Shown: positions 1 through 64,000 of the stretch, in pieces
Position numbering within the stretch: the stretch's first letter is position 1
How the letters are laid out: each line of letters starts with the position of its first letter
Source: an uncultured Chloroflexia bacterium
GTDB lineage: Bacteria > Chloroflexota > Limnocylindria > Limnocylindrales > CSP1-4
Length of the DNA stretch: 64,000 nucleotides
Reading direction: 5' to 3'
Assembly (NCBI GenBank): GCA_963731995.1
Contig: CAVSXV010000013.1
Coordinates: forward strand, 227,310-291,309
Made by a program: the position numbers and the translations under genes
The notes under the pieces: generated by a model
Databases searched by the model: none
What the model was told of the DNA's origin: nothing
The model's input: only the letters and a program-made list of their open reading frames with translations

Positions 1-861
1 TTCCCGGTCGCCGATGACGTAGGGCTCGTCGTCGCACGAGACGGTCGCTCCGGGGCCGGCATGCTCGTAGGCGCTCTTGATCCTGGTCACCAGCTCGGCG
101 GGATCGCTCACGAACTGGCACACCTTGGTGCGTGCTTCTGATGGGCTGAAGAGGTGGTGCACCTGCGTCCACGAGCCCTTGAGGCCGATGCGGGTCCGAT
201 CAGCCTCGACCGAGGCGGCGTCCCACTCGTGGATCTCGGCGATCCGTGCCTCGCGCGCCGCGGCGAAGGAGCGGAAGAGTGGCTTGGTGGCCGCGGTCAG
301 CGTGATGAGCACCGGCCAGCGCATGGGCTTGACATCCTCGGTGCCCTCCGCGGCGATGCGTCGCACGCTGAGCTCGGGCTCCTTGCGCAGGCCCTGGGCA
401 TAGGCGATGTGGTCGATGCCCAGCTCTTCGGCGATCTGCGGTGGCACCTGCGCGGTGTCGCCGTCGACCGACTGCATGCCGGTGATGATGGCGTAGTCGC
501 GGGAGCCGTCGAACATCTCGTGCTCGACGCGGCGGATGGCCTGCGCGAGCGAGTAGGCGGTGGCACCGGTGTCGGCACCGGCGAAGGCCTTGTCGGTGAG
601 CAGGATGGCCACTCCCGAGACGCGGCTGAGGCAGTCGACGAGCATCTCGCGAGCCGCCGGCGGGCCCATGGTCAGGAACACCACGCGGGCGTCAGGGTCG
701 TCCCGAACGAGCTCCTCCGCGAAGGTCAGGGCGTGCAGATCGAGCGGGTTGATGACGCTGTCGAGCATGGCTCGACGCAGGGTCCCCTTCTCTCGATCCC
801 AGGCCTCTTCGGGGATGTTCGAGATATCCGGCACCTGCTTGACGAGGACGATGGCGTCCAC
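1..861 (-). CDS. etfB: electron transfer flavoprotein beta subunit-like (EtfB/FixA); partial, 3' end beyond the left edge
   Basis: Absent from the ORF track because no stop lies in the window. Hand translation of the reverse strand from GTG at 861 (GGAAGGA Shine-Dalgarno upstream) gives VDAIVLVKQVPDISN..FLTMGPPAAREML..DKAFAGADTGATAYSLAQAI..MQSVDGDTAQVPPQIAEELGI..RIGLKGSWTQV, the EtfB pattern. Confidence 0.75.
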   Translation of the reverse strand, partial: MDAIVLVKQVPDISNIPEEAWDREKGTLRRAMLDSVINPLDLHALTFAEELVRDDPDARVVFLTMGPPAAREMLVDCLSRVSGVAILLTDKAFAGADTGATAYSLAQAIRRVEHEMFDGSRDYAIITGMQSVDGDTAQVPPQIAEELGIDHIAYAQGLRKEPELSVRRIAAEGTEDVKPMRWPVLITLTAATKPLFRSFAAAREARIAEIHEWDAASVEADRTRIGLKGSWTQVHHLFSPSEARTKVCQFVSDPAELVTRIKSAYEHAGPGATVSCDDEPYVIGDRE

Positions 862-1153
862 TAGGCGTCCTTCCGCGCGGGCGACGTGGCCGCCCGTGCC
901 AGCTCGTCGGAGCACATCATCAGATCGGATCTCCTCGGCGCAGCAAGAAGCGCGGCGGGCGGAACACGGTTCCGTCTCGCGTGTGGTCATCGTCCACAAG
1001 CCACGGTATCGAGGGAACATGGCCTGATGGATGTGCCGGTACGCGCCGAAGCGGGGGCCATCGGTCCCGAAGGCTGCCAGGGAGTGTTGACCGTGCGCAC
1101 CGCAAGCGTCGGCAACGAAGTCCCTCGCAGCGACAGGCTGACACCATGCGCGC

Positions 1154-1342
1154 ATGGAATACGGTCGCATCGTCGGCGAGAGCACCGGGACCGCCGGACG
1201 TGGCGGCGGCACCGGCGACGTCACCGGTCAGGTCATGGACGCCATCTCTGATGCCATCGACCAGGTGGCAGCCCTGCCTACTGAGGTGCTGCTCGGCGCC
1301 GCCATCGTCGGCATCATCGCGCTGGTCCTGATCCGGCGCTAG
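1154..1342 (+). CDS. small hypothetical protein with C-terminal transmembrane helix
   Basis: 62-aa ORF with G/C-rich third codon positions. Gly/Thr-rich N-part, then hydrophobic LLGAAIVGIIALVLIRR. No recognisable family and a weak RBS. Confidence 0.4.
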   Translation: MEYGRIVGESTGTAGRGGGTGDVTGQVMDAISDAIDQVAALPTEVLLGAAIVGIIALVLIRR

Positions 1343-1396
1343 CCGCTGGCCTCCAGGAGACGCGGCAGGGGGCGGGTCTGCTCCTCGCCCGGAGGT

Positions 1397-2263
1397 CTAG
1401 TCCTCGCCCGGAGCGTCGCTGGAACGGGGGTCTCGCGCCCAGCGATCGAGCACGCGCTCGCGCAGCAGCCGGATCTCATCCCTGCGGGCCTTCTTGCGCG
1501 GCAGCTCGTAGAGCTTGGCGGCCGTGAGGATGCGGTAGTAGGTGCGTGTGATGGCCACGGCCAGCCCCATCGTGCCGTCGCGGTAGCCGCGACCCTTGAG
1601 GTACTGACGCCAGAAGTACCTGGCTGCCTCTCCGAACAGGGCGCGCGGGCCATTCACGCGGCGACCGCTGGCGTAAGCCTGCCGAGCCTCGATGTCGGTG
1701 TAGCGATCGACCTTGCGCACGAGGTCGCTGAGGTTGCCGCCCGGGAAGTGCCAGATGGCCAGCGCGGGGTCAGCCGCGAGCTTGTGGCGTCGGGTGCCCG
1801 GCGCGGGCACGATCGACTTGTGGATACGGTCGGTCATCATCAGTGAGCCAGGCCGGAAGAAACGCGCGTGGCGGCTGGGCCAGTTGTTGCCGTGCCTGAT
1901 CCAGCGGCCGAGGATGAGGTTCGCTCGCGGCACCAGCACGACGTCGATCGGCGGGTCCGGCTCGACCAGCTCCCGCAGGTGCGTGGCCAGGCTCGGCGGG
2001 ATCATCTCGTCGGCATCGAGGATGAAGATCCAGTCCCCGGTGGCCTTGCTGACCGCGAACCGGCGAGCCGGGTCCGCGATACCGCCGGTGCGATCGTGCT
2101 GATAGACGATCGCGCCCATCTCCTCCGCGATCCTGGCCGTGTCGTCCTCGCTGTGCTGGTCGACGACGATGACCTCATCGCACCAGGGCCGCAGCGTGGA
2201 CAGGGCGTAGTGCAGCTGGTCGGCTTCGTTGAGGGCGATGACGACGCCGCTGATCCTGGCCAT
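1397..2263 (-). CDS. family 2 glycosyltransferase
   Basis: MARISGVVIALNEADQL..DEVIVVDQHSEDDT..ILDADE. Start placed at ATG 2263, one nt after the stop of the upstream paralog, rather than the track start 2350. Confidence 0.85.
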   Translation of the reverse strand: MARISGVVIALNEADQLHYALSTLRPWCDEVIVVDQHSEDDTARIAEEMGAIVYQHDRTGGIADPARRFAVSKATGDWIFILDADEMIPPSLATHLRELVEPDPPIDVVLVPRANLILGRWIRHGNNWPSRHARFFRPGSLMMTDRIHKSIVPAPGTRRHKLAADPALAIWHFPGGNLSDLVRKVDRYTDIEARQAYASGRRVNGPRALFGEAARYFWRQYLKGRGYRDGTMGLAVAITRTYYRILTAAKLYELPRKKARRDEIRLLRERVLDRWARDPRSSDAPGED

Positions 2264-2264
2264 C

Positions 2265-3170
2265 CTAGAACTGCACCTCGCCCACGGCCTCGGGCGCCTT
2301 CTCCAGCCGCTCCTGCTCGGAGTGGTCGATGGGCGCGAGATCGGGGTCATGCTCGAGGCCCAGCATCTCTTCCTTCAGGCGCTGGTACTCCTCCGCGCGG
2401 CCGTGCGAGGCCAGCTCGTCCCACTGCTTGGCCTGGACCAGGAAGCGATCCATGATGCGCACCATCGAGACGGCGATGCCGGCTGGGCCGTCCTTGTAGG
2501 CACGACCCTTGACGAACTCCTTCCAGGCCTGACGCAAGGCCACCCGGAACCAGCGGCGCGGGCCGGGCCTCTTGCCCCGGCGTGCGCGCTGCCAGGCCTG
2601 CACAGTCGTGTAGCGCTGCGACTTCCAGACCACGTCGGCGACATTGTGATAGCTGTAGTGCCACAGGCAGCACTCTCGGTCCATGGGCAGCATGATCTCG
2701 GTGGCGCCCTCAGCGGCGTGGAAGCCACCGTGCATCTCGACGCGGATGTCGATCCAGTCCTTGTGGAAGAAGCGCCGTTTGGCGTTGGGCCACCACTGGC
2801 CGTGCTCCATCTCCACGCCCAGGATGATGTTGCGCCGCGGGATGCGGACCACGTTGGCCTCGCCGGTCTCGGCGATCTGGCGCAGCCGCTTCCCCAGCGC
2901 CGGGTGCACGACCTCGTCGGAATCGAGCACCATCACCCACTCGTGCTCGGTCATCGCGACCGACATCTCGCGGATGATCTCCACGTAGCCGGTGGACTCG
3001 ACCTCGATCACCCGGGCGCCGCAAGCGGCCGCGATGCGCTGGGTGTCGTCGCTGGACTGCTGGTCCACGACGAGCACCTCGTCACACCAGGACTTCAGCG
3101 ATTCCACCGCGTAGCGGATGGTCTCCGCCTCGTTCCAGGTGTTGATCAGCCCGGAGATCCTGACGGCCAT
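2265..3170 (-). CDS. family 2 glycosyltransferase (paralog of 1397..2263)
   Basis: MAVRISGLINTWNEAETI..DEVLVVDQQSSDDT..VLDSDE. Same domain order and a similar C-terminal region to the neighbour. Confidence 0.85.
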   Translation of the reverse strand: MAVRISGLINTWNEAETIRYAVESLKSWCDEVLVVDQQSSDDTQRIAAACGARVIEVESTGYVEIIREMSVAMTEHEWVMVLDSDEVVHPALGKRLRQIAETGEANVVRIPRRNIILGVEMEHGQWWPNAKRRFFHKDWIDIRVEMHGGFHAAEGATEIMLPMDRECCLWHYSYHNVADVVWKSQRYTTVQAWQRARRGKRPGPRRWFRVALRQAWKEFVKGRAYKDGPAGIAVSMVRIMDRFLVQAKQWDELASHGRAEEYQRLKEEMLGLEHDPDLAPIDHSEQERLEKAPEAVGEVQF

Positions 3171-3204
3171 GGCTAGCGCGTCCGTCCGCTGCCGTCGAGC
3201 TCGC

Positions 3205-4308
3205 TCAGGAGGTAGTCGGCAGGTGGCGCTCCTCTGGACCCGTATAGATCACGTCGGGTCGGATGAGCTTGTCGACGCCGGCCTGTTCGATCGAGTGCGC
3301 GGTCCAGCCGGCGGTGCGGGCCATGGCGAAGGTCGCCGGGAACAGATCGGGCGGCAGACCGACGCCCTGGAGGACGGCTGCGGTGTAGTACTCCACGTTC
3401 GTCTTGAGCGGACGGTCGGGGTAGCGCTCCTCGAGCACGCGCAGGGCCACGTCCTCGACGGCCACCGCGAGGTCCAGCCAGTCGGCGATGGAGCTCATCT
3501 GCTCGGCGACCTCACGCAGCGCAGCAGCACGCGGGTCGTAGGCGCGGTAGACGCGGTGTCCGAACCCCATCAGCCGCTCCTTGCGGTCGATGGCCCCGTT
3601 GATCCACTCCTCCGCCGCCTCGGGCGAGCCGATGGCGTTGAGCTGGCTCACGACCTCCGACGGTGCGCCGCCGTGCAGCGGGCCCTTCAGCGCGCCGGTG
3701 GCACCCGACACCGCGCTGGCGATGTCCGAACGGGTCGAGGTGATGACACGGGCGGCGAAGGTGGAGGCGTTGAAGCCGTGATCGGCGCCGACGATGAAGT
3801 AGGCGTCGAGCGCCCGCGCGGAGGCCTCGTCGGGGACCTCGCCGTTGAGCTGGTAGAGGAAGCCGGCGGTGGTGTCGAGCGCAGGATCCGGCTCGATGAC
3901 TTCGAGGCCCTGCCGGAGACGACCGAAGGCGGCCAGTGCGGACGGGCCCATGGCCGTGATCTCGCGCGCCTGCTCCACGGTCGGAGGCCAGACGAGGCGG
4001 TTGGTCGCGCCCCACACGGAGAAGGCCGTGCGCAGTGCGTCCATGGGGTGCGCGCCGTCGGGCAGGTTGCGCAGGGCGGCCAGCGTCGGTGCGTCCAGCG
4101 GCCGCAATGGGAGATGTGCTTCGGGCAGCCACTCGTCGGCCCACAGCAGATGGGCGACCTGGGCGAAGCTGCCTTCGCGCACGAGCTCTCCGATGGGGTA
4201 GCCGCGGTACAGCAGCCGACCATTGGCGCCATCGACGAGGGAAAGCGCGGTCTCCCCCGCGAGCACTCCCGCGAGACCTGGTGAGTAGGGTCGTTCTTCC
4301 GTCGTCAT
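3205..4308 (-). CDS. citrate synthase (short, about 367 aa type; citrate/2-methylcitrate synthase family)
   Basis: MTTEERPYSPGLAGVLAGETALS..GRLLYRGYPI..GFGHRVYRAYDPRA. The track ORF runs to 4917, but its first ~200 aa are Arg/Ser/Pro-rich and overlap pncA, so the start is set at ATG 4308. Confidence 0.9.
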   Translation of the reverse strand: MTTEERPYSPGLAGVLAGETALSLVDGANGRLLYRGYPIGELVREGSFAQVAHLLWADEWLPEAHLPLRPLDAPTLAALRNLPDGAHPMDALRTAFSVWGATNRLVWPPTVEQAREITAMGPSALAAFGRLRQGLEVIEPDPALDTTAGFLYQLNGEVPDEASARALDAYFIVGADHGFNASTFAARVITSTRSDIASAVSGATGALKGPLHGGAPSEVVSQLNAIGSPEAAEEWINGAIDRKERLMGFGHRVYRAYDPRAAALREVAEQMSSIADWLDLAVAVEDVALRVLEERYPDRPLKTNVEYYTAAVLQGVGLPPDLFPATFAMARTAGWTAHSIEQAGVDKLIRPDVIYTGPEERHLPTTS

Positions 4309-4318
4309 GGCGCGCAGT

Positions 4319-4954
4319 CTAGTCGCCTCGCCGGCTGTCGTGGTGCGCAGCGGGCCGATCCGGCGAGCCTGCGTCCACGTCGACACCCGCCAGGCGCAGC
4401 TCGGCGAAGGCCTTCTCGCCGTCGCCCGGCGCCAGATCGACCGCCCGCACGCCAGCCGCGAGCACGGTCGTGGGGTATCCCCGGGTGCGCCCGTCGAGGG
4501 CCGTGGCCAGCACGCAATAGTCCGTGGCCAAGCCGGCCACGACGAGCTGCTGTACGCCGGCTGCCTTGAGCAGTTCGTCCAGCTCGGTGGGCCGGGTCTC
4601 GCCGGTCTCGGGGTCGCGGGTGGTAAAGCCGCTGTAGCCGTCCTCGCCGTTGACGCCCTTGCGCACGATCGGTCCCTCCACGCGCAGGTCAGGGTGGAAC
4701 TCCGCGCCCCACGTGTGGGCCACGCAGTGGACCGGCCAGAGGCCCCCGTCCTTCTCGAAGTGGGGCGTCGACCGAGGGTGCCAGTCCTGGGTATAGAACA
4801 CCTGTGCGCCGGCCGCGAGCGCAGCCTCGATCTCGGCGTTGATGACCGGGATGACCTCGGCCCCACCGGAGACCGGGAGACCGCCTGATGGATCAGCGAA
4901 GTCGTTCTGGACGTCAACGACGATGAGCGCGGTCGCGGGGTCGTAGCTGGACAC
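4319..4954 (-). CDS. pncA: nicotinamidase/pyrazinamidase (isochorismatase family)
   Basis: ALIVVDVQNDFADPSGGLPV..TQDWHP..VHCV..LVVAGLATDYCV. Start chosen at GTG 4954 (VSSYDPATALIVVD). Confidence 0.8.
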   Translation of the reverse strand: MSSYDPATALIVVDVQNDFADPSGGLPVSGGAEVIPVINAEIEAALAAGAQVFYTQDWHPRSTPHFEKDGGLWPVHCVAHTWGAEFHPDLRVEGPIVRKGVNGEDGYSGFTTRDPETGETRPTELDELLKAAGVQQLVVAGLATDYCVLATALDGRTRGYPTTVLAAGVRAVDLAPGDGEKAFAELRLAGVDVDAGSPDRPAAHHDSRRGD

Positions 4955-5037
4955 CGCTCGATGGTAGCGCGGCGTCACCCGCAGCAGGACCGGGCACGAG
5001 CGATGGTGGGGCCGAAGTGGTCTAGCATCGAGCACAC

Positions 5038-6081
5038 GTGACCCCATCGCCGCTCAAGGCCCAACCGACCACCCACTCCGCCAACGACCCGCAGACGTGG
5101 GCCATGTTCCTGACCCTCTCGGTCATCTGGGGCAGCTCGTTCATGTGGATCAGGATCGGCCTCGAAGCGGGCGTGGGCCCGATGGCCATCGTGAGCATGC
5201 GCACGCTCTTCGCGGCCATGCTGCTGGTGGCGGTGTTGGCGGCCAGGCACGGTCGGCTGCCGCTGCGCCTGAGCCTCTGGAAACGCATGTTCTTCCTCGG
5301 TGCCACCAATATCGTGGTGCCCTTCGCACTCATCGCCTGGGGTCAGCAATACATCCCCAGCGGCATGGCCTCGATCCTCAACGCGATGGTGCCGCTGTTC
5401 ACCATCGTCTTCGCCGCGCTGGCCCTGGCCGACGAGCACATCACTGTGGCCAAGCTGGGCGGGCTCGGTGTCGGCTTCGCAGGCGTCGTCCTGCTGGCCC
5501 TGCCGAGCCTGGAGGCGGCGGGCACGAGCGATGACGCCGCGTTGGCCGTGGTGGGCATGCTGGCGGTGGCCAGCGCGGCCGTGTTCTACGCGATCGCGTC
5601 CGTCTACACGCGGCGCCGGATCTCCGGCATGCCCATCATCGAACAGTCCGATGGCTCGTTCCGGGCGCCGCTTCCGGTGGAGATCTCACTCGGCTCGACG
5701 GTCGCGGCGTTCCTCATGATCACCGCCGTGGCACTCATCTTCGAGCGGCCCGAGGGCGGGTTGCTGGCCATCCCCGGGAGCGCCGTCGGCTGGGTGGCGA
5801 TGATCTGGCTGGGGGCGCTCGGGACCGGCGTCGCGTACCTCATCTTCTTCCGGATCATCGAGCGCTGGGGCGCGACTCGCACGACCCTCGTGACGTACGT
5901 CATCCCGGTGGTCGCCATCGTGCTCGGCTTCCTCTTCCTCGACGAACGCCTGCGGCCCCGCGAATTGCTAGGGGCTGCGCTCATCATCGGTGGCGTCGTG
6001 CTGGTCAACGCCAACGTCGGGCAGAAGCCGCTCTTCGCACGGAGGCAGGTCGAAACCGAGGCCGGGGCCCAGCCCGACTGA
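5038..6081 (+). CDS. EamA/DMT-family transporter
   Basis: About ten hydrophobic segments. N-terminal FLTLSVIWGSSFMWIRIGL is typical of EamA repeats. Divergent from pncA. Confidence 0.85.
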   Translation: MTPSPLKAQPTTHSANDPQTWAMFLTLSVIWGSSFMWIRIGLEAGVGPMAIVSMRTLFAAMLLVAVLAARHGRLPLRLSLWKRMFFLGATNIVVPFALIAWGQQYIPSGMASILNAMVPLFTIVFAALALADEHITVAKLGGLGVGFAGVVLLALPSLEAAGTSDDAALAVVGMLAVASAAVFYAIASVYTRRRISGMPIIEQSDGSFRAPLPVEISLGSTVAAFLMITAVALIFERPEGGLLAIPGSAVGWVAMIWLGALGTGVAYLIFFRIIERWGATRTTLVTYVIPVVAIVLGFLFLDERLRPRELLGAALIIGGVVLVNANVGQKPLFARRQVETEAGAQPD

Positions 6082-6110
6082 CCGCCCGGGCCTGGAGGAC
6101 TGCCACGCCA

Positions 6111-6144
6111 TCGGGCTTGACACGCCGTCGGGCTTGACACGCCG
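6111..6144. repeat. perfect 17-bp tandem duplication TCGGGCTTGACACGCCG x2
   Basis: Read directly. Duplicates a TTGACA hexamer (6117, 6134). Confidence 0.9.
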
Positions 6145-6148
6145 TCGA

Positions 6149-6257
6149 CTGGTCGCCGCAGGGTTGCTCGCCGGAGGTGGTGCTGCTCGCGGTGGGCCTG
6201 GTCGCCGTGGGGTTGCTCGCCAGACGTGGTGCAGCGCGCGGTGGGTCTGCTCGTGAG
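6149..6257. repeat. 49-bp tandem repeat, 2 copies plus a partial third
   Basis: 6149-6197 versus 6198-6246 are 42/49 identical by hand alignment. The next 11 nt restart the unit. Confidence 0.85.
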
Positions 6258-6392
6258 AGAAGCAAACGCGACGGGCCAGCGGCCGGATCTGCCGTCCTCG
6301 TTCGCCTTGCGAGCAGGATCGGCAACGCTGTTCACGACACGAGCAGAAGGCGCCGATCCGGGTGCCGCCCCGTCGAGATCGCTCACGGGGCG

Positions 6393-6560
6393 AGCAGCCG
6401 CGGCCGACGAGCGGAGGCACTCGGCCGGCGGAAGGGAGACACTCGGCCGGCGAACGGCGGCAGACCCTCGGCCGGCGGAAGGGAGACACTCGGCCGCCGA
6501 ACGGAGACCCTCGGCCGCCAGCAGCCGCGGCCGACGACGCGAGACCCTCGGCCGCCGGTT
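6393..6560. repeat. array of six GAGAC(A/C)CTCGGCCG(G/C)CG-like motifs nested in a ~47-bp repeat
   Basis: CTCGGCCG cores start at 6420, 6442, 6467, 6489, 6510 and 6547. AGCAGCCGCGGCCGACGA occurs at 6393 and 6520. Confidence 0.85.
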
Positions 6561-6593
6561 GACGCGACCATCGCCGGCCGCGACCATCGGCAG

Positions 6594-9200
6594 GTGACGA
6601 CCCGGGCGAACGTGAACGCACACAGCCGGCTGCCCTCCGGCGTGGTCACCTTCCTGTTCACCGACATCGAAGGCTCGACGCGCCTTTCGCAGTCGCTCGG
6701 CGAGGCGTTCCCCGAAGTCATCGATCGTCACCACGCGCTCATGCGCAGGGCCATCACCGATGGCGGCGGCACCGTGATCTCCACCGAGGGCGACGCGTTC
6801 TTCGCGGTCTTCGTCGATCCGCTCGAGGCGGTCGTGGCCGCAGCCGACGCACAGCGCCACCTCGCGCGCGAAGCCTGGCCGCGAGGACCGGCGGTGCGCG
6901 TACGGATGGGCCTGCACACCGGCCTCGCGCGGCGCGGTGGCGACGACTATGCCGGGGTCGAGGTCAATCGCGCGGCACGCATCTCGGGCGCGGGTCACGG
7001 CGGGCAGGTGCTGGTCTCCGCGAGCACTGCCGGCCACGTCGCGGACACCCTCCCCGACGGACTCGGGCTGCGCGATCTCGGCGCCATCGTGCTCAAGGAC
7101 TTCGAGGTCGGCCAGCGCATCTGGCAACTCGAGATCGCGGGGCTGCCGCACGAGTTCCCGCCCCTGCGTGCCGTACGCCCGGGCCGTCTGCCCCAGCCAC
7201 TCACCTCGTTCCTCGGTCGGGACGAGGTCGATCGTACCGCGCGCCTCGTGCGCGAGCGACGGCTGGTCACACTCACCGGACCGGGCGGCACCGGCAAGAC
7301 ACGCGTTTCGATCGAGGCGGCGCGTGAGCTGCAGCCGGAGTTCGCCGGCGGCACCTGGTTCGTGCCGCTCGAGACGATCCGCGACCGCGCCCTGGTGTTG
7401 CCCGAGATCGCCGACCAACTGGGCATCGCGGCCAAACCGGGCCAGCCGCTGCTCGAGAGCGTGGCCAGGGCCGTCGGTGACAGCCCGACCTTGCTGCTGC
7501 TCGACAACCTCGAGCAGGTGGTGGCAGCCGGCCCGGAACTCGCGGGCCTGCTGCAGTCGACACCTGGCCTGCACATCCTCGCGACCAGTCGCGAGCCACT
7601 CCGGATCGAAGGCGAGCAGGAGCTGCCGGTGCCGGTGCTGGACGGCGACCTGGCGGTCAAGCTGTTCATCGAGCGCGCCCGGCAGGTGCGCCCCGACCTC
7701 GACCCCGACGCGGCTGAACGCGAGCAGCTGCGCGAGCTGGTACGACGCCTCGACCACCTGCCCTTGGCCATCGAGCTGGCGGCTGCGCGCGCACGACGGC
7801 TCAGCGTCGCCGCGCTTTGCCAGCAGGTCCCGGCCTCGCTCGCCGACCTGGGCTCGGGACGACGGGATGCGGCCGATCGCCAGCGGACCCTGCGCGGCGC
7901 GGTGGCCTGGAGCCATGAGCTGCTCGACGACGGTGAGCGCCTGACGTTCGACCGCTTCGCGGTCTTCTCGGGGGGAGCCGAGCTCGGGCAGGTCGGTCCC
8001 GTCATCGATCCGGAACGTCCTGCCCACGAGATCCTTGACGATCTTGAGTCGCTGGCGGACAAGAGCCTGCTGGTCATCAGTGACGGCTCCCACGATGTTC
8101 CACGGGCCCGCATGCTCGAGACGATCCATGCCTATGCTGCGGAGCGCCTCGAGCAGGATGTGCAAGCGACAGCGATCAGGGCGCGGCACGCCCGCGCCTT
8201 CCTCGAATTCAGCGAGACCATCGAACCCGAGCTCAAGAGCGACCGGTCCGATGCCGCGCTCGCGCGCGCCGAGGCTGAACACGACAACATCCGTGCGGCA
8301 CTCGATTGGGCGCTCGAGCACGACCCTGCGCTGGGTCTGCGCATCGGCGGCGCCATCTGGCGCTTCTGGCAGCAGCGATCCCACCTCGAGGAAGCGCAGC
8401 GGCGGCTCGAAGCCCTCCTCGATGCGGCCGACCGAGAAGCGGATCCATGCGCGACCGGCCGAGGCTACACGGCGCTCGGCGGGACCCGCTACTGGCAGGG
8501 CGACTACGAGACCGCCCAGCTGGCCTACGAGCGCGCCGTCGATCACTACCGCACCTGCGGCGATCAGCGCGCCCTGGCAGGTGCGCTCTACGACCTCTCG
8601 TACCCGGTCGCCTTCCGCGGTGACCATGCGGGCGGGAGGGAGCTCAACGAGCAGAGCCAGCGCATCTTCGAAGCCATCGGCGACCGGGCGGGGATCGCCC
8701 TCGTGAAGGAGGGGCAGGCCTTGCTGGCGGTGATGGCCGGTGACTACCGACGGGCGCGCAGCCTGCAGTCCGACGTGATCGACTACGTTCGCTCGAGCGG
8801 CGGACTGTTCCAGCTCTCGGACAACCTCGGCCTGCTGGTCGTCATCGAGTCCCGGCTCGGACAGATCGCGGAGGCACGGGCCCACCTTGACGAGATGCGG
8901 GAGCTGCAGCGCCGTCTGCGTGATCGCTCGGGCCTGGCGGCGGCGCTGGAGGTCCGCGCCGTGCTGGCGGTCAGCGAGGGCGACGATGAGACGGCGGCCC
9001 TGTGCGCCGGCGCGCTGCAGGGTATACGCGACACGGGTGCCGGCACGCTGGTGCCATCCGAGACCTTGGACTTCTACGACGTGTCGGACGTGGCTCGTGA
9101 ACGGCTTGGGCAACGCTACGAGGACTTCTTCGAGGCCGGGCGTGCGCTGGCCCCCGAAGAGGTCTTCCTGACCGATGGCCTGGCGGCGGACCTCGCTTGA
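6594..9200 (+). CDS. class III adenylate/guanylate cyclase domain fused to a STAND (NB-ARC-like) ATPase and C-terminal TPR repeats
   Basis: VVTFLFTDIEGSTRL..GDAFFAVF..GLHTG..GVEVNRAARI (cyclase). LTGPGGTGKTRV Walker A at 7278-7301, LLLLDNLEQV Walker B-like, then long helical repeats (YDLSYP, AYERAVDHY). Start is uncertain: GTG 6594 is chosen, while the track ORF opens at 6177 inside the repeat tract. Confidence 0.85.
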   Translation: MTTRANVNAHSRLPSGVVTFLFTDIEGSTRLSQSLGEAFPEVIDRHHALMRRAITDGGGTVISTEGDAFFAVFVDPLEAVVAAADAQRHLAREAWPRGPAVRVRMGLHTGLARRGGDDYAGVEVNRAARISGAGHGGQVLVSASTAGHVADTLPDGLGLRDLGAIVLKDFEVGQRIWQLEIAGLPHEFPPLRAVRPGRLPQPLTSFLGRDEVDRTARLVRERRLVTLTGPGGTGKTRVSIEAARELQPEFAGGTWFVPLETIRDRALVLPEIADQLGIAAKPGQPLLESVARAVGDSPTLLLLDNLEQVVAAGPELAGLLQSTPGLHILATSREPLRIEGEQELPVPVLDGDLAVKLFIERARQVRPDLDPDAAEREQLRELVRRLDHLPLAIELAAARARRLSVAALCQQVPASLADLGSGRRDAADRQRTLRGAVAWSHELLDDGERLTFDRFAVFSGGAELGQVGPVIDPERPAHEILDDLESLADKSLLVISDGSHDVPRARMLETIHAYAAERLEQDVQATAIRARHARAFLEFSETIEPELKSDRSDAALARAEAEHDNIRAALDWALEHDPALGLRIGGAIWRFWQQRSHLEEAQRRLEALLDAADREADPCATGRGYTALGGTRYWQGDYETAQLAYERAVDHYRTCGDQRALAGALYDLSYPVAFRGDHAGGRELNEQSQRIFEAIGDRAGIALVKEGQALLAVMAGDYRRARSLQSDVIDYVRSSGGLFQLSDNLGLLVVIESRLGQIAEARAHLDEMRELQRRLRDRSGLAAALEVRAVLAVSEGDDETAALCAGALQGIRDTGAGTLVPSETLDFYDVSDVARERLGQRYEDFFEAGRALAPEEVFLTDGLAADLA

Positions 9201-9934
9201 GCTCCACCCGTGGCCGTGCCTACGTCGGCACCAGCGGCTTCTCGTACCCTGGGTGGGTGCCCCGCTTCTATGCGCCGGGCAAGGCCAGCCGCAAACTGCT
9301 CGCGGCCTACGCCACCCGGCTGCCCGCGGTGGAGCTCCATAACACCTTCTTCCGACGGCCGAACGAGCAGCAGATCCAGAAGTGGATGCGCGAGACCGGT
9401 CCCGACTTCCGCTTCTGTCCCAAGGCCCAGCGATCGACCTCCTGGCGGGCCTTCGGCGAGCCCGACCCGACCGAGTCGATCCGCTGGCTGACCGAAGCCC
9501 TCGAGGGCTTCGGGGAGCGGCTCGGCAGCGTGCTGCTATCGCTGCGGGCCACGGTCCAACGCGACGACGAGACGCTCGAACGAGCGCTGTCCGCCTGGCC
9601 CACCGCGGTGCCGCTGGCCCTCGAGCTGCTCCATCCGAGCTGGCATGTCCCAGCCGTTCGAGAGCGAGCCGCGCAGCATCGAGTGACCCTGGTGGCGACC
9701 GACCTCGAGGGCCGCGACGAACCGAGCCTGCACGACGGCGGCGGCTTCACCTACCTGCGGTTGCGCCGAACGGCTTACACCGACGCTGACATCGAACGTT
9801 GGGCGACACGGCTGGAGGCGATGCTGGCTGCTGGGACCGATGTCTTCGTCTTCTTCCGCCACGACGACGACGGGCAGATGGCGCTCCAGGCCGAAGCCAT
9901 GCTGGGACGCTTGTCGGCCTTCGTGGGACGGTGA
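9197..9934 (+). CDS. DUF72 family protein (YecE-like)
   Basis: GRAYVGTSGFSYPGWVPRFY..LPAVELHNTFFRRP..FRFCPKA. TTG start overlaps the cyclase stop by 4 nt. Confidence 0.8.
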   Translation: MSSTRGRAYVGTSGFSYPGWVPRFYAPGKASRKLLAAYATRLPAVELHNTFFRRPNEQQIQKWMRETGPDFRFCPKAQRSTSWRAFGEPDPTESIRWLTEALEGFGERLGSVLLSLRATVQRDDETLERALSAWPTAVPLALELLHPSWHVPAVRERAAQHRVTLVATDLEGRDEPSLHDGGGFTYLRLRRTAYTDADIERWATRLEAMLAAGTDVFVFFRHDDDGQMALQAEAMLGRLSAFVGR

Positions 9935-10007
9935 CCTCGACGGCGTAGGATGGGAGCACTTCCCCGCTTTCGAGACACATCGCGCCCTGCGCGCGCAAGG
10001 AGACGCC

Positions 10008-10457
10008 ATGAACGCACCCGACGAGACCGTCGCCAAGGCCCTGCAGTCCACGCTCGCGGAGCTCATCGACCTGGCGCTGCTGGGCAAGCAGGCCCACTGG
10101 AGCGTGGTCGGGCCGCAGTTCCGCTCGGTCCACCTCGAGCTCGATGAGATCGTCGACCTCGCGCGCATCTCGTACGACCGCGTGGCCGAGCGCCTGGCCA
10201 CCATCGGCGTGGCGCCCGATGGCCGTGCCGAGACGGTCGCCAACACCAGCGAGCTGCCGCCCTTCCCCGAAGGCTTCGTGCCCGCCACCGAGACCGTGCA
10301 GCGCGTGACCCAGTCGATGGACACGATCGCTCTGCGACTCAAGGAGCGGATCGTCGCGATCGGCGACGACGACGCGGTCAGCCAGGACATCCTCATCGGC
10401 ACCACTGATGAGATCGAGAAGGCTGCCTGGATGCTGCGTTCGCAGCTGACGATGTAG
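10008..10457 (+). CDS. dps: Dps-family DNA-protection/ferritin-like protein
   Basis: LIDLALLGKQAHWSVVGPQFRSVHLELDE. ATG 10008 is preceded by AAGGAG. The track ORF start 9840 overlaps DUF72. Confidence 0.9.
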   Translation: MNAPDETVAKALQSTLAELIDLALLGKQAHWSVVGPQFRSVHLELDEIVDLARISYDRVAERLATIGVAPDGRAETVANTSELPPFPEGFVPATETVQRVTQSMDTIALRLKERIVAIGDDDAVSQDILIGTTDEIEKAAWMLRSQLTM

Positions 10458-10692
10458 CCACCGGCGCGAGGTGCGCCGACCAAGACGACGAGCGGCGTCC
10501 ACCATCGGAGTGGGCGCCGTTGCCGTTTGCGCAGCTCTTGGTGTGGCTTCTGGGCATGGGCCATGGCTCCCGCGGCCAGCGGCGCGGTGGGAGCAGCGCC
10601 TCGCGGCACCGATCGTGCCCCGTTCCTTCGGCGCGGGGATGGACCGGCCGGGACCGACATTCCACGATGGGTGCGGGAAGTGCAGTAGCGCC

Positions 10693-10720
10693 TTGACAAC
10701 GGAGGGCTCGGTGCTATCCT
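10693..10720 (+). promoter_or_regulatory. sigma-70-type promoter candidate for the BMC operon
   Basis: TTGACA (10693-10698), 16-nt spacer, TATCCT (10715-10720), about 30 nt upstream of the SorC start. Confidence 0.5.
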
Positions 10721-10748
10721 CGCCACATATGAGCAGTAGTCTGCACAA

Positions 10749-11702
10749 ATGAGCATGCCAACCCAGATGGGCGACACGCGCCTGATGCTTCGTGCTGCCC
10801 AGCTCTACTACCACGGAGACCTGACCCAGGACGCGGTCGGCAAGCGCCTCGGCGTCAGCCGCTTCAAGGTGGGCCGGCTGCTCGACCGGGCCATCCGTGA
10901 GCAGGCGGTACGCATCGAGATCGTCCATCCGGCCGCACGGCTGGTGGCCCTCGAGGACGCACTCGTCGAGCGCTTCGGCCTGGACGACGCGGTGGTCGTC
11001 GATGTCCCCGCCCCCGAGGATGAACAGCTCGCCCGTGAGCGTGTGGCCGCGGCGGCCGCAGAACTGCTCACCGTGATCGGCCCGTCGGGCGTCATCGGCG
11101 TCTCCTGGGGTCGCACCATGATGGAGCTGGCGGCCCGCCTCCAACCCGGCTGGACCAGCGCCGACCAGATCGTCCAGCTCAACGGCGCCATCAGCCGCTC
11201 CGCCCAGCCCACGCGCTACCAGGAGGTCGTCGAGCGCTTCGGGACCACCACCGGCGCCGCCATCCAACTGATGCCCGCGCCGGCCATCGTGGGTACACCA
11301 GAGCTGCGTGCGGCACTCGAGGCGGACCCCTCGGTGGCCAGACCGCTCAAGGCCGCCCGCCACGCCGGCAGCGCCGTCTTCGGCATGGGTGTCATGGGTG
11401 CGGAGTCCGTGCACGTGGCTTCGGGCTACCTCGACCGCGGTGACCTGCAGCGCCTGACCAGGGCCGGCGCCGTCGGGGACGTGCTCGGCCGCTTCATCAC
11501 GGTCGAGGGCCAGGTCGCACTGCCCTCCCTCGACGAACGCACGGTCGGCTTGCCCCTCGGCGAACTGTGCGGCAAGCACACGGTCGGCCTCGCTGCCGGC
11601 CCCGGTCGCGGCCCGGTCGCCGTCGGAGCCCTGCGCACGGGCTGCATCAAGAGCTTCGTGACCGACGAGGCCACGGCCGAGTGGGTACTCGCACATGACT
11701 GA
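10749..11702 (+). CDS. SorC/DeoR-type sugar-phosphate-binding transcriptional regulator
   Basis: N-terminal HTH LTQDAVGKRLGVSRFKVGRLL plus a SorC-type effector domain (GVSWGRTM..VVQLNG). Overlaps rpiB by 8 nt. Confidence 0.85.
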   Translation: MSMPTQMGDTRLMLRAAQLYYHGDLTQDAVGKRLGVSRFKVGRLLDRAIREQAVRIEIVHPAARLVALEDALVERFGLDDAVVVDVPAPEDEQLARERVAAAAAELLTVIGPSGVIGVSWGRTMMELAARLQPGWTSADQIVQLNGAISRSAQPTRYQEVVERFGTTTGAAIQLMPAPAIVGTPELRAALEADPSVARPLKAARHAGSAVFGMGVMGAESVHVASGYLDRGDLQRLTRAGAVGDVLGRFITVEGQVALPSLDERTVGLPLGELCGKHTVGLAAGPGRGPVAVGALRTGCIKSFVTDEATAEWVLAHD

Positions 11703-12276
11703 GCCACGGACACCATCGGCGGATGAGGTACGAGCCCTGGTCCGGCGCATCGTCGACCAGACACTGGAGGCCGACCCCGGACCCGCTCCCGCAGCCGAGG
11801 GCCGAACCGGCGTGGCCATCGCCGGCGACCACGGGGGCTGGCGCCTGAAGGACGCTATCCGGACGTGGCTCGAGGAGCACGGGTACACCGTGCGCGACTG
11901 CGGCACCCACAGTGACGAGGCGGTCGACTATCCGGACCTCGCTCTCGCGGTGGCCCAACTGGTCGCCGACGGTACCTGCAGCTGGGGCATCGTCGTGGAT
12001 GGCGCCGGCATCGGCTCAGCCATGGCGGCCAACAAGGTGCCCGGCGTGCGTGCCGCCAACTGCCACGACATCTCGTCTGCTCGCAACAGCCGCGAGCACA
12101 ACTACGCCAACGTGCTGACACTGGGTTCGGGCTTCCTGGGCACCGCACTGGCGCTCCAGGTGGTCGAGACCTGGCTGGACACCGACTGGGGCGCCGAGCG
12201 CCACGGCCGCCGTGTCGACAAGATCACGGCCATCGAACGCAGCTACACCGGTGTCCCCGGGGGAAAGGACCGATGA
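11695..12276 (+). CDS. rpiB: RpiB/LacA/LacB-family sugar-phosphate isomerase with ~38-aa N-terminal extension
   Basis: [38 protein letters not shown]. The extension contains [17 protein letters not shown]. Confidence 0.9.
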
Positions 12277-13157
12277 CTGACTCCAGCAACGACCGCGACG
12301 CGCTCGTGGAGGCCATCACCCGAGAGGTGCTCGCCGCCCTCGGCACGGGCGCTGCCCAGAGCGGGGACGACCCCTGTGCCGGCTGCCTGCGGAGCTGCGC
12401 CTCGGACTGCGCCACCAAGGTGCGCTCGCTCATGGCTGAGGGCGCCGATCGCATCGAATACCACGGTCCTGCGGCCGACGTGCCCCTCGACCTCGCGCGC
12501 TACATCGACCACACGCTCCTGAAGCCCGACGCCAGCGCCGCCGATATCGACAAGCTCTGCGACGAGGCCGCCCAGCACGGCTTCGCCTCGGTCTGCGTGA
12601 ACCCCACCTGGGTGCGCCGTGCTGCGGTCCGGCTACGTGACACAGACGTGGCGGTGGCCTCGGTCATCGGGTTCCCCTTCGGGGCCACCCCCTCGGACGT
12701 GAAGGCCTTCGAGGCTCGCCGGGCCTGCCGCGACGGCGCTCGCGAGATCGACATGGTCATCAACATCGGCGCCCTCAAGAGTGGTGACTTCGAGCTCGTG
12801 CGGTCGGACATCGCACGTGTCAGCGACGCCTGCCACGAGTCGGGCGCCATCAACAAGGTCATCATCGAGGCGGCGCTGCTCTCCGACGCGGAGAAGATCA
12901 TCGCCTCGCGCCTGGCGAAGGAAGCCAGGGCAGACATGGTCAAGACCTCGACCGGCTACGCCAAGGGCGGAGCCACCATCTACGACGTCGCGCTCATGCG
13001 CGAGACGGTCGGACCCAGGATGGGCGTCAAGGCAGCCGGCGGCATCCGCACGGCTGAGGATGTACAGGAGATGATCGCGGCCGGTGCCACCCGCATCGGT
13101 GCCTCGGCCGGCGTCAAGATCGTGAGCGGACAGGGAGGCGCCAGTGGCGGGTATTGA
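12273..13157 (+). CDS. deoC: deoxyribose-phosphate aldolase (DERA) with ~75-aa N-terminal extension
   Basis: [51 protein letters not shown], collinear with short-type DeoC. ATGA overlap with rpiB. Confidence 0.9.
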
Positions 13158-13770
13158 GCTCCGGGCCTATTCATTCATCGACAGCCTGCAGGCCCAGTAC
13201 GCGGCCTTCCTGGGCACCGTCGCGCAGGGCTTCCTGCCCCTCGCGGGCGACGCCTCACTGTCGATCGAGATCTCGCCCGGCATCGAGATCAACCGACTGA
13301 CGGACATCGCCCTGAAGTCCACCAACGTCAAGCCGGGCATGCAGATCATCGAGCGCTACTACGGCATGCTCGAGATCCACTCGCCCGAGCAGTCCGAGGT
13401 GCGCGCTGCCGGCGCCGCCATCCTCGACGAGATCGGGCTCAAGGAGACCGACCGCCTCAAGCCGGTGGTGGCCTCGAGCCAGATCATCCGACGCATCGAC
13501 GACCACCAGGCGCAGCTCATCAACCGCACGCGCCACGGCCAGATGCTGATCCCGGGCCAGACCCTGTACGTACTCGAGATGGAACCGGCGGCCTACGCCG
13601 CGCTGGCGGCCAACGAGGCGGAGAAGGCGGCGGACATCAATGTCCTCGAGGTCCGCAACTTCGGCTCCATGGGTCGCATCTACCTCGGCGGCGAGGAGCG
13701 CGACATCGACGTCGGCTGGCGCGCCGCCCTGGCCGCGGTCGAGGGCCTGGAGGGTCGCGACGCGAAGTAA
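13144..13770 (+). CDS. BMC-T shell protein, CcmP/CsoS1D-like tandem permuted BMC domains
   Basis: [72 protein letters not shown]. Closely recalls the CcmP sequence from memory. 208 aa. Confidence 0.85.
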
Positions 13771-13831
13771 CGGCCGACCGATCCACACACGAGACCACTG
13801 AGCAAGGCACCGAACAAGGGAGAACGAACAG

Positions 13832-14146
13832 ATGGCAGAAGCTCTGGGAATGATCGAGGCCCGCGGGTTCACCGCGGTGGTCGAGGCCGCCGACGCGATG
13901 GTCAAGGCCGCCAAGGTCGAGCTGGTCAGCTATGAGAAGACCGGTGGCGGATACGTCACGGCCGTGGTCCGCGGTGACGTCGCGGCCGTCAAGGCCGCGG
14001 TCGATGCCGGCGTGCGCAACGCCGAGAAGGTCGGTGAGGTCGTGAGCAGTCACGTCATCGCCCGCCCGCACACCAACGTCGACCTCGTCATGCCGTTGGG
14101 TCGGCTGGCTGAGGCTGAGGCCGAGACGGGCAGCAAGAAGAAGTAG
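13832..14146 (+). CDS. BMC-H shell protein (PduA/EutM-like hexamer)
   Basis: [66 protein letters not shown] upstream. Confidence 0.95.
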
Positions 14147-14205
14147 CGACGGAACGGGCGTCGGGCCTCCGGCTCGGCGCCTAACCCGGAAGAGGCGGAC
14201 CAAGC

Positions 14206-14493
14206 ATGTTGCTCGGACGAGTGACCGGCACGGTCGTGGCTAGCCGCAAGGAACCACTGACCGAAGGCTGGAAGCTCCTCGTCGTGCGCCAGCTCGACGC
14301 GGAGGACAAGGAGACCGGCGGCTACGTCGTCGCGGCCGATGCGGTCGGGGCCGGCGTAGGCGAGGTCGTGCTGTACGCGAGCGGCAGCTCTGCGCGCAAC
14401 ACCGAGACCACCAGGGACAAGCCCTGTGACGCGGTGATCATGGCCATCGTCGACCAGTGGGAGGTCGAGGGAAAGGAGATCTACCGCAAGTAG
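14206..14493 (+). CDS. BMC-P vertex protein (EutN/CcmL family) 1
   Basis: [48 protein letters not shown]. Confidence 0.9.
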
Positions 14494-14505
14494 CGGGACC
14501 CTCAG

Positions 14506-15963
14506 ATGATGGACGAACGCGAGATCGCACAGATCATCGAACGGGTGCAGCAACGCCTGGCCACGGTCGACGGGGCACACCCGGGCAGGGGGCTGCAGGC
14601 GGGCGCCGAGCTGGCCAAGGCAGCCGAGGTCGAGCTGGGCGATGGCATCCATGCCACCGTCGACGACGCGGTGGCCGCGGCTGAGCGCGCCTTCCGCGCC
14701 TTCGGCGACCACGGGCTCGAGCGGCGGGTGACCGTCATCGAGGCGGTGCGTGCGGCCATGCTCGGGCACGCCGAGCAGCTCGCGCGCATGGCCCATCGCG
14801 AGACGGGCATCGGACGGTACGACGACAAGGTCGTCAAGAACCGCCTGGTCGCGACCAAGGCGCCGGGCCCCGAGGACCTCGAGGTCCAGGCCGTGTCGGG
14901 TGACAACGGCATGATGGTCACCGAGTGGGCGCCCTTCGGCATCGTCGGCGCCATCACACCGGTCACCAACCCCACCTCGACCATCATCAACAACACCATC
15001 AGCATCGTCAGCGCCGGCAACGCGGTCGTCTTCAACGCGCATCCGTCGGCCAAGGCCTGTTCGGCAGAGACGATCCGGCTCATCAACCGCGCCATCGTCG
15101 CTGCGGGCGGCCCACCTGACCTGGTCACGGGTGTCGCGATCCCCACCATCGACAGCGCCCGCGCCGTGATGAACCATCCCGGGGTGCGCGTGCTGCTCGT
15201 GACCGGTGGCCCGGGCGTCGTGCGCGAGGCGCTCAGGACGGACAAGCGGGCCATCACCGCCGGTCCGGGCAACCCGCCTGCGGTAGTCGACCAGACGGCG
15301 GACATCGAGAAGGCCGGCCGGGACATCGTGCGTGGCTCCTCCTTCGACAACAACATCGTCTGCATCGACGAGAAGATCGTGCTCGCGGTCGACACCATCG
15401 CGGACCGGCTGCTGCGCGCGATGAGCCAGAACGGCGCCTACCTGCTCAAGGAGCACGAGCTCAGGAAGCTGGAGCGGGTCATCTTCAAGGAGCTTGGTCC
15501 GCCCAACAAGCCGGGCGTGATGAACCCCGCCTGGATCGGGGTGGACGCCTCCAGGATCCTCGCCGAGATCGGGGTGCAGGCGGACCCGGAGCCGCGGCTG
15601 CTGGTGGCCGACGTGCCGCGCGAGCACAGCCTGGCCTGGACCGAGCAGATGATGCCGGTGCTGCCTGTCGTGCGCGTGGGCCACGTCGATACCGCCATCG
15701 AGCTGGCGGTGCGCATGGAGCATGGCTTCCGCCACACGGCCTCCATCCACTCCAGGGACGTCGAGACCATCACGCGCATGGCTCGCGCCATGAACTGCTC
15801 CATCTTCGTGGCCAACGGGCCCAACCTGGGCGGGCTGGGCGCTGACGGCGAGGGCTTCACCTCGTTCTCCATCGCCTCCCCCACCGGTGACGGCATGACC
15901 CGACCACGCACCTTCTCGCGCGAGCGTCGCGTGACCGTGGTCGGCGCGTTGAGGATCGTGTAG
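14506..15963 (+). CDS. CoA-acylating aldehyde dehydrogenase (PduP/EutE-like) with N-terminal amphipathic helix
   Basis: ALDH fold with SFDNNIVCIDEK catalytic-Cys context. N-terminus MMDEREIAQIIERVQQRLA. Confidence 0.9.
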   Translation: MMDEREIAQIIERVQQRLATVDGAHPGRGLQAGAELAKAAEVELGDGIHATVDDAVAAAERAFRAFGDHGLERRVTVIEAVRAAMLGHAEQLARMAHRETGIGRYDDKVVKNRLVATKAPGPEDLEVQAVSGDNGMMVTEWAPFGIVGAITPVTNPTSTIINNTISIVSAGNAVVFNAHPSAKACSAETIRLINRAIVAAGGPPDLVTGVAIPTIDSARAVMNHPGVRVLLVTGGPGVVREALRTDKRAITAGPGNPPAVVDQTADIEKAGRDIVRGSSFDNNIVCIDEKIVLAVDTIADRLLRAMSQNGAYLLKEHELRKLERVIFKELGPPNKPGVMNPAWIGVDASRILAEIGVQADPEPRLLVADVPREHSLAWTEQMMPVLPVVRVGHVDTAIELAVRMEHGFRHTASIHSRDVETITRMARAMNCSIFVANGPNLGGLGADGEGFTSFSIASPTGDGMTRPRTFSRERRVTVVGALRIV

Positions 15964-16556
15964 TGGCGGCGCGGCCCATCGAACCTGCGCTCGGGCTGCT
16001 GGAGCTGGAGTCCATCGCGGTCGGCATCGAGGTCGGCGATGCGATGGCCAAGCGCGCGCCGGTCGAGCTGCTGCGCGCGGGCACCGTCCATCCGGGCAAG
16101 TACCTCGTGCTCGTCGGCGGCGCCGTAGCCGATGTCGAGGAGGCGCTCGAGGCCGGGCGTGAGATCGGCGGGCTGTCGGTCCGCGATGTGACCTTCCTGG
16201 CCAACATCCACTCCGACGTCGTCGACGCCGTGCGCGGTGCGCGGCGGACGGCCCAGGCGGAGGCCCTCGGGATCATCGAGACGGCCACCATACCGGCGGT
16301 CATCCGCGCCGCCGACGCGGGGCTCAAGGGCGCCGGGGTGCGCCTCCTCGAGCTGCATCTCGCAGACGACCTCGGCGGCAAGGGCTACCTGCTCTTCGAC
16401 GGCACGGTCACCGACGTGGAGGCCGCGGTCGAGATCGGCGTCGATGCGGTCGGCGGGTCGCGCGGCACGCATTCACGGGTCATCGCCCAGCTGCACGGGG
16501 AGATGGCCGCTGAGCTGGCCGCCGACGGCCGTTTCGCGGCAAGGGTGAGGGAGTAG
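15963..16556 (+). CDS. BMC-T shell protein, PduT-like tandem canonical BMC domains
   Basis: ALGLLELESIAVGIEVGDAMAKRA..HPGKYLVLVGG.. and a second domain ALGIIETATIPAVIRAADAGLKGAGV. GTG start overlaps the ALDH stop by 1 nt. Confidence 0.85.
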   Translation: MAARPIEPALGLLELESIAVGIEVGDAMAKRAPVELLRAGTVHPGKYLVLVGGAVADVEEALEAGREIGGLSVRDVTFLANIHSDVVDAVRGARRTAQAEALGIIETATIPAVIRAADAGLKGAGVRLLELHLADDLGGKGYLLFDGTVTDVEAAVEIGVDAVGGSRGTHSRVIAQLHGEMAAELAADGRFAARVRE

Positions 16557-16558
16557 CG

Positions 16559-16849
16559 ATGCAGCTTGCACGAGTGACCGGCACGCTGGTCGCCAGCACC
16601 AAGGTTCCCGGGCTCGAGGGTGTCAAGCTGCTCATCATCCAGCCGCTCGATCGGCACGGACGCCCGCAGGGGACACCTGTGGTCGCCGCCGACGCGGTGC
16701 ACATGGCCGGTCCCGGCGAGCTGGTCTACTTCGTGGCCGCGCGGGAGGCGGCGCAGGCGCTCGAGGACACGTTCGTGCCCGTGGACCACGCCATCGTCGG
16801 CATCGTCGACGAGGTCACGACCCTGCCGGGCGCGGAGGACCAGGTGTGA
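16559..16849 (+). CDS. BMC-P vertex protein 2
   Basis: MQLARVTGTLVASTKVPGLEGVKLLIIQPLD..VVAADAVHMAGPGELV..HAIVGIVD. GAGGGAG RBS upstream. Confidence 0.9.
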   Translation: MQLARVTGTLVASTKVPGLEGVKLLIIQPLDRHGRPQGTPVVAADAVHMAGPGELVYFVAAREAAQALEDTFVPVDHAIVGIVDEVTTLPGAEDQV

Positions 16850-17115
16850 AGATCGGACGGGTGGTGGGCAACGTCGTCTCGACGATCAACACGCCCCACT
16901 TCGATGGACGCACGCTGCTGCTGGTCGACCTCCTGGCACCCGACGGGACGCCGTCCGGCGGCTACCAGATCGCGGTCGACAACATCGGTGCGGGCGCCGG
17001 CGAGACGGTACTCCTGCTCGACGAGGGCAACGGCGCGCGCCAGGTCCTCGACGCCCCCGGTGCTCCCATCCGCACGGTCGTCATCGGGATCGTCGACGAG
17101 GTCACCTCTGTCTGA
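16846..17115 (+). CDS. BMC-P vertex protein 3
   Basis: MKIGRVVGNVVSTINTPHFDGRTLLLVDLL..IAVDNIGAGAGETVLL..VVIGIVD. GTGA overlap with BMC-P 2. Confidence 0.9.
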   Translation: MKIGRVVGNVVSTINTPHFDGRTLLLVDLLAPDGTPSGGYQIAVDNIGAGAGETVLLLDEGNGARQVLDAPGAPIRTVVIGIVDEVTSV

Positions 17116-17138
17116 CGCGCCCGGCCCAGGCGGAGCCC

Positions 17139-19895
17139 TCAGGCCGCCACGGCCTCGGCTGGGCCTTCCGGGTCCGACGCGTCCATCACGCGGATCCGCA
17201 GCAGCTTCACCGCCTCTGCGACCACGAGGACGCCCAGCGACAGCACGATGCAGATGGCCCACTGGTCGATGGCCAGCCTGGTCGTGTCGAGCAGCCGGTT
17301 CAGCAGGCCCAGCTCGGCCGCGGCCACCGTCACCAGCAGGGCCAGGCCCACGCCCTTGAGCAGCGACGGGTTGTCCCGCAGGTCGAACTCGAAGATCGAG
17401 CGACGGGGATCGGCCGTCTCGAGCGCGAACCAGACGTTGGCCAGGCTGAAGGTGGTCAGGCCCATGGTCCGGCCCACGACCTCGCCGTACTCCGCGGTGG
17501 CCCACCAGATGACCCCCAGCGTGCCCGCGGCCATGACCAGCCCGATGGCCACGAGGTAGGTGAAGAGATTGGTGGGCAGGATGGGTCGCTCAGGGGGACG
17601 CGGTGGGTCGTCCATCAGGCCGCCACGCGACTTGCCATAGCCGAGGCCGATAGCCAGGAAGACCGTGACGGTGAAATTCACCCAGAGCGTCTGGACGGGC
17701 GTGAAGGGGACGCCCTCGGCGATGAAGAAGAGGCTGGCGCCAAGGAAGGTGGCGATGAAACCGAAGAGCCCGGCCATCTGGTAGCGGATATAGCGCAGCA
17801 GGTTGTCGTACAGGGCCCGGCCCAGCTCGACCGCCTTGACGATGGTGGAGAAGTCATCATCGGTCAGGATCATCACCGCGGCCTCCTTCGAGACCTCCGT
17901 GCCGGTGATGCCCATGGCCACGCCGATGTCGGCACGCTTCAGCGCCGGGGCGTCGTTCACCCCGTCGCCGGTCATGGCCACGATGTTGCCCTTGCGCTTG
18001 AGGATGTCCACGAGGCGGACCTTGTCCTCGGGGGCGACGCGCGCGATCACGCCGATGTCGTCGATCTCCCGCTCGAGCTCGTCGTCGCTCATGGCCTCGA
18101 ACTCGGCACCGGTGATGGCGCGACCGGTGATGCCCAGCTGGCGCGCGATGGCCTCGGCCGTGACCGCATGATCACCGGTGATCATGCGCACAGCGATGCC
18201 GGCGGCGTGAGCCGTGGCGATGGCGTCCCTGGCCTCGGGCCGCGGCGGGTCCACGATGCCGACGAGCGCCAGCAGCGTCAGCTCCGATACCAGCGGCAGC
18301 AGCTCGGCCGAGGGGTCGAAGGTGGCCGGATCGAGATCGCGCTGGGCGGTGGCCATGACGCGCAGGCCATCGCGGCCAAGGCGCTCGTTCTCGGCGAGGT
18401 AGGCCTCGCGGACCTCATCGAGCGGGACATGGCCGCCGCTGCCGTCATCGGCCGACGCGGCTCTCGCGAGGAGCTGGTCGGGGGCTCCCTTGACGTAGCA
18501 GCGGATGACGTCCCGGCCGTCCTCGTCCTGCATGGCGTGGAAGGTGGCCATGAACTTGTAGGCAGCGTCGAAGGGCACCTCGGCGAGGCGCGGGTAGCGC
18601 TCCCGTGTGAGCAGGGGGTCCACCCCGCCCTTGGCCGCCAACACGACGAGGGCACCCTCGGTGGGGTCGCCCACGAGCTCGCCGTCGCGGGCCACCGCGT
18701 CCGCGCACAGGGACATCGGCATCAGGTAGCGCTCGAGGGGCACCTCCGCCTCGCCCGCCGCGTGGGTGATGGCACCGGTGGTGGCGTAGCCCTTGCCACT
18801 GATGTTGTAGCGCCGGCCGACCACGGCCATCTGCACGGCCGTCATCTGGTTCAGCGTGAGGGTGCCGGTCTTGTCCGAGTTGATGGCCGAGGTGGAGCCG
18901 AGCGTCTCGACCGAGCGCAGACGCTTGACGATGGCACCGGCCTTGGCCAGCGTGGTGGTGCCGTTGGCCAGGATGGTGGTGACCACCGCCGGCAGGCCCG
19001 TGGGGATGGCCGCCACGGCGAAGGCGATGGCCGTCAGGAAGAGCTCATCGAAGGGCTGGTTGCGCCACAGGCCCAGGCCGATGGAGATGAGCAGCGCGAC
19101 GCCGGCGATGATGAGGATCTGGTTGGTGAGCGCGTTGAGCTGCTTGGTGAGCGGCGTGACGTCCGCGCTCGCGACTCCCAGCATGTCCGAGATATGGCCG
19201 ACCTCGGTGCTCATGCCGGTGCCGGTCACGAGGATGGTTCCGGCGCCACGCGTGACCTGGGTGTTCATGAAGCCGAGGTCGACACGGTCGCCCAGGGGGG
19301 CGTCGGCAGCCACGGGCTCGACCTGCTTGGGGACAGGCGCACTCTCACCGGTGAGGGCGGCCTCATCGATCTCGAGCGTGGCTGCCCGGACGATGCGCCC
19401 GTCGGCAGGGACGAGGTCACCGGCCTCGATCATGACGATGTCGCCGGGGACCAGCTCCTCCATGGGCAGCTGCTCGACCTGGCCGTCGCGCAGGACCCGG
19501 GCCTTGACCACCATCATCGACTGCAGCGCCGCCACGCTGGCCTCGGCCTTGCCCTCCTGGTTGAGTCCCATGAAGGCGTTGAAGAGCGTGAGCCCGAGCA
19601 GCAGCACGCCGGTCCAGAACTGGCCCGGCAGCAGCAGGCTGGCGATGCCGGCCACCAGCAGCACGATCTGCATCGGCTCGCGGTACTGGCGCAGGAAGGC
19701 CTGCCAACGCGGCTCCCTGGACGCGGCGGTCAGCTTGTTGGGCCCGTACTGGGCGCGGCGGGAGGTGACCTCGGAGCCCGATAGGCCACTGGTCACCTCG
19801 ACCTGCTGCCGGGAAAGCGCCTCCTCGACGCTCAGGCCGTGCCAGGCGACGTCGCTCGGCGGGATCGCCGCCGTGTTGGTTTGCGGTCCGGTCAT
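17139..19895 (-). CDS. P-type cation-transporting ATPase (P2, Ca2+/Mg2+-type)
   Basis: TGES, DKTGTLT, MITGDH and GDGVNDAPALKRAD motifs. 918 aa. Convergent with the BMC operon. Confidence 0.9.
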   Translation of the reverse strand: MTGPQTNTAAIPPSDVAWHGLSVEEALSRQQVEVTSGLSGSEVTSRRAQYGPNKLTAASREPRWQAFLRQYREPMQIVLLVAGIASLLLPGQFWTGVLLLGLTLFNAFMGLNQEGKAEASVAALQSMMVVKARVLRDGQVEQLPMEELVPGDIVMIEAGDLVPADGRIVRAATLEIDEAALTGESAPVPKQVEPVAADAPLGDRVDLGFMNTQVTRGAGTILVTGTGMSTEVGHISDMLGVASADVTPLTKQLNALTNQILIIAGVALLISIGLGLWRNQPFDELFLTAIAFAVAAIPTGLPAVVTTILANGTTTLAKAGAIVKRLRSVETLGSTSAINSDKTGTLTLNQMTAVQMAVVGRRYNISGKGYATTGAITHAAGEAEVPLERYLMPMSLCADAVARDGELVGDPTEGALVVLAAKGGVDPLLTRERYPRLAEVPFDAAYKFMATFHAMQDEDGRDVIRCYVKGAPDQLLARAASADDGSGGHVPLDEVREAYLAENERLGRDGLRVMATAQRDLDPATFDPSAELLPLVSELTLLALVGIVDPPRPEARDAIATAHAAGIAVRMITGDHAVTAEAIARQLGITGRAITGAEFEAMSDDELEREIDDIGVIARVAPEDKVRLVDILKRKGNIVAMTGDGVNDAPALKRADIGVAMGITGTEVSKEAAVMILTDDDFSTIVKAVELGRALYDNLLRYIRYQMAGLFGFIATFLGASLFFIAEGVPFTPVQTLWVNFTVTVFLAIGLGYGKSRGGLMDDPPRPPERPILPTNLFTYLVAIGLVMAAGTLGVIWWATAEYGEVVGRTMGLTTFSLANVWFALETADPRRSIFEFDLRDNPSLLKGVGLALLVTVAAAELGLLNRLLDTTRLAIDQWAICIVLSLGVLVVAEAVKLLRIRVMDASDPEGPAEAVAA

Positions 19896-19922
19896 GACGG
19901 CCTCCTTGGAAGACGCAGCTCT

Positions 19923-20888
19923 CTACTTGCCCTTGGACTTCCTGGTCTTCTTGCCCTTCTTGCCTTTGCCGCGCTTGCTCGGTGTCGAGGACGTGCCCTC
20001 GGCCTCGAGCTCATCCCTGGCCGCCAGCAGCGCCTCCCGGGCCTCGTCCGAGACGGTCGGGTACTGCGGGTCGATCTCGATGAGCGCACCCGCGATGACC
20101 GCGGCGGCGGCCAACCGAGCGTAGGGCTTGTCATCGGCCGGGATCACGTACCAGGGCGCCCACTCGGTGCTGGTGTGGCTGAGGACCTCGCTGAAGGCCT
20201 TCTGGTAGTCGTCCCAATGGGCCCGTTCGCGCACATCCGAAGCGCTGAACTTCCAGTTCTTCTCGGGCTCGTCGATGCGATCGAGGAAGCGCCGTCGCTG
20301 CTCGTCCTTGCTCAGGTTCAGGAAGAGCTTGACGATGCGGTAGCCCTGGTCGCTCAGATAGCGCTCCCAGTCGTTGATCTCGCGGTATCGGCGCTTCCAG
20401 ATGTCGCCCTTGCGCGCAGAGGGCGGGAGCTGCTGCCGATCGAGGATCTCGGGGTGCACCCGCACCACCAGGACCTCCTCGTAGTGGGATCGATTGAAGA
20501 TGCCGATGTGCCCGCGGGCCGGCAGGCGGCGGGCGAAGCGCGACAGATAGTCGTGGTCAAGCTGCGCGGCCGAGGGCGCCTTGAAGCTGTGGACCTCCAC
20601 GCCCTGGGGGTTGACCCCGCTCATGACGTGGCGGATGGTGCCGTCCTTGCCGGCAGCATCGATCGCCTGCAACACCACCAGCAGCGAGTAGGTGTCCTGC
20701 GCCGCCAGCCGGGCCTGGTACTCGGCCAGCAGCTCGACGCCTTCGGCCAGCAGCTTTCTGGCCTCGGACTTGCTGCGTTCGCGATCCCCGCTCGTGTCGA
20801 GGTCGCCTGGCAGTCGCACCTTCCGGCCCGGCTTGACCTTGAACTGTGCGGCGAACCCGCGGACCCGTTCGGGATGGATCTCTGGCAT
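19923..20888 (-). CDS. polyphosphate kinase 2 family protein with Lys-rich C-terminal tail
   Basis: LVVLQAIDAAGKDGTIRHV..FNRSHYEEVLVVRVH..WAPWYVIPADDK. The tail is KRGKGKKGKKTRKSKGK. Confidence 0.9.
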   Translation of the reverse strand: MPEIHPERVRGFAAQFKVKPGRKVRLPGDLDTSGDRERSKSEARKLLAEGVELLAEYQARLAAQDTYSLLVVLQAIDAAGKDGTIRHVMSGVNPQGVEVHSFKAPSAAQLDHDYLSRFARRLPARGHIGIFNRSHYEEVLVVRVHPEILDRQQLPPSARKGDIWKRRYREINDWERYLSDQGYRIVKLFLNLSKDEQRRRFLDRIDEPEKNWKFSASDVRERAHWDDYQKAFSEVLSHTSTEWAPWYVIPADDKPYARLAAAAVIAGALIEIDPQYPTVSDEAREALLAARDELEAEGTSSTPSKRGKGKKGKKTRKSKGK

Positions 20889-20965
20889 GTGGCCTCCCCG
20901 AGGATGGCCTCGACGTCGATACTCTCACCGGCGACGGCACGTCCGGAGTGTAGTGCCGTCGGATC

Positions 20966-21682
20966 TCACCGTTGCGGGCCGCCGGCCGCCAGGGTCGTTC
21001 CACCGGCCGAGGTCGCCGCCTCGGCCGGGCGGAACCATCCGGGCAGCGAACGGACGAGCTGCGGGTCGCCGAACAGGCGGACGTGGCGCGCGGCCAGCGC
21101 CGACCGCCAGCCCAGCTGACCGCGTGCGAGCGGGTACAGCGCGTTGCCGTCGGCCTCGACGTACACGTAGCGGTGAGCGGGTAGCAGGGGGTCCTCGATG
21201 CAGAGCGATGCGTCCGCACCGCGTTCCAGGACCAACCAGGCTTGCTGGCTGCGCGGACCGCCGGGCTGAAGGACGAGGACGGCGGCAGGGTCGGGCGAGT
21301 TGGCCGGGTCCGCACGTCGGGACAGCCAGAAGGTGATGACATCGGGGTCAAGCTCCGCGACGGCCGGATCTTCCGGTACCCACTGCTCGGCCCATGCGTT
21401 CAGCGCACGTAATGTCGGCACGAACTGCTCACCCGCGTGCGTGAGCCGATAAGGCGCGGCCTGACCGCGGGGACCCGTGGCGCGCACCACCAGTCCCAGG
21501 TCCTCGAGCACACGCAACCGACGGGAAAGGACCGAACGATTGATGCCGGGCAGGCTGCCGACGAGGGCATTGAAGCCGCGTGGTCCGTGCAGGGCGAGCT
21601 CGCGGACGATGAGCAGGATCCAGCGGTCCGCAAGGTGCTCGACCGCCTTCTCGAAGGAGCAGAAGTCGCCCACGTTGTGCAT
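20966..21682 (-). CDS. HxlR-family transcriptional regulator with C-terminal extension
   Basis: CSFEKAVEHLADRWILLIVREL..GFNALVGSLPGINRSVLSRRLRVLEDLGLV. Start set at ATG 21682. Confidence 0.8.
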   Translation of the reverse strand: MHNVGDFCSFEKAVEHLADRWILLIVRELALHGPRGFNALVGSLPGINRSVLSRRLRVLEDLGLVVRATGPRGQAAPYRLTHAGEQFVPTLRALNAWAEQWVPEDPAVAELDPDVITFWLSRRADPANSPDPAAVLVLQPGGPRSQQAWLVLERGADASLCIEDPLLPAHRYVYVEADGNALYPLARGQLGWRSALAARHVRLFGDPQLVRSLPGWFRPAEAATSAGGTTLAAGGPQR

Positions 21683-21784
21683 CCGGCGATTTTCGCACTC
21701 GCGTCGAGAGTGACCAGTCCCTCGGAAGGACTGGCTGCCCGGGAGGTTGGCTCGTAGCGTCGTGACAGGAGGTGACCAAAGCAC

Positions 21785-22900
21785 ATGTCAACCAAGATCG
21801 ACACCGTCATCATCGGCGCCGGACAGGCGGGCCTCGCGACCGGGCACGAGCTCGCGAAGCAGGGGCTCACGTTCGAGATCCTCGACGGGCTCGCTCGCGT
21901 GGGCGACGCCTGGCGCGAGCGATGGGAAGGTCTGCGCTTGTTCACGCCAGCTCGCTATGACGGGCTTCCGGACATGGACTTCCCGGCTCCGCCGTCCTAC
22001 TACCCCACCAAGGACGAGGTCGCCGACTACCTTGAAGACTACGCCCGACAGATGGGCTTGCCGGTCCAGACCGGGGTCACCGTGCAGCGTCTCGCGGACG
22101 GGAGCCGCTCACGCTTCAGGGTCGAGACCGGCCAGGGGTCCATCGAAGCGGACCGAGTGGTCGTGGCAGCCGGTGCCTGGCGCGAGCCGCGCATCCCGGC
22201 GTTCGCCGCACGCTTGGCCGACGACATCGAACAATGGCACTCCAGCGCACTCCGCGTTCGCTCCCAGGTGCGTCCGGGTCGCGTGCTCGTCGTCGGGGCC
22301 AGCAACTCCGGGGCGGAGATCGCCTACCTGGTCGCACCTGAGCACGAGACCTGGCTGGCGGGACGTGACGTCGGCCAGGTGCCGTTCGACAAGTCGGGAC
22401 GGGTGGCGGGATTGATGGACCGCGTCCTCTGGTTCCTGGTCAACCGCGTGTTGACCGTGGACAACCCCCTCGGCCGAAGAGCCCAGCCGTCGGCGCGCGG
22501 GCGAGCCACCCCTCTCGAGCGGGTGCGCAAGCGCGATCTCGAGGCCGCAGGCGTCAAACGGATCCAGGGTCGCGTCGTGGATGCGCGGGATGGCCTCCCG
22601 CAGCTCGCAGACGGTGGGACTCTCGACGTCCGGACCGTGATCTGGGCGACCGGCTTTCGACACGACTATCCGTGGATCGAGTTGTCTCGACCGGCCATCG
22701 GAACGGACGGCTGGCCGGTCCACGACCGAGGGGTCTCCACACGCATCCCCGGGCTCACCTTCGTGGGCTTGCCGTACCAGACCTCGGCCGCGTCACCGCT
22801 GCTTGGGGGCGTCGGTCGTGATGCACGGTTCATCGCGCAACACGTAGCCGCGGACGCGCGCGCCACCAGCCGGTCGCTGGCACCCGAGGCGACAGCCTAG
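21785..22900 (+). CDS. FAD/NAD(P)-dependent flavoprotein monooxygenase-like oxidoreductase (CzcO-like)
   Basis: DTVIIGAGQAGLATG Rossmann motif plus a second VLVVGASNSGAEIA motif. Divergent from the HxlR gene. Confidence 0.8.
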   Translation: MSTKIDTVIIGAGQAGLATGHELAKQGLTFEILDGLARVGDAWRERWEGLRLFTPARYDGLPDMDFPAPPSYYPTKDEVADYLEDYARQMGLPVQTGVTVQRLADGSRSRFRVETGQGSIEADRVVVAAGAWREPRIPAFAARLADDIEQWHSSALRVRSQVRPGRVLVVGASNSGAEIAYLVAPEHETWLAGRDVGQVPFDKSGRVAGLMDRVLWFLVNRVLTVDNPLGRRAQPSARGRATPLERVRKRDLEAAGVKRIQGRVVDARDGLPQLADGGTLDVRTVIWATGFRHDYPWIELSRPAIGTDGWPVHDRGVSTRIPGLTFVGLPYQTSAASPLLGGVGRDARFIAQHVAADARATSRSLAPEATA

Positions 22901-23847
22901 CCGCCGGTGACGAGCGCCACCAGCTGTGAGCGCCAGTCGTCGCCGGCGGCCTCGCGGGCGATGATGACGCCCTCGCGCAGGCTCGCATTCGAGGCTTCGA
23001 AGGCCTCGAGGTTGTAGCAGTCGAGCGCGGCCTCGATGAGGCTGGCGCCGGCGGCCATCTGCAGGACCCGGCGTTCACGCAAGCCATAGGCCTCGACCAG
23101 CTCGGCAGATGGGGCAGCCTTGACGATCTCGATGGCGCGAGCCGTCCGGGCAGTATCGATAAGGCCGTCATCGGGCGTGTCTTCGTCGCCTTCGTCGCTG
23201 GTGAGCCGGATGAGGTTGGTGCCCGATCCGCCGACCACGATCCCGTGTCGGGGCCGGCCGGTGGGCAGGCTGGAGAAGAGATGATGGGACTCGGCCCGCA
23301 GCTCACGCACCTCGTCTTCGGTGGGCGGATCGTCCTCGACGTGCTGTGCGGTCAGGCGCGCGGAGCCGACGGGGATGACACCGATGACCGGGTCGGCGTC
23401 GGGCTCCAGCAGGATGATCTCCGAGGAGCCACCGCCGATATCGAGCACCAGCGTGGGTTCGGTGACCGGCTCGCCGTCGAGGACGCCCAGCACCGTGAGC
23501 AGCGCTTCCTCGTCGTGGCTGAGCACGTGCAGCGGCAGCCCCAGCGCCTGCTCCACGGCCTCGCAGAAACGGGAGCGGTTGGAGGCGCGACGCAACGGCT
23601 CGGTGGCCAGCAGCGTGATCGACTCGGCGCCCTCGTCGCCCGCAGCGTCCACGTACTCGGAGATGGCCTCGATCGTCGCGGCTGCTCCATCGTCGGGGAT
23701 GCGGCCCACGATATCGACCATGGCGCCCAGGCCCAGGAGCACCAATTCGTCCCGCAGGACCTCACCACCGAGCTCGGTCAGGAGCAGATGGACGCTGTTG
23801 CTGCCGACGTCGATGGCGGCAGCGATCCGGACCTGGTCGCTCATCAC
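22897..23847 (-). CDS. Ppx/GppA-family exopolyphosphatase (short form)
   Basis: AAIDVGSNSVHLLL..LVLDIGGGSSEIILL, the actin-like ATPase-fold motifs of Ppx/GppA. Confidence 0.85.
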   Translation of the reverse strand: MMSDQVRIAAAIDVGSNSVHLLLTELGGEVLRDELVLLGLGAMVDIVGRIPDDGAAATIEAISEYVDAAGDEGAESITLLATEPLRRASNRSRFCEAVEQALGLPLHVLSHDEEALLTVLGVLDGEPVTEPTLVLDIGGGSSEIILLEPDADPVIGVIPVGSARLTAQHVEDDPPTEDEVRELRAESHHLFSSLPTGRPRHGIVVGGSGTNLIRLTSDEGDEDTPDDGLIDTARTARAIEIVKAAPSAELVEAYGLRERRVLQMAAGASLIEAALDCYNLEAFEASNASLREGVIIAREAAGDDWRSQLVALVTGG

Positions 23848-23859
23848 TGGTACCCCGCG

Positions 23860-26013
23860 CTACGTGCGGGGAAGGGTACGCCCTCCATCGACCAGGAAAT
23901 GGACGAACCAGTCACTGATGCGCTCGACGTTCTCGATCCGCCGGAACGGGGCGCCGCTGCGGGTGAGCTCGTGGCTCTCCCCTGGCGTGCGCATCAGGCG
24001 CACCGGTCGACGCAGCGAACGAAGCACGCTGAAGAGCTGCTCGGCCTGGGTGATCGGGCAACGCAGGTCCTGCTCCGCGTGCTGGATGAGCAACGGCGTG
24101 TGGATGTCAGCTGCGTAGGTCAGTGGGCTCATCTCACGGTAGAGCTCGGGGTCCGACCAGGGCTGGGCGTCGAGCTCATAGTGGCCGAAGATCGGGCCGC
24201 CAAGGTCGCCGCTGGTCATCTCCACGGCCATGTCATACACGCCACGGCAGGCCACCGCGGCCTTGTAGCGATCGCTGTGCGAGATCATCCAGGCGGTGAG
24301 ATAGCCACCGTAGGAGCCACCGGTGACGCCGACCCGCTCTGGGTCGATCGAGCCCGTGGCCGCCAGCTTGTCCAGCCCGGCCTCGATGTCCGCCTGCGGA
24401 CCCGGGCCCCAGTCGCGGAAGTTGCCCGCCGCCAGCGCCTGGCCGTAGCCGGTCGAGCCGCGCGGGTTGCAGGCAAAGACGCTCAGTCCGCGAGCGACGA
24501 GCACCTGCCATTCCCACATCAGTGAGAAGCCATAGAGGGTGGCCGGGCCACCGTGGATCTCCACGACCACCGGTGCCGGCTTCCCGCGCCGTACCGGCGC
24601 CTCGTAGAACCAGCCCTGGATGCGGCGGCCGTCCACCTTGGCCCAGATGACCGTGGGTGCCACGATCTCGATGCCCTTCCAGGCCTCGCCCATGAGGTCG
24701 GTCAGTCGGCGCAGGCCCCTGGACTTGACCGGCGAGACCGGGGTCTTGCCGGAGGCCGGCACATCGAAGGCGAAGATGTCGGGCGGGGTGGTGGCCGTGC
24801 CCCCGATGACGGCGGCCACCAAACCTGGGCCGGCCGCTGCGATCGACGGACGCACGAGCATGTGCTGGCCCCTGGTCAGCCGCTCCACGCGTGAGTCCTC
24901 GAGGCGCACGCGCCACAGCTCGTACGAGCCCTCGGTGGGCGCGCTGAAGTAGAGCTCGGCGCCATCGGGCGACCACTGCACGCCCGCGGATGGAGCGCTG
25001 TAGAGGTCGCTGTTCATGGCCGCATCGACGAAGAGGTCGGCCTCCGCGGTCAGGTTGCGGCCCTTCTGCATGGCTCGCGGGCGGAAGACGCAGACATCCT
25101 CACGGGTGGGGTTGCCCGACTCCATGCGGTGGCCCACCGCGGCCAAGAGCTTGCCGTCGGGGCTCCATGCCGGCTGGCCGAAGGCCCGCTCCTCGCCGGC
25201 CGTGACCCGCACCGGCTTGCCACCGTCAGCATCGACGAGGTAGAGGTCGGATCGCCAGGCCAGGTCAGCGTCCCGGCCCCGGTCGGCAGCGAAGGCGATG
25301 TGCCTGCCATCGGGGCTCCAGGCCGGCTGGTGGTCGACGCTGCGGCCGGAGGTCAGGCGACGGACGGCGCCATCGGCGACCTCGACCAGCCACAGGTTGG
25401 ACTTGTGCTCGTAGATGAAGCCGGCGCCGTTGTGCTGGTAGCTGAGCTCGTCGATGAGGCGCACGTCACGCCGGGGTGCCGCCGGGTCGACGGCCTCGGG
25501 TTCGGCTCGCGCCGACGAGGTCGCGGCTGAGACCAGGCACAGGCGCACCCCGTCGGGGCTCCAGGCAAGGTCGGTGACATCCTCAGGCAGGTCGGTCAGG
25601 GGCTGCGCTTCGCCACCCGCCAGTGGCAGCAGCCAGACCTGCATCGTCCCCTGCGGCAGGTCTCGGCCGACCGCGTCCTTGAGCCCGGTCGCTGGCGCCG
25701 AGGCGAGCTTGAGGTCGGCGCTGTCACGGGCGGCACCACCCGCGCGCAGCACCGCGCCCCGGTCGCTCAGGAAGGCCAGGAAGCGGCCATCGGGGCTCCA
25801 GCATGGGGTGTGGTCGTGATTGGCGCCCAGGGTCAGCGGTCGAGGGTCCTCGGAGCCGTCGGTGGGGACGATCCAGAGTGCGCTGCGGTAGCCGGCCAGA
25901 TCGGGCGCGGGCTCCTTGACCACGAAACAGACGGCGCGCCCGTCAGGCGACAGGCGCAGGTCGGTCGGGACGCGCAACGACGCGAGGTCCGCAGCGGCTG
26001 GCTTCCTGGGCAT
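23860..26013 (-). CDS. S9 family serine peptidase (beta-propeller plus prolyl oligopeptidase/acylaminoacyl-peptidase domain)
   Basis: Repeated SPDG propeller blades. GVTGGSYGGYL nucleophile elbow. 717 aa. Confidence 0.85.
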   Translation of the reverse strand: MPRKPAAADLASLRVPTDLRLSPDGRAVCFVVKEPAPDLAGYRSALWIVPTDGSEDPRPLTLGANHDHTPCWSPDGRFLAFLSDRGAVLRAGGAARDSADLKLASAPATGLKDAVGRDLPQGTMQVWLLPLAGGEAQPLTDLPEDVTDLAWSPDGVRLCLVSAATSSARAEPEAVDPAAPRRDVRLIDELSYQHNGAGFIYEHKSNLWLVEVADGAVRRLTSGRSVDHQPAWSPDGRHIAFAADRGRDADLAWRSDLYLVDADGGKPVRVTAGEERAFGQPAWSPDGKLLAAVGHRMESGNPTREDVCVFRPRAMQKGRNLTAEADLFVDAAMNSDLYSAPSAGVQWSPDGAELYFSAPTEGSYELWRVRLEDSRVERLTRGQHMLVRPSIAAAGPGLVAAVIGGTATTPPDIFAFDVPASGKTPVSPVKSRGLRRLTDLMGEAWKGIEIVAPTVIWAKVDGRRIQGWFYEAPVRRGKPAPVVVEIHGGPATLYGFSLMWEWQVLVARGLSVFACNPRGSTGYGQALAAGNFRDWGPGPQADIEAGLDKLAATGSIDPERVGVTGGSYGGYLTAWMISHSDRYKAAVACRGVYDMAVEMTSGDLGGPIFGHYELDAQPWSDPELYREMSPLTYAADIHTPLLIQHAEQDLRCPITQAEQLFSVLRSLRRPVRLMRTPGESHELTRSGAPFRRIENVERISDWFVHFLVDGGRTLPRT

Positions 26014-26022
26014 GAAACGAGT

Positions 26023-27246
26023 CTAGGCCGGTTCGCGCCAGACCGGACAGGTCATGCAGTGACCGCCGCCACGGCCGCGCCCAAGCTCCGAGCCGTTGAT
26101 CTCGATGACGCTCACGCCGGCGCCGCGCAACCGGGCGTTGGTGTACTCGTTGCGGTCGTAGGCCACGACCACGCCCGGCTCGAGCGCTACCACGTTGTTG
26201 CCGTCGTCCCACTGCTCGCGTTCCTGGACGTAGGCGTTGCCACCGGTGGGGATCGTGCGCAACTCGGCGAGGCCCAGGGCCTCACGCACGGTCTCCAGCC
26301 AGCCCTGCCGCTCGACGGTGACCTCGAGGTCGTGCTCGCCAGGTCGGTAGCTGATGGGCTGGATGGCCTCGACCGCGGGCGCATAGATGGTGACGAGGTC
26401 GCGGTCACAGAAGCTGAAGATGGTGTCGAGGTGCATGGAGGCTCGCTCGGCGGGCATCTTGGCCGCGATGATGCGCTCGGCCGCGCCGGCCTCGAAGAGC
26501 CTCAGCGCCAGCTGGCTGACGGCCTGGTAGGTGGTCCGGTCGCCCATGCCCACGAGCACCACGCCCTGCCCCACCGGCATGATGTCACCGCCCTCGAGCG
26601 TGGCGCTTCCACGGTAGCCGTCGTCGAGGTCACCCCACCACACCCGGAAGTCGCCGTCGCGGAACTGGGGGTGGAACTTGTAGATGGCCGCGAGGTGAAG
26701 CGACTCCGGTCGGCGGGCCGGCCGAGCCATCGGATTGATGGTCACGCCACCGTAGATCCAGGCCGAGCTGTCGCGGGCGAAGAGCTGGTTGGGCAGCGGC
26801 GTCAGCACGAAGTCCGAGGGCGAGTAGGCCTGCTCCAGCCAGTGCCGGAACTCATCGGGCAGCTCATCCACGGCCACGCCGCCGATGAGGTGGCTCACCA
26901 GGGCGGCCGAATCGAGCTCGTCCATCCAGGCGCGCAGCTCGGTCACACCGCGCACACCGATCTCGTCGGGGACCAGCTTGCGGTCGAGCACGAAGGCCCG
27001 TCCCGCGGGGTCGTCGACCACGGCCTTGAGCAGCTCGTGAACGCGATAGACGGTGATCCCGAAGTCATCGCGCATGAGCTGGACGAACTCGTCGTGGTGG
27101 GCCCGCGCCTTGCGTGTCCAGATGACGTCGTCGAAGAGCAGCTCGGCCGCGTTGCTGGGCGTGAGCCGGCGCATCTCGAGTCCCGGGCGATGGACGATGA
27201 CCTTGCGCAGCCGGCCGACCTCGGACCAGGCCCCGAACTCGCTCAC
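26023..27246 (-). CDS. arcA: arginine deiminase
   Basis: [30 protein letters not shown] with the C-terminal catalytic Cys. Confidence 0.9.
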
Positions 27247-27270
27247 GCGGTCCTCCTCGTGGCCTGGCGT

Positions 27271-28275
27271 CTAGGAGCCGAGCGTGGCCACCATCACGGC
27301 CTTGATCGTGTGCATGCGGTTCTCGGCCTGGTCGAAGACGATGCTCGCGGGTGACTCGAAGACCTCGTGACTGACCTCGAGGCCATCGGGCATGTCGGTG
27401 GCGGCCATGACCTCGCCGCCCACGGTCGTGCCGGCATCGTGGAAGGCTGGCAGGCAGTGCATGAACCTGACGTCAGCGTTGCCGGTTCGCTCCATCAGCG
27501 AGGCGTTGACCTGGTAGTCGCGCAGCAGCTCCACGCGCTGGTTCCAGACCTCCGCCGCCTCGCCCATCGAGACCCACACATCGGTATGGATGAAGTCGAC
27601 CCCGGCGACACCCTCGTCGATGTCGTCGGTGATGGTGATGGTGGCGCCGGTATCGGCCGCGATCTCACGGGCCAGCGAGACCACCTCCGCCGGTGGCGCC
27701 AGCTCAGCCGGGCCGACCATGCGCACGTCGCTGCCCATGAGCGCTCCGGTGACCAGCAGCGAGCGGCCCATGTTGAAGCGCTGGTCGCCCACGAAGGCGA
27801 ACCGCAGCTGGCCGTACTCCTTGCCGCTGTGCTCGCCCATGGTCAGGAAGTCCGCCAGCATCTGCGTCGGATGCCATTCATCGGTGAGGCCGTTGTAGAC
27901 CGGCACGTTGGCAAAGGCGGCCAGCGTCTCGACCGTCTGCTGGCTCTTGCCCCGGTACTCGAGCGCGTCGTAGTAGCGACCCAGCACGCGAGCCGTGTCC
28001 TCGGTCGACTCCTTGTGGCCCATCTGCGAGCCGGACGGATCGAGGTAGGTCACGTGCGCGCCCTGGTCGAACGAGGCCACCTCGAAGGCACAGCGCGTAC
28101 GCGTCGAGGTCTTCTCGAAGATGAGGCCGATGTTCTTGCCCACCAGGCGCGGCTGCTCGGTGCCCGCGTACTTCGCTGCTTTGAGATCGGCCGAGAGCTT
28201 CAACAGGTAGCGCAGCTCGGACGGGCTGAAGTCGATCTCCTTGACGAAGCTGCGGTTGCGCAGGTTGTAGGGCAC
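27271..28275 (-). CDS. arcB: ornithine carbamoyltransferase (catabolic context)
   Basis: [27 protein letters not shown]. Confidence 0.9.
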
Positions 28276-28329
28276 GGGTGGATCTCCTGTCGAAGGAACG
28301 GCCGCCTCGCGGGCGCGTGGTGAGTGGGG

Positions 28330-29295
28330 CTAACGGTAGGTGATGCCGTCGAACTCGGTCGAGACGATGGTCCCGGCGCGGCCCTTGAGCATCTCGTCGA
28401 TGTCGGTCAGTCCACCGATGGCGGCGCGCCTGCCGGGGGTGGCCGTGGCGAACTCGCAGGCCGCCTGGACCTTGGGCAGCATGGACCCTGCCGCGAAGTG
28501 GCTTGACAGCTCCAGCAACGCATCGGGATGGGCATGGGCCACGGCCCGCTGTTCGGGCTTGGCCCAGTCGACGTAGGCCGCATCCGCATCGGTGGCCATC
28601 ACGAAGTAGTCGGCCTCGATGCCCGCCGAGAGCAGGGCCGAGGCATGGTCCTTGTCGATGACAGCCTCCACGCCGACCAGCTGCTTCTCGGGACCGTACG
28701 GCGTCGGCTCGGGACGGTCCACGTACATCACCGGGATGCCGCCGCCGCCGGCGCAGATGACGATGGAACCCTGCTCCAGGAGCCAGCGGATCTGGCGCAG
28801 CTCGAAGATCCGTCGTGGCTTGGGTGAGGCCACCACCCGGCGCATGTAGTCGCCATCGGCCTTGAACACCCAGCCCCGCTGCTTGGCCATGGAGCCAGCC
28901 AATTCCTTGTCGTAGATGGGCCCGATGGGCTTGGAGGGCTCAGCGAACGCAGGATCGGCCGGGTCGACCTCGATCATCGTCAGCAGCGTCGCGACCGGGC
29001 GCTCGAAGGGCACCAGGTTGCCCAGCTCCTGTTCCACGAGATACCCGATCATGCCCTGGGTCTCGGCACCGAGGACATCAAGCGGGTACGTCGGCACCTC
29101 CTTGTAGGCCGCGCCCTGGAGCGCCAGGAGGCCGACCTGCGGGCCGTTGCCGTGAGCCACCACCAGCTCGTTCTCCTGGGCCACCGAAGCCAGCTGCTCC
29201 GAAGCGGTCCTGACGTTCGTCCGCTGGTTCTCGGCCGTCATGGCCTGACCGCGGCGCAACAGCGCATTCCCTCCAAGGGCGACGACGACTCTCAT
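28330..29295 (-). CDS. arcC: carbamate kinase
   Basis: [34 protein letters not shown]. Confidence 0.9.
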
Positions 29296-29492
29296 CTCTC
29301 ACTCACCTCCACTCGTGACCACGCCGGCGGCGAGCCGCATGTGGTACGCGGGCCACGGGCGGGCCGACCGGCGGTCTGGGCCAGCGGCGCGGGCGTCGGG
29401 ATCTCGAGCGCGGCCTCGCCGAACGTCGAAGGTACCACGCTGGCCAGTAGCTCCAATGGGAGGATGCGCGCCGCTGTGGCACAGTCCCCTGC

Positions 29493-29864
29493 ATGACCAC
29501 CGACCTCCGCGGCGACGCCATCAAGCCCACCGACATCCACGCTGACCGGCCCGCCCGCCGGCTCACCATCGACTGGGCTGACGGCCACCAGAGCGCCTTC
29601 GACCTGACCGCGCTGCGCTGGCTCTGCCCCTGCGCCTTCTGCCGGGGTGAGGCCGGACAACCCGGCTGGCTCGACTCCGAGCCCACGCTCAGCGACGAGC
29701 AGGTGGAGCTGGCGGACATGTCGCTCACCGGCAACTACGCCCTGCAGCCGGTGTGGGCTGACGGGCACAGCAGCGGCTTCTACTCGTTCGAGCACCTGCG
29801 CCGGAACTGCCCGTGCCCCGACGACAGCGCGCGTCGCCTCGCGGAGGATGCCGAACGGCCCTGA
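29493..29864 (+). CDS. DUF971 family protein (gamma-butyrobetaine hydroxylase N-terminal-like)
   Basis: RRLTIDWADGHQSAFDLTALRWLCPCAFC..GNYALQPVWADGHSSGFYSFEHLRRNCPC. Confidence 0.75.
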   Translation: MTTDLRGDAIKPTDIHADRPARRLTIDWADGHQSAFDLTALRWLCPCAFCRGEAGQPGWLDSEPTLSDEQVELADMSLTGNYALQPVWADGHSSGFYSFEHLRRNCPCPDDSARRLAEDAERP

Positions 29865-29877
29865 TAGCATCGGGTCT

Positions 29878-31983
29878 GTGACGACCTCCGATCCAGCACG
29901 CCCTCGAGGTATCCGGCGCAAGTCCCGCGAGCCCAGCTTCCCCTTCATCACGCGGGAGCTCAGCTGGCTCGACTTCAACGAGCGTGTCCTCTACCAGGCG
30001 GAGGACGAGCGCAATCCGCTGCTCGAACGCGTCCGCTTCCTGTCGATCTTCACGAGCAACCTCGACGAGTTCTTCCAGGTGCGCGTCTCAGGTCTGATGC
30101 AGCAGGTGGCCGCGGGCCACTCCCGGCCCACGCCCGACGGACTCTCGGCCAGCCAGAAGCTCGATCGCATCCGTGGGCGCGTGCTGCAGCTGCAGGCCCA
30201 GCACTCCGACACCTGGGACCGCGTCCGCGAGGAGCTGGCGGAAGAGAAGATCCGCATCATCGCGCCGGAGGAATGGGTACGCCATACCGAGCTGCGTGAA
30301 CGCTTCATCGACGAGATCTTCCCGGTGCTGACGCCGCTCGCGGTGGACCCCTCGCATCCGTTCCCCTACATCAGCGACCTCTCGTTGTCGCTGGCCGTGA
30401 CGGTCCGTGACCCGGCCACCGGAGAGCGCCGCTTCGCGCGCGTCAAGGTGCCCCCGGTACTGCCGCGCCTGTGGGAGGTCGCACCACGAACGTACGTCCT
30501 GCTGGAGCGCATCATCGCGGCCAACATGGGCGTCCTCTTCCCGGGCATGGAGGTGGAGTCGCACTTCCTCTTCCGCGTCACCCGCAACGCCGATCTCGAC
30601 ATCGAGGAGGACGAGGCCGACGACCTGCTCCTGGCCATGGAGGAGGAGCTGCGCCGGCGACGCTTCGGGGCGGTCGTGCGCCTGGAGGTCGAGCGTTCCA
30701 TGCCGCACGAGACGCGAGCGCTGCTCCAGCGTGGCCTGGGCCTCGATCCAGCCAACGTCTACGAGATCCGGGGCATGCTCGATCTGCGCGGCCTCGAGAC
30801 CATCGCCAACCTCGACATCCCCGAGCTGCAGCCGGAGCCGTGGAAGGCGGTCACGCCGCCGCGGCTGACGCTGCGCGAGGACGAAGAGGAGCAGGGAGTC
30901 GACACCTTCGCCCGCATCCGTGAGGGCGACATCCTCCTGCATCACCCCTACGAGTCGTTCAGCAACTCCGTCCAGCGGCTCATCCAGCGGGCCGCGGATG
31001 ACCCGGACGTGCTGACCATCAAGATGACGCTGTACCGCACCAGCGGCGACTCGCCCATCGTGCAAGCGCTCATCCGCGCCGCGGAGAGTGGCAAGCAGGT
31101 GGTCGTGCTGGTGGAGATCAAGGCCCGCTTCGACGAGCGCGCCAACATCGTCTGGGCCAAGGCCCTGGAGCGGGCCGGCGCCCACGTGGCCTATGGCCTG
31201 CTGGGCCTCAAGACCCACTCCAAGTGCGCGCTCATCATCCGCCGCGAGTCGGGCGGCCTGCGCCGCTATGCCCACATCGGTACCGGCAACTACAACCACA
31301 AGACGGCACGCATCTACACGGACCTGGGCCTGCTCACCGCCGACCGGGTCATCACCGCCGACGTGACCGACCTGTTCAACGTGCTCACCGGCGTCGGCAA
31401 GAAGGACCACTACAAGGAGCTGCTGGTCGCACCCAAGTCCATGCGCCCCGGGCTCGAGGACCTCATCGACGGCGAGATCGAGCGGCATCGAGAGCATGGC
31501 GACGGACGCATCATCATCAAGTGCAACGCCTGCGTGGATCCACCGATGATCCAGAGGCTGTACGCGGCCAGCGGGGCCGGTGTGCCGATCGACCTCATCG
31601 TGCGCGGCATGTGCTCCCTGCAGCCGGGCGTGCCCGGGTTCAGCGAATCCATCCAGGTGCGCTCGATCGTGGGCCGCTATCTCGAGCACTCACGCATCTT
31701 CGTCTTCGGCCAGGGTGACCGCGAGCGCTACTTCATCGGCTCGGCCGACCTGATGGAACGCAACCTCGACCGTCGCGTCGAGGCCATCACCCCGGTCAAG
31801 GACCCCGAACTCGCGGCGCGGCTGCGCGAGATGCTGGAGATCATGCGCCGTGACGACCGGCGTGCCTGGACCCTGGGCCAGGACGCCGAGTGGACCCGCG
31901 TCGAGACGACCATCGAGGGCCCGCCCACGACGGACACGTTCGAGGCGCTGATGGCCCGTGCGGTGGAGAGCGCATCCTCGTGA
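29878..31983 (+). CDS. ppk: polyphosphate kinase 1
   Basis: RELSWLDFNERVL..LDEFFQVRV..GLKTHSKCALIIRRE..YLEHSRIFVFG. GTG 29878 is chosen. An in-frame ATG at 29848 is an alternative start. Confidence 0.9.
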   Translation: MTTSDPARPRGIRRKSREPSFPFITRELSWLDFNERVLYQAEDERNPLLERVRFLSIFTSNLDEFFQVRVSGLMQQVAAGHSRPTPDGLSASQKLDRIRGRVLQLQAQHSDTWDRVREELAEEKIRIIAPEEWVRHTELRERFIDEIFPVLTPLAVDPSHPFPYISDLSLSLAVTVRDPATGERRFARVKVPPVLPRLWEVAPRTYVLLERIIAANMGVLFPGMEVESHFLFRVTRNADLDIEEDEADDLLLAMEEELRRRRFGAVVRLEVERSMPHETRALLQRGLGLDPANVYEIRGMLDLRGLETIANLDIPELQPEPWKAVTPPRLTLREDEEEQGVDTFARIREGDILLHHPYESFSNSVQRLIQRAADDPDVLTIKMTLYRTSGDSPIVQALIRAAESGKQVVVLVEIKARFDERANIVWAKALERAGAHVAYGLLGLKTHSKCALIIRRESGGLRRYAHIGTGNYNHKTARIYTDLGLLTADRVITADVTDLFNVLTGVGKKDHYKELLVAPKSMRPGLEDLIDGEIERHREHGDGRIIIKCNACVDPPMIQRLYAASGAGVPIDLIVRGMCSLQPGVPGFSESIQVRSIVGRYLEHSRIFVFGQGDRERYFIGSADLMERNLDRRVEAITPVKDPELAARLREMLEIMRRDDRRAWTLGQDAEWTRVETTIEGPPTTDTFEALMARAVESASS

Positions 31984-33680
31984 CCGACACTCGCGACGGT
32001 GACCCGGCCGAGGGTGCACTGCCACCGGCCTCTGCCACCAGCCGTCCGAAGCCCGGCATCCCGCGCGAGGTCGAGCTCAAGTACCTCGTGCGCGACCTCG
32101 AAGCGCTACGTTCGTGGCTGGCTCGCGATTGGGGTGGTGCGCTCGACGGGGTGGAGTTCGGAGACGAGCGCACGGTCGAGGTCGAGGACCGCTATATCGA
32201 CACGGCATACGGCGCGCTCGGACGGGCCGGCTTCGGGGCACGACTGCGACGCGAGGACAATGGCCCCTACACCGTCACGGTCAAGTCCTCGTCGCACGAC
32301 CGTCCCGGCGAGGACGACGACGATCCTGAACCCACGGCGCTCTCGCAACGCGTCGAGGTCGAGGGCCCGGCGAACGAGCGCCTGGATCCTGACGGCTGGC
32401 CGTCGAGCGCAGCGCGCGAGCTGATCAACGAGGTCCGCGACGGCGCCCGGCTGCGAACACTCTTCACCATCAACCAGCGACGCGAGAAGAAGACGCTGGC
32501 GCTCGACGATGGAGCGGTACTGGTCGCTCTCGATCGTGTCTCGGTCTTCCGTGGCGCACGGCCCCTGGCCTCCTTCTCGGTCTTCGAGGTCGAGGTGGGC
32601 ACGGGCAGCGGCGCGAACCTGGTTCGTCTGGCCGAGCTCGTCGAGGCCACCGGCTACGTCTTGCCCGAGCCACGCTCCAAGGAGGAGATCGCCCGCCATT
32701 ACGTGGCCCAGGCGGCCGAGGATCCCAACCATCGCCTGCCGCGGGTACCGACCTCGCCGGGCATCAAGGCGGACGATCCGCTGGGAGCGGCCGGACGCAA
32801 GGTGCTGCGCATGCATCTCGCGCGCATGCTCCAATTCGAGGCCGGCACCCGCGCGGGCGACGATCCCGAGGATCTGCACAAGATGCGCGTGGCCACGCGC
32901 CGGATGCGTGCGGCCTGGCGTGTCTTCGATGGAGCCTACCGGCCCAAGGTCCAGCGCCGCTACGTGAGGGAGCTGCGCACGATCGCCCGCGTGCTCGGTG
33001 ACGTGCGCGATATCGACGTCCTGCTCGAAGACCTCGAGCGTTACATCGGCGACCTGCCTGCTCCCGGACGCGACGCCGTCGAGCCGTTGCGGGCGGCCTG
33101 GCGCCGGCAGCGCGAGCTCGCGCGAGCGCGATTGGTGGCCAAGCTCGACTCCAAGAGCTACCGCGAGTTCGTGGACGACTACCTGGACTTCACCGAATCA
33201 CCCGGCGCAGCGGAGATCCTGACCCCGCTGGGCCGCCCCAGCCTGGTGCGTGACACCGCGGGCTCACGCATCCTCTCGGCGTACGAGCACGTGCGCGCCT
33301 ACGACACCATCATCACCTGGGCTGACGTACGCACCCTGCATGCCCTGCGCATCGAATCCAAGCGCCTGCGCTACACCCTGGAGTACTTCAGCGAGGTCCT
33401 GCCGGTCTCCTCCCGCAAGCTCATCGTGCAGGTGACCGAGATGCAGGACCACCTGGGCTTGATGAACGACGCCGACGTGGCTGCGACAGCGACCCGCGAG
33501 TGGCTGAACCTGCATGCCCCGCACCTGCCCTCGACGTCGCGTGAGGCGGTCGGGCTCTACCTCGACTCGCGCGAGGCCAGCGTCGAGCAGCTGCGGCGCA
33601 GCTTCCGTCCGGTCTGGCGGCGGATGACCGGCATTCCCTTCCGCAAGGCGCTGGGCCTGGCCATCACGCAGATCGGCTAG
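31980..33680 (+). CDS. CYTH (triphosphate tunnel metalloenzyme) plus CHAD domain protein
   Basis: EVELKYLV (ExExK) with an N-terminal CYTH fold, then LHKMRVATRRMRAAWRVF and RIESKRLRYTLEYF (CHAD helices). GTG start overlaps the ppk stop (GTGA). Confidence 0.85.
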   Translation: MTDTRDGDPAEGALPPASATSRPKPGIPREVELKYLVRDLEALRSWLARDWGGALDGVEFGDERTVEVEDRYIDTAYGALGRAGFGARLRREDNGPYTVTVKSSSHDRPGEDDDDPEPTALSQRVEVEGPANERLDPDGWPSSAARELINEVRDGARLRTLFTINQRREKKTLALDDGAVLVALDRVSVFRGARPLASFSVFEVEVGTGSGANLVRLAELVEATGYVLPEPRSKEEIARHYVAQAAEDPNHRLPRVPTSPGIKADDPLGAAGRKVLRMHLARMLQFEAGTRAGDDPEDLHKMRVATRRMRAAWRVFDGAYRPKVQRRYVRELRTIARVLGDVRDIDVLLEDLERYIGDLPAPGRDAVEPLRAAWRRQRELARARLVAKLDSKSYREFVDDYLDFTESPGAAEILTPLGRPSLVRDTAGSRILSAYEHVRAYDTIITWADVRTLHALRIESKRLRYTLEYFSEVLPVSSRKLIVQVTEMQDHLGLMNDADVAATATREWLNLHAPHLPSTSREAVGLYLDSREASVEQLRRSFRPVWRRMTGIPFRKALGLAITQIG

Positions 33681-33695
33681 GGCTGCGTCGAGGGC

Positions 33696-34119
33696 CTATT
33701 CGGCTCTCTTGTCGGTCGCCGCCCTGGTCGCCGCCGGCTTCCTGGGCGCCGCGGGCTTGCCGGTGCTCGCGGGCTTGCCAGTGCGGGACGTGCTCGCCGG
33801 CTTCCTCCTGGTGGCAGGCTTCCGGGTGGTCGCCGGCTTCCTGGCCACCGGCTTGGTCCGCCGGCCCCGGCTTGGCGGCCTTGTCCTCCCCTTCGGCCTT
33901 GTCCTTCCCTTCAGCCTCGGACGTCGCGGTCTTCTCGACCTCTGCCAGCTGTGCCCGGATCTCATCGACGATGATCGACATCGCATCCACCCGCGCCTGG
34001 GCACGGTCACGCTTGGCGACCGCCTTGTCCAACCTGGCCTGTGCCTTGCGCAGCTGCTTCTGCAGCGACTTGGGCTTCTGCGCAGGCTTGTCCTTCGAGC
34101 CGCCCTTCTTCTTGGCCAT
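33696..34119 (-). CDS. basic coiled-coil / Lys-Pro-Ala-Thr-rich protein, apparently interrupted by a 1-nt frameshift
   Basis: ATG 34119 (AAAGGGA RBS) gives MAKKKGGSKDKPAQKPKSLQKQLRKAQARLDKAV..KAAKPG. After about 33865 the frame with the better GC3 switches and reads TKPVARKPATTRKPATRRKPAS..KPAAPRKPAAT, ending at TAG 33696. Confidence 0.5.
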
Positions 34120-34328
34120 GGTGTCCCTTTCATACCCGCGTACGGCGAGCCGCAATTGTACGGACTCCAAGCCCGTTCACGCGTTGCCAACGAACCAGCG
34201 ATCCCGGGTCATCGAGCGGACCGCGCGGTCCGGACATGCTCGGCATCAACGATGCAGCGACCGAACCCGAAGCAGCCGGCCCGGCTGCTCACGGTGCGGG
34301 GTCTCTGGTATCGCCTGGAGCAGACCCC

Positions 34329-34372
34329 GTTAACCGAGCGTTAACAAGGGAACAACCGGCCGTTCATCTGCC
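34329..34372 (+). promoter_or_regulatory. PHO box: four 11-nt direct-repeat units upstream of pstS
   Basis: GTTAACcgagc GTTAACaaggg AACAACcggcc GTTCATctgcc in exact 11-nt register (34329, 34340, 34351, 34362), about 80 nt before the pstS ATG. Confidence 0.6.
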
Positions 34373-34452
34373 GTGCCGACAGTCATCCCGTCACACGATC
34401 GGGCCTGCGACGGCTCCGGACCACAGATGATCCAGGAGGGAACACACTCATC

Positions 34453-35502
34453 ATGCGTATGAGCAAACGCTACAGCGCCGCCGCGATCGGCACGGCCGTG
34501 CTGGTCACGGGTCTCGCTGGCGGCGCGCTGGCCCAGGACGAAAGCGGCAGCATCACGATCTCCGGCTCCTCTACGGTAGAGCCCATCACGAGCTTCGTGG
34601 CCGAGGCCTACGCGGGCGTGAACCCCAACGTCACCATCTCGGTCGACGGCCCGGGCACGACCACCGGCTTCGAGCTGTTCTGCAACGGCGACACGGACAT
34701 CTCGGATGCATCACGCACCATCAAGGACTCGGAAGTCGAGAACTGCGCCACCGGTGGCGTCGAGCCGGTCGAGCTGAAGGTCGGCATCGACGGACTGGCA
34801 GTCATCGTCAGCACCCAGAACGACGCGATCGAGTGCTTCAACTTCACCGACCTCTACGCCATCTTCGGCATCGAATCCGACGAGCTGCGCAGCTGGGAGG
34901 ACATCGCCGCCTTCGCCGCGGAGCTCGGCTCGGACACCACGGCCTGGCCCAGCGGCGACATCGCCATCACGGCCCCCGGCGATGAGTCCGGCACCTGGGG
35001 CTCGTTCATCGAGATCACCCTCGAGGACATCCAGGCGGCGCGCGCCGAGGCAGGCGACGTCGATCCCGAGGCCGAGCCGTACACGCGCCAGCCCGGCGAG
35101 ACCTATGTGGCCTCGCCCAACGACAACGTCATCATCGACGGTGTCGCCAACAACCCCAACGGCATCGGCTTCGTGGGCTACGCCTACGCCATCAACAACG
35201 CGGATCGCGTGCGCATGCTGCCGATCGACGGCGGGGACGGCCAGTGCATCGGCCCTGACCACGAGACCGTCGCGTCCAACACCTACCCGATCTCCCGAGA
35301 CCTCTACATCTACCCGGCCGTGAACCGGGTCGATCCGAGCAGGGACAGCTACAACTCGGCGGTGGCCCCGTTCGTCGACTTCTACCTGAGCGATGAGGGC
35401 ATCCAGAACGTCGAGGCTGCGGGCTACGTCTCGCTGGCGCCCGAGGCGCTCGAGGAGACCCGCGCTGCCTGGGACGAGGCCAGGGCTTCGGTCGGCGGCT
35501 GA
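34453..35502 (+). CDS. pstS: phosphate ABC transporter substrate-binding protein
   Basis: Signal peptide, then ITISGSSTVEPI..GFVGYAY. CAGGAGGGAA RBS upstream. Confidence 0.9.
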   Translation: MRMSKRYSAAAIGTAVLVTGLAGGALAQDESGSITISGSSTVEPITSFVAEAYAGVNPNVTISVDGPGTTTGFELFCNGDTDISDASRTIKDSEVENCATGGVEPVELKVGIDGLAVIVSTQNDAIECFNFTDLYAIFGIESDELRSWEDIAAFAAELGSDTTAWPSGDIAITAPGDESGTWGSFIEITLEDIQAARAEAGDVDPEAEPYTRQPGETYVASPNDNVIIDGVANNPNGIGFVGYAYAINNADRVRMLPIDGGDGQCIGPDHETVASNTYPISRDLYIYPAVNRVDPSRDSYNSAVAPFVDFYLSDEGIQNVEAAGYVSLAPEALEETRAAWDEARASVGG

Positions 35503-35541
35503 CGCTCATCACCAACGCCTCTCTCCCAACGGCCGCAGAGA

Positions 35542-35571
35542 GGACCGGACCCACGTCCCGGGGTCCGGTCC
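35542..35571 (+). terminator. intercistronic stem-loop between pstS and pstC (possible attenuator or mRNA stabiliser)
   Basis: Perfect 11-bp stem GGACCGGACCC / GGGTCCGGTCC with an 8-nt loop, flanked by outer CGGCCG pairing. No U-tract follows. Confidence 0.5.
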
Positions 35572-35609
35572 TCCGGCCGTTCAGCCAAGACCTGTAGCGA
35601 GCGACCTCG

Positions 35610-36539
35610 ATGGCCGGGAACCAGCAGCTCACGATCGCAGACCTGAGGGGCGATGCGGCGCGCCGAAGGCGCGAGCGGGTGATCCGCTACCTCTTCTTCG
35701 GAGCGGCTGCGCTGGCCATCGTCATCTCGGTCGCCATCGTCCTGTCATTGCTCGGCGACACCATCATCTTCCTGCAGGGCATCGATCCGGGTGCCCTGCT
35801 CTCGGATGTGTGGCAGCCTCGCTCGGGCGAATACAGCCTCGCGGCGATCCTCTCGGGCACGTTCGTCATCGCGGTCATCGCCATGCTCGTGGCTGCGCCG
35901 CTGGGACTCGGTGCCGCCATCTACCTCGCCGAATACGCGAGTCCCCGGGTACGCGGATGGCTCAAGCCCATCCTCGAGATCCTGGCCACGATCCCCTCGG
36001 TGGTGCTGGGCTTCTTCGCGCTGACCGTCATCAGCCCGACGCTGATCCAGAACATCTGCCCGGGCAACACCCCGGTGTTCAGCCTCGCCAGTGCCGGCGT
36101 TGCGGTCGGCATCCTCATCACGCCCCTCATCGCCTCGATCTCCGAGGACGCCATGTACGCGGTCCCGCAGAACCTGCGCGAGGCCTCCTTCGGGCTCGGT
36201 GCCACGAAGCGCACGACCAGCCTTCGGATCGTGGTGCCCGCGGCCGTGTCCGGCATCGTGGCCTCCCTCATCGTGGGCTTCTCGCGGGCCATCGGCGAGA
36301 CCATGATCGTGGCCATCGCGGCGGGCGGTGTCGGCGGTGCCTCCATCAATCTCAATGCCTGCCTGCCAGGCCAGACGATGACCGGCGCCATGACTGTCAT
36401 CGCCATCGGCTCGGACGCGGTCGGTGGCGGGGTCGCCTTCCACAGCCTCTTCTTCGTGGGCTTGCTGCTCTTCTTCATGACGCTGGGCCTCAACGTCGTG
36501 AGCGAGGCCTTCGTGCGCCGCATGCGCAAGGGGTACTGA
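35610..36539 (+). CDS. pstC: phosphate ABC transporter permease PstC
   Basis: Six-TM permease with an EAA-like loop SEDAMYAVPQNLREASFGLGATK. Confidence 0.9.
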   Translation: MAGNQQLTIADLRGDAARRRRERVIRYLFFGAAALAIVISVAIVLSLLGDTIIFLQGIDPGALLSDVWQPRSGEYSLAAILSGTFVIAVIAMLVAAPLGLGAAIYLAEYASPRVRGWLKPILEILATIPSVVLGFFALTVISPTLIQNICPGNTPVFSLASAGVAVGILITPLIASISEDAMYAVPQNLREASFGLGATKRTTSLRIVVPAAVSGIVASLIVGFSRAIGETMIVAIAAGGVGGASINLNACLPGQTMTGAMTVIAIGSDAVGGGVAFHSLFFVGLLLFFMTLGLNVVSEAFVRRMRKGY

Positions 36540-36540
36540 G

Positions 36541-37494
36541 ATGACCGTGACACCAGAGACGGTCCAGCGGCCTCCGCAGTCCGCGACCGAAGCTGTCGAG
36601 CAGGCGCTCACTGGCCATCGCCGCGATTGGCGCAGCGTCGTCTTCGAGCTGGCCATGCTGCTCTCGCTGTTCATCGCCCTCGGCGTGCTCGTGTGGCTCG
36701 TGACCGACATCTTCATCCGCGCCCTGCCGGTGTTCCAGGAGCGCGGCCTGGTCGACTTCATGACCTCGCCCATCTCATCCAACCCGCTCAATGCCGGCAT
36801 CAGCCAGGCGCTGTTCGGCTCGATCCTCCTGATGGTGTTCGTGGCCGTGCTGGCCATCCCCATCGGTATCGCTTCTGCGGTGTATCTCGAGGAGTACGCC
36901 CCGGACAACCGGCTCACGCGCTTCATCAACACCACGGTCCGCAACCTCGCGGGTGTGCCGGCGGTCGTGTACGGCCTGCTCGGCATCGCCGTCTTCGTGG
37001 TGCTCTTCGGGGACTACACCGGGGGCCGCAGCATCATCTCCGGTGGCTTCACCCTGGCCATCGTGGTGCTGCCCATCGTGGTCATCGCCTCGGCCGAGGC
37101 GCTGCGCGCGGTGCCATCATCGATCCGCGAGGCCGGCTTCGGCGTGGGTGCCACCAAGTGGGAAGTCATCCGCTCCCACGTCCTGCCGTACGCCCTGCCG
37201 GGGATCCTCACCGGCACCATCCTGACCATCGGCCGGGCCTTCGGCGAGACCGCGCCGCTGCTGCTCGTGGGTGCTGTCACCGGCTTCTTCAACGTGGCTG
37301 CCAATGCCAGCGTCGTGGAGCGCCTGCAGGGCCCGTACACATCGCTGCCGACGATCATCTTCAGCTGGTCGCGGCAGCCACGGCCAGAGTTCAGGGAGTT
37401 GACGGCGGCGGCCATCATCGTGCTGCTCGTGCTGGTGCTCATCATCAATGGCATCGCCATCATCCTGCGCAACCGATACGCCAGAAAGTGGTAG
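36541..37494 (+). CDS. pstA: phosphate ABC transporter permease PstA
   Basis: [25 protein letters not shown]. Immediately follows pstC. Confidence 0.9.
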
Positions 37495-37496
37495 AC

Positions 37497-38414
37497 ATGA
37501 CCAGTGAGATACCCACGATGACGCACCAATCGCCAGCGGGTCCCGAGGCATCCCTTACGTCGGCGATCCCGCCGAGTGATGGGACGGGCCCTGGCCTGAG
37601 CGTCGCCGGAGTGGCGCAGGCAGAGAGGGTGACCGCCTCGGCGGAGGCTCGCGAGCACGTGTTCGAGGTCCGGGACTTCAGCGCCTATTACAGCGAGTTC
37701 CGGGCCATCCGCGACATCGACCTCGACGTGCCCAGGAACCAGATCACGGCCTTCATCGGTCCGTCCGGTTGCGGCAAGTCCACGCTCCTGCGTTGCTTCA
37801 ATCGCATGAACGACCTGGTTCCGGGCGCGCATATCAAGGGCAAGATCTACTACCACGGCGTCGACCTCTACGACTCCCGCGTGGACGCGGTGGAGGTGCG
37901 CCGGCGCATCGGCATGGTCTTCCAGAAACCCAACCCCTTCCCCAAGTCCATCTACGACAACATCGCCTTCGGGCCCAGGATCGCCGGCTACAAGGGCGAC
38001 ATGGACGAACTCGTCGAAGGGAGCCTGAAGCGGGCCGCCATCTGGGACGAAGTCAAGGACAAGCTGAAGCAGCCGGGGACGGCGCTGTCGGGTGGTCAGC
38101 AGCAGCGGCTCTGCATCGCCCGCGCCATCGCGGTCCAGCCCGACGTCATCCTCATGGATGAGCCCTGCTCGGCCCTGGACCCGGTGGCCACCCTCAAGAT
38201 CGAAGAGCTGATGTTCGAGCTCCGCGACGACTACACCATCCTCATCGTGACGCACAACATGCAACAGGCAGCGCGCGCCTCCGACGAGACCGTGTTCCTG
38301 ACCATGGGCGACGACCGCGCGGGGTACCTCGTGGAGAAGGGCCCCACCAACGAGATCTTCACCAATCCCAGGAACCAGCTGACCGAGGACTACGTCTCCG
38401 GTCGCTTCGGTTGA
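37497..38414 (+). CDS. pstB: phosphate ABC transporter ATP-binding protein
   Basis: [36 protein letters not shown]. Start set at ATG 37497, because the track ORF 36627.. is the pstA-overlapping frame. Confidence 0.9.
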
Positions 38415-38424
38415 GGAGGCTGCC

Positions 38425-39201
38425 ATGACCGATCCCACTGGACGGCCTGCTGTCGAGCCCGTCTCGCCGCCAGGTACCGCAGAACCGCAGGGTTCCCGCA
38501 CGGACCTCGAGGTCCATCCTGCTGTGGAGGTGCCTCGGCCGTTCACGCGTGACGCCCTCGAAGCCGAAGAGCGCGAGATCAAGGACGGCATCCTGCGCAT
38601 GGGCAGCCTCGTAGCCGAGCGCATCATCGCCGCCATCGTGGCGCTCGAGAACCACGATGCTGAGGCAGCCACGGCCATCATCGAGAATGATCGCGACATC
38701 AACGCCCTGGAGCACGAGGTCTCCAGCCTCATCACGAGGACCATCGCCACGCAGCAGCCGGTCGCGCGCGACCTGCGCTTCCTGCTCACCCTGGACCACG
38801 TGGCCTATGACCTCGAACGCATGGGTGACTACGCCGCCTCGGTGGCCAAGCAGGCCCGAAAGCTCGCGCCATACCCGCCCGTCAAGGACTACGTCCACCT
38901 GCCGGAGATGGGTCGCCTCGCGGCAACGCTCGTGCGGGACGTGCTCGAGGCTGTCGTGGAGATCGATGCCGACCGAGCCAGAGTCGTGGCCGAGCGCGAC
39001 GACGATGTCGACGAGCTGTACCACACGATCTTCGCGGAGTCGCTCGAGCTCATGCGCGCCGACCCGGCCAACGTCGACCCGGGCATGCGCATCGTCTTCG
39101 CGGCGCACTACCTCGAGCGCGTGGGTGACCGCGTGACCAACATCGCGGAGGATGTGGTCTTCCTGGCCACCGGCGAGGTCACCGAGTTGAACGACGATTG
39201 A
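38425..39201 (+). CDS. phoU: phosphate signalling complex protein PhoU
   Basis: Two PhoU repeats (DRDINALEHEV.., DDDVDELYHTIF..ERVGDRVTNIAE). GAGGAGG RBS upstream. Confidence 0.9.
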   Translation: MTDPTGRPAVEPVSPPGTAEPQGSRTDLEVHPAVEVPRPFTRDALEAEEREIKDGILRMGSLVAERIIAAIVALENHDAEAATAIIENDRDINALEHEVSSLITRTIATQQPVARDLRFLLTLDHVAYDLERMGDYAASVAKQARKLAPYPPVKDYVHLPEMGRLAATLVRDVLEAVVEIDADRARVVAERDDDVDELYHTIFAESLELMRADPANVDPGMRIVFAAHYLERVGDRVTNIAEDVVFLATGEVTELNDD

Positions 39202-39671
39202 TGGCCGGTAGCGACGTGGCAACGCGCCACGACGACCGCATCGTACGCACCAGCGTGCTCTTCGTGTGCACGCACAACTCGGCTCGCTCGATCATGGCCG
39301 AGGCCCTGCTGCGCGACCGGGGTGGACACGCCTACGAGGCGTTCTCCGCGGGCACCGAAGCTACCGAGATCCGTCCCCTCACGCTGCAGGTGCTGAACGA
39401 GGCCGGCATCTCCACGCAAGGCCTGCGCTCGAAGTCGTACCGGGAGTACCTCGGACGCACCTTCGACTACGTCATCACCGTGTGTGACGCAGCACGCGGG
39501 GCCTGCCCCGTGTTCCCGGGTGAGGGCCAGCGCTACCACTGGAGCTACGCCGACCCATCGGCTGTCACCGGTACCGAAGCAGCGCGGTTGGCCGCCTTCC
39601 GCCGCGTGCTCGCGGCCATCAGCAGACGCATCGACCTGTTCCTGAACGAAACGGCACCGGCTGGCGTCTGA
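39198..39671 (+). CDS. low-molecular-weight phosphatase-family arsenate reductase / protein-tyrosine phosphatase
   Basis: VLFVCTHNSARSIMAEA (CX5R P-loop) and downstream VCDAARGACP cysteines. ATGA overlap with phoU. Confidence 0.8.
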   Translation: MMAGSDVATRHDDRIVRTSVLFVCTHNSARSIMAEALLRDRGGHAYEAFSAGTEATEIRPLTLQVLNEAGISTQGLRSKSYREYLGRTFDYVITVCDAARGACPVFPGEGQRYHWSYADPSAVTGTEAARLAAFRRVLAAISRRIDLFLNETAPAGV

Positions 39672-39783
39672 CCCACGACGGCGACACGGCCGTCCTTCCA
39701 CTACCACACGAAACCCCTCGGGGCCGAGTGGTTCCGACCTGTCTGGGGTCGCGCCGGGGGACCAGACGTGCCACCCTAGGCCG

Positions 39784-40308
39784 ATGACCGAGCCACACTT
39801 CGAACGCTCCGACAAGGTGCGCGTGCACCTGCTCCGGCACGCCCACGCAGGGGACGCCTTCGAGTGGATCGGCGATGACGACCTGCGACCGCTGACCGAC
39901 AAGGGTCGCAAGCAGAGCCAGCGGCTCGGTGAGTTCCTCGCGAGCCACGGCGTACGGCCCGACGTCATCGTGACCAGCCCTCTCGTACGTGCCCAGCAAA
40001 CCGCGGAGATCGTAGCCGGCGTCCTCGACATGACGGTCAAGACCGACAGCCGGCTCAGCGGCGGTTTCGGCAAGCGTGAGCTGTGGGCCTTGCTCGACGA
40101 GACCGGGGCGCGCGAGGTGATGCTGGTGGGCCACGACCCCGACTTCAGCGCGCTGCTGGCCTACCTCATCGATACGGCCGGCATCAGCATGAAGAAGGGC
40201 GCCCTGGCGACGGTCGATCTGCACACCAAGCTGGGCGACGGTGAGGGCGAGTTGCGCTGGCTCGTGCCGCCGGACCTGCTGAGCGCGGGCCAAGGTCAGT
40301 CCGACTAG
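39784..40308 (+). CDS. SixA-like phosphohistidine phosphatase (histidine phosphatase superfamily)
   Basis: VHLLRHAHA..LTDKGRKQ..VTSPLVRAQQTAE..LVGHDPDF. Confidence 0.8.
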   Translation: MTEPHFERSDKVRVHLLRHAHAGDAFEWIGDDDLRPLTDKGRKQSQRLGEFLASHGVRPDVIVTSPLVRAQQTAEIVAGVLDMTVKTDSRLSGGFGKRELWALLDETGAREVMLVGHDPDFSALLAYLIDTAGISMKKGALATVDLHTKLGDGEGELRWLVPPDLLSAGQGQSD

Positions 40309-40410
40309 CCGTAGTTCGGCGTGGTGTGCTCTCGATGCTATCGTGGCACTTGGTCGCCGGTACGCCGCAACGTGCCGACCCACTTCGGACATCGCCAGAG
40401 AGGAGCCGCC

Positions 40411-40599
40411 GTGGAGCTCATCCTTGCCTACATCGACCCGGGATCGGGCAGCCTCGTGGTGCAGGCCCTGATCGCCGGGCTGGTGGCCGCGCCCGTCATC
40501 TTCCGCAAACAGCTGGCTCGCCTCGTGCGGGTCGTGCGTGGGGCCGAGGCGCCGAGCACCGAGACCACCGGTCAGGACGACACCGACAAGGGTGCCTGA
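40411..40599 (+). CDS. small membrane protein
   Basis: GTG 40411 after GAGGAG. VELILAYIDPGSGSLVVQALIAGLVAAPVIF followed by a charged tail. Overlaps the next gene by 8 nt. Confidence 0.45.
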   Translation: MELILAYIDPGSGSLVVQALIAGLVAAPVIFRKQLARLVRVVRGAEAPSTETTGQDDTDKGA

Positions 40600-41983
40600 G
40601 TCCGCACCCGCGCGCGATCCAGGCTCGTACCGCGATCCAGCCGGCTTCGTCTTCCGACGAGACGGCGTCATCTACCGCCAGATCGATCCGTCCTTCGCGG
40701 ACGACTGGCAGGGCTACCTCGACTCCGGGCTCTACGATCGCCTTCGCGAGGAAGGCATCGTCATCCCGCACACCGAGGTCGATCCCGACCTGGCCGCGGA
40801 GCCGCCGGCCCACCGTGTCATCCGGCCGGAGCCGGTCGAGCTCATCTCGTATCCCTACGAGTGGTCCTTCAGCCAGCTGCAGGACGCGGCGCTGTTGACG
40901 CTGCGGGCCCAGTCCCTGGCAGCCGCGGCCGGGTTCACGCTGCGCGATGCCTCCGCCTACAACGTCCAGTTCCAGCGGGGCAAGCCGCTGCTCATCGACT
41001 CGCTCTCGTTCGAGCGGGCCGAGCGCGACCGTCCGTGGGCGCCGTACCGCCAGTTCTGCGAGCACTTCCTCGCCCCGCTGGCCCTGATGGCCAGGGTCGA
41101 TGTGCGGCTCGGTGGGCTCCTGCGTGAGTACCTCGAGGGGGTCCCGCTCGACCTCGCGGCCCGCCTCCTGCCGGGCCGCACGCGCCTGAGCTTCGGGCTC
41201 GGGCCCCACATCCACCTCCACGCGCGCGCCCAGCGCCAGCACGCCGACGACAATGCCGCCGCCGACGCGAAGCCCGAGGCCTCGATGTCGTCGCAGAAGC
41301 TCGCGACCCTCATCGAGAGCCTGCATGACACCGTGGCCGGCCTGTCGTGGGAGCCCGAGGGCACGGCCTGGGCCGACTACGCCGACCACACCAGCTACGG
41401 GGACACCGCCACCGAAGCGAAGGCGCGGGCGGTCACCGACGCCCTCGAGGGGATCGACGGGCAGTCGGCCTGGGACCTCGGCGCCAACACCGGCCGCTAC
41501 AGCCGCATCGCCGCCGAGGCCGGCTACCGCGTCGTGGCCCTCGACGTCGATCCGGCAGCGGTGGAGCGCGGCTATCGTGCCATCAGGGCCGATGGCCGCA
41601 CGGACATCACGCCATTGCTCGGAGACATCACCGCTCCGAGTCCCGCCTTGGGCTGGGCCAACGCCGAGCGCGCGAGCCTGCTCGAGCGGGTCGACACCGA
41701 GGTGGTCATGGCGCTGGCGCTGGTCCATCACCTGGCCATCGGGGCCAACGTCCCGCTGCCCATGATCGCCTCGCTCTTCGCCCGCATGGCGCCACATGCC
41801 ATCGTCGAGTTCGTGCCCAAGGCGGACCCGATGGTGCAGCGGCTGCTGGCGTCCCGTCGCGACGTCTTCCCCGACTACGACGTCGAGGGCTTCGTGTCCG
41901 CGTTCGAGCCGCACTTCGAGACGGTCACCAGGACCCCCATCGCGGGCAGTCAGCGAACCGTCTTTCTCCTCCGGCGCCGGTGA
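40592..41983 (+). CDS. class I SAM-dependent methyltransferase with ~250-aa N-terminal domain
   Basis: SYRDPAGFVFRRDGVIYRQI..YPYEWSF.. N-domain. DLGANTGRYSRIAAEAGYRVVALDVD motif I. Confidence 0.75.
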   Translation: MPESAPARDPGSYRDPAGFVFRRDGVIYRQIDPSFADDWQGYLDSGLYDRLREEGIVIPHTEVDPDLAAEPPAHRVIRPEPVELISYPYEWSFSQLQDAALLTLRAQSLAAAAGFTLRDASAYNVQFQRGKPLLIDSLSFERAERDRPWAPYRQFCEHFLAPLALMARVDVRLGGLLREYLEGVPLDLAARLLPGRTRLSFGLGPHIHLHARAQRQHADDNAAADAKPEASMSSQKLATLIESLHDTVAGLSWEPEGTAWADYADHTSYGDTATEAKARAVTDALEGIDGQSAWDLGANTGRYSRIAAEAGYRVVALDVDPAAVERGYRAIRADGRTDITPLLGDITAPSPALGWANAERASLLERVDTEVVMALALVHHLAIGANVPLPMIASLFARMAPHAIVEFVPKADPMVQRLLASRRDVFPDYDVEGFVSAFEPHFETVTRTPIAGSQRTVFLLRRR

Positions 41984-42005
41984 AGACGGGTTTCGCCCCG
42001 GACGA

Positions 42006-43577
42006 CTACTCGGCCCCCTCTGCCTTGGATGCCAGCGCCGCCTCGAGCGCGTCGATCCGGTCGGTGAGGTCGTACAGGTCGTATGGTCTCGCGGAGTTCG
42101 AGGCCAGGACCCGATCAGGTCGATCAGCGATATCGACGCCGAAATAGCGACGCAGCAGCTCCGGGTACGTGTTGACAGCTGACAGGTTGCGCCGCAGGGG
42201 CGGCTCACCCTCGGGTCCGGGCAGATACATGGCGTTGAGGATCTCGAACTTCGAGAGGACCTCGGCGTCGGTCGCGGTCGTCCAGTCCCAGGTCTTCTGG
42301 CGGCCATCGTAGCCGGGGGGATAGGGACCCTCGTCGGCCTGCAGGACGATGATCGGGCGTTCGTCGGCGGGCCGATCGAGGAGGGATCCGATGAGGCTGC
42401 GGAGGCGTTTGTTCGTGTACCTCAGCTGCGTCTCGTAGGTGGCCCTGTCAGGGTCATAGCTTCCGTCCTCGAGGAAGACGTATGGCTCGTGCGGCAGCAA
42501 CACGTGCGCGAACACGTACTTGGGTCCGGGGTCATCCACCAGCGACTCCAGGACATGCCATTGGTACCTGGCATTGTCGGCGTGTTTGCTTTCGTTCGTG
42601 ACCGCCGGGGAGGGTAAGGGCAGGAACGGCAGGATGCTCGTCTCGTACATGAGCGAGCCGAAGCTGAGGTCGGCGCCCTCGAGATAGTAGGACCGGTCGG
42701 CGATGTCCGATCGTTGGCTGCCGAGGAACCAGGAACCGAGATGCACGTACTCGTAGCCAGCCTCGCGAAGGAACGCACCCGCCGGGTTACGTCGGATCCG
42801 TGCGGACAGCGGTTTGAGGTTCTCGCTCTCTGGCCCCTGACTCTCGACGATGTCGTCCAACGGGTGCATCCCGAGCGTCGATGCCAGCGACATCAGCGTC
42901 TTGGTGTAGTTCGCGCTGGCGTCATCGACGACATCGAAGCCCTGGTCTCGGAGCCAGCCGACGAACTCGGAGTTGTCGATCCCGAAGCGGGCCTCGAGCG
43001 CGATCTCCGACCCGTATCGATCGAGCACGATGTGGTAGATGTCCCGCGCTGGAGCGCGGCCTTCGGTCGTGCCGACGGTGCCCTGGGCCTGTGCGCGGTC
43101 GGCCGAGGAGAACTCGGCCGCGACTCCGTCCGCTGCTGCCGCGGCCGCCAACACGACCAGGGTCAGAGCGACGAAGTTCAGCAGGAGGGTGACCTCACCC
43201 AGGCGTGGCCCGATCCGTCTGGAGAAGTACCACGCACCCAACACGAGGGCTGCGCCGACCGCGACCATGACGACCAGGGCGTCCTGGATGACCGGCTCCA
43301 GCAGTTCCATCAACAGCCCGAACATGAGGACCACCACGACACCGGCTGAGACGACGATCCCGGCCCGTGTCGCATCGTGCAGGAGCCACGTGAGCAGGAC
43401 CAGGGCGCCGAGCGCCACGACCTCGATGATCAGGAGCGGCACGACCACGTCGCCCACGGGCACTTCGTACCTGTTCTCGGCGTACATGCGGACGACAGGG
43501 TAGAGCGCGAAGAGGGCCGTATGGAATGGCACGGTCGAAGCCAGACTGGGGCGGCGTTCGACCGAGGGGGTCACCAC
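42006..43577 (-). CDS. membrane-anchored sulfatase / LTA-synthase-like (alkaline phosphatase superfamily) protein
   Basis: Five N-terminal TM helices, then IYHIVLDRYGS..FAHVLLPHEPY..IIVLQADEGP. Confidence 0.7.
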   Translation of the reverse strand: MVTPSVERRPSLASTVPFHTALFALYPVVRMYAENRYEVPVGDVVVPLLIIEVVALGALVLLTWLLHDATRAGIVVSAGVVVVLMFGLLMELLEPVIQDALVVMVAVGAALVLGAWYFSRRIGPRLGEVTLLLNFVALTLVVLAAAAAADGVAAEFSSADRAQAQGTVGTTEGRAPARDIYHIVLDRYGSEIALEARFGIDNSEFVGWLRDQGFDVVDDASANYTKTLMSLASTLGMHPLDDIVESQGPESENLKPLSARIRRNPAGAFLREAGYEYVHLGSWFLGSQRSDIADRSYYLEGADLSFGSLMYETSILPFLPLPSPAVTNESKHADNARYQWHVLESLVDDPGPKYVFAHVLLPHEPYVFLEDGSYDPDRATYETQLRYTNKRLRSLIGSLLDRPADERPIIVLQADEGPYPPGYDGRQKTWDWTTATDAEVLSKFEILNAMYLPGPEGEPPLRRNLSAVNTYPELLRRYFGVDIADRPDRVLASNSARPYDLYDLTDRIDALEAALASKAEGAE

Positions 43578-43762
43578 GGCAGCGATTCTACGGCAGGGCG
43601 ATCCCGCGAGACGATGGGAACTGGTGGGCTAGCGACAGCCCGCCCGGTTCCCGCCCGCTTCTTCTGCCCTCCCGGGTCGCGGGACCAGGGCCGGCGCCTG
43701 GAGCTGCGCCGCTGGCCGTCGCCGGTGCTGGCCGCTGGCCGCTGGCCGCGCGAGGCGATGTC

Positions 43763-44818
43763 TCAGTGACCCGAGAACGACGACGAGGCGAACGGCAGCG
43801 AGAAGCTGAACGTCGAGCCCTCGCCCTCGACGGAGTCGAGCCAGATGCTGCCGCCGTGCGCCTCCGCGATGTGGCGAGCGATGGCCAGACCCAGGCCCGT
43901 GCCCCCTTGGCCGCGCTGGCGGGCTCGGTCGACCTTGTAGAAGCGCTCGAAGACCCGCTGCTGGTCCCTCGGCGGGATGCCGACCCCGTGGTCGATGACC
44001 GAGACCACGGCCGCGTCGGGATGCTCATCGGCTGCCACCGTGACATCGCCCCCGTCGGGCGAGAACTTGATGGCGTTATGCAGCAGGTTCAGGAGCAGCT
44101 GGTCCAGACGCTCCTCGTCGCCGCGGACCGGCGGCAGGTCGTCCGGTACCCGGACCACGAGCGTCACACCCTGGCGCTGGGCGAACGTCTCGACGTGTCG
44201 CAGGCTGGCGCGCACCAGCGGCCCCAGGGCGACCTCGTCGTGGCGCACCCGCACCGCGGCGTTCTCCATCCGCGAGAGGTCGAGCAGCTCGTTGATCATC
44301 TGTACCAAGTGGCCGCTCTCGACGTCGATGGTGGCGACGCGCTCTCGCACCCGCTCGGGGACGTCGAGCTCCGCCAGCTCGTCGCTGAGCATCTCGGTGA
44401 GCAGACGCACGTTGGCCAACGGCGTCCGCAGCTCGTGGCTGAGGTTGTCGATGAACTCGTTGCGGATGCGCCGCAGACGCTGCAGCTCGGTCACGTTCTC
44501 GATGGTGACCCAGGCACCGCCACCGGACGCAGGGCGAGCTCGTACGACGAGGCTGGCGCGATCGCGCGAGTCCGATTCGTGGCTGCCGACCTGCCCTCTG
44601 CTGGCCGCGCGCACGAGGGCCTCCAGACGGTGATCGACGAACGTCTCCATCACCGACCGGCCCACGAGCGAGCCCGGACGGCGCTCGAGGGCGCGGTGGG
44701 CGGAGAGGTTGGCGGTCTGGACGCGGAGCTGCGGATCGAACCGGATCAGCCCGATGGAGGCCTGATCGGCGACCTGAGCGATCTCATCAGCGAGATGGTC
44801 GAGGGGCTCACCTGGCAT
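43763..44818 (-). CDS. PAS-domain sensor histidine kinase (SenX3/PhoR-like, no TM segment seen)
   Basis: H-box SHELRTPL, N-box LLHNAIKFS, G-box GTGLGLAIARHI. N-terminal PAS-like region. Confidence 0.85.
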   Translation of the reverse strand: MPGEPLDHLADEIAQVADQASIGLIRFDPQLRVQTANLSAHRALERRPGSLVGRSVMETFVDHRLEALVRAASRGQVGSHESDSRDRASLVVRARPASGGGAWVTIENVTELQRLRRIRNEFIDNLSHELRTPLANVRLLTEMLSDELAELDVPERVRERVATIDVESGHLVQMINELLDLSRMENAAVRVRHDEVALGPLVRASLRHVETFAQRQGVTLVVRVPDDLPPVRGDEERLDQLLLNLLHNAIKFSPDGGDVTVAADEHPDAAVVSVIDHGVGIPPRDQQRVFERFYKVDRARQRGQGGTGLGLAIARHIAEAHGGSIWLDSVEGEGSTFSFSLPFASSSFSGH

Positions 44819-44879
44819 GGTCGTAGGATAGGCTCGCCGTCGTTCTCATCCAGCCTGCCAGGCGTGAAGCGGGGCCGGG

Positions 44880-45599
44880 CTACTCGGGCAGACGCAGGAC
44901 GTAGCCGACGCCTCGGACCGTCTGCAGGTACTGGGGCCTGCTCGGTTCCAGCTCGATGGCCGAACGCAGCCAGTGGACGTGCACGTCGACGGTACGGGTC
45001 TCACCCGCGTAGTCGTAGCCCCATACCTGCTCGAGCAGCTGGTCGCGACTGAAGACGTGACCGGGGTTACGCACGAGGAAGGCCAGCAACTCGAAGGCCT
45101 TGGGTTTCATCGGTAGATCAGCGTGATCACGCACCAGCCGATGACCGGCCAGGTCAACGGTGACCGCGCCGAGCCGGACGGGAGCGGGAGCGGCCTCGCC
45201 CGAGTCCATGGACTCGCCGGCGGTCGACGGGCTCGCGTCGAGCCGGCGCAGCTGGGACCGGATGCGAGCCATGAGCTCGCGCAGGCTGAAGGGCTTGGTG
45301 ACGTAGTCATCGGCGCCTAGCTCGAGGCCCACGACCTTGTCGATCTCGTTGTCCTTGGCCGTGAGCATGATGATCGGCAGCGACGACTCCCGACGCACGA
45401 TCCGACAAACCTCGATGCCACTCACCTGCGGGAGCATGAGATCGAGCAGCATCAGGTCCGGCATGACCGCACGAAACTGCTCCAATGCCTCCTTGCCGTC
45501 CGCGGCGGTGGCCACCCGCAGGCCATCCTGCTCGAGCGCCTCCGCGAGCGTCTCGCGCAGCGTGGGCTCGTCATCGACCACGAGGATGGTGCGGACCAT
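44880..45599 (-). CDS. OmpR-family response regulator (RegX3/PhoP-like)
   Basis: ILVVDDEP..LMLLDLMLP..TAKD..DDYVTKPF plus a winged helix VWGYDYAGETRTVDVHVHWLR. Start set at ATG 45599. Confidence 0.9.
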   Translation of the reverse strand: MVRTILVVDDEPTLRETLAEALEQDGLRVATAADGKEALEQFRAVMPDLMLLDLMLPQVSGIEVCRIVRRESSLPIIMLTAKDNEIDKVVGLELGADDYVTKPFSLRELMARIRSQLRRLDASPSTAGESMDSGEAAPAPVRLGAVTVDLAGHRLVRDHADLPMKPKAFELLAFLVRNPGHVFSRDQLLEQVWGYDYAGETRTVDVHVHWLRSAIELEPSRPQYLQTVRGVGYVLRLPE

Positions 45600-45601
45600 C
45601 G

Positions 45602-46012
45602 TCAGCCGTCGAGACGTGCGATCGGACTGGGTGCTCGCATCCACCACTCGCGAAGATCGCGGCAGCGACCCTCGTCGTCGAAGCGGCAGACGAAGATGTT
45701 GCTGAATTCCTCACGCGTGCCATCCTCGTGGGTGTAGCGCGTGGAGCCCACACCGACGTGCACCTGATCCTCGATCACCAGCGGCTCGTAGGCCGCCTCC
45801 CAGACGAGGTCAGGCTCATAGGCGTGCTCCAGCCAGGCCTTCACGACAGCCGCGCGACCCTCGGTCGCGGTCTGCCCACCATCCTGGCTGTAGGTCACGT
45901 CCTCGCTGAAGAGATCGCCGATGTCAGCAGGGTCGCCACTGCGCCAGGCCGCCAGATAGCGGTCCAGCCAGCTCGCGAAATCGTCGCGGGAGAGATGCAT
46001 GTCAATCCTCAC
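45602..46012 (-). CDS. SnoaL/NTF2-like fold protein
   Basis: FASWLDRYLAAWRSGDPADIGDLFSEDVTY. The alternative start ATG 46000 avoids overlap with gltX. Confidence 0.65.
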   Translation of the reverse strand: MRIDMHLSRDDFASWLDRYLAAWRSGDPADIGDLFSEDVTYSQDGGQTATEGRAAVVKAWLEHAYEPDLVWEAAYEPLVIEDQVHVGVGSTRYTHEDGTREEFSNIFVCRFDDEGRCRDLREWWMRAPSPIARLDG

Positions 46013-47504
46013 TCGGCAGGGCGGTGGCCAGCACGGTGGCGGCCTTCAAGCGGTCGATGGTGGTCCCGTAGCCGATGGCGACCATGACGTCGAACAAGGG
46101 CGGGGTGGCGGCCCGTCCGGTGATGGCCACACGGATGGCCATGAAGAGGTCGCCGACCTTCCAGCCGTGCTGCTCACAGAGCGCCCGCAGGGCTGGCTCC
46201 AGCTCATCAGCCTCGAAGCTCACCTCGCCCAGGGCCTCGATGACCCGGCTGGCCTCGGCCAGGCCGATGGTGGTGGTGGCAGCGTCCCAGCGCCTGGGCA
46301 CGAGGATGGCCGGGTCCACCTCGATGTCCTCGATGAACACGAAGTCGAGCATGGGTCCGATGGCGTCGAGGCGGGGCAGGCGCTCGATGACCATGGGCAG
46401 GAGCGGTGCCAAGGCGTCGGCGGTGGGTCGGCGCACGCGATGGCCCTCGGCCGCTGCGACCTCCACAGCGGCCGCCAGGAACGGCAGCGCCCGCTCCACG
46501 AGATCGACCTGCGGTAGCCGGCGGATCCACTGCCCGTTGAGCCAGTCGAGTCGCTCGGCGTCGAAGATGGCGCCGGACGGCTGGACACGGGAGAGCTCGA
46601 AGCGCGCGGCCAGCTCGTCGAGGCTGAAGAGGTCCTCGTCATCGCCGCTGCTCCAGCCGAGGAGCGCGAGGTGGTTGACGATGGCCTCCTTTACATAGCC
46701 TTGCTCACGATAGGCATCCATAGCCGTCTGGCTCTTGCGCTTGGACATCTTGGAGCGGTCGGGGTTGAGGATCAGCGGCAGGTGCGCGAAGAGCGGCGGT
46801 TCGGCGCCGAGCGCGCGGAAGAGCAGCACGTGCTTGGGCGTGTTGGAGAGATGGTCCTCGCCACGGATGACGTGGGTGATGGCCATCGCGATGTCATCGA
46901 CCACGACGACGAAGTGGTACAGCGGCGAGCCGTCCGAGCGGGCGATGACGAGGTCACCGCCGAGTTGCGCGGTATCGATGCTGACGTGGCCACGAACGAG
47001 GTCGTCGAACTCCACGACCCCCGTCCCGATGCGGAAGCGGACCACCGACTCGCGGCCCTCTGCGCGCCTGGCCTCGCGTTCAGCCTCGCTCAGCCCGGCA
47101 CAGCGGCCGCTGTAGCCGGACAGCTCCGGGTCAGCCTGCTTGTCGGCAGCCCGTTCCTCGGCGGTGCAGAAGCAGGGATAGGCCTTGTCCTCGGCCAGCA
47201 GGCGCTCGATGGCTTGTACGTACAGGTCCCCGCGCTCGGATTGGCGATAGGGACCGAAGGCGCCGACGGCATCCCGACCAGCCACCTCGGGACCCTCGTC
47301 CCACTCGATGCCCAGCCAGTGCAGCCCGTCGAGGATGTCCTGCTCGAATCCCACCGTCGAACGCGCCTTGTCGGTGTCTTCGAGCCGCAGCACGAAGGTG
47401 CCACCCGTCTGGCGCGCGAAGAGATAGTTGAACAGTGCGGTCCGGGCCGTGCCGATGTGCAGCGGTCCAGTGGGGCTGGGCGCGATACGGCACCGCGTCG
47501 TCAT
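46002..47504 (-). CDS. gltX: glutamate--tRNA ligase
   Basis: PSPTGPLHIGTARTAL (HIGH) and KMSKRKS (KMSKS). Confidence 0.95.
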   Translation of the reverse strand: MTTRCRIAPSPTGPLHIGTARTALFNYLFARQTGGTFVLRLEDTDKARSTVGFEQDILDGLHWLGIEWDEGPEVAGRDAVGAFGPYRQSERGDLYVQAIERLLAEDKAYPCFCTAEERAADKQADPELSGYSGRCAGLSEAEREARRAEGRESVVRFRIGTGVVEFDDLVRGHVSIDTAQLGGDLVIARSDGSPLYHFVVVVDDIAMAITHVIRGEDHLSNTPKHVLLFRALGAEPPLFAHLPLILNPDRSKMSKRKSQTAMDAYREQGYVKEAIVNHLALLGWSSGDDEDLFSLDELAARFELSRVQPSGAIFDAERLDWLNGQWIRRLPQVDLVERALPFLAAAVEVAAAEGHRVRRPTADALAPLLPMVIERLPRLDAIGPMLDFVFIEDIEVDPAILVPRRWDAATTTIGLAEASRVIEALGEVSFEADELEPALRALCEQHGWKVGDLFMAIRVAITGRAATPPLFDVMVAIGYGTTIDRLKAATVLATALPSED

Positions 47505-48145
47505 CTTCGGGTCTTCTCCTCTTCATCGGCCGCGATCTTGCGTGCTTCGGCGCCGGTCACCACCTGCGTCCCACGGTAGCGCCACACGCCGCGCGAGGGG
47601 AGGTCGTCCGTACCGCGCCGGAAATGCTTCCTCGCCGCGGCAGACCAGGCAGCACCGCTGGAGCGGTCGAACACGTCGAAGTCGCCCGGGGCCTCATCGT
47701 CCGACGGTGGCTGCGACAGCGGCTGCGCTCTTGTGGTCGATGCGGGCGGCCGAGCTCCGGGCCGGAAGTCTTCCCACCAGGGCACGTGCTCGGCCGACCA
47801 GGTGCGTGACCGCGGCGTGGGCCTCCGGGGCCGTCGTCGGATCCGCGTCGAGCCGGGCTTCGGTCGCCGCCTCAGTGTGGCGGCACCGGCCGTGGGCCGG
47901 CGACTACCGGCTGCCCGGACCGGCCCGGGGGCGTGGGCCCGATCCCACTCGTAGCGTCGACCCGGATCCGACAGGAGCTGGTAGGCCTCCTGGACCGCCA
48001 GGAAGCGCGATTCGTCGCCGCTCGAGCCATCGGGGTGGTAACGCTTGGCCAAGCGGCGATGCGCGGCCTTGATCTGGGCCGGGGTAGCAGCACGAAGGAC
48101 ACCCAGGATGCGGTAGGGGTCGCTGCTCGGCTGGAGGTGCGCCAT
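47501..48145 (-). CDS. J-domain (DnaJ-like) protein with basic disordered middle region
   Basis: DPYRILGV..AHRRLAKRYHPD..AYQLLSDPGRRYEWD. ATGA overlap with gltX. Confidence 0.75.
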   Translation of the reverse strand: MAHLQPSSDPYRILGVLRAATPAQIKAAHRRLAKRYHPDGSSGDESRFLAVQEAYQLLSDPGRRYEWDRAHAPGPVRAAGSRRPTAGAATLRRRPKPGSTRIRRRPRRPTPRSRTWSAEHVPWWEDFRPGARPPASTTRAQPLSQPPSDDEAPGDFDVFDRSSGAAWSAAARKHFRRGTDDLPSRGVWRYRGTQVVTGAEARKIAADEEEKTRR

Positions 48146-48163
48146 CGCTTGTCGTGAGCCTCG

Positions 48164-49339
48164 CTACGGACGTTGGCCCTGGCCGACCAACTCGAAGTGC
48201 GCGACGGCGCTGGCGGCCTCGGCTCCCCCCGGGGCACTGACGGTGGGGTGATGATAGGCGGCCAGCGCGCGCAGGTCGCGATCGTCGAGGACCCCGACCT
48301 GGGCGAGCGTCTCCACCGAGGTGGCCTTGAGCGCTCGGCGCGACTGATCGCCGTCCTCGATCTTGATGGCGATAGCGCTGGCCTCGACACCATCGGCAGC
48401 CAGCAGGCCGATGGCCCGCATGCCATCCGCGCCGGCCTTGACCACCAGCCGGCCCGGCCGACGACGCATGAGCTCGGTGTCGAGGTTGTCGTAGGTGCCG
48501 CCGACCATCTCGGGCGCGCCCATCATCGCGTCCCGGACCCGCAGCAGGGCCGGGGCTGACTCGGCGCGAGCACCGTCGACCGACGGGCCCTCGGGGTCGG
48601 CCAGCATCAGGTAGGCGCGGGCCAGTTCCAGGAGCGTGGTCTCGTAGGTCAGCAGGCCGCAGTTGTCGATGGCGGTCTTGAGTGTGTCCGGGTCGCGCCC
48701 GAACAACCGGGCCACGGTCTGGAGCACGGCGGCCTGACTGGGGTGCCTCGGGTCGGCGTAGTCCTCGAGCGACCAGCCGGCGTAGGCGCTCAGGAGGATC
48801 GACGCGGCGTGGAAGCCGGAGCAGCCATGTCGTACGGCGCCGGGCGTCTCCCCATCACGTGCCAGGCGGGCCGCGGTGAGGGCATCGGCGGGCGCTCCGT
48901 CGGTGCCGCACTGCAGCAACGCCTGGGTCACGTTCGCGCGGCGGAAGATAGCCTGCAGCGTCCGCACGTGCTTGTCCTCGCCGGTATGCGAGGCGCACAT
49001 GATGGCCAGCTCCGACGGTGTCAGGGCCAGGTCGTCGGCGGCACCGGACTCGATGAGCGCGACCACGCTGAAGGGCTTGACCGTGGAGCGGAGCATGATC
49101 TCCGTGCTCGGGGCGCCCACGACCCGGACCGCCTTCCCCGAAGCGTCCACCTGCACGATGTGGCCACGGTGGCGGCTCTCGACGGTGTCGCCGCGCCGGA
49201 CCTCTACGAGCACGGGCGGTGCCGAACCCTTGCGCGTTCGCGAGGAGCGTTTCCGCGGGCGTGGCGAGGCAGCAGCGGGCACGTCGGGGGCATCACCGCC
49301 CTCGCTGGGGAACGGGGGCAGGGACGGTCGTTCAGGCAC
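48164..49339 (-). CDS. asparaginase II-family (pfam06089-like) protein
   Basis: VEVRRGDTVESRHRGHIV..RSTVKPF..MCASHTGE..HGCSGFH. The low-complexity N-terminus makes the start uncertain. Confidence 0.7.
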   Translation of the reverse strand: MPERPSLPPFPSEGGDAPDVPAAASPRPRKRSSRTRKGSAPPVLVEVRRGDTVESRHRGHIVQVDASGKAVRVVGAPSTEIMLRSTVKPFSVVALIESGAADDLALTPSELAIMCASHTGEDKHVRTLQAIFRRANVTQALLQCGTDGAPADALTAARLARDGETPGAVRHGCSGFHAASILLSAYAGWSLEDYADPRHPSQAAVLQTVARLFGRDPDTLKTAIDNCGLLTYETTLLELARAYLMLADPEGPSVDGARAESAPALLRVRDAMMGAPEMVGGTYDNLDTELMRRRPGRLVVKAGADGMRAIGLLAADGVEASAIAIKIEDGDQSRRALKATSVETLAQVGVLDDRDLRALAAYHHPTVSAPGGAEAASAVAHFELVGQGQRP

Positions 49340-49431
49340 GACCCGATGGTATCGCGGGTGCGCCCGACCGGTGAAAGGCCGGGGCCGTAGAATCAGGACT
49401 CGCCATCCTGTTCGTACCTCGGAGGCGGCAC

Positions 49432-50070
49432 GTGCCCGACCAGCCCAACCTCTTCGTCTCGAAGCATCCCGCAGTACTGCACAAGCTGGCGCTGCTGCGC
49501 GACGAGCGGACCGAACCCAAGAAGTTCCGGGAGCTGGTCCGCGAGATCAGCTGGCTCGTGGGCTACGAAGCCCTCGCTGACACGCCCCTCAACAAGATCG
49601 AGATCCGGACGCCGCTCGAGGTGACCACCGGTCACGAGCTGGCCGAGCGCATCGGGCTGGTGCCCATCCTGCGGGCCGGCCTGGGCATGGTCGATGCCTT
49701 CCTCGAGCTCTTCCCCGTGTCACAGGTGTGGCACCTGGGCCTCTTCCGCGACGAGCGTACCCTGCGACCGGTGGAGTACTACAACAAGCTGCCCGACCAG
49801 ACCACCGTCGACACCTGCCTCATCCTCGACCCCATGCTCGCGACGGGCGGCTCAGCCACGGCCGCCATCGAGGTGCTCAAGGACTGGGGTGCCAAACGCA
49901 TCAAGATGGTCAACCTCATCGCCGCCCCCGAGGGCGTGGCGGCGGTCAGCGAAGCTCATCCGGACGTGGCCATGTACTGCGCGGCCCTCGACCGCCAGCT
50001 CAACGAGAAGGGCTACATCCAGCCCGGGCTCGGCGACGCCGGTGACCGCCAGTTCGGCACCGGCCTCTAG
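49432..50070 (+). CDS. upp: uracil phosphoribosyltransferase
   Basis: [49 protein letters not shown]. Confidence 0.95.
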
Positions 50071-50096
50071 CGACGCCTGACGTCGACATCGCCGGC

Positions 50097-51047
50097 ATGG
50101 CACAGGATCCACGCCCGGCCCTGCTGTGCATCACGCCGGCCCCGGCCATCGATCGGACCGCACATGTGGAGCGCATCGCACACGACGAGGTGCTGCGCCC
50201 GGTCGAGATGTTCGTGCTGCCCGGCGGCAAGGGCGTGAATGCTGCCCGCGCAGCAGTGGCCCTGGGCGGTCGGGTCATCACCACCGGTATGGCCGGCGGT
50301 CATGCTGGGCGCTGGATCGTGGAGGGGCTCGCGGCTGAAGGCCTCGAGCCGCACTGGTCGTTCGCCAGGGCCGAGGCCCGGACCGCCTATGTGATCGTCG
50401 ATGCGTCGGGCGAGTCCGTGCTGGTGTACGAACGACCGACCGTCGCGACCGCTGATGAGTTCGCGTCGTTCCTGCGCCTGCTCGAGGAGCGGCTGCTGCC
50501 CGCCAGTGCCCGCGCAGTGGTGGCCGGCTCCATCCCCGCCGGTCCGCCGGCATCCGGCCACGGCGCCATCGTGGAAGCTGCGCACCGAGCGCGGGTGCCA
50601 CTGCTGGTGGACGCCTCCGGACCGGGACTGGTGGCTGCGCTCGCAGCCGGCCCCGACATCGTCAAGATCGGCCGCATCGAGGCGGTGGAGTCGGGGATCG
50701 TCGAGGCAGACGCTTCGGCCGTGGATGCCGCCGTGGCGCTGGTCGAGCGTGGCGCGCGTCTCGCCGTGGCCACCGACGGTGCCGACGAGGTCGCCGCGGC
50801 CGACAGCACGACGGTCTGGCGCCTGGCCGTGCCCCGGCTGCGGGCAGTGAACCCGGTGGGCTCGGGCGACAGCTTCAATGCCGCGCTCTCGCTGGCACTG
50901 ATGGATGGTGCCGACACCCGGACGGCACTGGTGAAGGGCGTCGCCGCAGGGTCAGCCAATGCGCTCACCAAGAGTGCGGCCTCGCTCGACCCGCGCATCG
51001 CGGCCGGGCTCGAGGATGATGTGCAGGTCACGACCATCGAGAGGTAA
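50097..51047 (+). CDS. PfkB-family sugar(-phosphate) kinase (1-phosphofructokinase/tagatose-6-P kinase-like)
   Basis: PGGKGVNAARA..NPVGSGDSFNAAL. Confidence 0.8.
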   Translation: MAQDPRPALLCITPAPAIDRTAHVERIAHDEVLRPVEMFVLPGGKGVNAARAAVALGGRVITTGMAGGHAGRWIVEGLAAEGLEPHWSFARAEARTAYVIVDASGESVLVYERPTVATADEFASFLRLLEERLLPASARAVVAGSIPAGPPASGHGAIVEAAHRARVPLLVDASGPGLVAALAAGPDIVKIGRIEAVESGIVEADASAVDAAVALVERGARLAVATDGADEVAAADSTTVWRLAVPRLRAVNPVGSGDSFNAALSLALMDGADTRTALVKGVAAGSANALTKSAASLDPRIAAGLEDDVQVTTIER

Positions 51048-51054
51048 GCCAGAC

Positions 51055-51858
51055 ATGGACCGACTCAAGGGACGCGGGGTCATCATCACCGGCGCCACCG
51101 GCATCGCTGCGGCCTCCGCCCGACGATTCGCGGCCGAGGGCGCGACGGTGGCTCTCGTCTCGCGCACCGCAGAGTCGGTGGAGGCCTTGGCCCAGGAGGT
51201 GATCGATGCGGGTGGCCGTGCCTATGCCGCCACGGCCGACCTCACCGACCTACCCGCGGCGCAGGCGGCGATCGCGTACGCCATCGATGCGCTCGGTCGC
51301 GTCGACGGGCTCTTCAACGTGGCCGGCGGCTCCGGCCGGCGGATGGGCGATGGCCCGTTGCACGAGCTCACGACCGAAGCCTACGAGGCCACGATGCGGC
51401 TCAATGCCACCACCCACGTGACGGTCACGGCGCCGGTGCTGCGGGCCATGCTGGCCCAGGAACCGGACGCCGATGGGGCTCGGGGGGCCATCGTGAACAT
51501 GGGCTCAGTGCTGGCCAGCGAGCCGGTGCCGGAGCTCTTCGCGACCCACGCCTACGCCACCTCCAAAGGGGCGGTGGCAGCGCTGACCACCACGGCCGCG
51601 GCCTACTACGCGCCACACGGCATCCGGGTCAACATGGTGGCGCCGGCCCTGACCGTCTCGCGCATGTCCCAGCGCGCGCAGACGGACGCGGCCACGCTGG
51701 CCTTCTCCCGGCGCAAGCAGCCCCTCGCGGGCGGCTTCATCCCGGCCGAGGACGTGGCCGAGGCGGCGGTGTACCTTCTCTCCCCGGAGTCGCGAGCGGT
51801 GACCGGCCAGACGATCGCCGTCGACGGCGGCTGGTCGGTGCTGCCGATCGGCGACTGA
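51055..51858 (+). CDS. SDR-family oxidoreductase
   Basis: GRGVIITGATGIAAASA..NMGS..YATSKGAV. Start set at ATG 51055. Confidence 0.85.
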   Translation: MDRLKGRGVIITGATGIAAASARRFAAEGATVALVSRTAESVEALAQEVIDAGGRAYAATADLTDLPAAQAAIAYAIDALGRVDGLFNVAGGSGRRMGDGPLHELTTEAYEATMRLNATTHVTVTAPVLRAMLAQEPDADGARGAIVNMGSVLASEPVPELFATHAYATSKGAVAALTTTAAAYYAPHGIRVNMVAPALTVSRMSQRAQTDAATLAFSRRKQPLAGGFIPAEDVAEAAVYLLSPESRAVTGQTIAVDGGWSVLPIGD

Positions 51859-51912
51859 CGCCGGCAGGCGCGACCACGGCACCACGGCACTGCCACCCCA
51901 GGAGGACGATCG

Positions 51913-52962
51913 ATGGCCCAGCCCTACCAACCCACTCCCCTGACGACCTCGGTCGTGGGCTCGCACACGCACCCAGGCTGGCTGGACCTGGCGGTGGCGG
52001 CAGCCGATCGTGGGGAGCTGGGCCCGCGGGACATCCGCGAGTTCGGTGACGATGCGGTCGACACCGCCATCCGTGACCAGGAGGACGCCGGGGTCGATGT
52101 CGTCTCGGAGGGCGAGATGCGCCGGGTGGGCTTCTTCACCGCGGAGTTCTACCGCCACCTCACCGGCGTGAGCCCACTTGAGCCCGAGCGGCGCCTTGGT
52201 CCGGCGGGCCACGACCAGCAGCACCGCTTCGAGGTGCTCGAGGCCATCGAAGCCCCGAACGGGCTGGGTGTCGTGGAGGAGTTCGAGTACGCCAGCACCC
52301 GGACCACGCGGCCCATCAAGGTCACCATCCCGGGGCCGTTCACGCTCTCGGGCCGTCTCTCGTATGGTCCCGGCGAGATCTACCCCGATCGCATCGCCGC
52401 AGCACGGGCGTTCGTACCCATCCTCGCCGCCGAGTTCGAGCGACTGGTCGAGGCCGGCGCCACGTACATCCAGATCGACGAGCCGTCACCGGCCATCCAC
52501 CCCGAGGCTTCGGACGAGTTCGCGGCGCTCTTCAACGATGCCGCGGCTGCGGTGCAGGGCCGGGTGACGCTGGCGGCACACCTCTGTTTCGGCAACTTCT
52601 ACGGGCGGCCGCTGTCGCGACGGCTGTATCGGCCGGTGCTGGAACAGGCCCTGGCCTTCGAGGTCAGCGAGTTCGTGCTCGAGTTCGCCAACCGTGAGAT
52701 GGCCGAGCTGGACGTGGCTGCCGACATCGCCGCTGCCGGGCGGCACCTCTCGGCCGGCGTCATCGACGTCAAGAACTACTACCTCGAGACGGCCGACGAC
52801 GTGGCCTGGCGCATCGACCGACTGTTGGAGGCGGGCGTGCCCGAAGCGCGGCTCTCGATCGTGCCCGACTGCGGCTTCAGCCAGACCGCACGCTGGGCCG
52901 TAAAGCCCAAGCTGGCCGCCATGGTCGCCGGCCGCGACCTCGTCCGGGACCGCTCCGCGTAG
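51913..52962 (+). CDS. cobalamin-independent methionine synthase (MetE C-terminal domain)-like protein
   Basis: TTSVVGSHTHPGW..VVSEGEMRR..IQIDEP..HLCFGN..PDCGF. Confidence 0.75.
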   Translation: MAQPYQPTPLTTSVVGSHTHPGWLDLAVAAADRGELGPRDIREFGDDAVDTAIRDQEDAGVDVVSEGEMRRVGFFTAEFYRHLTGVSPLEPERRLGPAGHDQQHRFEVLEAIEAPNGLGVVEEFEYASTRTTRPIKVTIPGPFTLSGRLSYGPGEIYPDRIAAARAFVPILAAEFERLVEAGATYIQIDEPSPAIHPEASDEFAALFNDAAAAVQGRVTLAAHLCFGNFYGRPLSRRLYRPVLEQALAFEVSEFVLEFANREMAELDVAADIAAAGRHLSAGVIDVKNYYLETADDVAWRIDRLLEAGVPEARLSIVPDCGFSQTARWAVKPKLAAMVAGRDLVRDRSA

Positions 52963-53077
52963 CACCCGGGGCCGCGCTCCGCACAGCTTCGGGGCCTGCT
53001 CCGCGTATCACCGACCCACCGCGCGCTACGGGTGCCATCGTGCTCCCGCGGCGGGTGCCGTCGTTCGTTGCCGGCCG

Positions 53078-53211
53078 TTGTCCCGTGGCCGCTGCCACTC
53101 GACCGGCGGACGGGCACTCCCTGGTCGCTTGTCCCAGCAGCCGGCCCATCCGACGCCCGAGCACGGGCGCTGGGGGAGCCGGCCGGTCGAGTGGCACCGG
53201 TCATGGGACAA
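53078..53211 (+). repeat. long imperfect inverted repeat (30-nt arms, 74-nt spacer) in a convergent intergenic region
   Basis: TTGTCCCGTGGCCGCTGCCACTCGACCGGC (53078-53107) versus GCCGGTCGAGTGGCACCGGTCATGGGACAA (53182-53211). 27/30 bases are complementary, and two of the three mismatches become G-U pairs if transcribed from the + strand. Confidence 0.6.
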
Positions 53212-53350
53212 GCGAACCCGGGGAGCCGCGCCAACGCCGCGCGACCGGACGAGGCCAGCGATGTGGCCGCGAGCCATGCTGAACCCGCGCCTCGCGGTTC
53301 GCGGTTCGCGGTTCGAAGCGTCGTCCGTGGCCGGGAGCGACGCCATGACG

Positions 53351-53378
53351 AAGGGCCGGCCCCGAAGGACCGGCCCTT
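53351..53378 (-). terminator. stem-loop downstream of the ABC/aminotransferase operon
   Basis: AAGGGCCGG..(10-nt loop)..CCGGCCCTT, 60 nt beyond the stop of the substrate-binding protein gene. The T-rich run (GTCGTTCTTCG) lies only on the + side, so it may be bidirectional. Confidence 0.45.
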
Positions 53379-53440
53379 GTCGTTCTTCGATCCGCGGCGT
53401 GATGGCCGCGATGGGATCGCTGGCAGCGAACCAGCAGTGG

Positions 53441-54538
53441 CTACTCGCCGCCCTCGGTCACCTCGACCTCACCCTTGGTGTAGTCCGCGCCGAAGAGATC
53501 GACCTCGTCGCCGAGCAACGCCCACGCGGCCTCGGTCAGGTCGGTGCGCACCGCGTCGGGGCCCGGGTCCTCGCTGATGAGACCCGCGTCGAGCATGATC
53601 TGGATGGTCGTGTCGTAAGTGTCCTGCGGCACGGCGCCGATGCCATCGGGGGACGGCCAGATGAGCGGGTTGATCTCGTTCATCATCCAGCGCTGGTGGC
53701 CCATGCCCAGCGTCGAGCCGGCGTCGACCGTGAACTGCACGCAGTCCTCAGGGTTGTCGCGGCAGAACGCCCAGCCCTTGTAGGCACCGGCGAGGAACTT
53801 GGTGGCGATCTCCTCGTTGCCGTCCTCGGCGAGCCAGCTGGCGCGCGCGTGGATAGCGTCCTGGAGCATGGCCGTGCCCACATCGTTGTAGTCGATGACC
53901 ACGAGATCCTCGGGCTGGTACAGCTCGCCCGTGTCGGGGTTCACCGTCTCGAGCACCTGGGCGTACTCGTTGTAGGTCATGGCCTCAGCCGCATCGACCT
54001 CGCGGTTGAGCAGCAGCGACATATCGAACGGCTGGATGACCCGCTCGAAGTCCTGACCCGGCTCCAGGCCGGCCGCTCGTGCCGCCGCGGTCACCTCGAA
54101 CTCGTTGCCGAAGTCCCACACGCCGATCTTCTTGCCGGCGAACTCCTCGGGCGAGTTGACGGGGGCGTCAGCCCACGACACCGAGAGCGTGCCGGAGCGC
54201 TGGAAGGTCTGACCGATGTTGACCAGGTCCGAGCCCTGGTCGCGGACGGCCAGCACGCGCGGCACCCACGAGACAGCGAACTCGGGACCGGTCGGCAGCG
54301 AGCCCTCGACCTGTGGGGCGACATCGGGGCCACCATCGACGATGGTGACGTCGAGCCCCTGCTCCTCCCAATAGCCCAGCGCGTCGGCCGCGAAGTAGCC
54401 GGCGAACTGCGCCTGCGGTACCCACTGGAGGACGACGCTCACCGGCGTCAGGTCCTGTGCGGCTGCACTGCCGATCGAAGATGCGACCAAGAGACCAGCA
54501 GCTCCCATGGAGATGCCGACGTTCCGTGTCCTGCTCAT
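53441..54538 (-). CDS. NMT1/THI5-like ABC substrate-binding protein (NitT/TauT family)
   Basis: Signal peptide, then VVLQWVPQAQFAGYFAADALGYWEEQGLDV. Confidence 0.85.
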   Translation of the reverse strand: MSRTRNVGISMGAAGLLVASSIGSAAAQDLTPVSVVLQWVPQAQFAGYFAADALGYWEEQGLDVTIVDGGPDVAPQVEGSLPTGPEFAVSWVPRVLAVRDQGSDLVNIGQTFQRSGTLSVSWADAPVNSPEEFAGKKIGVWDFGNEFEVTAAARAAGLEPGQDFERVIQPFDMSLLLNREVDAAEAMTYNEYAQVLETVNPDTGELYQPEDLVVIDYNDVGTAMLQDAIHARASWLAEDGNEEIATKFLAGAYKGWAFCRDNPEDCVQFTVDAGSTLGMGHQRWMMNEINPLIWPSPDGIGAVPQDTYDTTIQIMLDAGLISEDPGPDAVRTDLTEAAWALLGDEVDLFGADYTKGEVEVTEGGE

Positions 54539-54722
54539 TCACCCACCTCTGTTGCGGGCTCACCCCTGACCCGACAGCCGGGCCGAAATGGTGCCCTCCT
54601 CTATTGGATGCGCGAACCATAGCGCAGAAAGGCGCAGCAATCGAGTGGGTGAATGGCTGCGGTCAGGTTGCGCCAGCCGGTCGCCCGGTCGCGGCCTCCT
54701 GCCCGTGGGCAGCGAGAGATGG

Positions 54723-55541
54723 CTATTCGGGCGTGTCGTGGATGTGCCAGTACCAGGGGATGACCGCGCGCTCGATGAGCGTGACCGCGACGTAGGCGAG
54801 GATGGCCACGGTCGCGCCGATGATGATCGCCGCCCAGGCCACATCGAACTTGCCGCCACTGATGGCCTGCAGCACGACCCGCCCGAGCACATTCGAGGTG
54901 CCGCCGAAGAACTCGCCCACGATGGCGCCGATGAAGGCCAGCGTGGTGCCGACCTTCAGGGCCGTGAAGAAGAAGGGCAGCATGTGGGGCACGCGCAGCT
55001 TGCGCAGGACCGTCGTGTCATCAGCGGCATACGAACGCATCAGCTCGAGCTTGGCGGGGCCGACCTCCACGAGGCCGCGGGTGACGTTGATGACGATGGG
55101 GAAGAACACCAGCAGAGCCGCCATCGACATCTTCGAGAGCGGGTTGAGCACGCCGAACCAGTTGTTGAGGATGGGCGCGACCGCGATGATGGGGATGGTC
55201 GAGGCGCCGATGGCCAGCGGCAGCAGGACGTCGCGGGCGATGGCCCAGCGCGAGGTCACGAAGCCCACGGTGAGGCCCGCCACGGTGCCGATGACCAGCC
55301 CGCCCAAGGCTTCGATGACGGTGGCCATGGCCGAGGACGAAAGCAGATCCCACTCCCGGAAGAGCGCGCTCCAGATGGCGGTCGGCGTGGGGATGGGGTT
55401 GAAGAAGCCGCCCCCACTGGCCCAGATCTCCCAGGCGATGATCACCGCGATGAAGACGATGATCGGCGGAGCCCAATGGCGCAGGCCGCTAGTCAGCGCG
55501 GATGGCAGCGGGGAGCGAGCACGGCTGGTGGACACCGTCAT
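54723..55541 (-). CDS. ABC transporter permease (NitT/TauT family)
   Basis: Six-TM binding-protein-dependent permease. ATGA overlap with the ATPase gene. Confidence 0.85.
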   Translation of the reverse strand: MTVSTSRARSPLPSALTSGLRHWAPPIIVFIAVIIAWEIWASGGGFFNPIPTPTAIWSALFREWDLLSSSAMATVIEALGGLVIGTVAGLTVGFVTSRWAIARDVLLPLAIGASTIPIIAVAPILNNWFGVLNPLSKMSMAALLVFFPIVINVTRGLVEVGPAKLELMRSYAADDTTVLRKLRVPHMLPFFFTALKVGTTLAFIGAIVGEFFGGTSNVLGRVVLQAISGGKFDVAWAAIIIGATVAILAYVAVTLIERAVIPWYWHIHDTPE

Positions 55542-56371
55542 CCGAAGGAACTGTCCGAGCGCGCGCGAGCAGCGAGGTCCCCGCCGCCATCGGGCCGGCC
55601 ACGGATCGCCTCGCGGACCTCGGTGACCAGCTCGTAGTAACGGTCCTCCTCGCGCGTGCTGTCATCGCGCGGGTAGGGCAGGTCGATCTCGATGGTTTCG
55701 GCGATGCGGCCCGGGCGCGGACTCATGACCACCACGCGCGAGGACAGGAAGACGGCCTCGGGGATGGAGTGCGTGACGAAGATGACGGTCGTCTGGGTCT
55801 CACTCCAGATGTCGAGCAGCTCGCCGTTGAGCCGCTCACGGGTCATCTCGTCGAGGGCACCGAAGGGCTCGTCCATGAGCAGCAGCGACGGTTGCAGCGC
55901 GAGCGCACGGGCGATGGCCACACGCTGCTGCATGCCGCCCGAGAGCTGATGGGGATAGTGCTTGGCGAAGCCGCCCAGCTCCACCAGCTCGAGCTTCTCA
56001 GCCACGAGCGCGTCGCGCTTGCCCTTGGGATAGCCGGTGACCTCCAGTGGCAGTCGTACGTTGGCCTCGACGGTGCGCCAATCGAAGAGCACGGGCGCCT
56101 GGAAGACCATGCCGTACTCGCGATCGAGCCGGGCCTGGGTGGCGGGCTTACCGTTGACCTCGACGGTGCCCTCGGTGACCGGGATGAGGTCGCCAACGGC
56201 ACGCAGCAACGTGGACTTGCCACAGCCTGAGGGGCCGATGAGTGAGATGAACTCCTGCTGTCCGACCTCCAGGTCGATACCCGTGAGCGCGACGGTGGGC
56301 TCACCGTCCTTGACGGGGAAGACCTTTTCGACACCGGCCAGGCGAACGGCCGGTACGACTGCTTGTTCCAT
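55538..56371 (-). CDS. ABC transporter ATP-binding protein
   Basis: [38 protein letters not shown]. Start set at ATG 56371 (MEQAVVPAVRLAG). Confidence 0.9.
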   Translation of the reverse strand: MEQAVVPAVRLAGVEKVFPVKDGEPTVALTGIDLEVGQQEFISLIGPSGCGKSTLLRAVGDLIPVTEGTVEVNGKPATQARLDREYGMVFQAPVLFDWRTVEANVRLPLEVTGYPKGKRDALVAEKLELVELGGFAKHYPHQLSGGMQQRVAIARALALQPSLLLMDEPFGALDEMTRERLNGELLDIWSETQTTVIFVTHSIPEAVFLSSRVVVMSPRPGRIAETIEIDLPYPRDDSTREEDRYYELVTEVREAIRGRPDGGGDLAARARSDSSFG

Positions 56372-56376
56372 GGACG

Positions 56377-57540
56377 TCACGCTCCCTTGGCCGACGCGGA
56401 GCCGGACTGACCACCCGGCGAGCGCGCGCTGCGCTGGCGGGTGCTGACGACCTCCGCGATGCGGACCATCACGAAGAAGAGGATGCCCGTGAGGGCGGCG
56501 ATGAGGATGGTGGCCCACAGCTTCTCGGGGCCGGAGATGTACTGCTGGTTGAAGTTGATGATGGCGCGGCCGAGGCCGTCCTTCACGCCGCCCGGGCCCT
56601 CGCCGATGATGGCGCCGACGATGGCCGCCGCAGCCGCCACCTTGAGGGCCGTGAAGAAGTAGGGCAGCGAGGCCGGCAGGCGCACCTTGCGGTAGATGTC
56701 CCACTTGCTCGCCGCGAACGAGCGCATCAGCTCTAGCGAGCGCGGGTCGGGCGAACGCAGGCCACGGGCCTGGGCCACGGTCACCGGGAAGAAGGTGAGG
56801 TAGACCGCGATGATGATGACCGAGGTGGCGCCACGGCCCGCAGCGGCCGCGATGATGGGCGCAAGGGCCACGATGGGGATGGCCTGGCTGGCGATGACGT
56901 AGGGCATGAAGGCTCGCTCGGTCAGTCGCGAGTGCACGAAGATCGAGGCCAGCGCGACGCCCACGAAGGCGCCGATGGCGAAGCCGATGACGGCGTTCCG
57001 CCAGGTGGAGAAGGCCGCGCCGACGAGGTAGATGAGCAGCGAGTCATCCTGGTTGCGCTGCACCGGCTGGGACAGTGCGTAGAAGATGTCCCACACGTGT
57101 GGCAGTTGCAGGTCGCTGGCCTGGATGAGGTGGAACGGCGGCTGGTGGAAGTAGTCCCGACCGGTGCCGAGCACGTCGTCGAACCGCCACGGATCACCGA
57201 AGAGCCACTTGAACAGCTCCCAGACCAGGAAGACGAGGGCAAAGAAGATGATGAGGGCGAGGGCGGTTCTCGTGAGCCGGCCCAGCGGTGAGGTCCAGCG
57301 GCCGACGATGGCCTCGGCACCGGAACTGGAGCCCTTGGCGATCTCGTCGGCCGTGCCCTCGAAGTCGAGGGTCTCCTCGATGGCCTCGGCGTTCGAGAGG
57401 TCGTCACGCTCCGTGCTCCACGAAGCGGATTGGTTCGGCCCCAGGGCGCGATAGGGCATCGGCTTGCGCCGCTCCTCGGTCGCGGTGGGATCGTCGGGCG
57501 AGCCGGCCGGCTTGCTCCGCTCCTTGCCCTCGTCGCTCAT
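56377..57540 (-). CDS. ABC transporter permease with ~110-aa N-terminal extension
   Basis: Second permease of the same family. The charged/Ser-rich N-terminus precedes the first TM helix. Confidence 0.8.
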   Translation of the reverse strand: MSDEGKERSKPAGSPDDPTATEERRKPMPYRALGPNQSASWSTERDDLSNAEAIEETLDFEGTADEIAKGSSSGAEAIVGRWTSPLGRLTRTALALIIFFALVFLVWELFKWLFGDPWRFDDVLGTGRDYFHQPPFHLIQASDLQLPHVWDIFYALSQPVQRNQDDSLLIYLVGAAFSTWRNAVIGFAIGAFVGVALASIFVHSRLTERAFMPYVIASQAIPIVALAPIIAAAAGRGATSVIIIAVYLTFFPVTVAQARGLRSPDPRSLELMRSFAASKWDIYRKVRLPASLPYFFTALKVAAAAAIVGAIIGEGPGGVKDGLGRAIINFNQQYISGPEKLWATILIAALTGILFFVMVRIAEVVSTRQRSARSPGGQSGSASAKGA

Positions 57541-57573
57541 GCCATCCTCGTGTGCCGGCCCCCGCGTCGCACG

Positions 57574-58908
57574 CTAGGCGCGCACGGCCTTGTCGGCCAG
57601 CTCGAGGGCACCGTCGATGATGTCGAAGCCTTCGGCCATCTCTTCTTCGCTGATGGTCAGCGGCGGGTTGGTGTGGATCATGCCGAAGCGCAGGAAGGTG
57701 AAGAGCCCATGCTCCTTGAAGTAGGCGCCGATGGCCTTCATCTCGTCGCTGGTGCCGTTGTACGGCGCCATCGGCTCGTAGGGGTCGTGGCTGCGCACCA
57801 GCTCGATGATCCCGAACATGCCCTTGTTGCGCGTGCGTCCCACGCTGGGGTGCGACGCTGCGAGCCGACGATGGTGCTCGGCCATGACCTCGCCCATGCG
57901 CCTGGCCCGGGCGATGAGATCGTCCTGCTCGTAGACCTCGATGACCGCGAGGGCCGTGGCGCAGGCCAGCGCGTGGCTGTTGTAGGTGAGGCCGCCGATG
58001 AAGGGCTTGGTGGCCCAGGTGTCGGCGATCTCGCGACTCATGCCCACGGCACCGAGCTGCACGTACGAGGAGGTCAGGCCCTTGGCGATGGACATGAGGT
58101 CAGGCACGACGCCCCAGTTGTCCACGGCGAACCACTCGCCGGTGCGGCCGAAGCCGCTCATGACCTCGTCGGCGATGAGCAGGATGCCGTGCTGGGTGCA
58201 GATGTCCCGCACGCCCTGCATATACCCGTCGGGCGGGATGAGGATGCCGTTGGTGCCGACGATAGGCTCCATGATGAAGGCCGCGATGTTGGCCGGGCCC
58301 TCGTACATGATCACGTCTTCGAGCTCGCGCAGCGCGACATCGACCGGCTCGGGATCGGGCACCCCCCACTTGTGGAAGTCGGGTGCGCGGACGATGCCGG
58401 AGATACCGATCTCAGCCCCCCAGCGGCGCGGGTCGCCGGTGGCCACCATCGTGGCGCCCGAGGCGCCGTGGTACGAGCGGTAGCGGGCCAGGACCTTCTG
58501 TCGTCCGGTGTAGTGGCGGGCGATCTTGATGGCGTTCTCGTTGGCCTCGGCGCCGCCGTTGGTGAAGAACCAGACGTCGAGGTCCCCGGGCGTGATCTCG
58601 GCCAGCTTCTGGCCCAGACGAGCGCGCGGCTCGGTGGCCGTGTAGGGGTGGACGTAGCAGACCTTCTGCGCCTGGGCCGCGATGGCGTCGATGACGCGCT
58701 GGTCGCCGTGGCCGATGTTCACCGACATCAGCTGGCTGTTGAAGTCGAGGATGCGGTCGCCGTCGGGCGTGTACATGTAGACGCCCTTGGCGTATTCGAC
58801 GGGCATGGGCACGACCGCGTCCTGCGCCACCCAGTCGAACATCGTGTGCTTCTTCGACAGCGCCGACATCTCCTCGGCACTCATGAACTCGCGGCTCTCC
58901 TCGACCAT
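57574..58908 (-). CDS. class III (omega) aminotransferase, PLP-dependent
   Basis: FFTNGGAEANENAIK..DEVMSGFGRTGEWFA..SIAKGLTS (PLP Lys). Confidence 0.9.
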   Translation of the reverse strand: MVEESREFMSAEEMSALSKKHTMFDWVAQDAVVPMPVEYAKGVYMYTPDGDRILDFNSQLMSVNIGHGDQRVIDAIAAQAQKVCYVHPYTATEPRARLGQKLAEITPGDLDVWFFTNGGAEANENAIKIARHYTGRQKVLARYRSYHGASGATMVATGDPRRWGAEIGISGIVRAPDFHKWGVPDPEPVDVALRELEDVIMYEGPANIAAFIMEPIVGTNGILIPPDGYMQGVRDICTQHGILLIADEVMSGFGRTGEWFAVDNWGVVPDLMSIAKGLTSSYVQLGAVGMSREIADTWATKPFIGGLTYNSHALACATALAVIEVYEQDDLIARARRMGEVMAEHHRRLAASHPSVGRTRNKGMFGIIELVRSHDPYEPMAPYNGTSDEMKAIGAYFKEHGLFTFLRFGMIHTNPPLTISEEEMAEGFDIIDGALELADKAVRA

Positions 58909-59270
58909 GCCTCACCTCGGTTCCACCGCGCGCGACCTCGGGGGCGGATCCAGAACCCCGGAGTGTCACTGCGCCGGTTCGTGCGCGGACTATGCCACGG
59001 GCAGGCGCTCATGTGGCTGCCGGCACCACCGTTGGGGTAGCGCTGGCTGCAATCGCGCCCGAGGTGTAACCGCGCGGCATCCACCGTGCGACCGACCGAT
59101 CCGGAGAACGCTTGGCGCTAACGCCGACCGCTGCCCGAGGCCAGGATCTCCGCTCGCAGCCAGTCTGGCGGCTGCACTCGCACGACCTCCAGTGTCGGGC
59201 CACCGACGGGCGTTCGCAGCGCACCCATGTCGGGCGCTGCGGTGCAGCGTGCACCGTGCGCGGCCGCGAC

Positions 59271-59561
59271 TCAAGAGGCGGACGGCCCCTCAGCCTTGAC
59301 CGGCGAGGGCCTCGCGGAGGGCGGAGCGGACGTCGATGACCTCGCGGTGACGGGATCTGTGCTCGGGGATGGCGCCGGTGCATCGGCCGGAGCGGCGCAG
59401 TCCCCCACCAGGACCAGCATGATCGCGACGGAGATCAGGCCCAGGGTGCCAGCCGCGCCGAGCCACGTACGCGGACGCTTTGGTGGACCCCCAGGCTCCT
59501 GCCGCAGCTCGCTCTTGACCAGCTCCTCTATCGATCGCTGCTGGAACCCGCGACCCCACAT
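59271..59561 (-). CDS. hypothetical single-pass membrane protein
   Basis: 96-aa ORF with one TM segment (WLGAAGTLGLISVAIMLVLVG) and a Pro/Ser/Ala-rich tail. No family recognised. Confidence 0.35.
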   Translation of the reverse strand: MWGRGFQQRSIEELVKSELRQEPGGPPKRPRTWLGAAGTLGLISVAIMLVLVGDCAAPADAPAPSPSTDPVTARSSTSAPPSARPSPVKAEGPSAS

Positions 59562-59654
59562 CAGCGTGTCGCCCCGTTTCGTCGTGCGAGTGGGTCAGAT
59601 GGTGCGGGCCGCGCGCTGGGGCCTCAAGGGTCCGATGGCCCCAAGCCACGAGGC

Positions 59655-60041
59655 TCAGGCTGAGGGCAGGTACCCGTCCTCGAAGAGCACCTCGATGACC
59701 GGGGAGCCGGCCAGGAACGCCTCGACCTCGTTCGGCCGGTTCCAGGCGTTGCAGGCGGTCTCGACGACCGATCGACGCTCGGCCTCCTCGGTGACGATAC
59801 GGGCAGTTGCCGGCAGGTCGGCCACGACGCCACGTTTGAGGTGGAACGTGAGACGCGGGTCCGCCTTGAGGTTGGCGAGCCAGGCACGGGTGCCGGGCGA
59901 GCCGGTGATGTAGACGCGGCCGTCCAGGTTGAAGAAGACGATCTCGATGCGCCGAGGCTGGCCGGACGAGCGTCCGGTGGTGGTGATATCGATGATGCCG
60001 CCCTGCGCAAGGGCCTGGGCGATGCGGTCGTGGTCGGACAT
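59655..60041 (-). CDS. deazaflavin (F420)-dependent nitroreductase-family protein (DUF385/Ddn-like)
   Basis: GRSSGQPRRIEIVFFNLDGRVYITGS..AWLANLKADPRLTF. Confidence 0.7.
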   Translation of the reverse strand: MSDHDRIAQALAQGGIIDITTTGRSSGQPRRIEIVFFNLDGRVYITGSPGTRAWLANLKADPRLTFHLKRGVVADLPATARIVTEEAERRSVVETACNAWNRPNEVEAFLAGSPVIEVLFEDGYLPSA

Positions 60042-60239
60042 GGTCTACCTGTGCGAGCGTTGAGTCTCAGGATACTGGGTGGGGGTATCGTCCGACAAGG
60101 ACGCTTCGTGCCGCGACGGTGCCGCTGCTAGCGGATGGTTCAGCCAGCGAGGAGCGTCTGGAGCGCTTGGTTGGTCCCCAGGAGATGGGCGATCACGATG
60201 CCACGGCTCGATGTCGGCACCTCCCCGTCTCGCCGACGG

Positions 60240-61085
60240 CTACTCGACGGCCGTCTCGTCCTCCAGCTCGCGACCGATCTCCTCGGTGCGCCGGTAGGCT
60301 GCGAAGACGGCCTCGGAGAGCACCGTTCGGAGCCGCCCCTTCTCCATCTCGGCGATGGCCGCGGCCGAGGTGCCGGCCGGCGAGGTCACCATGTTGCGCA
60401 GGTAGGCGGGATGATCACCGCTTTCCTTGGCCAGGAGCGTGCCGCCCAGCAGCGTCTCGATGACCAGGTCGTGGGCGATGTGGCGCGGGAAACCCAGGTG
60501 GACGGCAGCGTCGATAAGGGCCTCCATGACCATGAATACGTAGGCCGGGCCGGTGCCGCTGACCGCGGTCGACATCGAGACGTACTTCTCGTCCTCGACC
60601 TGGATCTCCTTGCCCAGGCTCGAGAGCAGGGCCGCGGCCTGCTCGCGCTGTAGCTCGGTGACCTGCTCGGTGGCGCACCAGACGGTCATGCCCTTGCCCA
60701 GCTGGGCCGGCGTGTTGGGCATGGCCCGCACGATGGCGTCATGGCGCATGGCATTGCCGAGGGCCTTGGTGGTACAGCCCGCGAGGATGGAGATGACCAG
60801 CTGGTCAGGGCGCAGCACCGACGAGAGCTCGCGTCCGACCCTGAGCAGCATCTGCGGCTTGATCGCGAGCACGACCACGTCCGCCCCATCGATGGCTTCG
60901 CTGTTGGAGCCGGTCGTGCCGATGCTGTACCTGGCCTCGACCGCTTCGCGACGCTCGGCCCGCGGATCGCTCGCGACGAGCTGGGCGGCCGCGACGTGGC
61001 CGCCCGAGATCAGGCCGGCGATCATGGCTTCGGCCATGGCGCCGGTGCCGACGATCGCGATGGTCGCTTCCTTCAGTGGTGACAC
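60240..61085 (-). CDS. proC: pyrroline-5-carboxylate reductase
   Basis: IAIVGTGAMAEAMIAGL..VVLAIKPQ..RAMPNTPA..TSPAGTS. Confidence 0.9.
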   Translation of the reverse strand: MSPLKEATIAIVGTGAMAEAMIAGLISGGHVAAAQLVASDPRAERREAVEARYSIGTTGSNSEAIDGADVVVLAIKPQMLLRVGRELSSVLRPDQLVISILAGCTTKALGNAMRHDAIVRAMPNTPAQLGKGMTVWCATEQVTELQREQAAALLSSLGKEIQVEDEKYVSMSTAVSGTGPAYVFMVMEALIDAAVHLGFPRHIAHDLVIETLLGGTLLAKESGDHPAYLRNMVTSPAGTSAAAIAEMEKGRLRTVLSEAVFAAYRRTEEIGRELEDETAVE

Positions 61086-61111
61086 GCTCGCGAGTATAGG
61101 CGGCGCGGCCC

Positions 61112-62037
61112 TCAGGACGCGGGCGCCAGCGCCTCCAGCGTCGCGGTCGGCAGGTCCGCGCCATCGGTCCGCCCAGCGGGATGACCGCCACGTGGTCGGC
61201 GCCGGCGGCGTGGAACTCGGCGATCCGCGCCCGGACCTGCTCGGCCGAACCCCAGGCCACCAGCGAGTCGACGAGGCGATCCGAGTAGGGTGGCTCCCAG
61301 TCCGCGGGCCCGAAGCCCTGGGCGGTCAGGCTGCGTTGATAGTTCTCCGCGCGACAGTAGGGCTGCATCCAGGTTCGAGCTGCTGCGCGAGCGGGTTCGT
61401 CAGCCCCGACGACAGCAGCAAGGGCGGTGGCGATGATCGGTCGAGGTCGATCGGCGGGAGCAGCGCCATCGAGTACCTCACGCATCCAGGCGATGCGCTC
61501 GGCGGTGACGAAGAAGGGCAGCGTGCCGTCGGTGGCCGTGGCCGCCAACTCCAGCAGGCGGGGGCCGAGAGCAGCGATGAGCACTGGTGGCTGGGTCGGC
61601 GCCCCATCCGGGCCGTCGATGACCGGTCCCCGGTAGGGCATCCGCTCGTAGGCCTCGAGGTACTCACGCATGCGCGTCAAGGGCTTCTCGTAGGTGTGCC
61701 CGCGCAGCTTCTGCACGAGGTGGACATGGGAGACGCCGAGCCCCAGCACGAAGCGGCCGTCGGTCAGCTCGTGGAGCGTCATGGCGCCCATGCGCGAAGC
61801 CATCGGGTCGCGCCCGAAGATGTTGACGATGCTGGTGCCGAGGGCCATCGAGCCCGAGACGTCGGCCACAGCCGCAAGCTGCGCGAAGGGGTCGCGGCCG
61901 GAGCCCTCTCCCACCCACAGAGAGCCGTAGCCAAGCTCGGCCGCGCGAGCCACGAGCGGGCGGAGCTGTGCCGCAGGGGCGGAGCCGACGAGCCCCCAGA
62001 TCCCAAGCGGGCCGATAAGCGTTCGAGTGTCAGTCAT
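61112..62037 (-). pseudogene. LLM-class (luciferase-like) F420-dependent oxidoreductase with a 1-nt frameshift near the 3' end
   Basis: MTDTRTLIGPLGIWG..GYGSLWVGE..GRFVLGLGVSH..AGADHVAVIPLG. After about 61170 the open frame becomes Arg-rich junk running into proC, whereas the adjacent frame reads TDGADLPTATLEALAPAS-stop (TGA at 61112-61114). Confidence 0.7.
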
Positions 62038-62046
62038 GACCAGAGT

Positions 62047-62838
62047 CTATTCCGGGGCGATAGCCTCGCCGAAGACGAATGCGCCCCGGGTGCCCGCGAC
62101 CTCCACCGGTCCGAAGCCTTGTGCCACGAGGTGGCCGCCGAGGGCTTCTGCGTCCCAGGCTCGCAGGTCGCCACGGGGGCCGTCGAGGACCTCGTTGCCC
62201 TGCGCCTCCACGAAGACGAACGAACCGCCCGGTCGCAGCCAGGAGGTGACCGTGGCCAGGCGCGCATCGATCGTCTCGGGCCGATCTTCGCGACCCAGCA
62301 GGTAGGCCGCGAAAACGACGTCCACGCGCTTGTCGGGACGCGCCAGCGGATCGCGCTCATGCAGGTGCGCCAGCAGACCGTGGGCCATCAGCCGCGTGCG
62401 CGCCGCATCGAGCGATGCGCCGTCGCTGTCGTAGACCCACAGCTCACCCTTCTCCGCGAGCAGGGCCGTCCACCAGCCCATGCCCGCACCCAGCTCGACC
62501 AGGGTGCCACGGAGGCCGAGCCCATCGAGCCAACGGGTGACCTCGTCGAGCTCCATGGTCCAGGGTCCGTCGTGGATCGGGCCGCGAGCGTAGCGGCCCC
62601 GGCGCAGGTACCAGTCTTCCCAGTCACCCGCTGGACCGGCCGTCCCCGCAGCGTCGGCGGCCGCGGCAGCAGCACGGTCTCGCAGCGCGATGCGGAGCCG
62701 GCTGCGCAGGAACCCGTTGTCGTCGGCCTTGGCCAGGCAGTCGGGACAGAGGGCGGCCCAGCCCTCCAGATCGTCGTCGGCGCGCGTTCCCCACGCGCGA
62801 CCACACCAGAGGCAGTCGAAACGCCGTCGGAAGGGCAT
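62047..62838 (-). CDS. class I SAM-dependent methyltransferase with N-terminal Cys4 zinc-ribbon-like segment
   Basis: FDCLWCG..ALCPDCL, then LVELGAGMGWWT motif I. Confidence 0.8.
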   Translation of the reverse strand: MPFRRRFDCLWCGRAWGTRADDDLEGWAALCPDCLAKADDNGFLRSRLRIALRDRAAAAAADAAGTAGPAGDWEDWYLRRGRYARGPIHDGPWTMELDEVTRWLDGLGLRGTLVELGAGMGWWTALLAEKGELWVYDSDGASLDAARTRLMAHGLLAHLHERDPLARPDKRVDVVFAAYLLGREDRPETIDARLATVTSWLRPGGSFVFVEAQGNEVLDGPRGDLRAWDAEALGGHLVAQGFGPVEVAGTRGAFVFGEAIAPE

Positions 62839-62850
62839 GGCCCTAGTGTC

Positions 62851-63784
62851 TCAGGGCTGGCCAGCCTCCGGATCGGGCAAGGACCTCCCGGCGATGCCGA
62901 TGGGCGCCAGCGGGCGCCAGGCCTCGACCGGTCCGGCACCCGCGAAGATCTCCGGATAGCACAGCTCAGCGAGCACCGCGATGCCTTCGACCACGCGCGG
63001 GCCGGGTCGGTCGAAGAGGCCTGCGCCATCGACCGCGAAGAACTCACCGTCGCGGACGGCCGACAGCTCGTCGAACCAGGGCGGCAGCGCTGCCGACTCG
63101 AGGGCCGCCTCGGCGCCGGCGGCATCCGTATCTCGTAACGCCAGCACCAGCACCTGCGGATCGACCTCCTGCACCTGCTGCCAGGTGGTGGGTGTCGCCG
63201 CGTCCCCTTCCCTGCCGAGCAGCTCCCAGCCACCGGCACGACGGACCATCTCGGGTACCCAGCGGCCCGCAGCACACAAGGGGTCGAGGTTCTCGATGAC
63301 CACCACGCGTCGCATCGCGGGCCCGAAGCCGATGTCGATGGCACCGAGGCGCTCACGCAGCATCTCGACCAGACCGACGGCCTCGTACTCCGATTCGGTG
63401 TAGGCCCCGACCGTGGAGACGCTGTTGAGGATGCCCTCGACGGTGTGGGCGGCGAGCGCCACCAGCGTGGTCTCGTGGGCCATGCCACCGACGACATCGC
63501 TGACCTCGCCGTAGTCCACGACCGGACGGTCCTCCGAGCCATCGGTGAGCACGAGGTCGGGCTCGAGCTTGGCCAGGAGGGCGCCATCGAGCGAGCGTTC
63601 GGAGCCATCGGGATCGGGCCACGGTCACGATCGGCACATCGAGCGCCTCGGCGGGATAATCGCAGCGGTGCGTCCGGCCCACGAGCTCGTTCCCGAGGCC
63701 CAGGGCATAGACGATCTCGGTGGCGGATGGCGTGAGGGAGACGATGCGCATGGCCCGGCCATCGTCCCACGCCTCGAGCGACAT
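62851..63784 (-). pseudogene. BtuF/FhuD-like periplasmic binding protein (cobalamin/siderophore type), split by a 1-nt frameshift
   Basis: Frame A: MRIVSLTPSATEIVYALGLGNELVGRTHRCDYP..DVPIVTVA. Frame B continues DPDGSERSLDGALLAKLEPDLVLTDGSEDRPVV..VVVIENLDPLCAAGRWVPEMV. The junction is near 63610-63623. The start is ATG 63784 or 63751. Confidence 0.65.
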
Positions 63785-63831
63785 GTCCCACGATGGTGCG
63801 GGGCTCAGGAGCGATGCAGTAGGCTTCGGCC

Positions 63832-64000
63832 ATGACCGCAGCCGCGGTCGATGTCCACGAGGTCTGGAAGCGCTACGGCGACACGGACGTGGTCATCGAC
63901 CTCTCCTTCGACGCGCAGCCCGGCGAGGTGCTCGGCTTCCTCGGTCCCAACGGCTCCGGCAAGACCACCACCATGCGCATGATCCTCGACATCGTGCGCC
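63832..64000 (+). CDS. ABC transporter ATP-binding protein (ABC-2 type), partial, runs off the right edge
   Basis: Hand translation from ATG 63832: [56 protein letters not shown] (Walker A). Confidence 0.8.

Follow-up and report, generated by a model that had tools for sequence, protein, structure and literature searches.

The ten genes between positions 10749 and 17115 of the window (the whole 64-kb stretch of DNA analysed here) are, by their sequences, an SPU3-type bacterial microcompartment (BMC) operon of a Limnocylindria-group Chloroflexota genome that differs in no defining feature from the catalogued subtype. The organelle probably degrades the DNA sugar deoxyribose-5-phosphate (dR5P), and the reading we favour, at a probability of roughly 0.65 and with its biochemistry taken from SPU6 proteins, is an SPU3-type metabolosome that would convert dR5P to acetyl-CoA and exchange its cofactors with the cytosol through the shell protein BMC-Tdp. 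The first-pass annotation was right to place the locus in the SPU class: it fits the published SPU3 description (Sutter et al. 2021, Nat Commun, Supplementary Data 2) on every point. As in SPU3, the only enzymes are an aldehyde dehydrogenase (AldDH) and members of pfam01791 and pfam02502, the shell comprises one BMC-H, a BMC-P triplet with two adjacent members, a CcmP-like BMC-Tdp and a BMC-Ts lacking both a PduS partner and the pore cysteine, and AldDH and deoxyribose-5-phosphate aldolase (DERA) carry N-terminal encapsulation peptides (EPs). In some SPU3 loci RPI and DERA are fused; ours belongs with the non-fused ones, in which each has a gene of its own. The features are as follows.

10693..10720, + strand: sigma-70-like promoter (TTGACA, 16 nt, TG-n-TATCCT; 10/12 consensus matches, extended TG)
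10722..10735, + strand: putative operator half-site 1, a 14-bp imperfect palindrome, GCCACATATGAGCA, immediately 3' of the -10 element; consensus kept
10742..10755, + strand: putative operator half-site 2, TGCACAAATGAGCA, 20 bp from site 1 and overlapping the regulator start codon
10749..11702, + strand: SorC/DeoR-family transcriptional regulator, 317 aa (PF04198, 1.2e-51)
11695..12276, + strand: RpiB-like protein, 193 aa (PF02502, 2.6e-50)
12273..13157, + strand: DERA, 294 aa (TIGR00126, 268 bits against a cutoff of 117)
13144..13770, + strand: BMC-Tdp, CcmP-like double-stacking gated trimer, 208 aa (NF053796, 337 bits)
13832..14146, + strand: BMC-H, shell hexamer, 104 aa (PF00936, 4e-30)
14206..14493, + strand: BMC-P no. 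1, vertex pentamer, 95 aa (PF03319, 9.5e-29)
14506..15963, + strand: CoA-acylating AldDH, 485 aa (PRK15398, 613 bits)
15963..16556, + strand: BMC-Ts, PduT-like tandem-domain trimer, 197 aa (TIGR02526, 110 bits)
16559..16849, + strand: BMC-P no. 2, 96 aa (PF03319, 2.8e-25)
16846..17115, + strand: BMC-P no. 3, 89 aa, final gene (PF03319, 6.2e-24), overlapping no. 2 by 4 nt

Operon, relatives and regulation

All ten open reading frames lie tightly packed on the + strand, and the coordinates and close spacing first reported for them match ours: the first three junctions overlap by 8, 4 and 14 nt, the next three leave 61, 59 and 12 nt between genes, and the last three are a 1-nt overlap, a 2-nt gap and a 4-nt overlap. 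Each of the ten has a GC3-rich coding signature (the genome is 69% GC), and profile searches with Pfam and NCBIfam support the identities proposed before, namely a SorC regulator, RpiB, DERA, an acylating AldDH and six shell proteins. A Pfam scan of the window also returned the flanking genes that had been described: DUF72 and Dps genes lie upstream of the operon, and a P-type ATPase gene lies downstream in convergent orientation. Read from the DNA, the ten genes are shown to be translationally coupled behind one conserved promoter.

We found 553 relatives of the AldDH and inspected the best 80 loci (~21 kb per relative), which belong to Chloroflexota (Limnocylindria group), Acidimicrobiia and Acidobacteriota and so to at least three phyla; the published SPU3 hosts include the same ones, Chloroflexi, Actinobacteria and Acidobacteria (Sutter et al. 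2021). The order RpiB-DERA-Tdp-H-P-Ald-Ts-P-P is kept in 80/80, which confirms that the arrangement is not due to chance, and the regulator gene is found upstream in the Chloroflexota relatives. Any other linked gene family occurs in 19 of the 80 loci at most. Nucleoside phosphorylase genes lie beside the operon in about 20% of the inspected relatives; pyrimidine and purine nucleoside phosphorylases are 1-8 kb away in 16-18 of them, and cytidine deaminase is present in 6 loci.

The promoter-like site is the only one of its kind within 10300-17400, and its TTGACA and TAnnnT elements line up across 53 related loci, in which the operator consensus TGCACAwATGaGCA is likewise kept. This consensus has two matches in the window, both at 10722-10755, where 0.36 would be expected by chance; because 8/100 shuffles also reached two, the case for an operator rests on conservation across loci. 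Two tandem sites would fit the dimer-of-dimers binding of SorC-family tetramers (PMC11229326).

The NCBIfam model nearest to the regulator is DeoR (209 bits, under its cutoff of 420), and the best solved relative is Bacillus subtilis DeoR (8r7y, 2.6e-38). With the latter and its dra-nupC-pdp regulon our system shares a SorC-family repressor of the same domain layout, control of a DERA-containing operon and a bipartite operator that fits tetramer binding, whereas the operator sequences are unrelated (two copies of TGCACAwATGaGCA past the -10 element here, a TTGAA-type site from -60 to -21 in B. subtilis) and the regulator here opens the operon that it presumably controls. Moreover, the residue aligned to B. 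subtilis DeoR Lys141, which we take to be the lysine bonding covalently to dR5P, is Asn here and in 51/54 orthologues; hence the regulator may have an effector other than dR5P or bind it in a different mode. The passages that we cite from Sutter et al. 2021 and Dwyer et al. 2024 make no mention of such a SorC/DeoR regulator, of twin operators or of the DERA cysteine stripe described below.

Enzymes and shell

All three enzymes bear predicted N-terminal encapsulation-peptide-like helices. In the RpiB-like protein this is aa 7-21, the top hydrophobic moment of the whole protein, followed by a Pro/Ala/Gly linker; in AldDH it is aa 5-19, REIAQIIERVQQRLA, again the top hydrophobic moment. The DERA extension of 73 aa, conserved among orthologues, has an EP helix (aa 5-22) joined through a linker to another helix (aa 34-55) according to the AlphaFold2 secondary structure. 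The latter bears Cys35, Cys38, Cys42 and Cys46, a stripe conserved as Cys4/Cys3His. DERA itself (best PDB match 8qps, 1e-74) conserves its catalytic residues, the Asp of DMVIN and the Lys of KVIIE and VKTSTG, and AldDH, which matches the Rhodopseudomonas palustris BMC enzyme 5JFL (1.6e-125), conserves the catalytic Cys in SFDNNIVC; AldDH orthologues of the related loci are 48-51% identical to Escherichia coli EutE. In the RpiB-like protein, alignment to Clostridium thermocellum GIVICGTGLG shows that the catalytic Cys is replaced by Asp, at least 90% conserved among 70 orthologues, and that a second catalytic residue is also changed, Thr to Ala, while the DH, HN and RHxRR residues for phosphate binding and ring opening are intact.

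The Cys-to-Asp exchange has been reported for all SPU RPIs, and the presence of RpiB beside DERA, initially regarded as an unexplained puzzle, is already treated in print. The SPU6 BMC of Chloroflexi bacterium GWB2_54_36 is the only bacterial SPU subtype that we found with biochemical data (Dwyer, Sutter and Kerfeld 2024, Commun Biol): its purified DERA cleaves dR5P, and its RPI is essentially inactive on ribose-5-phosphate and forms a ~1:1 complex with DERA that leaves the kinetics of the latter unchanged. Together with a 2025 preprint in which the shells of an archaeal SPU-type operon are reported to self-assemble, this overturns the earlier view that the class is defined by bioinformatics only. 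Like our locus, SPU6 has RPI, DERA and AldDH as sole enzymes and no phosphotransacylase (PTAC), a BMC-Tdp and a BMC-P triplet, an RPI with an EP and the Cys-to-Asp exchange, and a DERA with an N-terminal extension of ~70 aa and the conserved Asp, Lys and Lys. It differs in its AldDH EP (C-terminal, on a different AldDH branch, versus N-terminal here), its Tdp (blue clade near EUT3 versus CcmP-like), its lack of BMC-Ts, its GntR/UTRA rather than SorC-type regulator and a small EutQ-like protein (Sutter et al. 2021; Dwyer et al. 2024), of which our search found no homologue here.

Of the six shell genes, three encode distinct BMC-P and the others a single BMC-H, a gated, CcmP-like BMC-Tdp and a BMC-Ts devoid of Cys. 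Among proteins of solved structure, CcmP and shell proteins of Haliangium ochraceum are the nearest: BMC-Tdp best matches CcmP 4HT5 (2.6e-84), followed by T3 and T2 of H. ochraceum, and BMC-H, which shows KAAK and ARPH interface motifs, has H. ochraceum HO-5815 as its best natural PDB match (9e-41). Across phyla, Tdp and BMC-H of the related loci are 76-98% identical, and the gate residues E69-R70 (IIERYYG) of Tdp are conserved in 72 orthologues. BMC-P no. 1 is a distinct paralogue since it is just 39-46% identical to the other two, of which no. 3 is 33% identical to no. 2 and adjoins it, matching the SPU definition. BMC-Ts matches PduT 3N79 (1e-35) and contains no Cys at all; His replaces the Fe-S cysteine at the pore position (HPGK), and GTvHPGkY is conserved in 76 orthologues. 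The H. ochraceum (HO) model shell has closely related building blocks; it likewise has a BMC-P triplet, and its AldDH bears an N-terminal EP, but it contains two Tdp paralogues, its main locus lacks DERA and RPI, and the locus is split into satellites.

Cofactor exchange and rival explanations

Our searches uphold the initial observation that PduL and alcohol dehydrogenase (ADH) are missing from the 64 kb. Pfam scanning of ~50 other open reading frames of the window returned no PF06130, PF01515, PF00465, PF00107, PduS-type, TPI or nucleoside-phosphorylase match, the sole dehydrogenase being an SDR 34 kb distant; nor does the window hold a nucleoside phosphorylase, phosphopentomutase or deoxyribokinase. 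Probing by tblastn with validated PduL sequences, EutG and EutD gave no match, and PduL, Pta and Fe-ADH were absent within ~10 kb in 80/80 related loci (1.46 Mb), while EutE as positive control matched 81/81 sequences. What the first-pass annotation called unusual is, however, already published for SPU2 (53 loci) and SPU3 (31 loci), whose only enzymes are AldDH, pfam01791 and pfam02502, SPU3 adding to SPU2 a Cys-less BMC-Ts without PduS (Sutter et al. 2021). The want of linked recycling enzymes is the published norm for the SPU3 subtype, and the cofactor problem of PTAC-less SPU compartments is known in the literature rather than new. With canonical PDU/EUT cores the locus shares an aldehyde-generating signature enzyme, a CoA-acylating AldDH and EP-tagged cargo within a BMC-H/T/P shell. 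Since none of their phosphotransacylase (PduL or Pta), ADH and PduS-PduT Fe-S relay is linked here, private recycling in the PDU/EUT style cannot work with the linked genes alone. The three options first listed, that cofactors cross the shell, that partners are unlinked or that the chemistry differs, were the correct set.

We favour the first. A SorC/DeoR-type repressor tetramer on the twin operators would be released by a phosphosugar, and dR5P from breakdown of DNA or deoxynucleosides would enter the shell, where DERA would cleave it to glyceraldehyde-3-phosphate, which exits, and acetaldehyde, which is kept inside. AldDH would then use CoA and NAD+ to oxidise the acetaldehyde to acetyl-CoA, yielding NADH; the RpiB-like protein would mainly be a DERA-binding packaging partner with no ribose-5-phosphate isomerase role. 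As the locus encodes neither PTAC nor ADH nor PduS/MNdh, the pairs CoA/acetyl-CoA and NAD+/NADH would most likely be exchanged with the cytosol, via the ~14 Å gated pore of BMC-Tdp. This follows a published hypothesis: PTAC-less SPU subtypes typically carry BMC-Tdp, through which acetyl-CoA was proposed to exit (Dwyer et al. 2024). The nucleoside phosphorylase genes beside the operon in relatives speak for a link to nucleoside catabolism. Counting against our reading are the want of nucleoside phosphorylase, phosphopentomutase and deoxyribokinase in the window, the Asn aligned to DeoR Lys141, and the intact phosphate-binding and ring-opening residues of the RpiB-like protein, which may serve catalysis on another substrate.

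Alternatively, unlinked genes of the same genome might supply an EP-bearing phosphotransacylase and ADH or MNdh, which would be recruited in trans to maintain a private cofactor pool as in PDU/EUT. Several BMC types do have satellite loci, among them the EUT modules of SPU3, SPU6 and HO, narrow BMC-H pores are generally regarded as excluding NAD, and our searches covered 64 kb of the source genome and ~21 kb per relative. To our minds this is nevertheless unlikely, given that SPU3 satellites are uncommon (Sutter et al. 2021), that none of the 80 neighbourhoods holds PduL, Pta or Fe-ADH, that BMC-Ts lacks the Fe-S cysteine an MNdh relay needs and that the strict link between PTAC absence and Tdp presence suggests another solution (Dwyer et al. 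2024).

A different chemistry, in which the RpiB-like protein would act as isomerase or epimerase on a rarer phosphosugar with Asp as base, and DERA and RPI would handle a substrate besides or instead of dR5P, seems to us decidedly unlikely. The intact, conserved DH, HN and RHxRR residues would suit it, as would the Glu serving as base in Mycobacterium tuberculosis RpiB and the broad specificities of RPIs (Dwyer et al. 2024), the RPI-DERA fusions of some SPU3 loci (Sutter et al. 2021) and a regulator without a lysine aligned to DeoR Lys141. Yet DERA is a canonical member of TIGR00126 that keeps every catalytic residue, its SPU6 orthologue cleaves dR5P with the same kinetics in the RPI complex (Dwyer et al. 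2024), SPU5 does wholly without RPI (Sutter et al. 2021), the RpiB-like protein has lost its second catalytic residue and nucleoside phosphorylase genes adjoin the operon in relatives. That the locus is a decaying remnant of a fuller metabolosome with no working organelle, as the missing canonical core enzymes might suggest, is hardly credible in view of 10/10 intact open reading frames with overlapping stop and start codons, the identical gene order in 80 loci of at least three phyla, the 76-98% identity of Tdp and BMC-H, and the conservation of catalytic, gating and EP residues, promoter and operators.

With 553 AldDH relatives, the SPU3-type lineage is now far more populous than the 31 catalogued loci.

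Operon anatomy and SPU3 assignment

Our findings that all ten co-directional reading frames proposed by the first-pass annotation at 10749-17115 are present on the + strand, exactly as claimed, and that every one of its gene assignments agrees with Pfam and NCBIfam, bear out its factual part; the operon is real and was read correctly and with care. Successive genes overlap or are closely spaced (in order, the first three junctions overlap by 8, 4 and 14 nt, the next three leave gaps of 61, 59 and 12 nt, and the last three are a 1-nt overlap, a 2-nt gap and a 4-nt overlap), and GC3 bias is strong in 10 of 10 frames, as in real genes of this 69% GC sequence. A SorC-type regulator (PF04198, 1.2e-51), an RpiB-like protein (PF02502, 2.6e-50) and deoxyribose-5-phosphate (dR5P) aldolase (DERA; TIGR00126, 268 bits, cutoff 117) are followed by the tandem BMC protein Tdp (CcmP model NF053796, 337 bits, cutoff 340), a BMC-H, a BMC-P, an acylating aldehyde dehydrogenase (AldDH; PRK15398, 613 bits), the PduT-like tandem BMC protein Ts and two further BMC-P genes. 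Within 4 kb the locus thus encodes three PF00936 proteins, of which one is single-domain and two are tandem, along with three of PF03319 (EutN/CcmL pentamer), as in BMC metabolosomes, next to a CoA-acylating AldDH with a predicted encapsulation peptide (EP). The flanks are unrelated, as first noted, with DUF72 and Dps-like ferritin genes upstream and a convergent P-type ATPase gene downstream, whose stop codon lies only 23 nt from the last BMC-P gene. A terminator scan 3' of that gene gave no convincing candidate, and the window yielded neither a riboswitch nor any other RNA element in Rfam and tRNA scans. The Dps-like frame (9840-10457), at 205 aa, shares 95 nt with the DUF72 gene and is longer than its orthologues of about 149 aa, so translation probably starts at the Met near 10008.

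Sugar-phosphate-utilising (SPU) loci were split into seven subtypes by Sutter et al. (2021, PMC8217296), whose description of SPU3 (31 loci; Chloroflexi, Actinobacteria and Acidobacteria among its phyla) lists an aldehyde dehydrogenase, a pfam01791 and a pfam02502 protein as the only enzymes, N-terminal EPs on the first two and a Ts with neither co-occurring PduS nor pore cysteine. The operon matches this description. Its DERA (pfam01791) has a 73-aa BMC-specific N-terminal extension and the Asp/Lys/Lys set, its RPI (pfam02502) carries Asp in place of the catalytic Cys (E. coli C66), and AldDH, DERA and RPI are accompanied in the window by no phosphotransacylase (PTAC), alcohol dehydrogenase (ADH) or PduS. 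Ts is without pore Cys and, across the 64 kb, without PduS; Tdp is CcmP-like by sequence similarity, CcmP being its best match; and the single BMC-H is closely similar to that of the Haliangium ochraceum (HO) model shell. Since a search of the Sutter et al. shell-protein tree files for the names SZUA-546, fen_1046, BMS3Abin02 and Acidimicrobiia matched no catalogued SPU3 entry from this lineage, the subtype is assigned by features.

Three other types were considered. SPU2 has a BMC-P triplet plus an extra green-clade copy and keeps the Ts pore Cys in 80% of loci (PMC8217296), and is ruled out by the presence of only three BMC-P genes and a Cys-less Ts. SPU6, the obvious Chloroflexi subtype, is described with a C-terminal EP on AldDH, no BMC-Ts and a EutQ-like protein of ~130 aa (PMC8217296); it is excluded by the N-terminal AldDH EP, the lack of any C-terminal extension (the AldDH ends with its conserved catalytic-domain tail, ALRIV), the presence of Ts and the clade of Tdp, and tblastn of the window gave no EutQ match. 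HO type II is ruled out by the single Tdp and by a main locus that includes DERA and RPI.

Among solved structures, Tdp (13144-13770) is most similar to CcmP 4HT5 (2.6e-84), then to H. ochraceum T3 and T2, with CsoS1D weaker (4e-52). The Glu-Arg pair at CcmP positions 69-70, which we take to be the gate, is aligned and conserved in Tdp. The closest natural solved relative of BMC-H is the H. ochraceum hexamer (9e-41), and its KAAK and ARPH motifs are present. The three BMC-P proteins share 33-46% identity with each other and the second and third adjoin with a 4-nt overlap; in number and layout, such a triplet is consistent with the general SPU rule as published. Ts (15963-16556) has zero cysteines and carries HPGK (aa 42-45, 16086-16097) where Fe-S-binding PduT-type Ts proteins have CPGK, the His being conserved.

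As for the enzymes, DERA keeps its catalytic residues (Asp in DMVIN, Lys in KVIIE, Lys in VKTSTG; best solved match 8qps, 1e-74) and, judged by sequence, is canonical. AldDH aligns over its full catalytic domain to the BMC aldehyde dehydrogenase 5JFL of R. palustris (1.6e-125) with the SFDNNxxC cysteine kept, its orthologues in related loci are 48-51% identical to acetaldehyde-specific EutE, and aa 5-19 form a conserved amphipathic N-terminal helix with the top hydrophobic moment of the protein. In the RpiB-like protein, Asp replaces the catalytic Cys and Ala the neighboring Thr (GIVVDGAG versus GIVICGTG), while phosphate-binding and ring-opening residues are retained; the Asp is at least 90% conserved over 70 orthologues. 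Dwyer et al. (2024, PMC11585597) describe the Cys-to-Asp change in all SPU RPIs and negligible R5P (ribose-5-P) isomerase activity. They also report that the RPI bears a typical EP and pairs with DERA in a ~1:1 complex, and that the SPU6 DERA is active on dR5P. Hence, the earlier statements that SPU is defined only bioinformatically and that a pentose-phosphate isomerase beside DERA is unexplained have been overtaken in print: the class is now partly characterised by experiment and a packaging role for the isomerase is favored (Dwyer et al. 2024). With its His kept and its isomerisation base lost, the RpiB-like protein could conceivably open the dR5P ring and pass the acyclic form on to DERA; we do not favor this, since Dwyer et al. 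saw no kinetic gain from the complex.

Cofactor turnover without linked recycling enzymes

That PduL and ADH genes are absent from the 64 kb, as claimed at first pass, was borne out both by a Pfam scan of some 50 further ORFs and by tblastn. Among these ~50 ORFs the scan found no PduL (PF06130), Pta (PF01515) or Fe-/Zn-ADH, no PduS/RnfC-type flavoprotein, triosephosphate isomerase or class II aldolase, and no nucleoside phosphorylase or phosphopentomutase; the nearest loosely related genes, at 49.4-51.9 kb, are those for a uracil phosphoribosyltransferase, a PfkB kinase and an SDR. Two PduL probes (one that matched PDB 5CUO at 2.6e-69 as validation, and a second taken from that alignment), together with E. 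coli EutG (Fe-ADH) and EutD (Pta), had zero tblastn matches in the window.

Conservation of the locus was assessed in the best 80 of 553 AldDH relatives among GTDB species representatives. These are mostly MAGs of uncultured Chloroflexia or Candidatus Limnocylindrales/Limnocylindria (AldDH identity up to 90%), followed by Acidimicrobiia, Nitriliruptoraceae and Acidobacteriota (Sulfomarinibacteraceae) at 62-67%. Allowing for contig ends, the order RpiB-DERA-Tdp-H-P-AldDH-Ts-P-P recurs in 80 of 80 loci, preceded by SorC in Chloroflexota and by a TetR-family gene in five Acidobacteriota loci, and identity is highest in shell proteins (Tdp 76-98%, BMC-H 77-97%). Over the 1.46 Mb made up by the window and the 80 loci, PduL, Pta, Fe-ADH, EutQ and EutJ (a probe set without PduS) were all unmatched by tblastn, while the EutE control matched in 81 of 81 sequences; nor did the co-directional genes immediately downstream in related loci contain a PTAC or ADH domain. 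The linked PTAC and ADH that recycle CoA and NAD+ internally in canonical PDU/EUT loci are thus missing from window and relatives alike, which makes the lack of linked recycling enzymes a stable trait of the lineage. Previously regarded as unusual, it is a defining character of SPU3 as published (Sutter et al. 2021).

On top of the anatomy, conservation, catalytic residues, EP-like helices and gate residues that the sequences display, the following route may be envisaged. A phosphosugar would derepress the operon and dR5P would pass into the shell, there to be cleaved into glyceraldehyde-3-P and acetaldehyde; the latter would be oxidised to acetyl-CoA with formation of NADH, and CoA/acetyl-CoA and NAD+/NADH would be exchanged through the gated Tdp pore. 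It is the joint absence of PTAC, ADH and an MNdh-Ts Fe-S relay that points to the pore. Such exchange is a published hypothesis based on a correlation, namely that PTAC-less SPU subtypes carry Tdp (Dwyer et al. 2024, PMC11585597).

Unlinked, EP-tagged recycling partners elsewhere in the genome are an alternative to Tdp exchange, but satellite loci are uncommon for SPU3 in the published survey (PMC8217296) and tblastn found PduL, Pta and Fe-ADH in none of the 80 related neighborhoods, so we disfavor this option. We also disfavor a scenario in which the Asp-dependent RpiB acts on a different substrate: the DERA catalytic residues are all conserved, and the SPU6 enzymes as reported pair a DERA active on dR5P with an RPI inactive on R5P, their complex bringing no kinetic benefit (PMC11585597). 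Decay of the locus is effectively excluded by the same gene order in 80 of 80 loci, shell identities of 76-98% and conserved key residues.

Few metabolosomes are as widespread as SPU compartments, which are thought to allow soil and sediment bacteria to use the deoxyribose of environmental DNA as a nutrient. How cofactors turn over in a metabolosome without PTAC, ADH and MNdh is a genuine question already posed in the literature. As the window and its relatives show, SPU3 in its minimal form, with three enzymes, six shell proteins and no recycling gene, is a stable module and horizontally shared between Chloroflexota (Limnocylindria), Actinomycetota and Acidobacteriota. As such, it offers a clean natural test case for cofactors moving via a gated Tdp pore versus a private recycled pool. 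In practical terms, the ten genes form a well-defined operon whose promoter and operator are predicted, and this suits it to heterologous reconstitution.

Promoter, putative operators and the DeoR-like regulator

The description of a predicted promoter and putative twin operators is an addition of the present analysis. Two elements precede or overlap the regulator gene:

10693-10720: sigma-70-like promoter (TTGACA, N16, TATCCT, the latter hexamer preceded by TG-n), its hexamers aligned in 53 related loci
within 10693-10755, directly after the promoter: two tandem 14-bp imperfect palindromes, consensus TGCACAwATGaGCA, 20 bp apart, conserved in 53 loci

Promoter hexamers and both palindromes align across these 53 loci. 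The consensus has only these two matches in the window (0.36 expected by chance), and since two were also reached in 8 of 100 shuffles, it is conservation across loci that bears the weight. As the second palindrome overlaps the regulator start codon, the leader would be very short or lacking altogether. We presume that the twin palindromes are operators of the SorC regulator; SorC-family repressors are tetramers (dimers of dimers) that act on bipartite operators (PMC11229326).

Of solved structures, B. subtilis DeoR (8r7y, 2.6e-38), whose effector is dR5P, is closest to the regulator, and the nearest NCBIfam model is B. subtilis-type DeoR, at 209 bits under its cutoff of 420. At the column of Lys141, which we take to be the lysine that bonds covalently to dR5P in the C-DeoR structure, the regulator lacks the effector lysine and instead has Asn (aa 145, 11181-11183; QLKGG in DeoR versus VQLNGA), as do 51 of 54 orthologues. 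Together with the sub-cutoff score, this indicates a SorC-family, DeoR-like protein that is not an equivalog, and it makes the effector uncertain: the protein may not share the inducer of B. subtilis DeoR, or its inducer may bind non-covalently.

The DERA extension and genes around the operon

The DERA extension starts with a near-universal EP helix, R-x2-L-(V/I)-E-(A/T)-(I/V)-T-R-(E/Q)-V-L, and continues through a variable Gly/Ala/Pro linker to C-x2-C-x3-C (12375-12413, DERA aa 35-47; Cys35, Cys38, Cys42). This motif occurs in 62 of 69 DERA orthologues, all 62 with a fourth ligand, which is Cys four positions after the third Cys (Cys46 position) in 48 sequences and His three positions after it (His45 position) in 14; among the 69, it is absent from the DERA of six Acidobacteriota loci and of one unclassified MAG (L058). 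AlphaFold2 on a 51-sequence alignment (mean pLDDT 74.8, low in this region) predicts helices at aa 5-22 and 34-55, with the motif on one face of the latter and its ligands at i, i+3, i+7 and i+11. We saw the motif mentioned nowhere in the main text of Dwyer et al. (PMC11585597), and the homologue search with DERA gave close relatives only, at least 72% identical. The Cys stripe may be an inter-subunit metal or disulfide site for core assembly; a redox role is speculative. As SPU3 is without PTAC, ADH and an MNdh/PduS-Ts(CPGK) relay, an undescribed redox or cofactor device could be proposed for its compartments, the candidates being the DERA Cys/His stripe and the Ts pore-position His, a proposal we judge very improbable. 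If stripe and Ts His did form inter-subunit metal or Fe-S sites, NADH electrons could exit the lumen without cofactor exchange.

Three database entries for close DERA orthologues (P0212, P0213, P0218; 241-246 aa) have annotated starts ~50 residues late and thus miss the EP-bearing extension, the same annotation problem as described by Dwyer et al. Additional DERA copies were seen in four related loci: a shorter tandem copy between DERA and Tdp in L004 (7883-8563) and L016 (7881-8561), and just downstream an EP-less paralogue beside purA, purB, purS and purQ in L038 (13785-14681) and L043 (13932-14717).

When flanking ORFs of the 80 loci were clustered, no other family was present in more than 19 of them. 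In 16-18 of 80 loci, genes for pyrimidine-nucleoside phosphorylase (PF00591, PF02885, PF07831) and purine nucleoside phosphorylase (PF01048) are located at a distance of 1-8 kb, mostly downstream of the operon and convergent; 6 loci add a cytidine deaminase and 7 a conventional ALDH. None of these genes is present in the window. Phosphorylases adjoining the operon in relatives are a positive link to DNA-sugar catabolism. Examples of the pair in related loci are:

12374-14876 in L047: phosphorylase pair
11374-13730 in L032: phosphorylase pair
6416-8885 in L021: phosphorylase pair

Upstream of the operon in the window, 6177-9200 encodes a 1007-aa signalling regulator that joins an adenylate/guanylate cyclase domain to an AAA ATPase and TPR repeats, and whose adjacency to the BMC locus is not conserved in relatives. 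Downstream, 19923-45647 is a dense phosphate/polyphosphate neighborhood in which an arginine deiminase pathway is embedded:

19923-20888: PPK2
22897-23847: Ppx/GppA
26023-29295: arginine deiminase pathway (arcA, OTC, carbamate kinase)
29647-31983: PPK1
31890-33680: CYTH-CHAD protein
34453-39201: pstS/C/A with PhoU
43763-45647: histidine kinase/response regulator pair
within 19923-45647: two phosphatases
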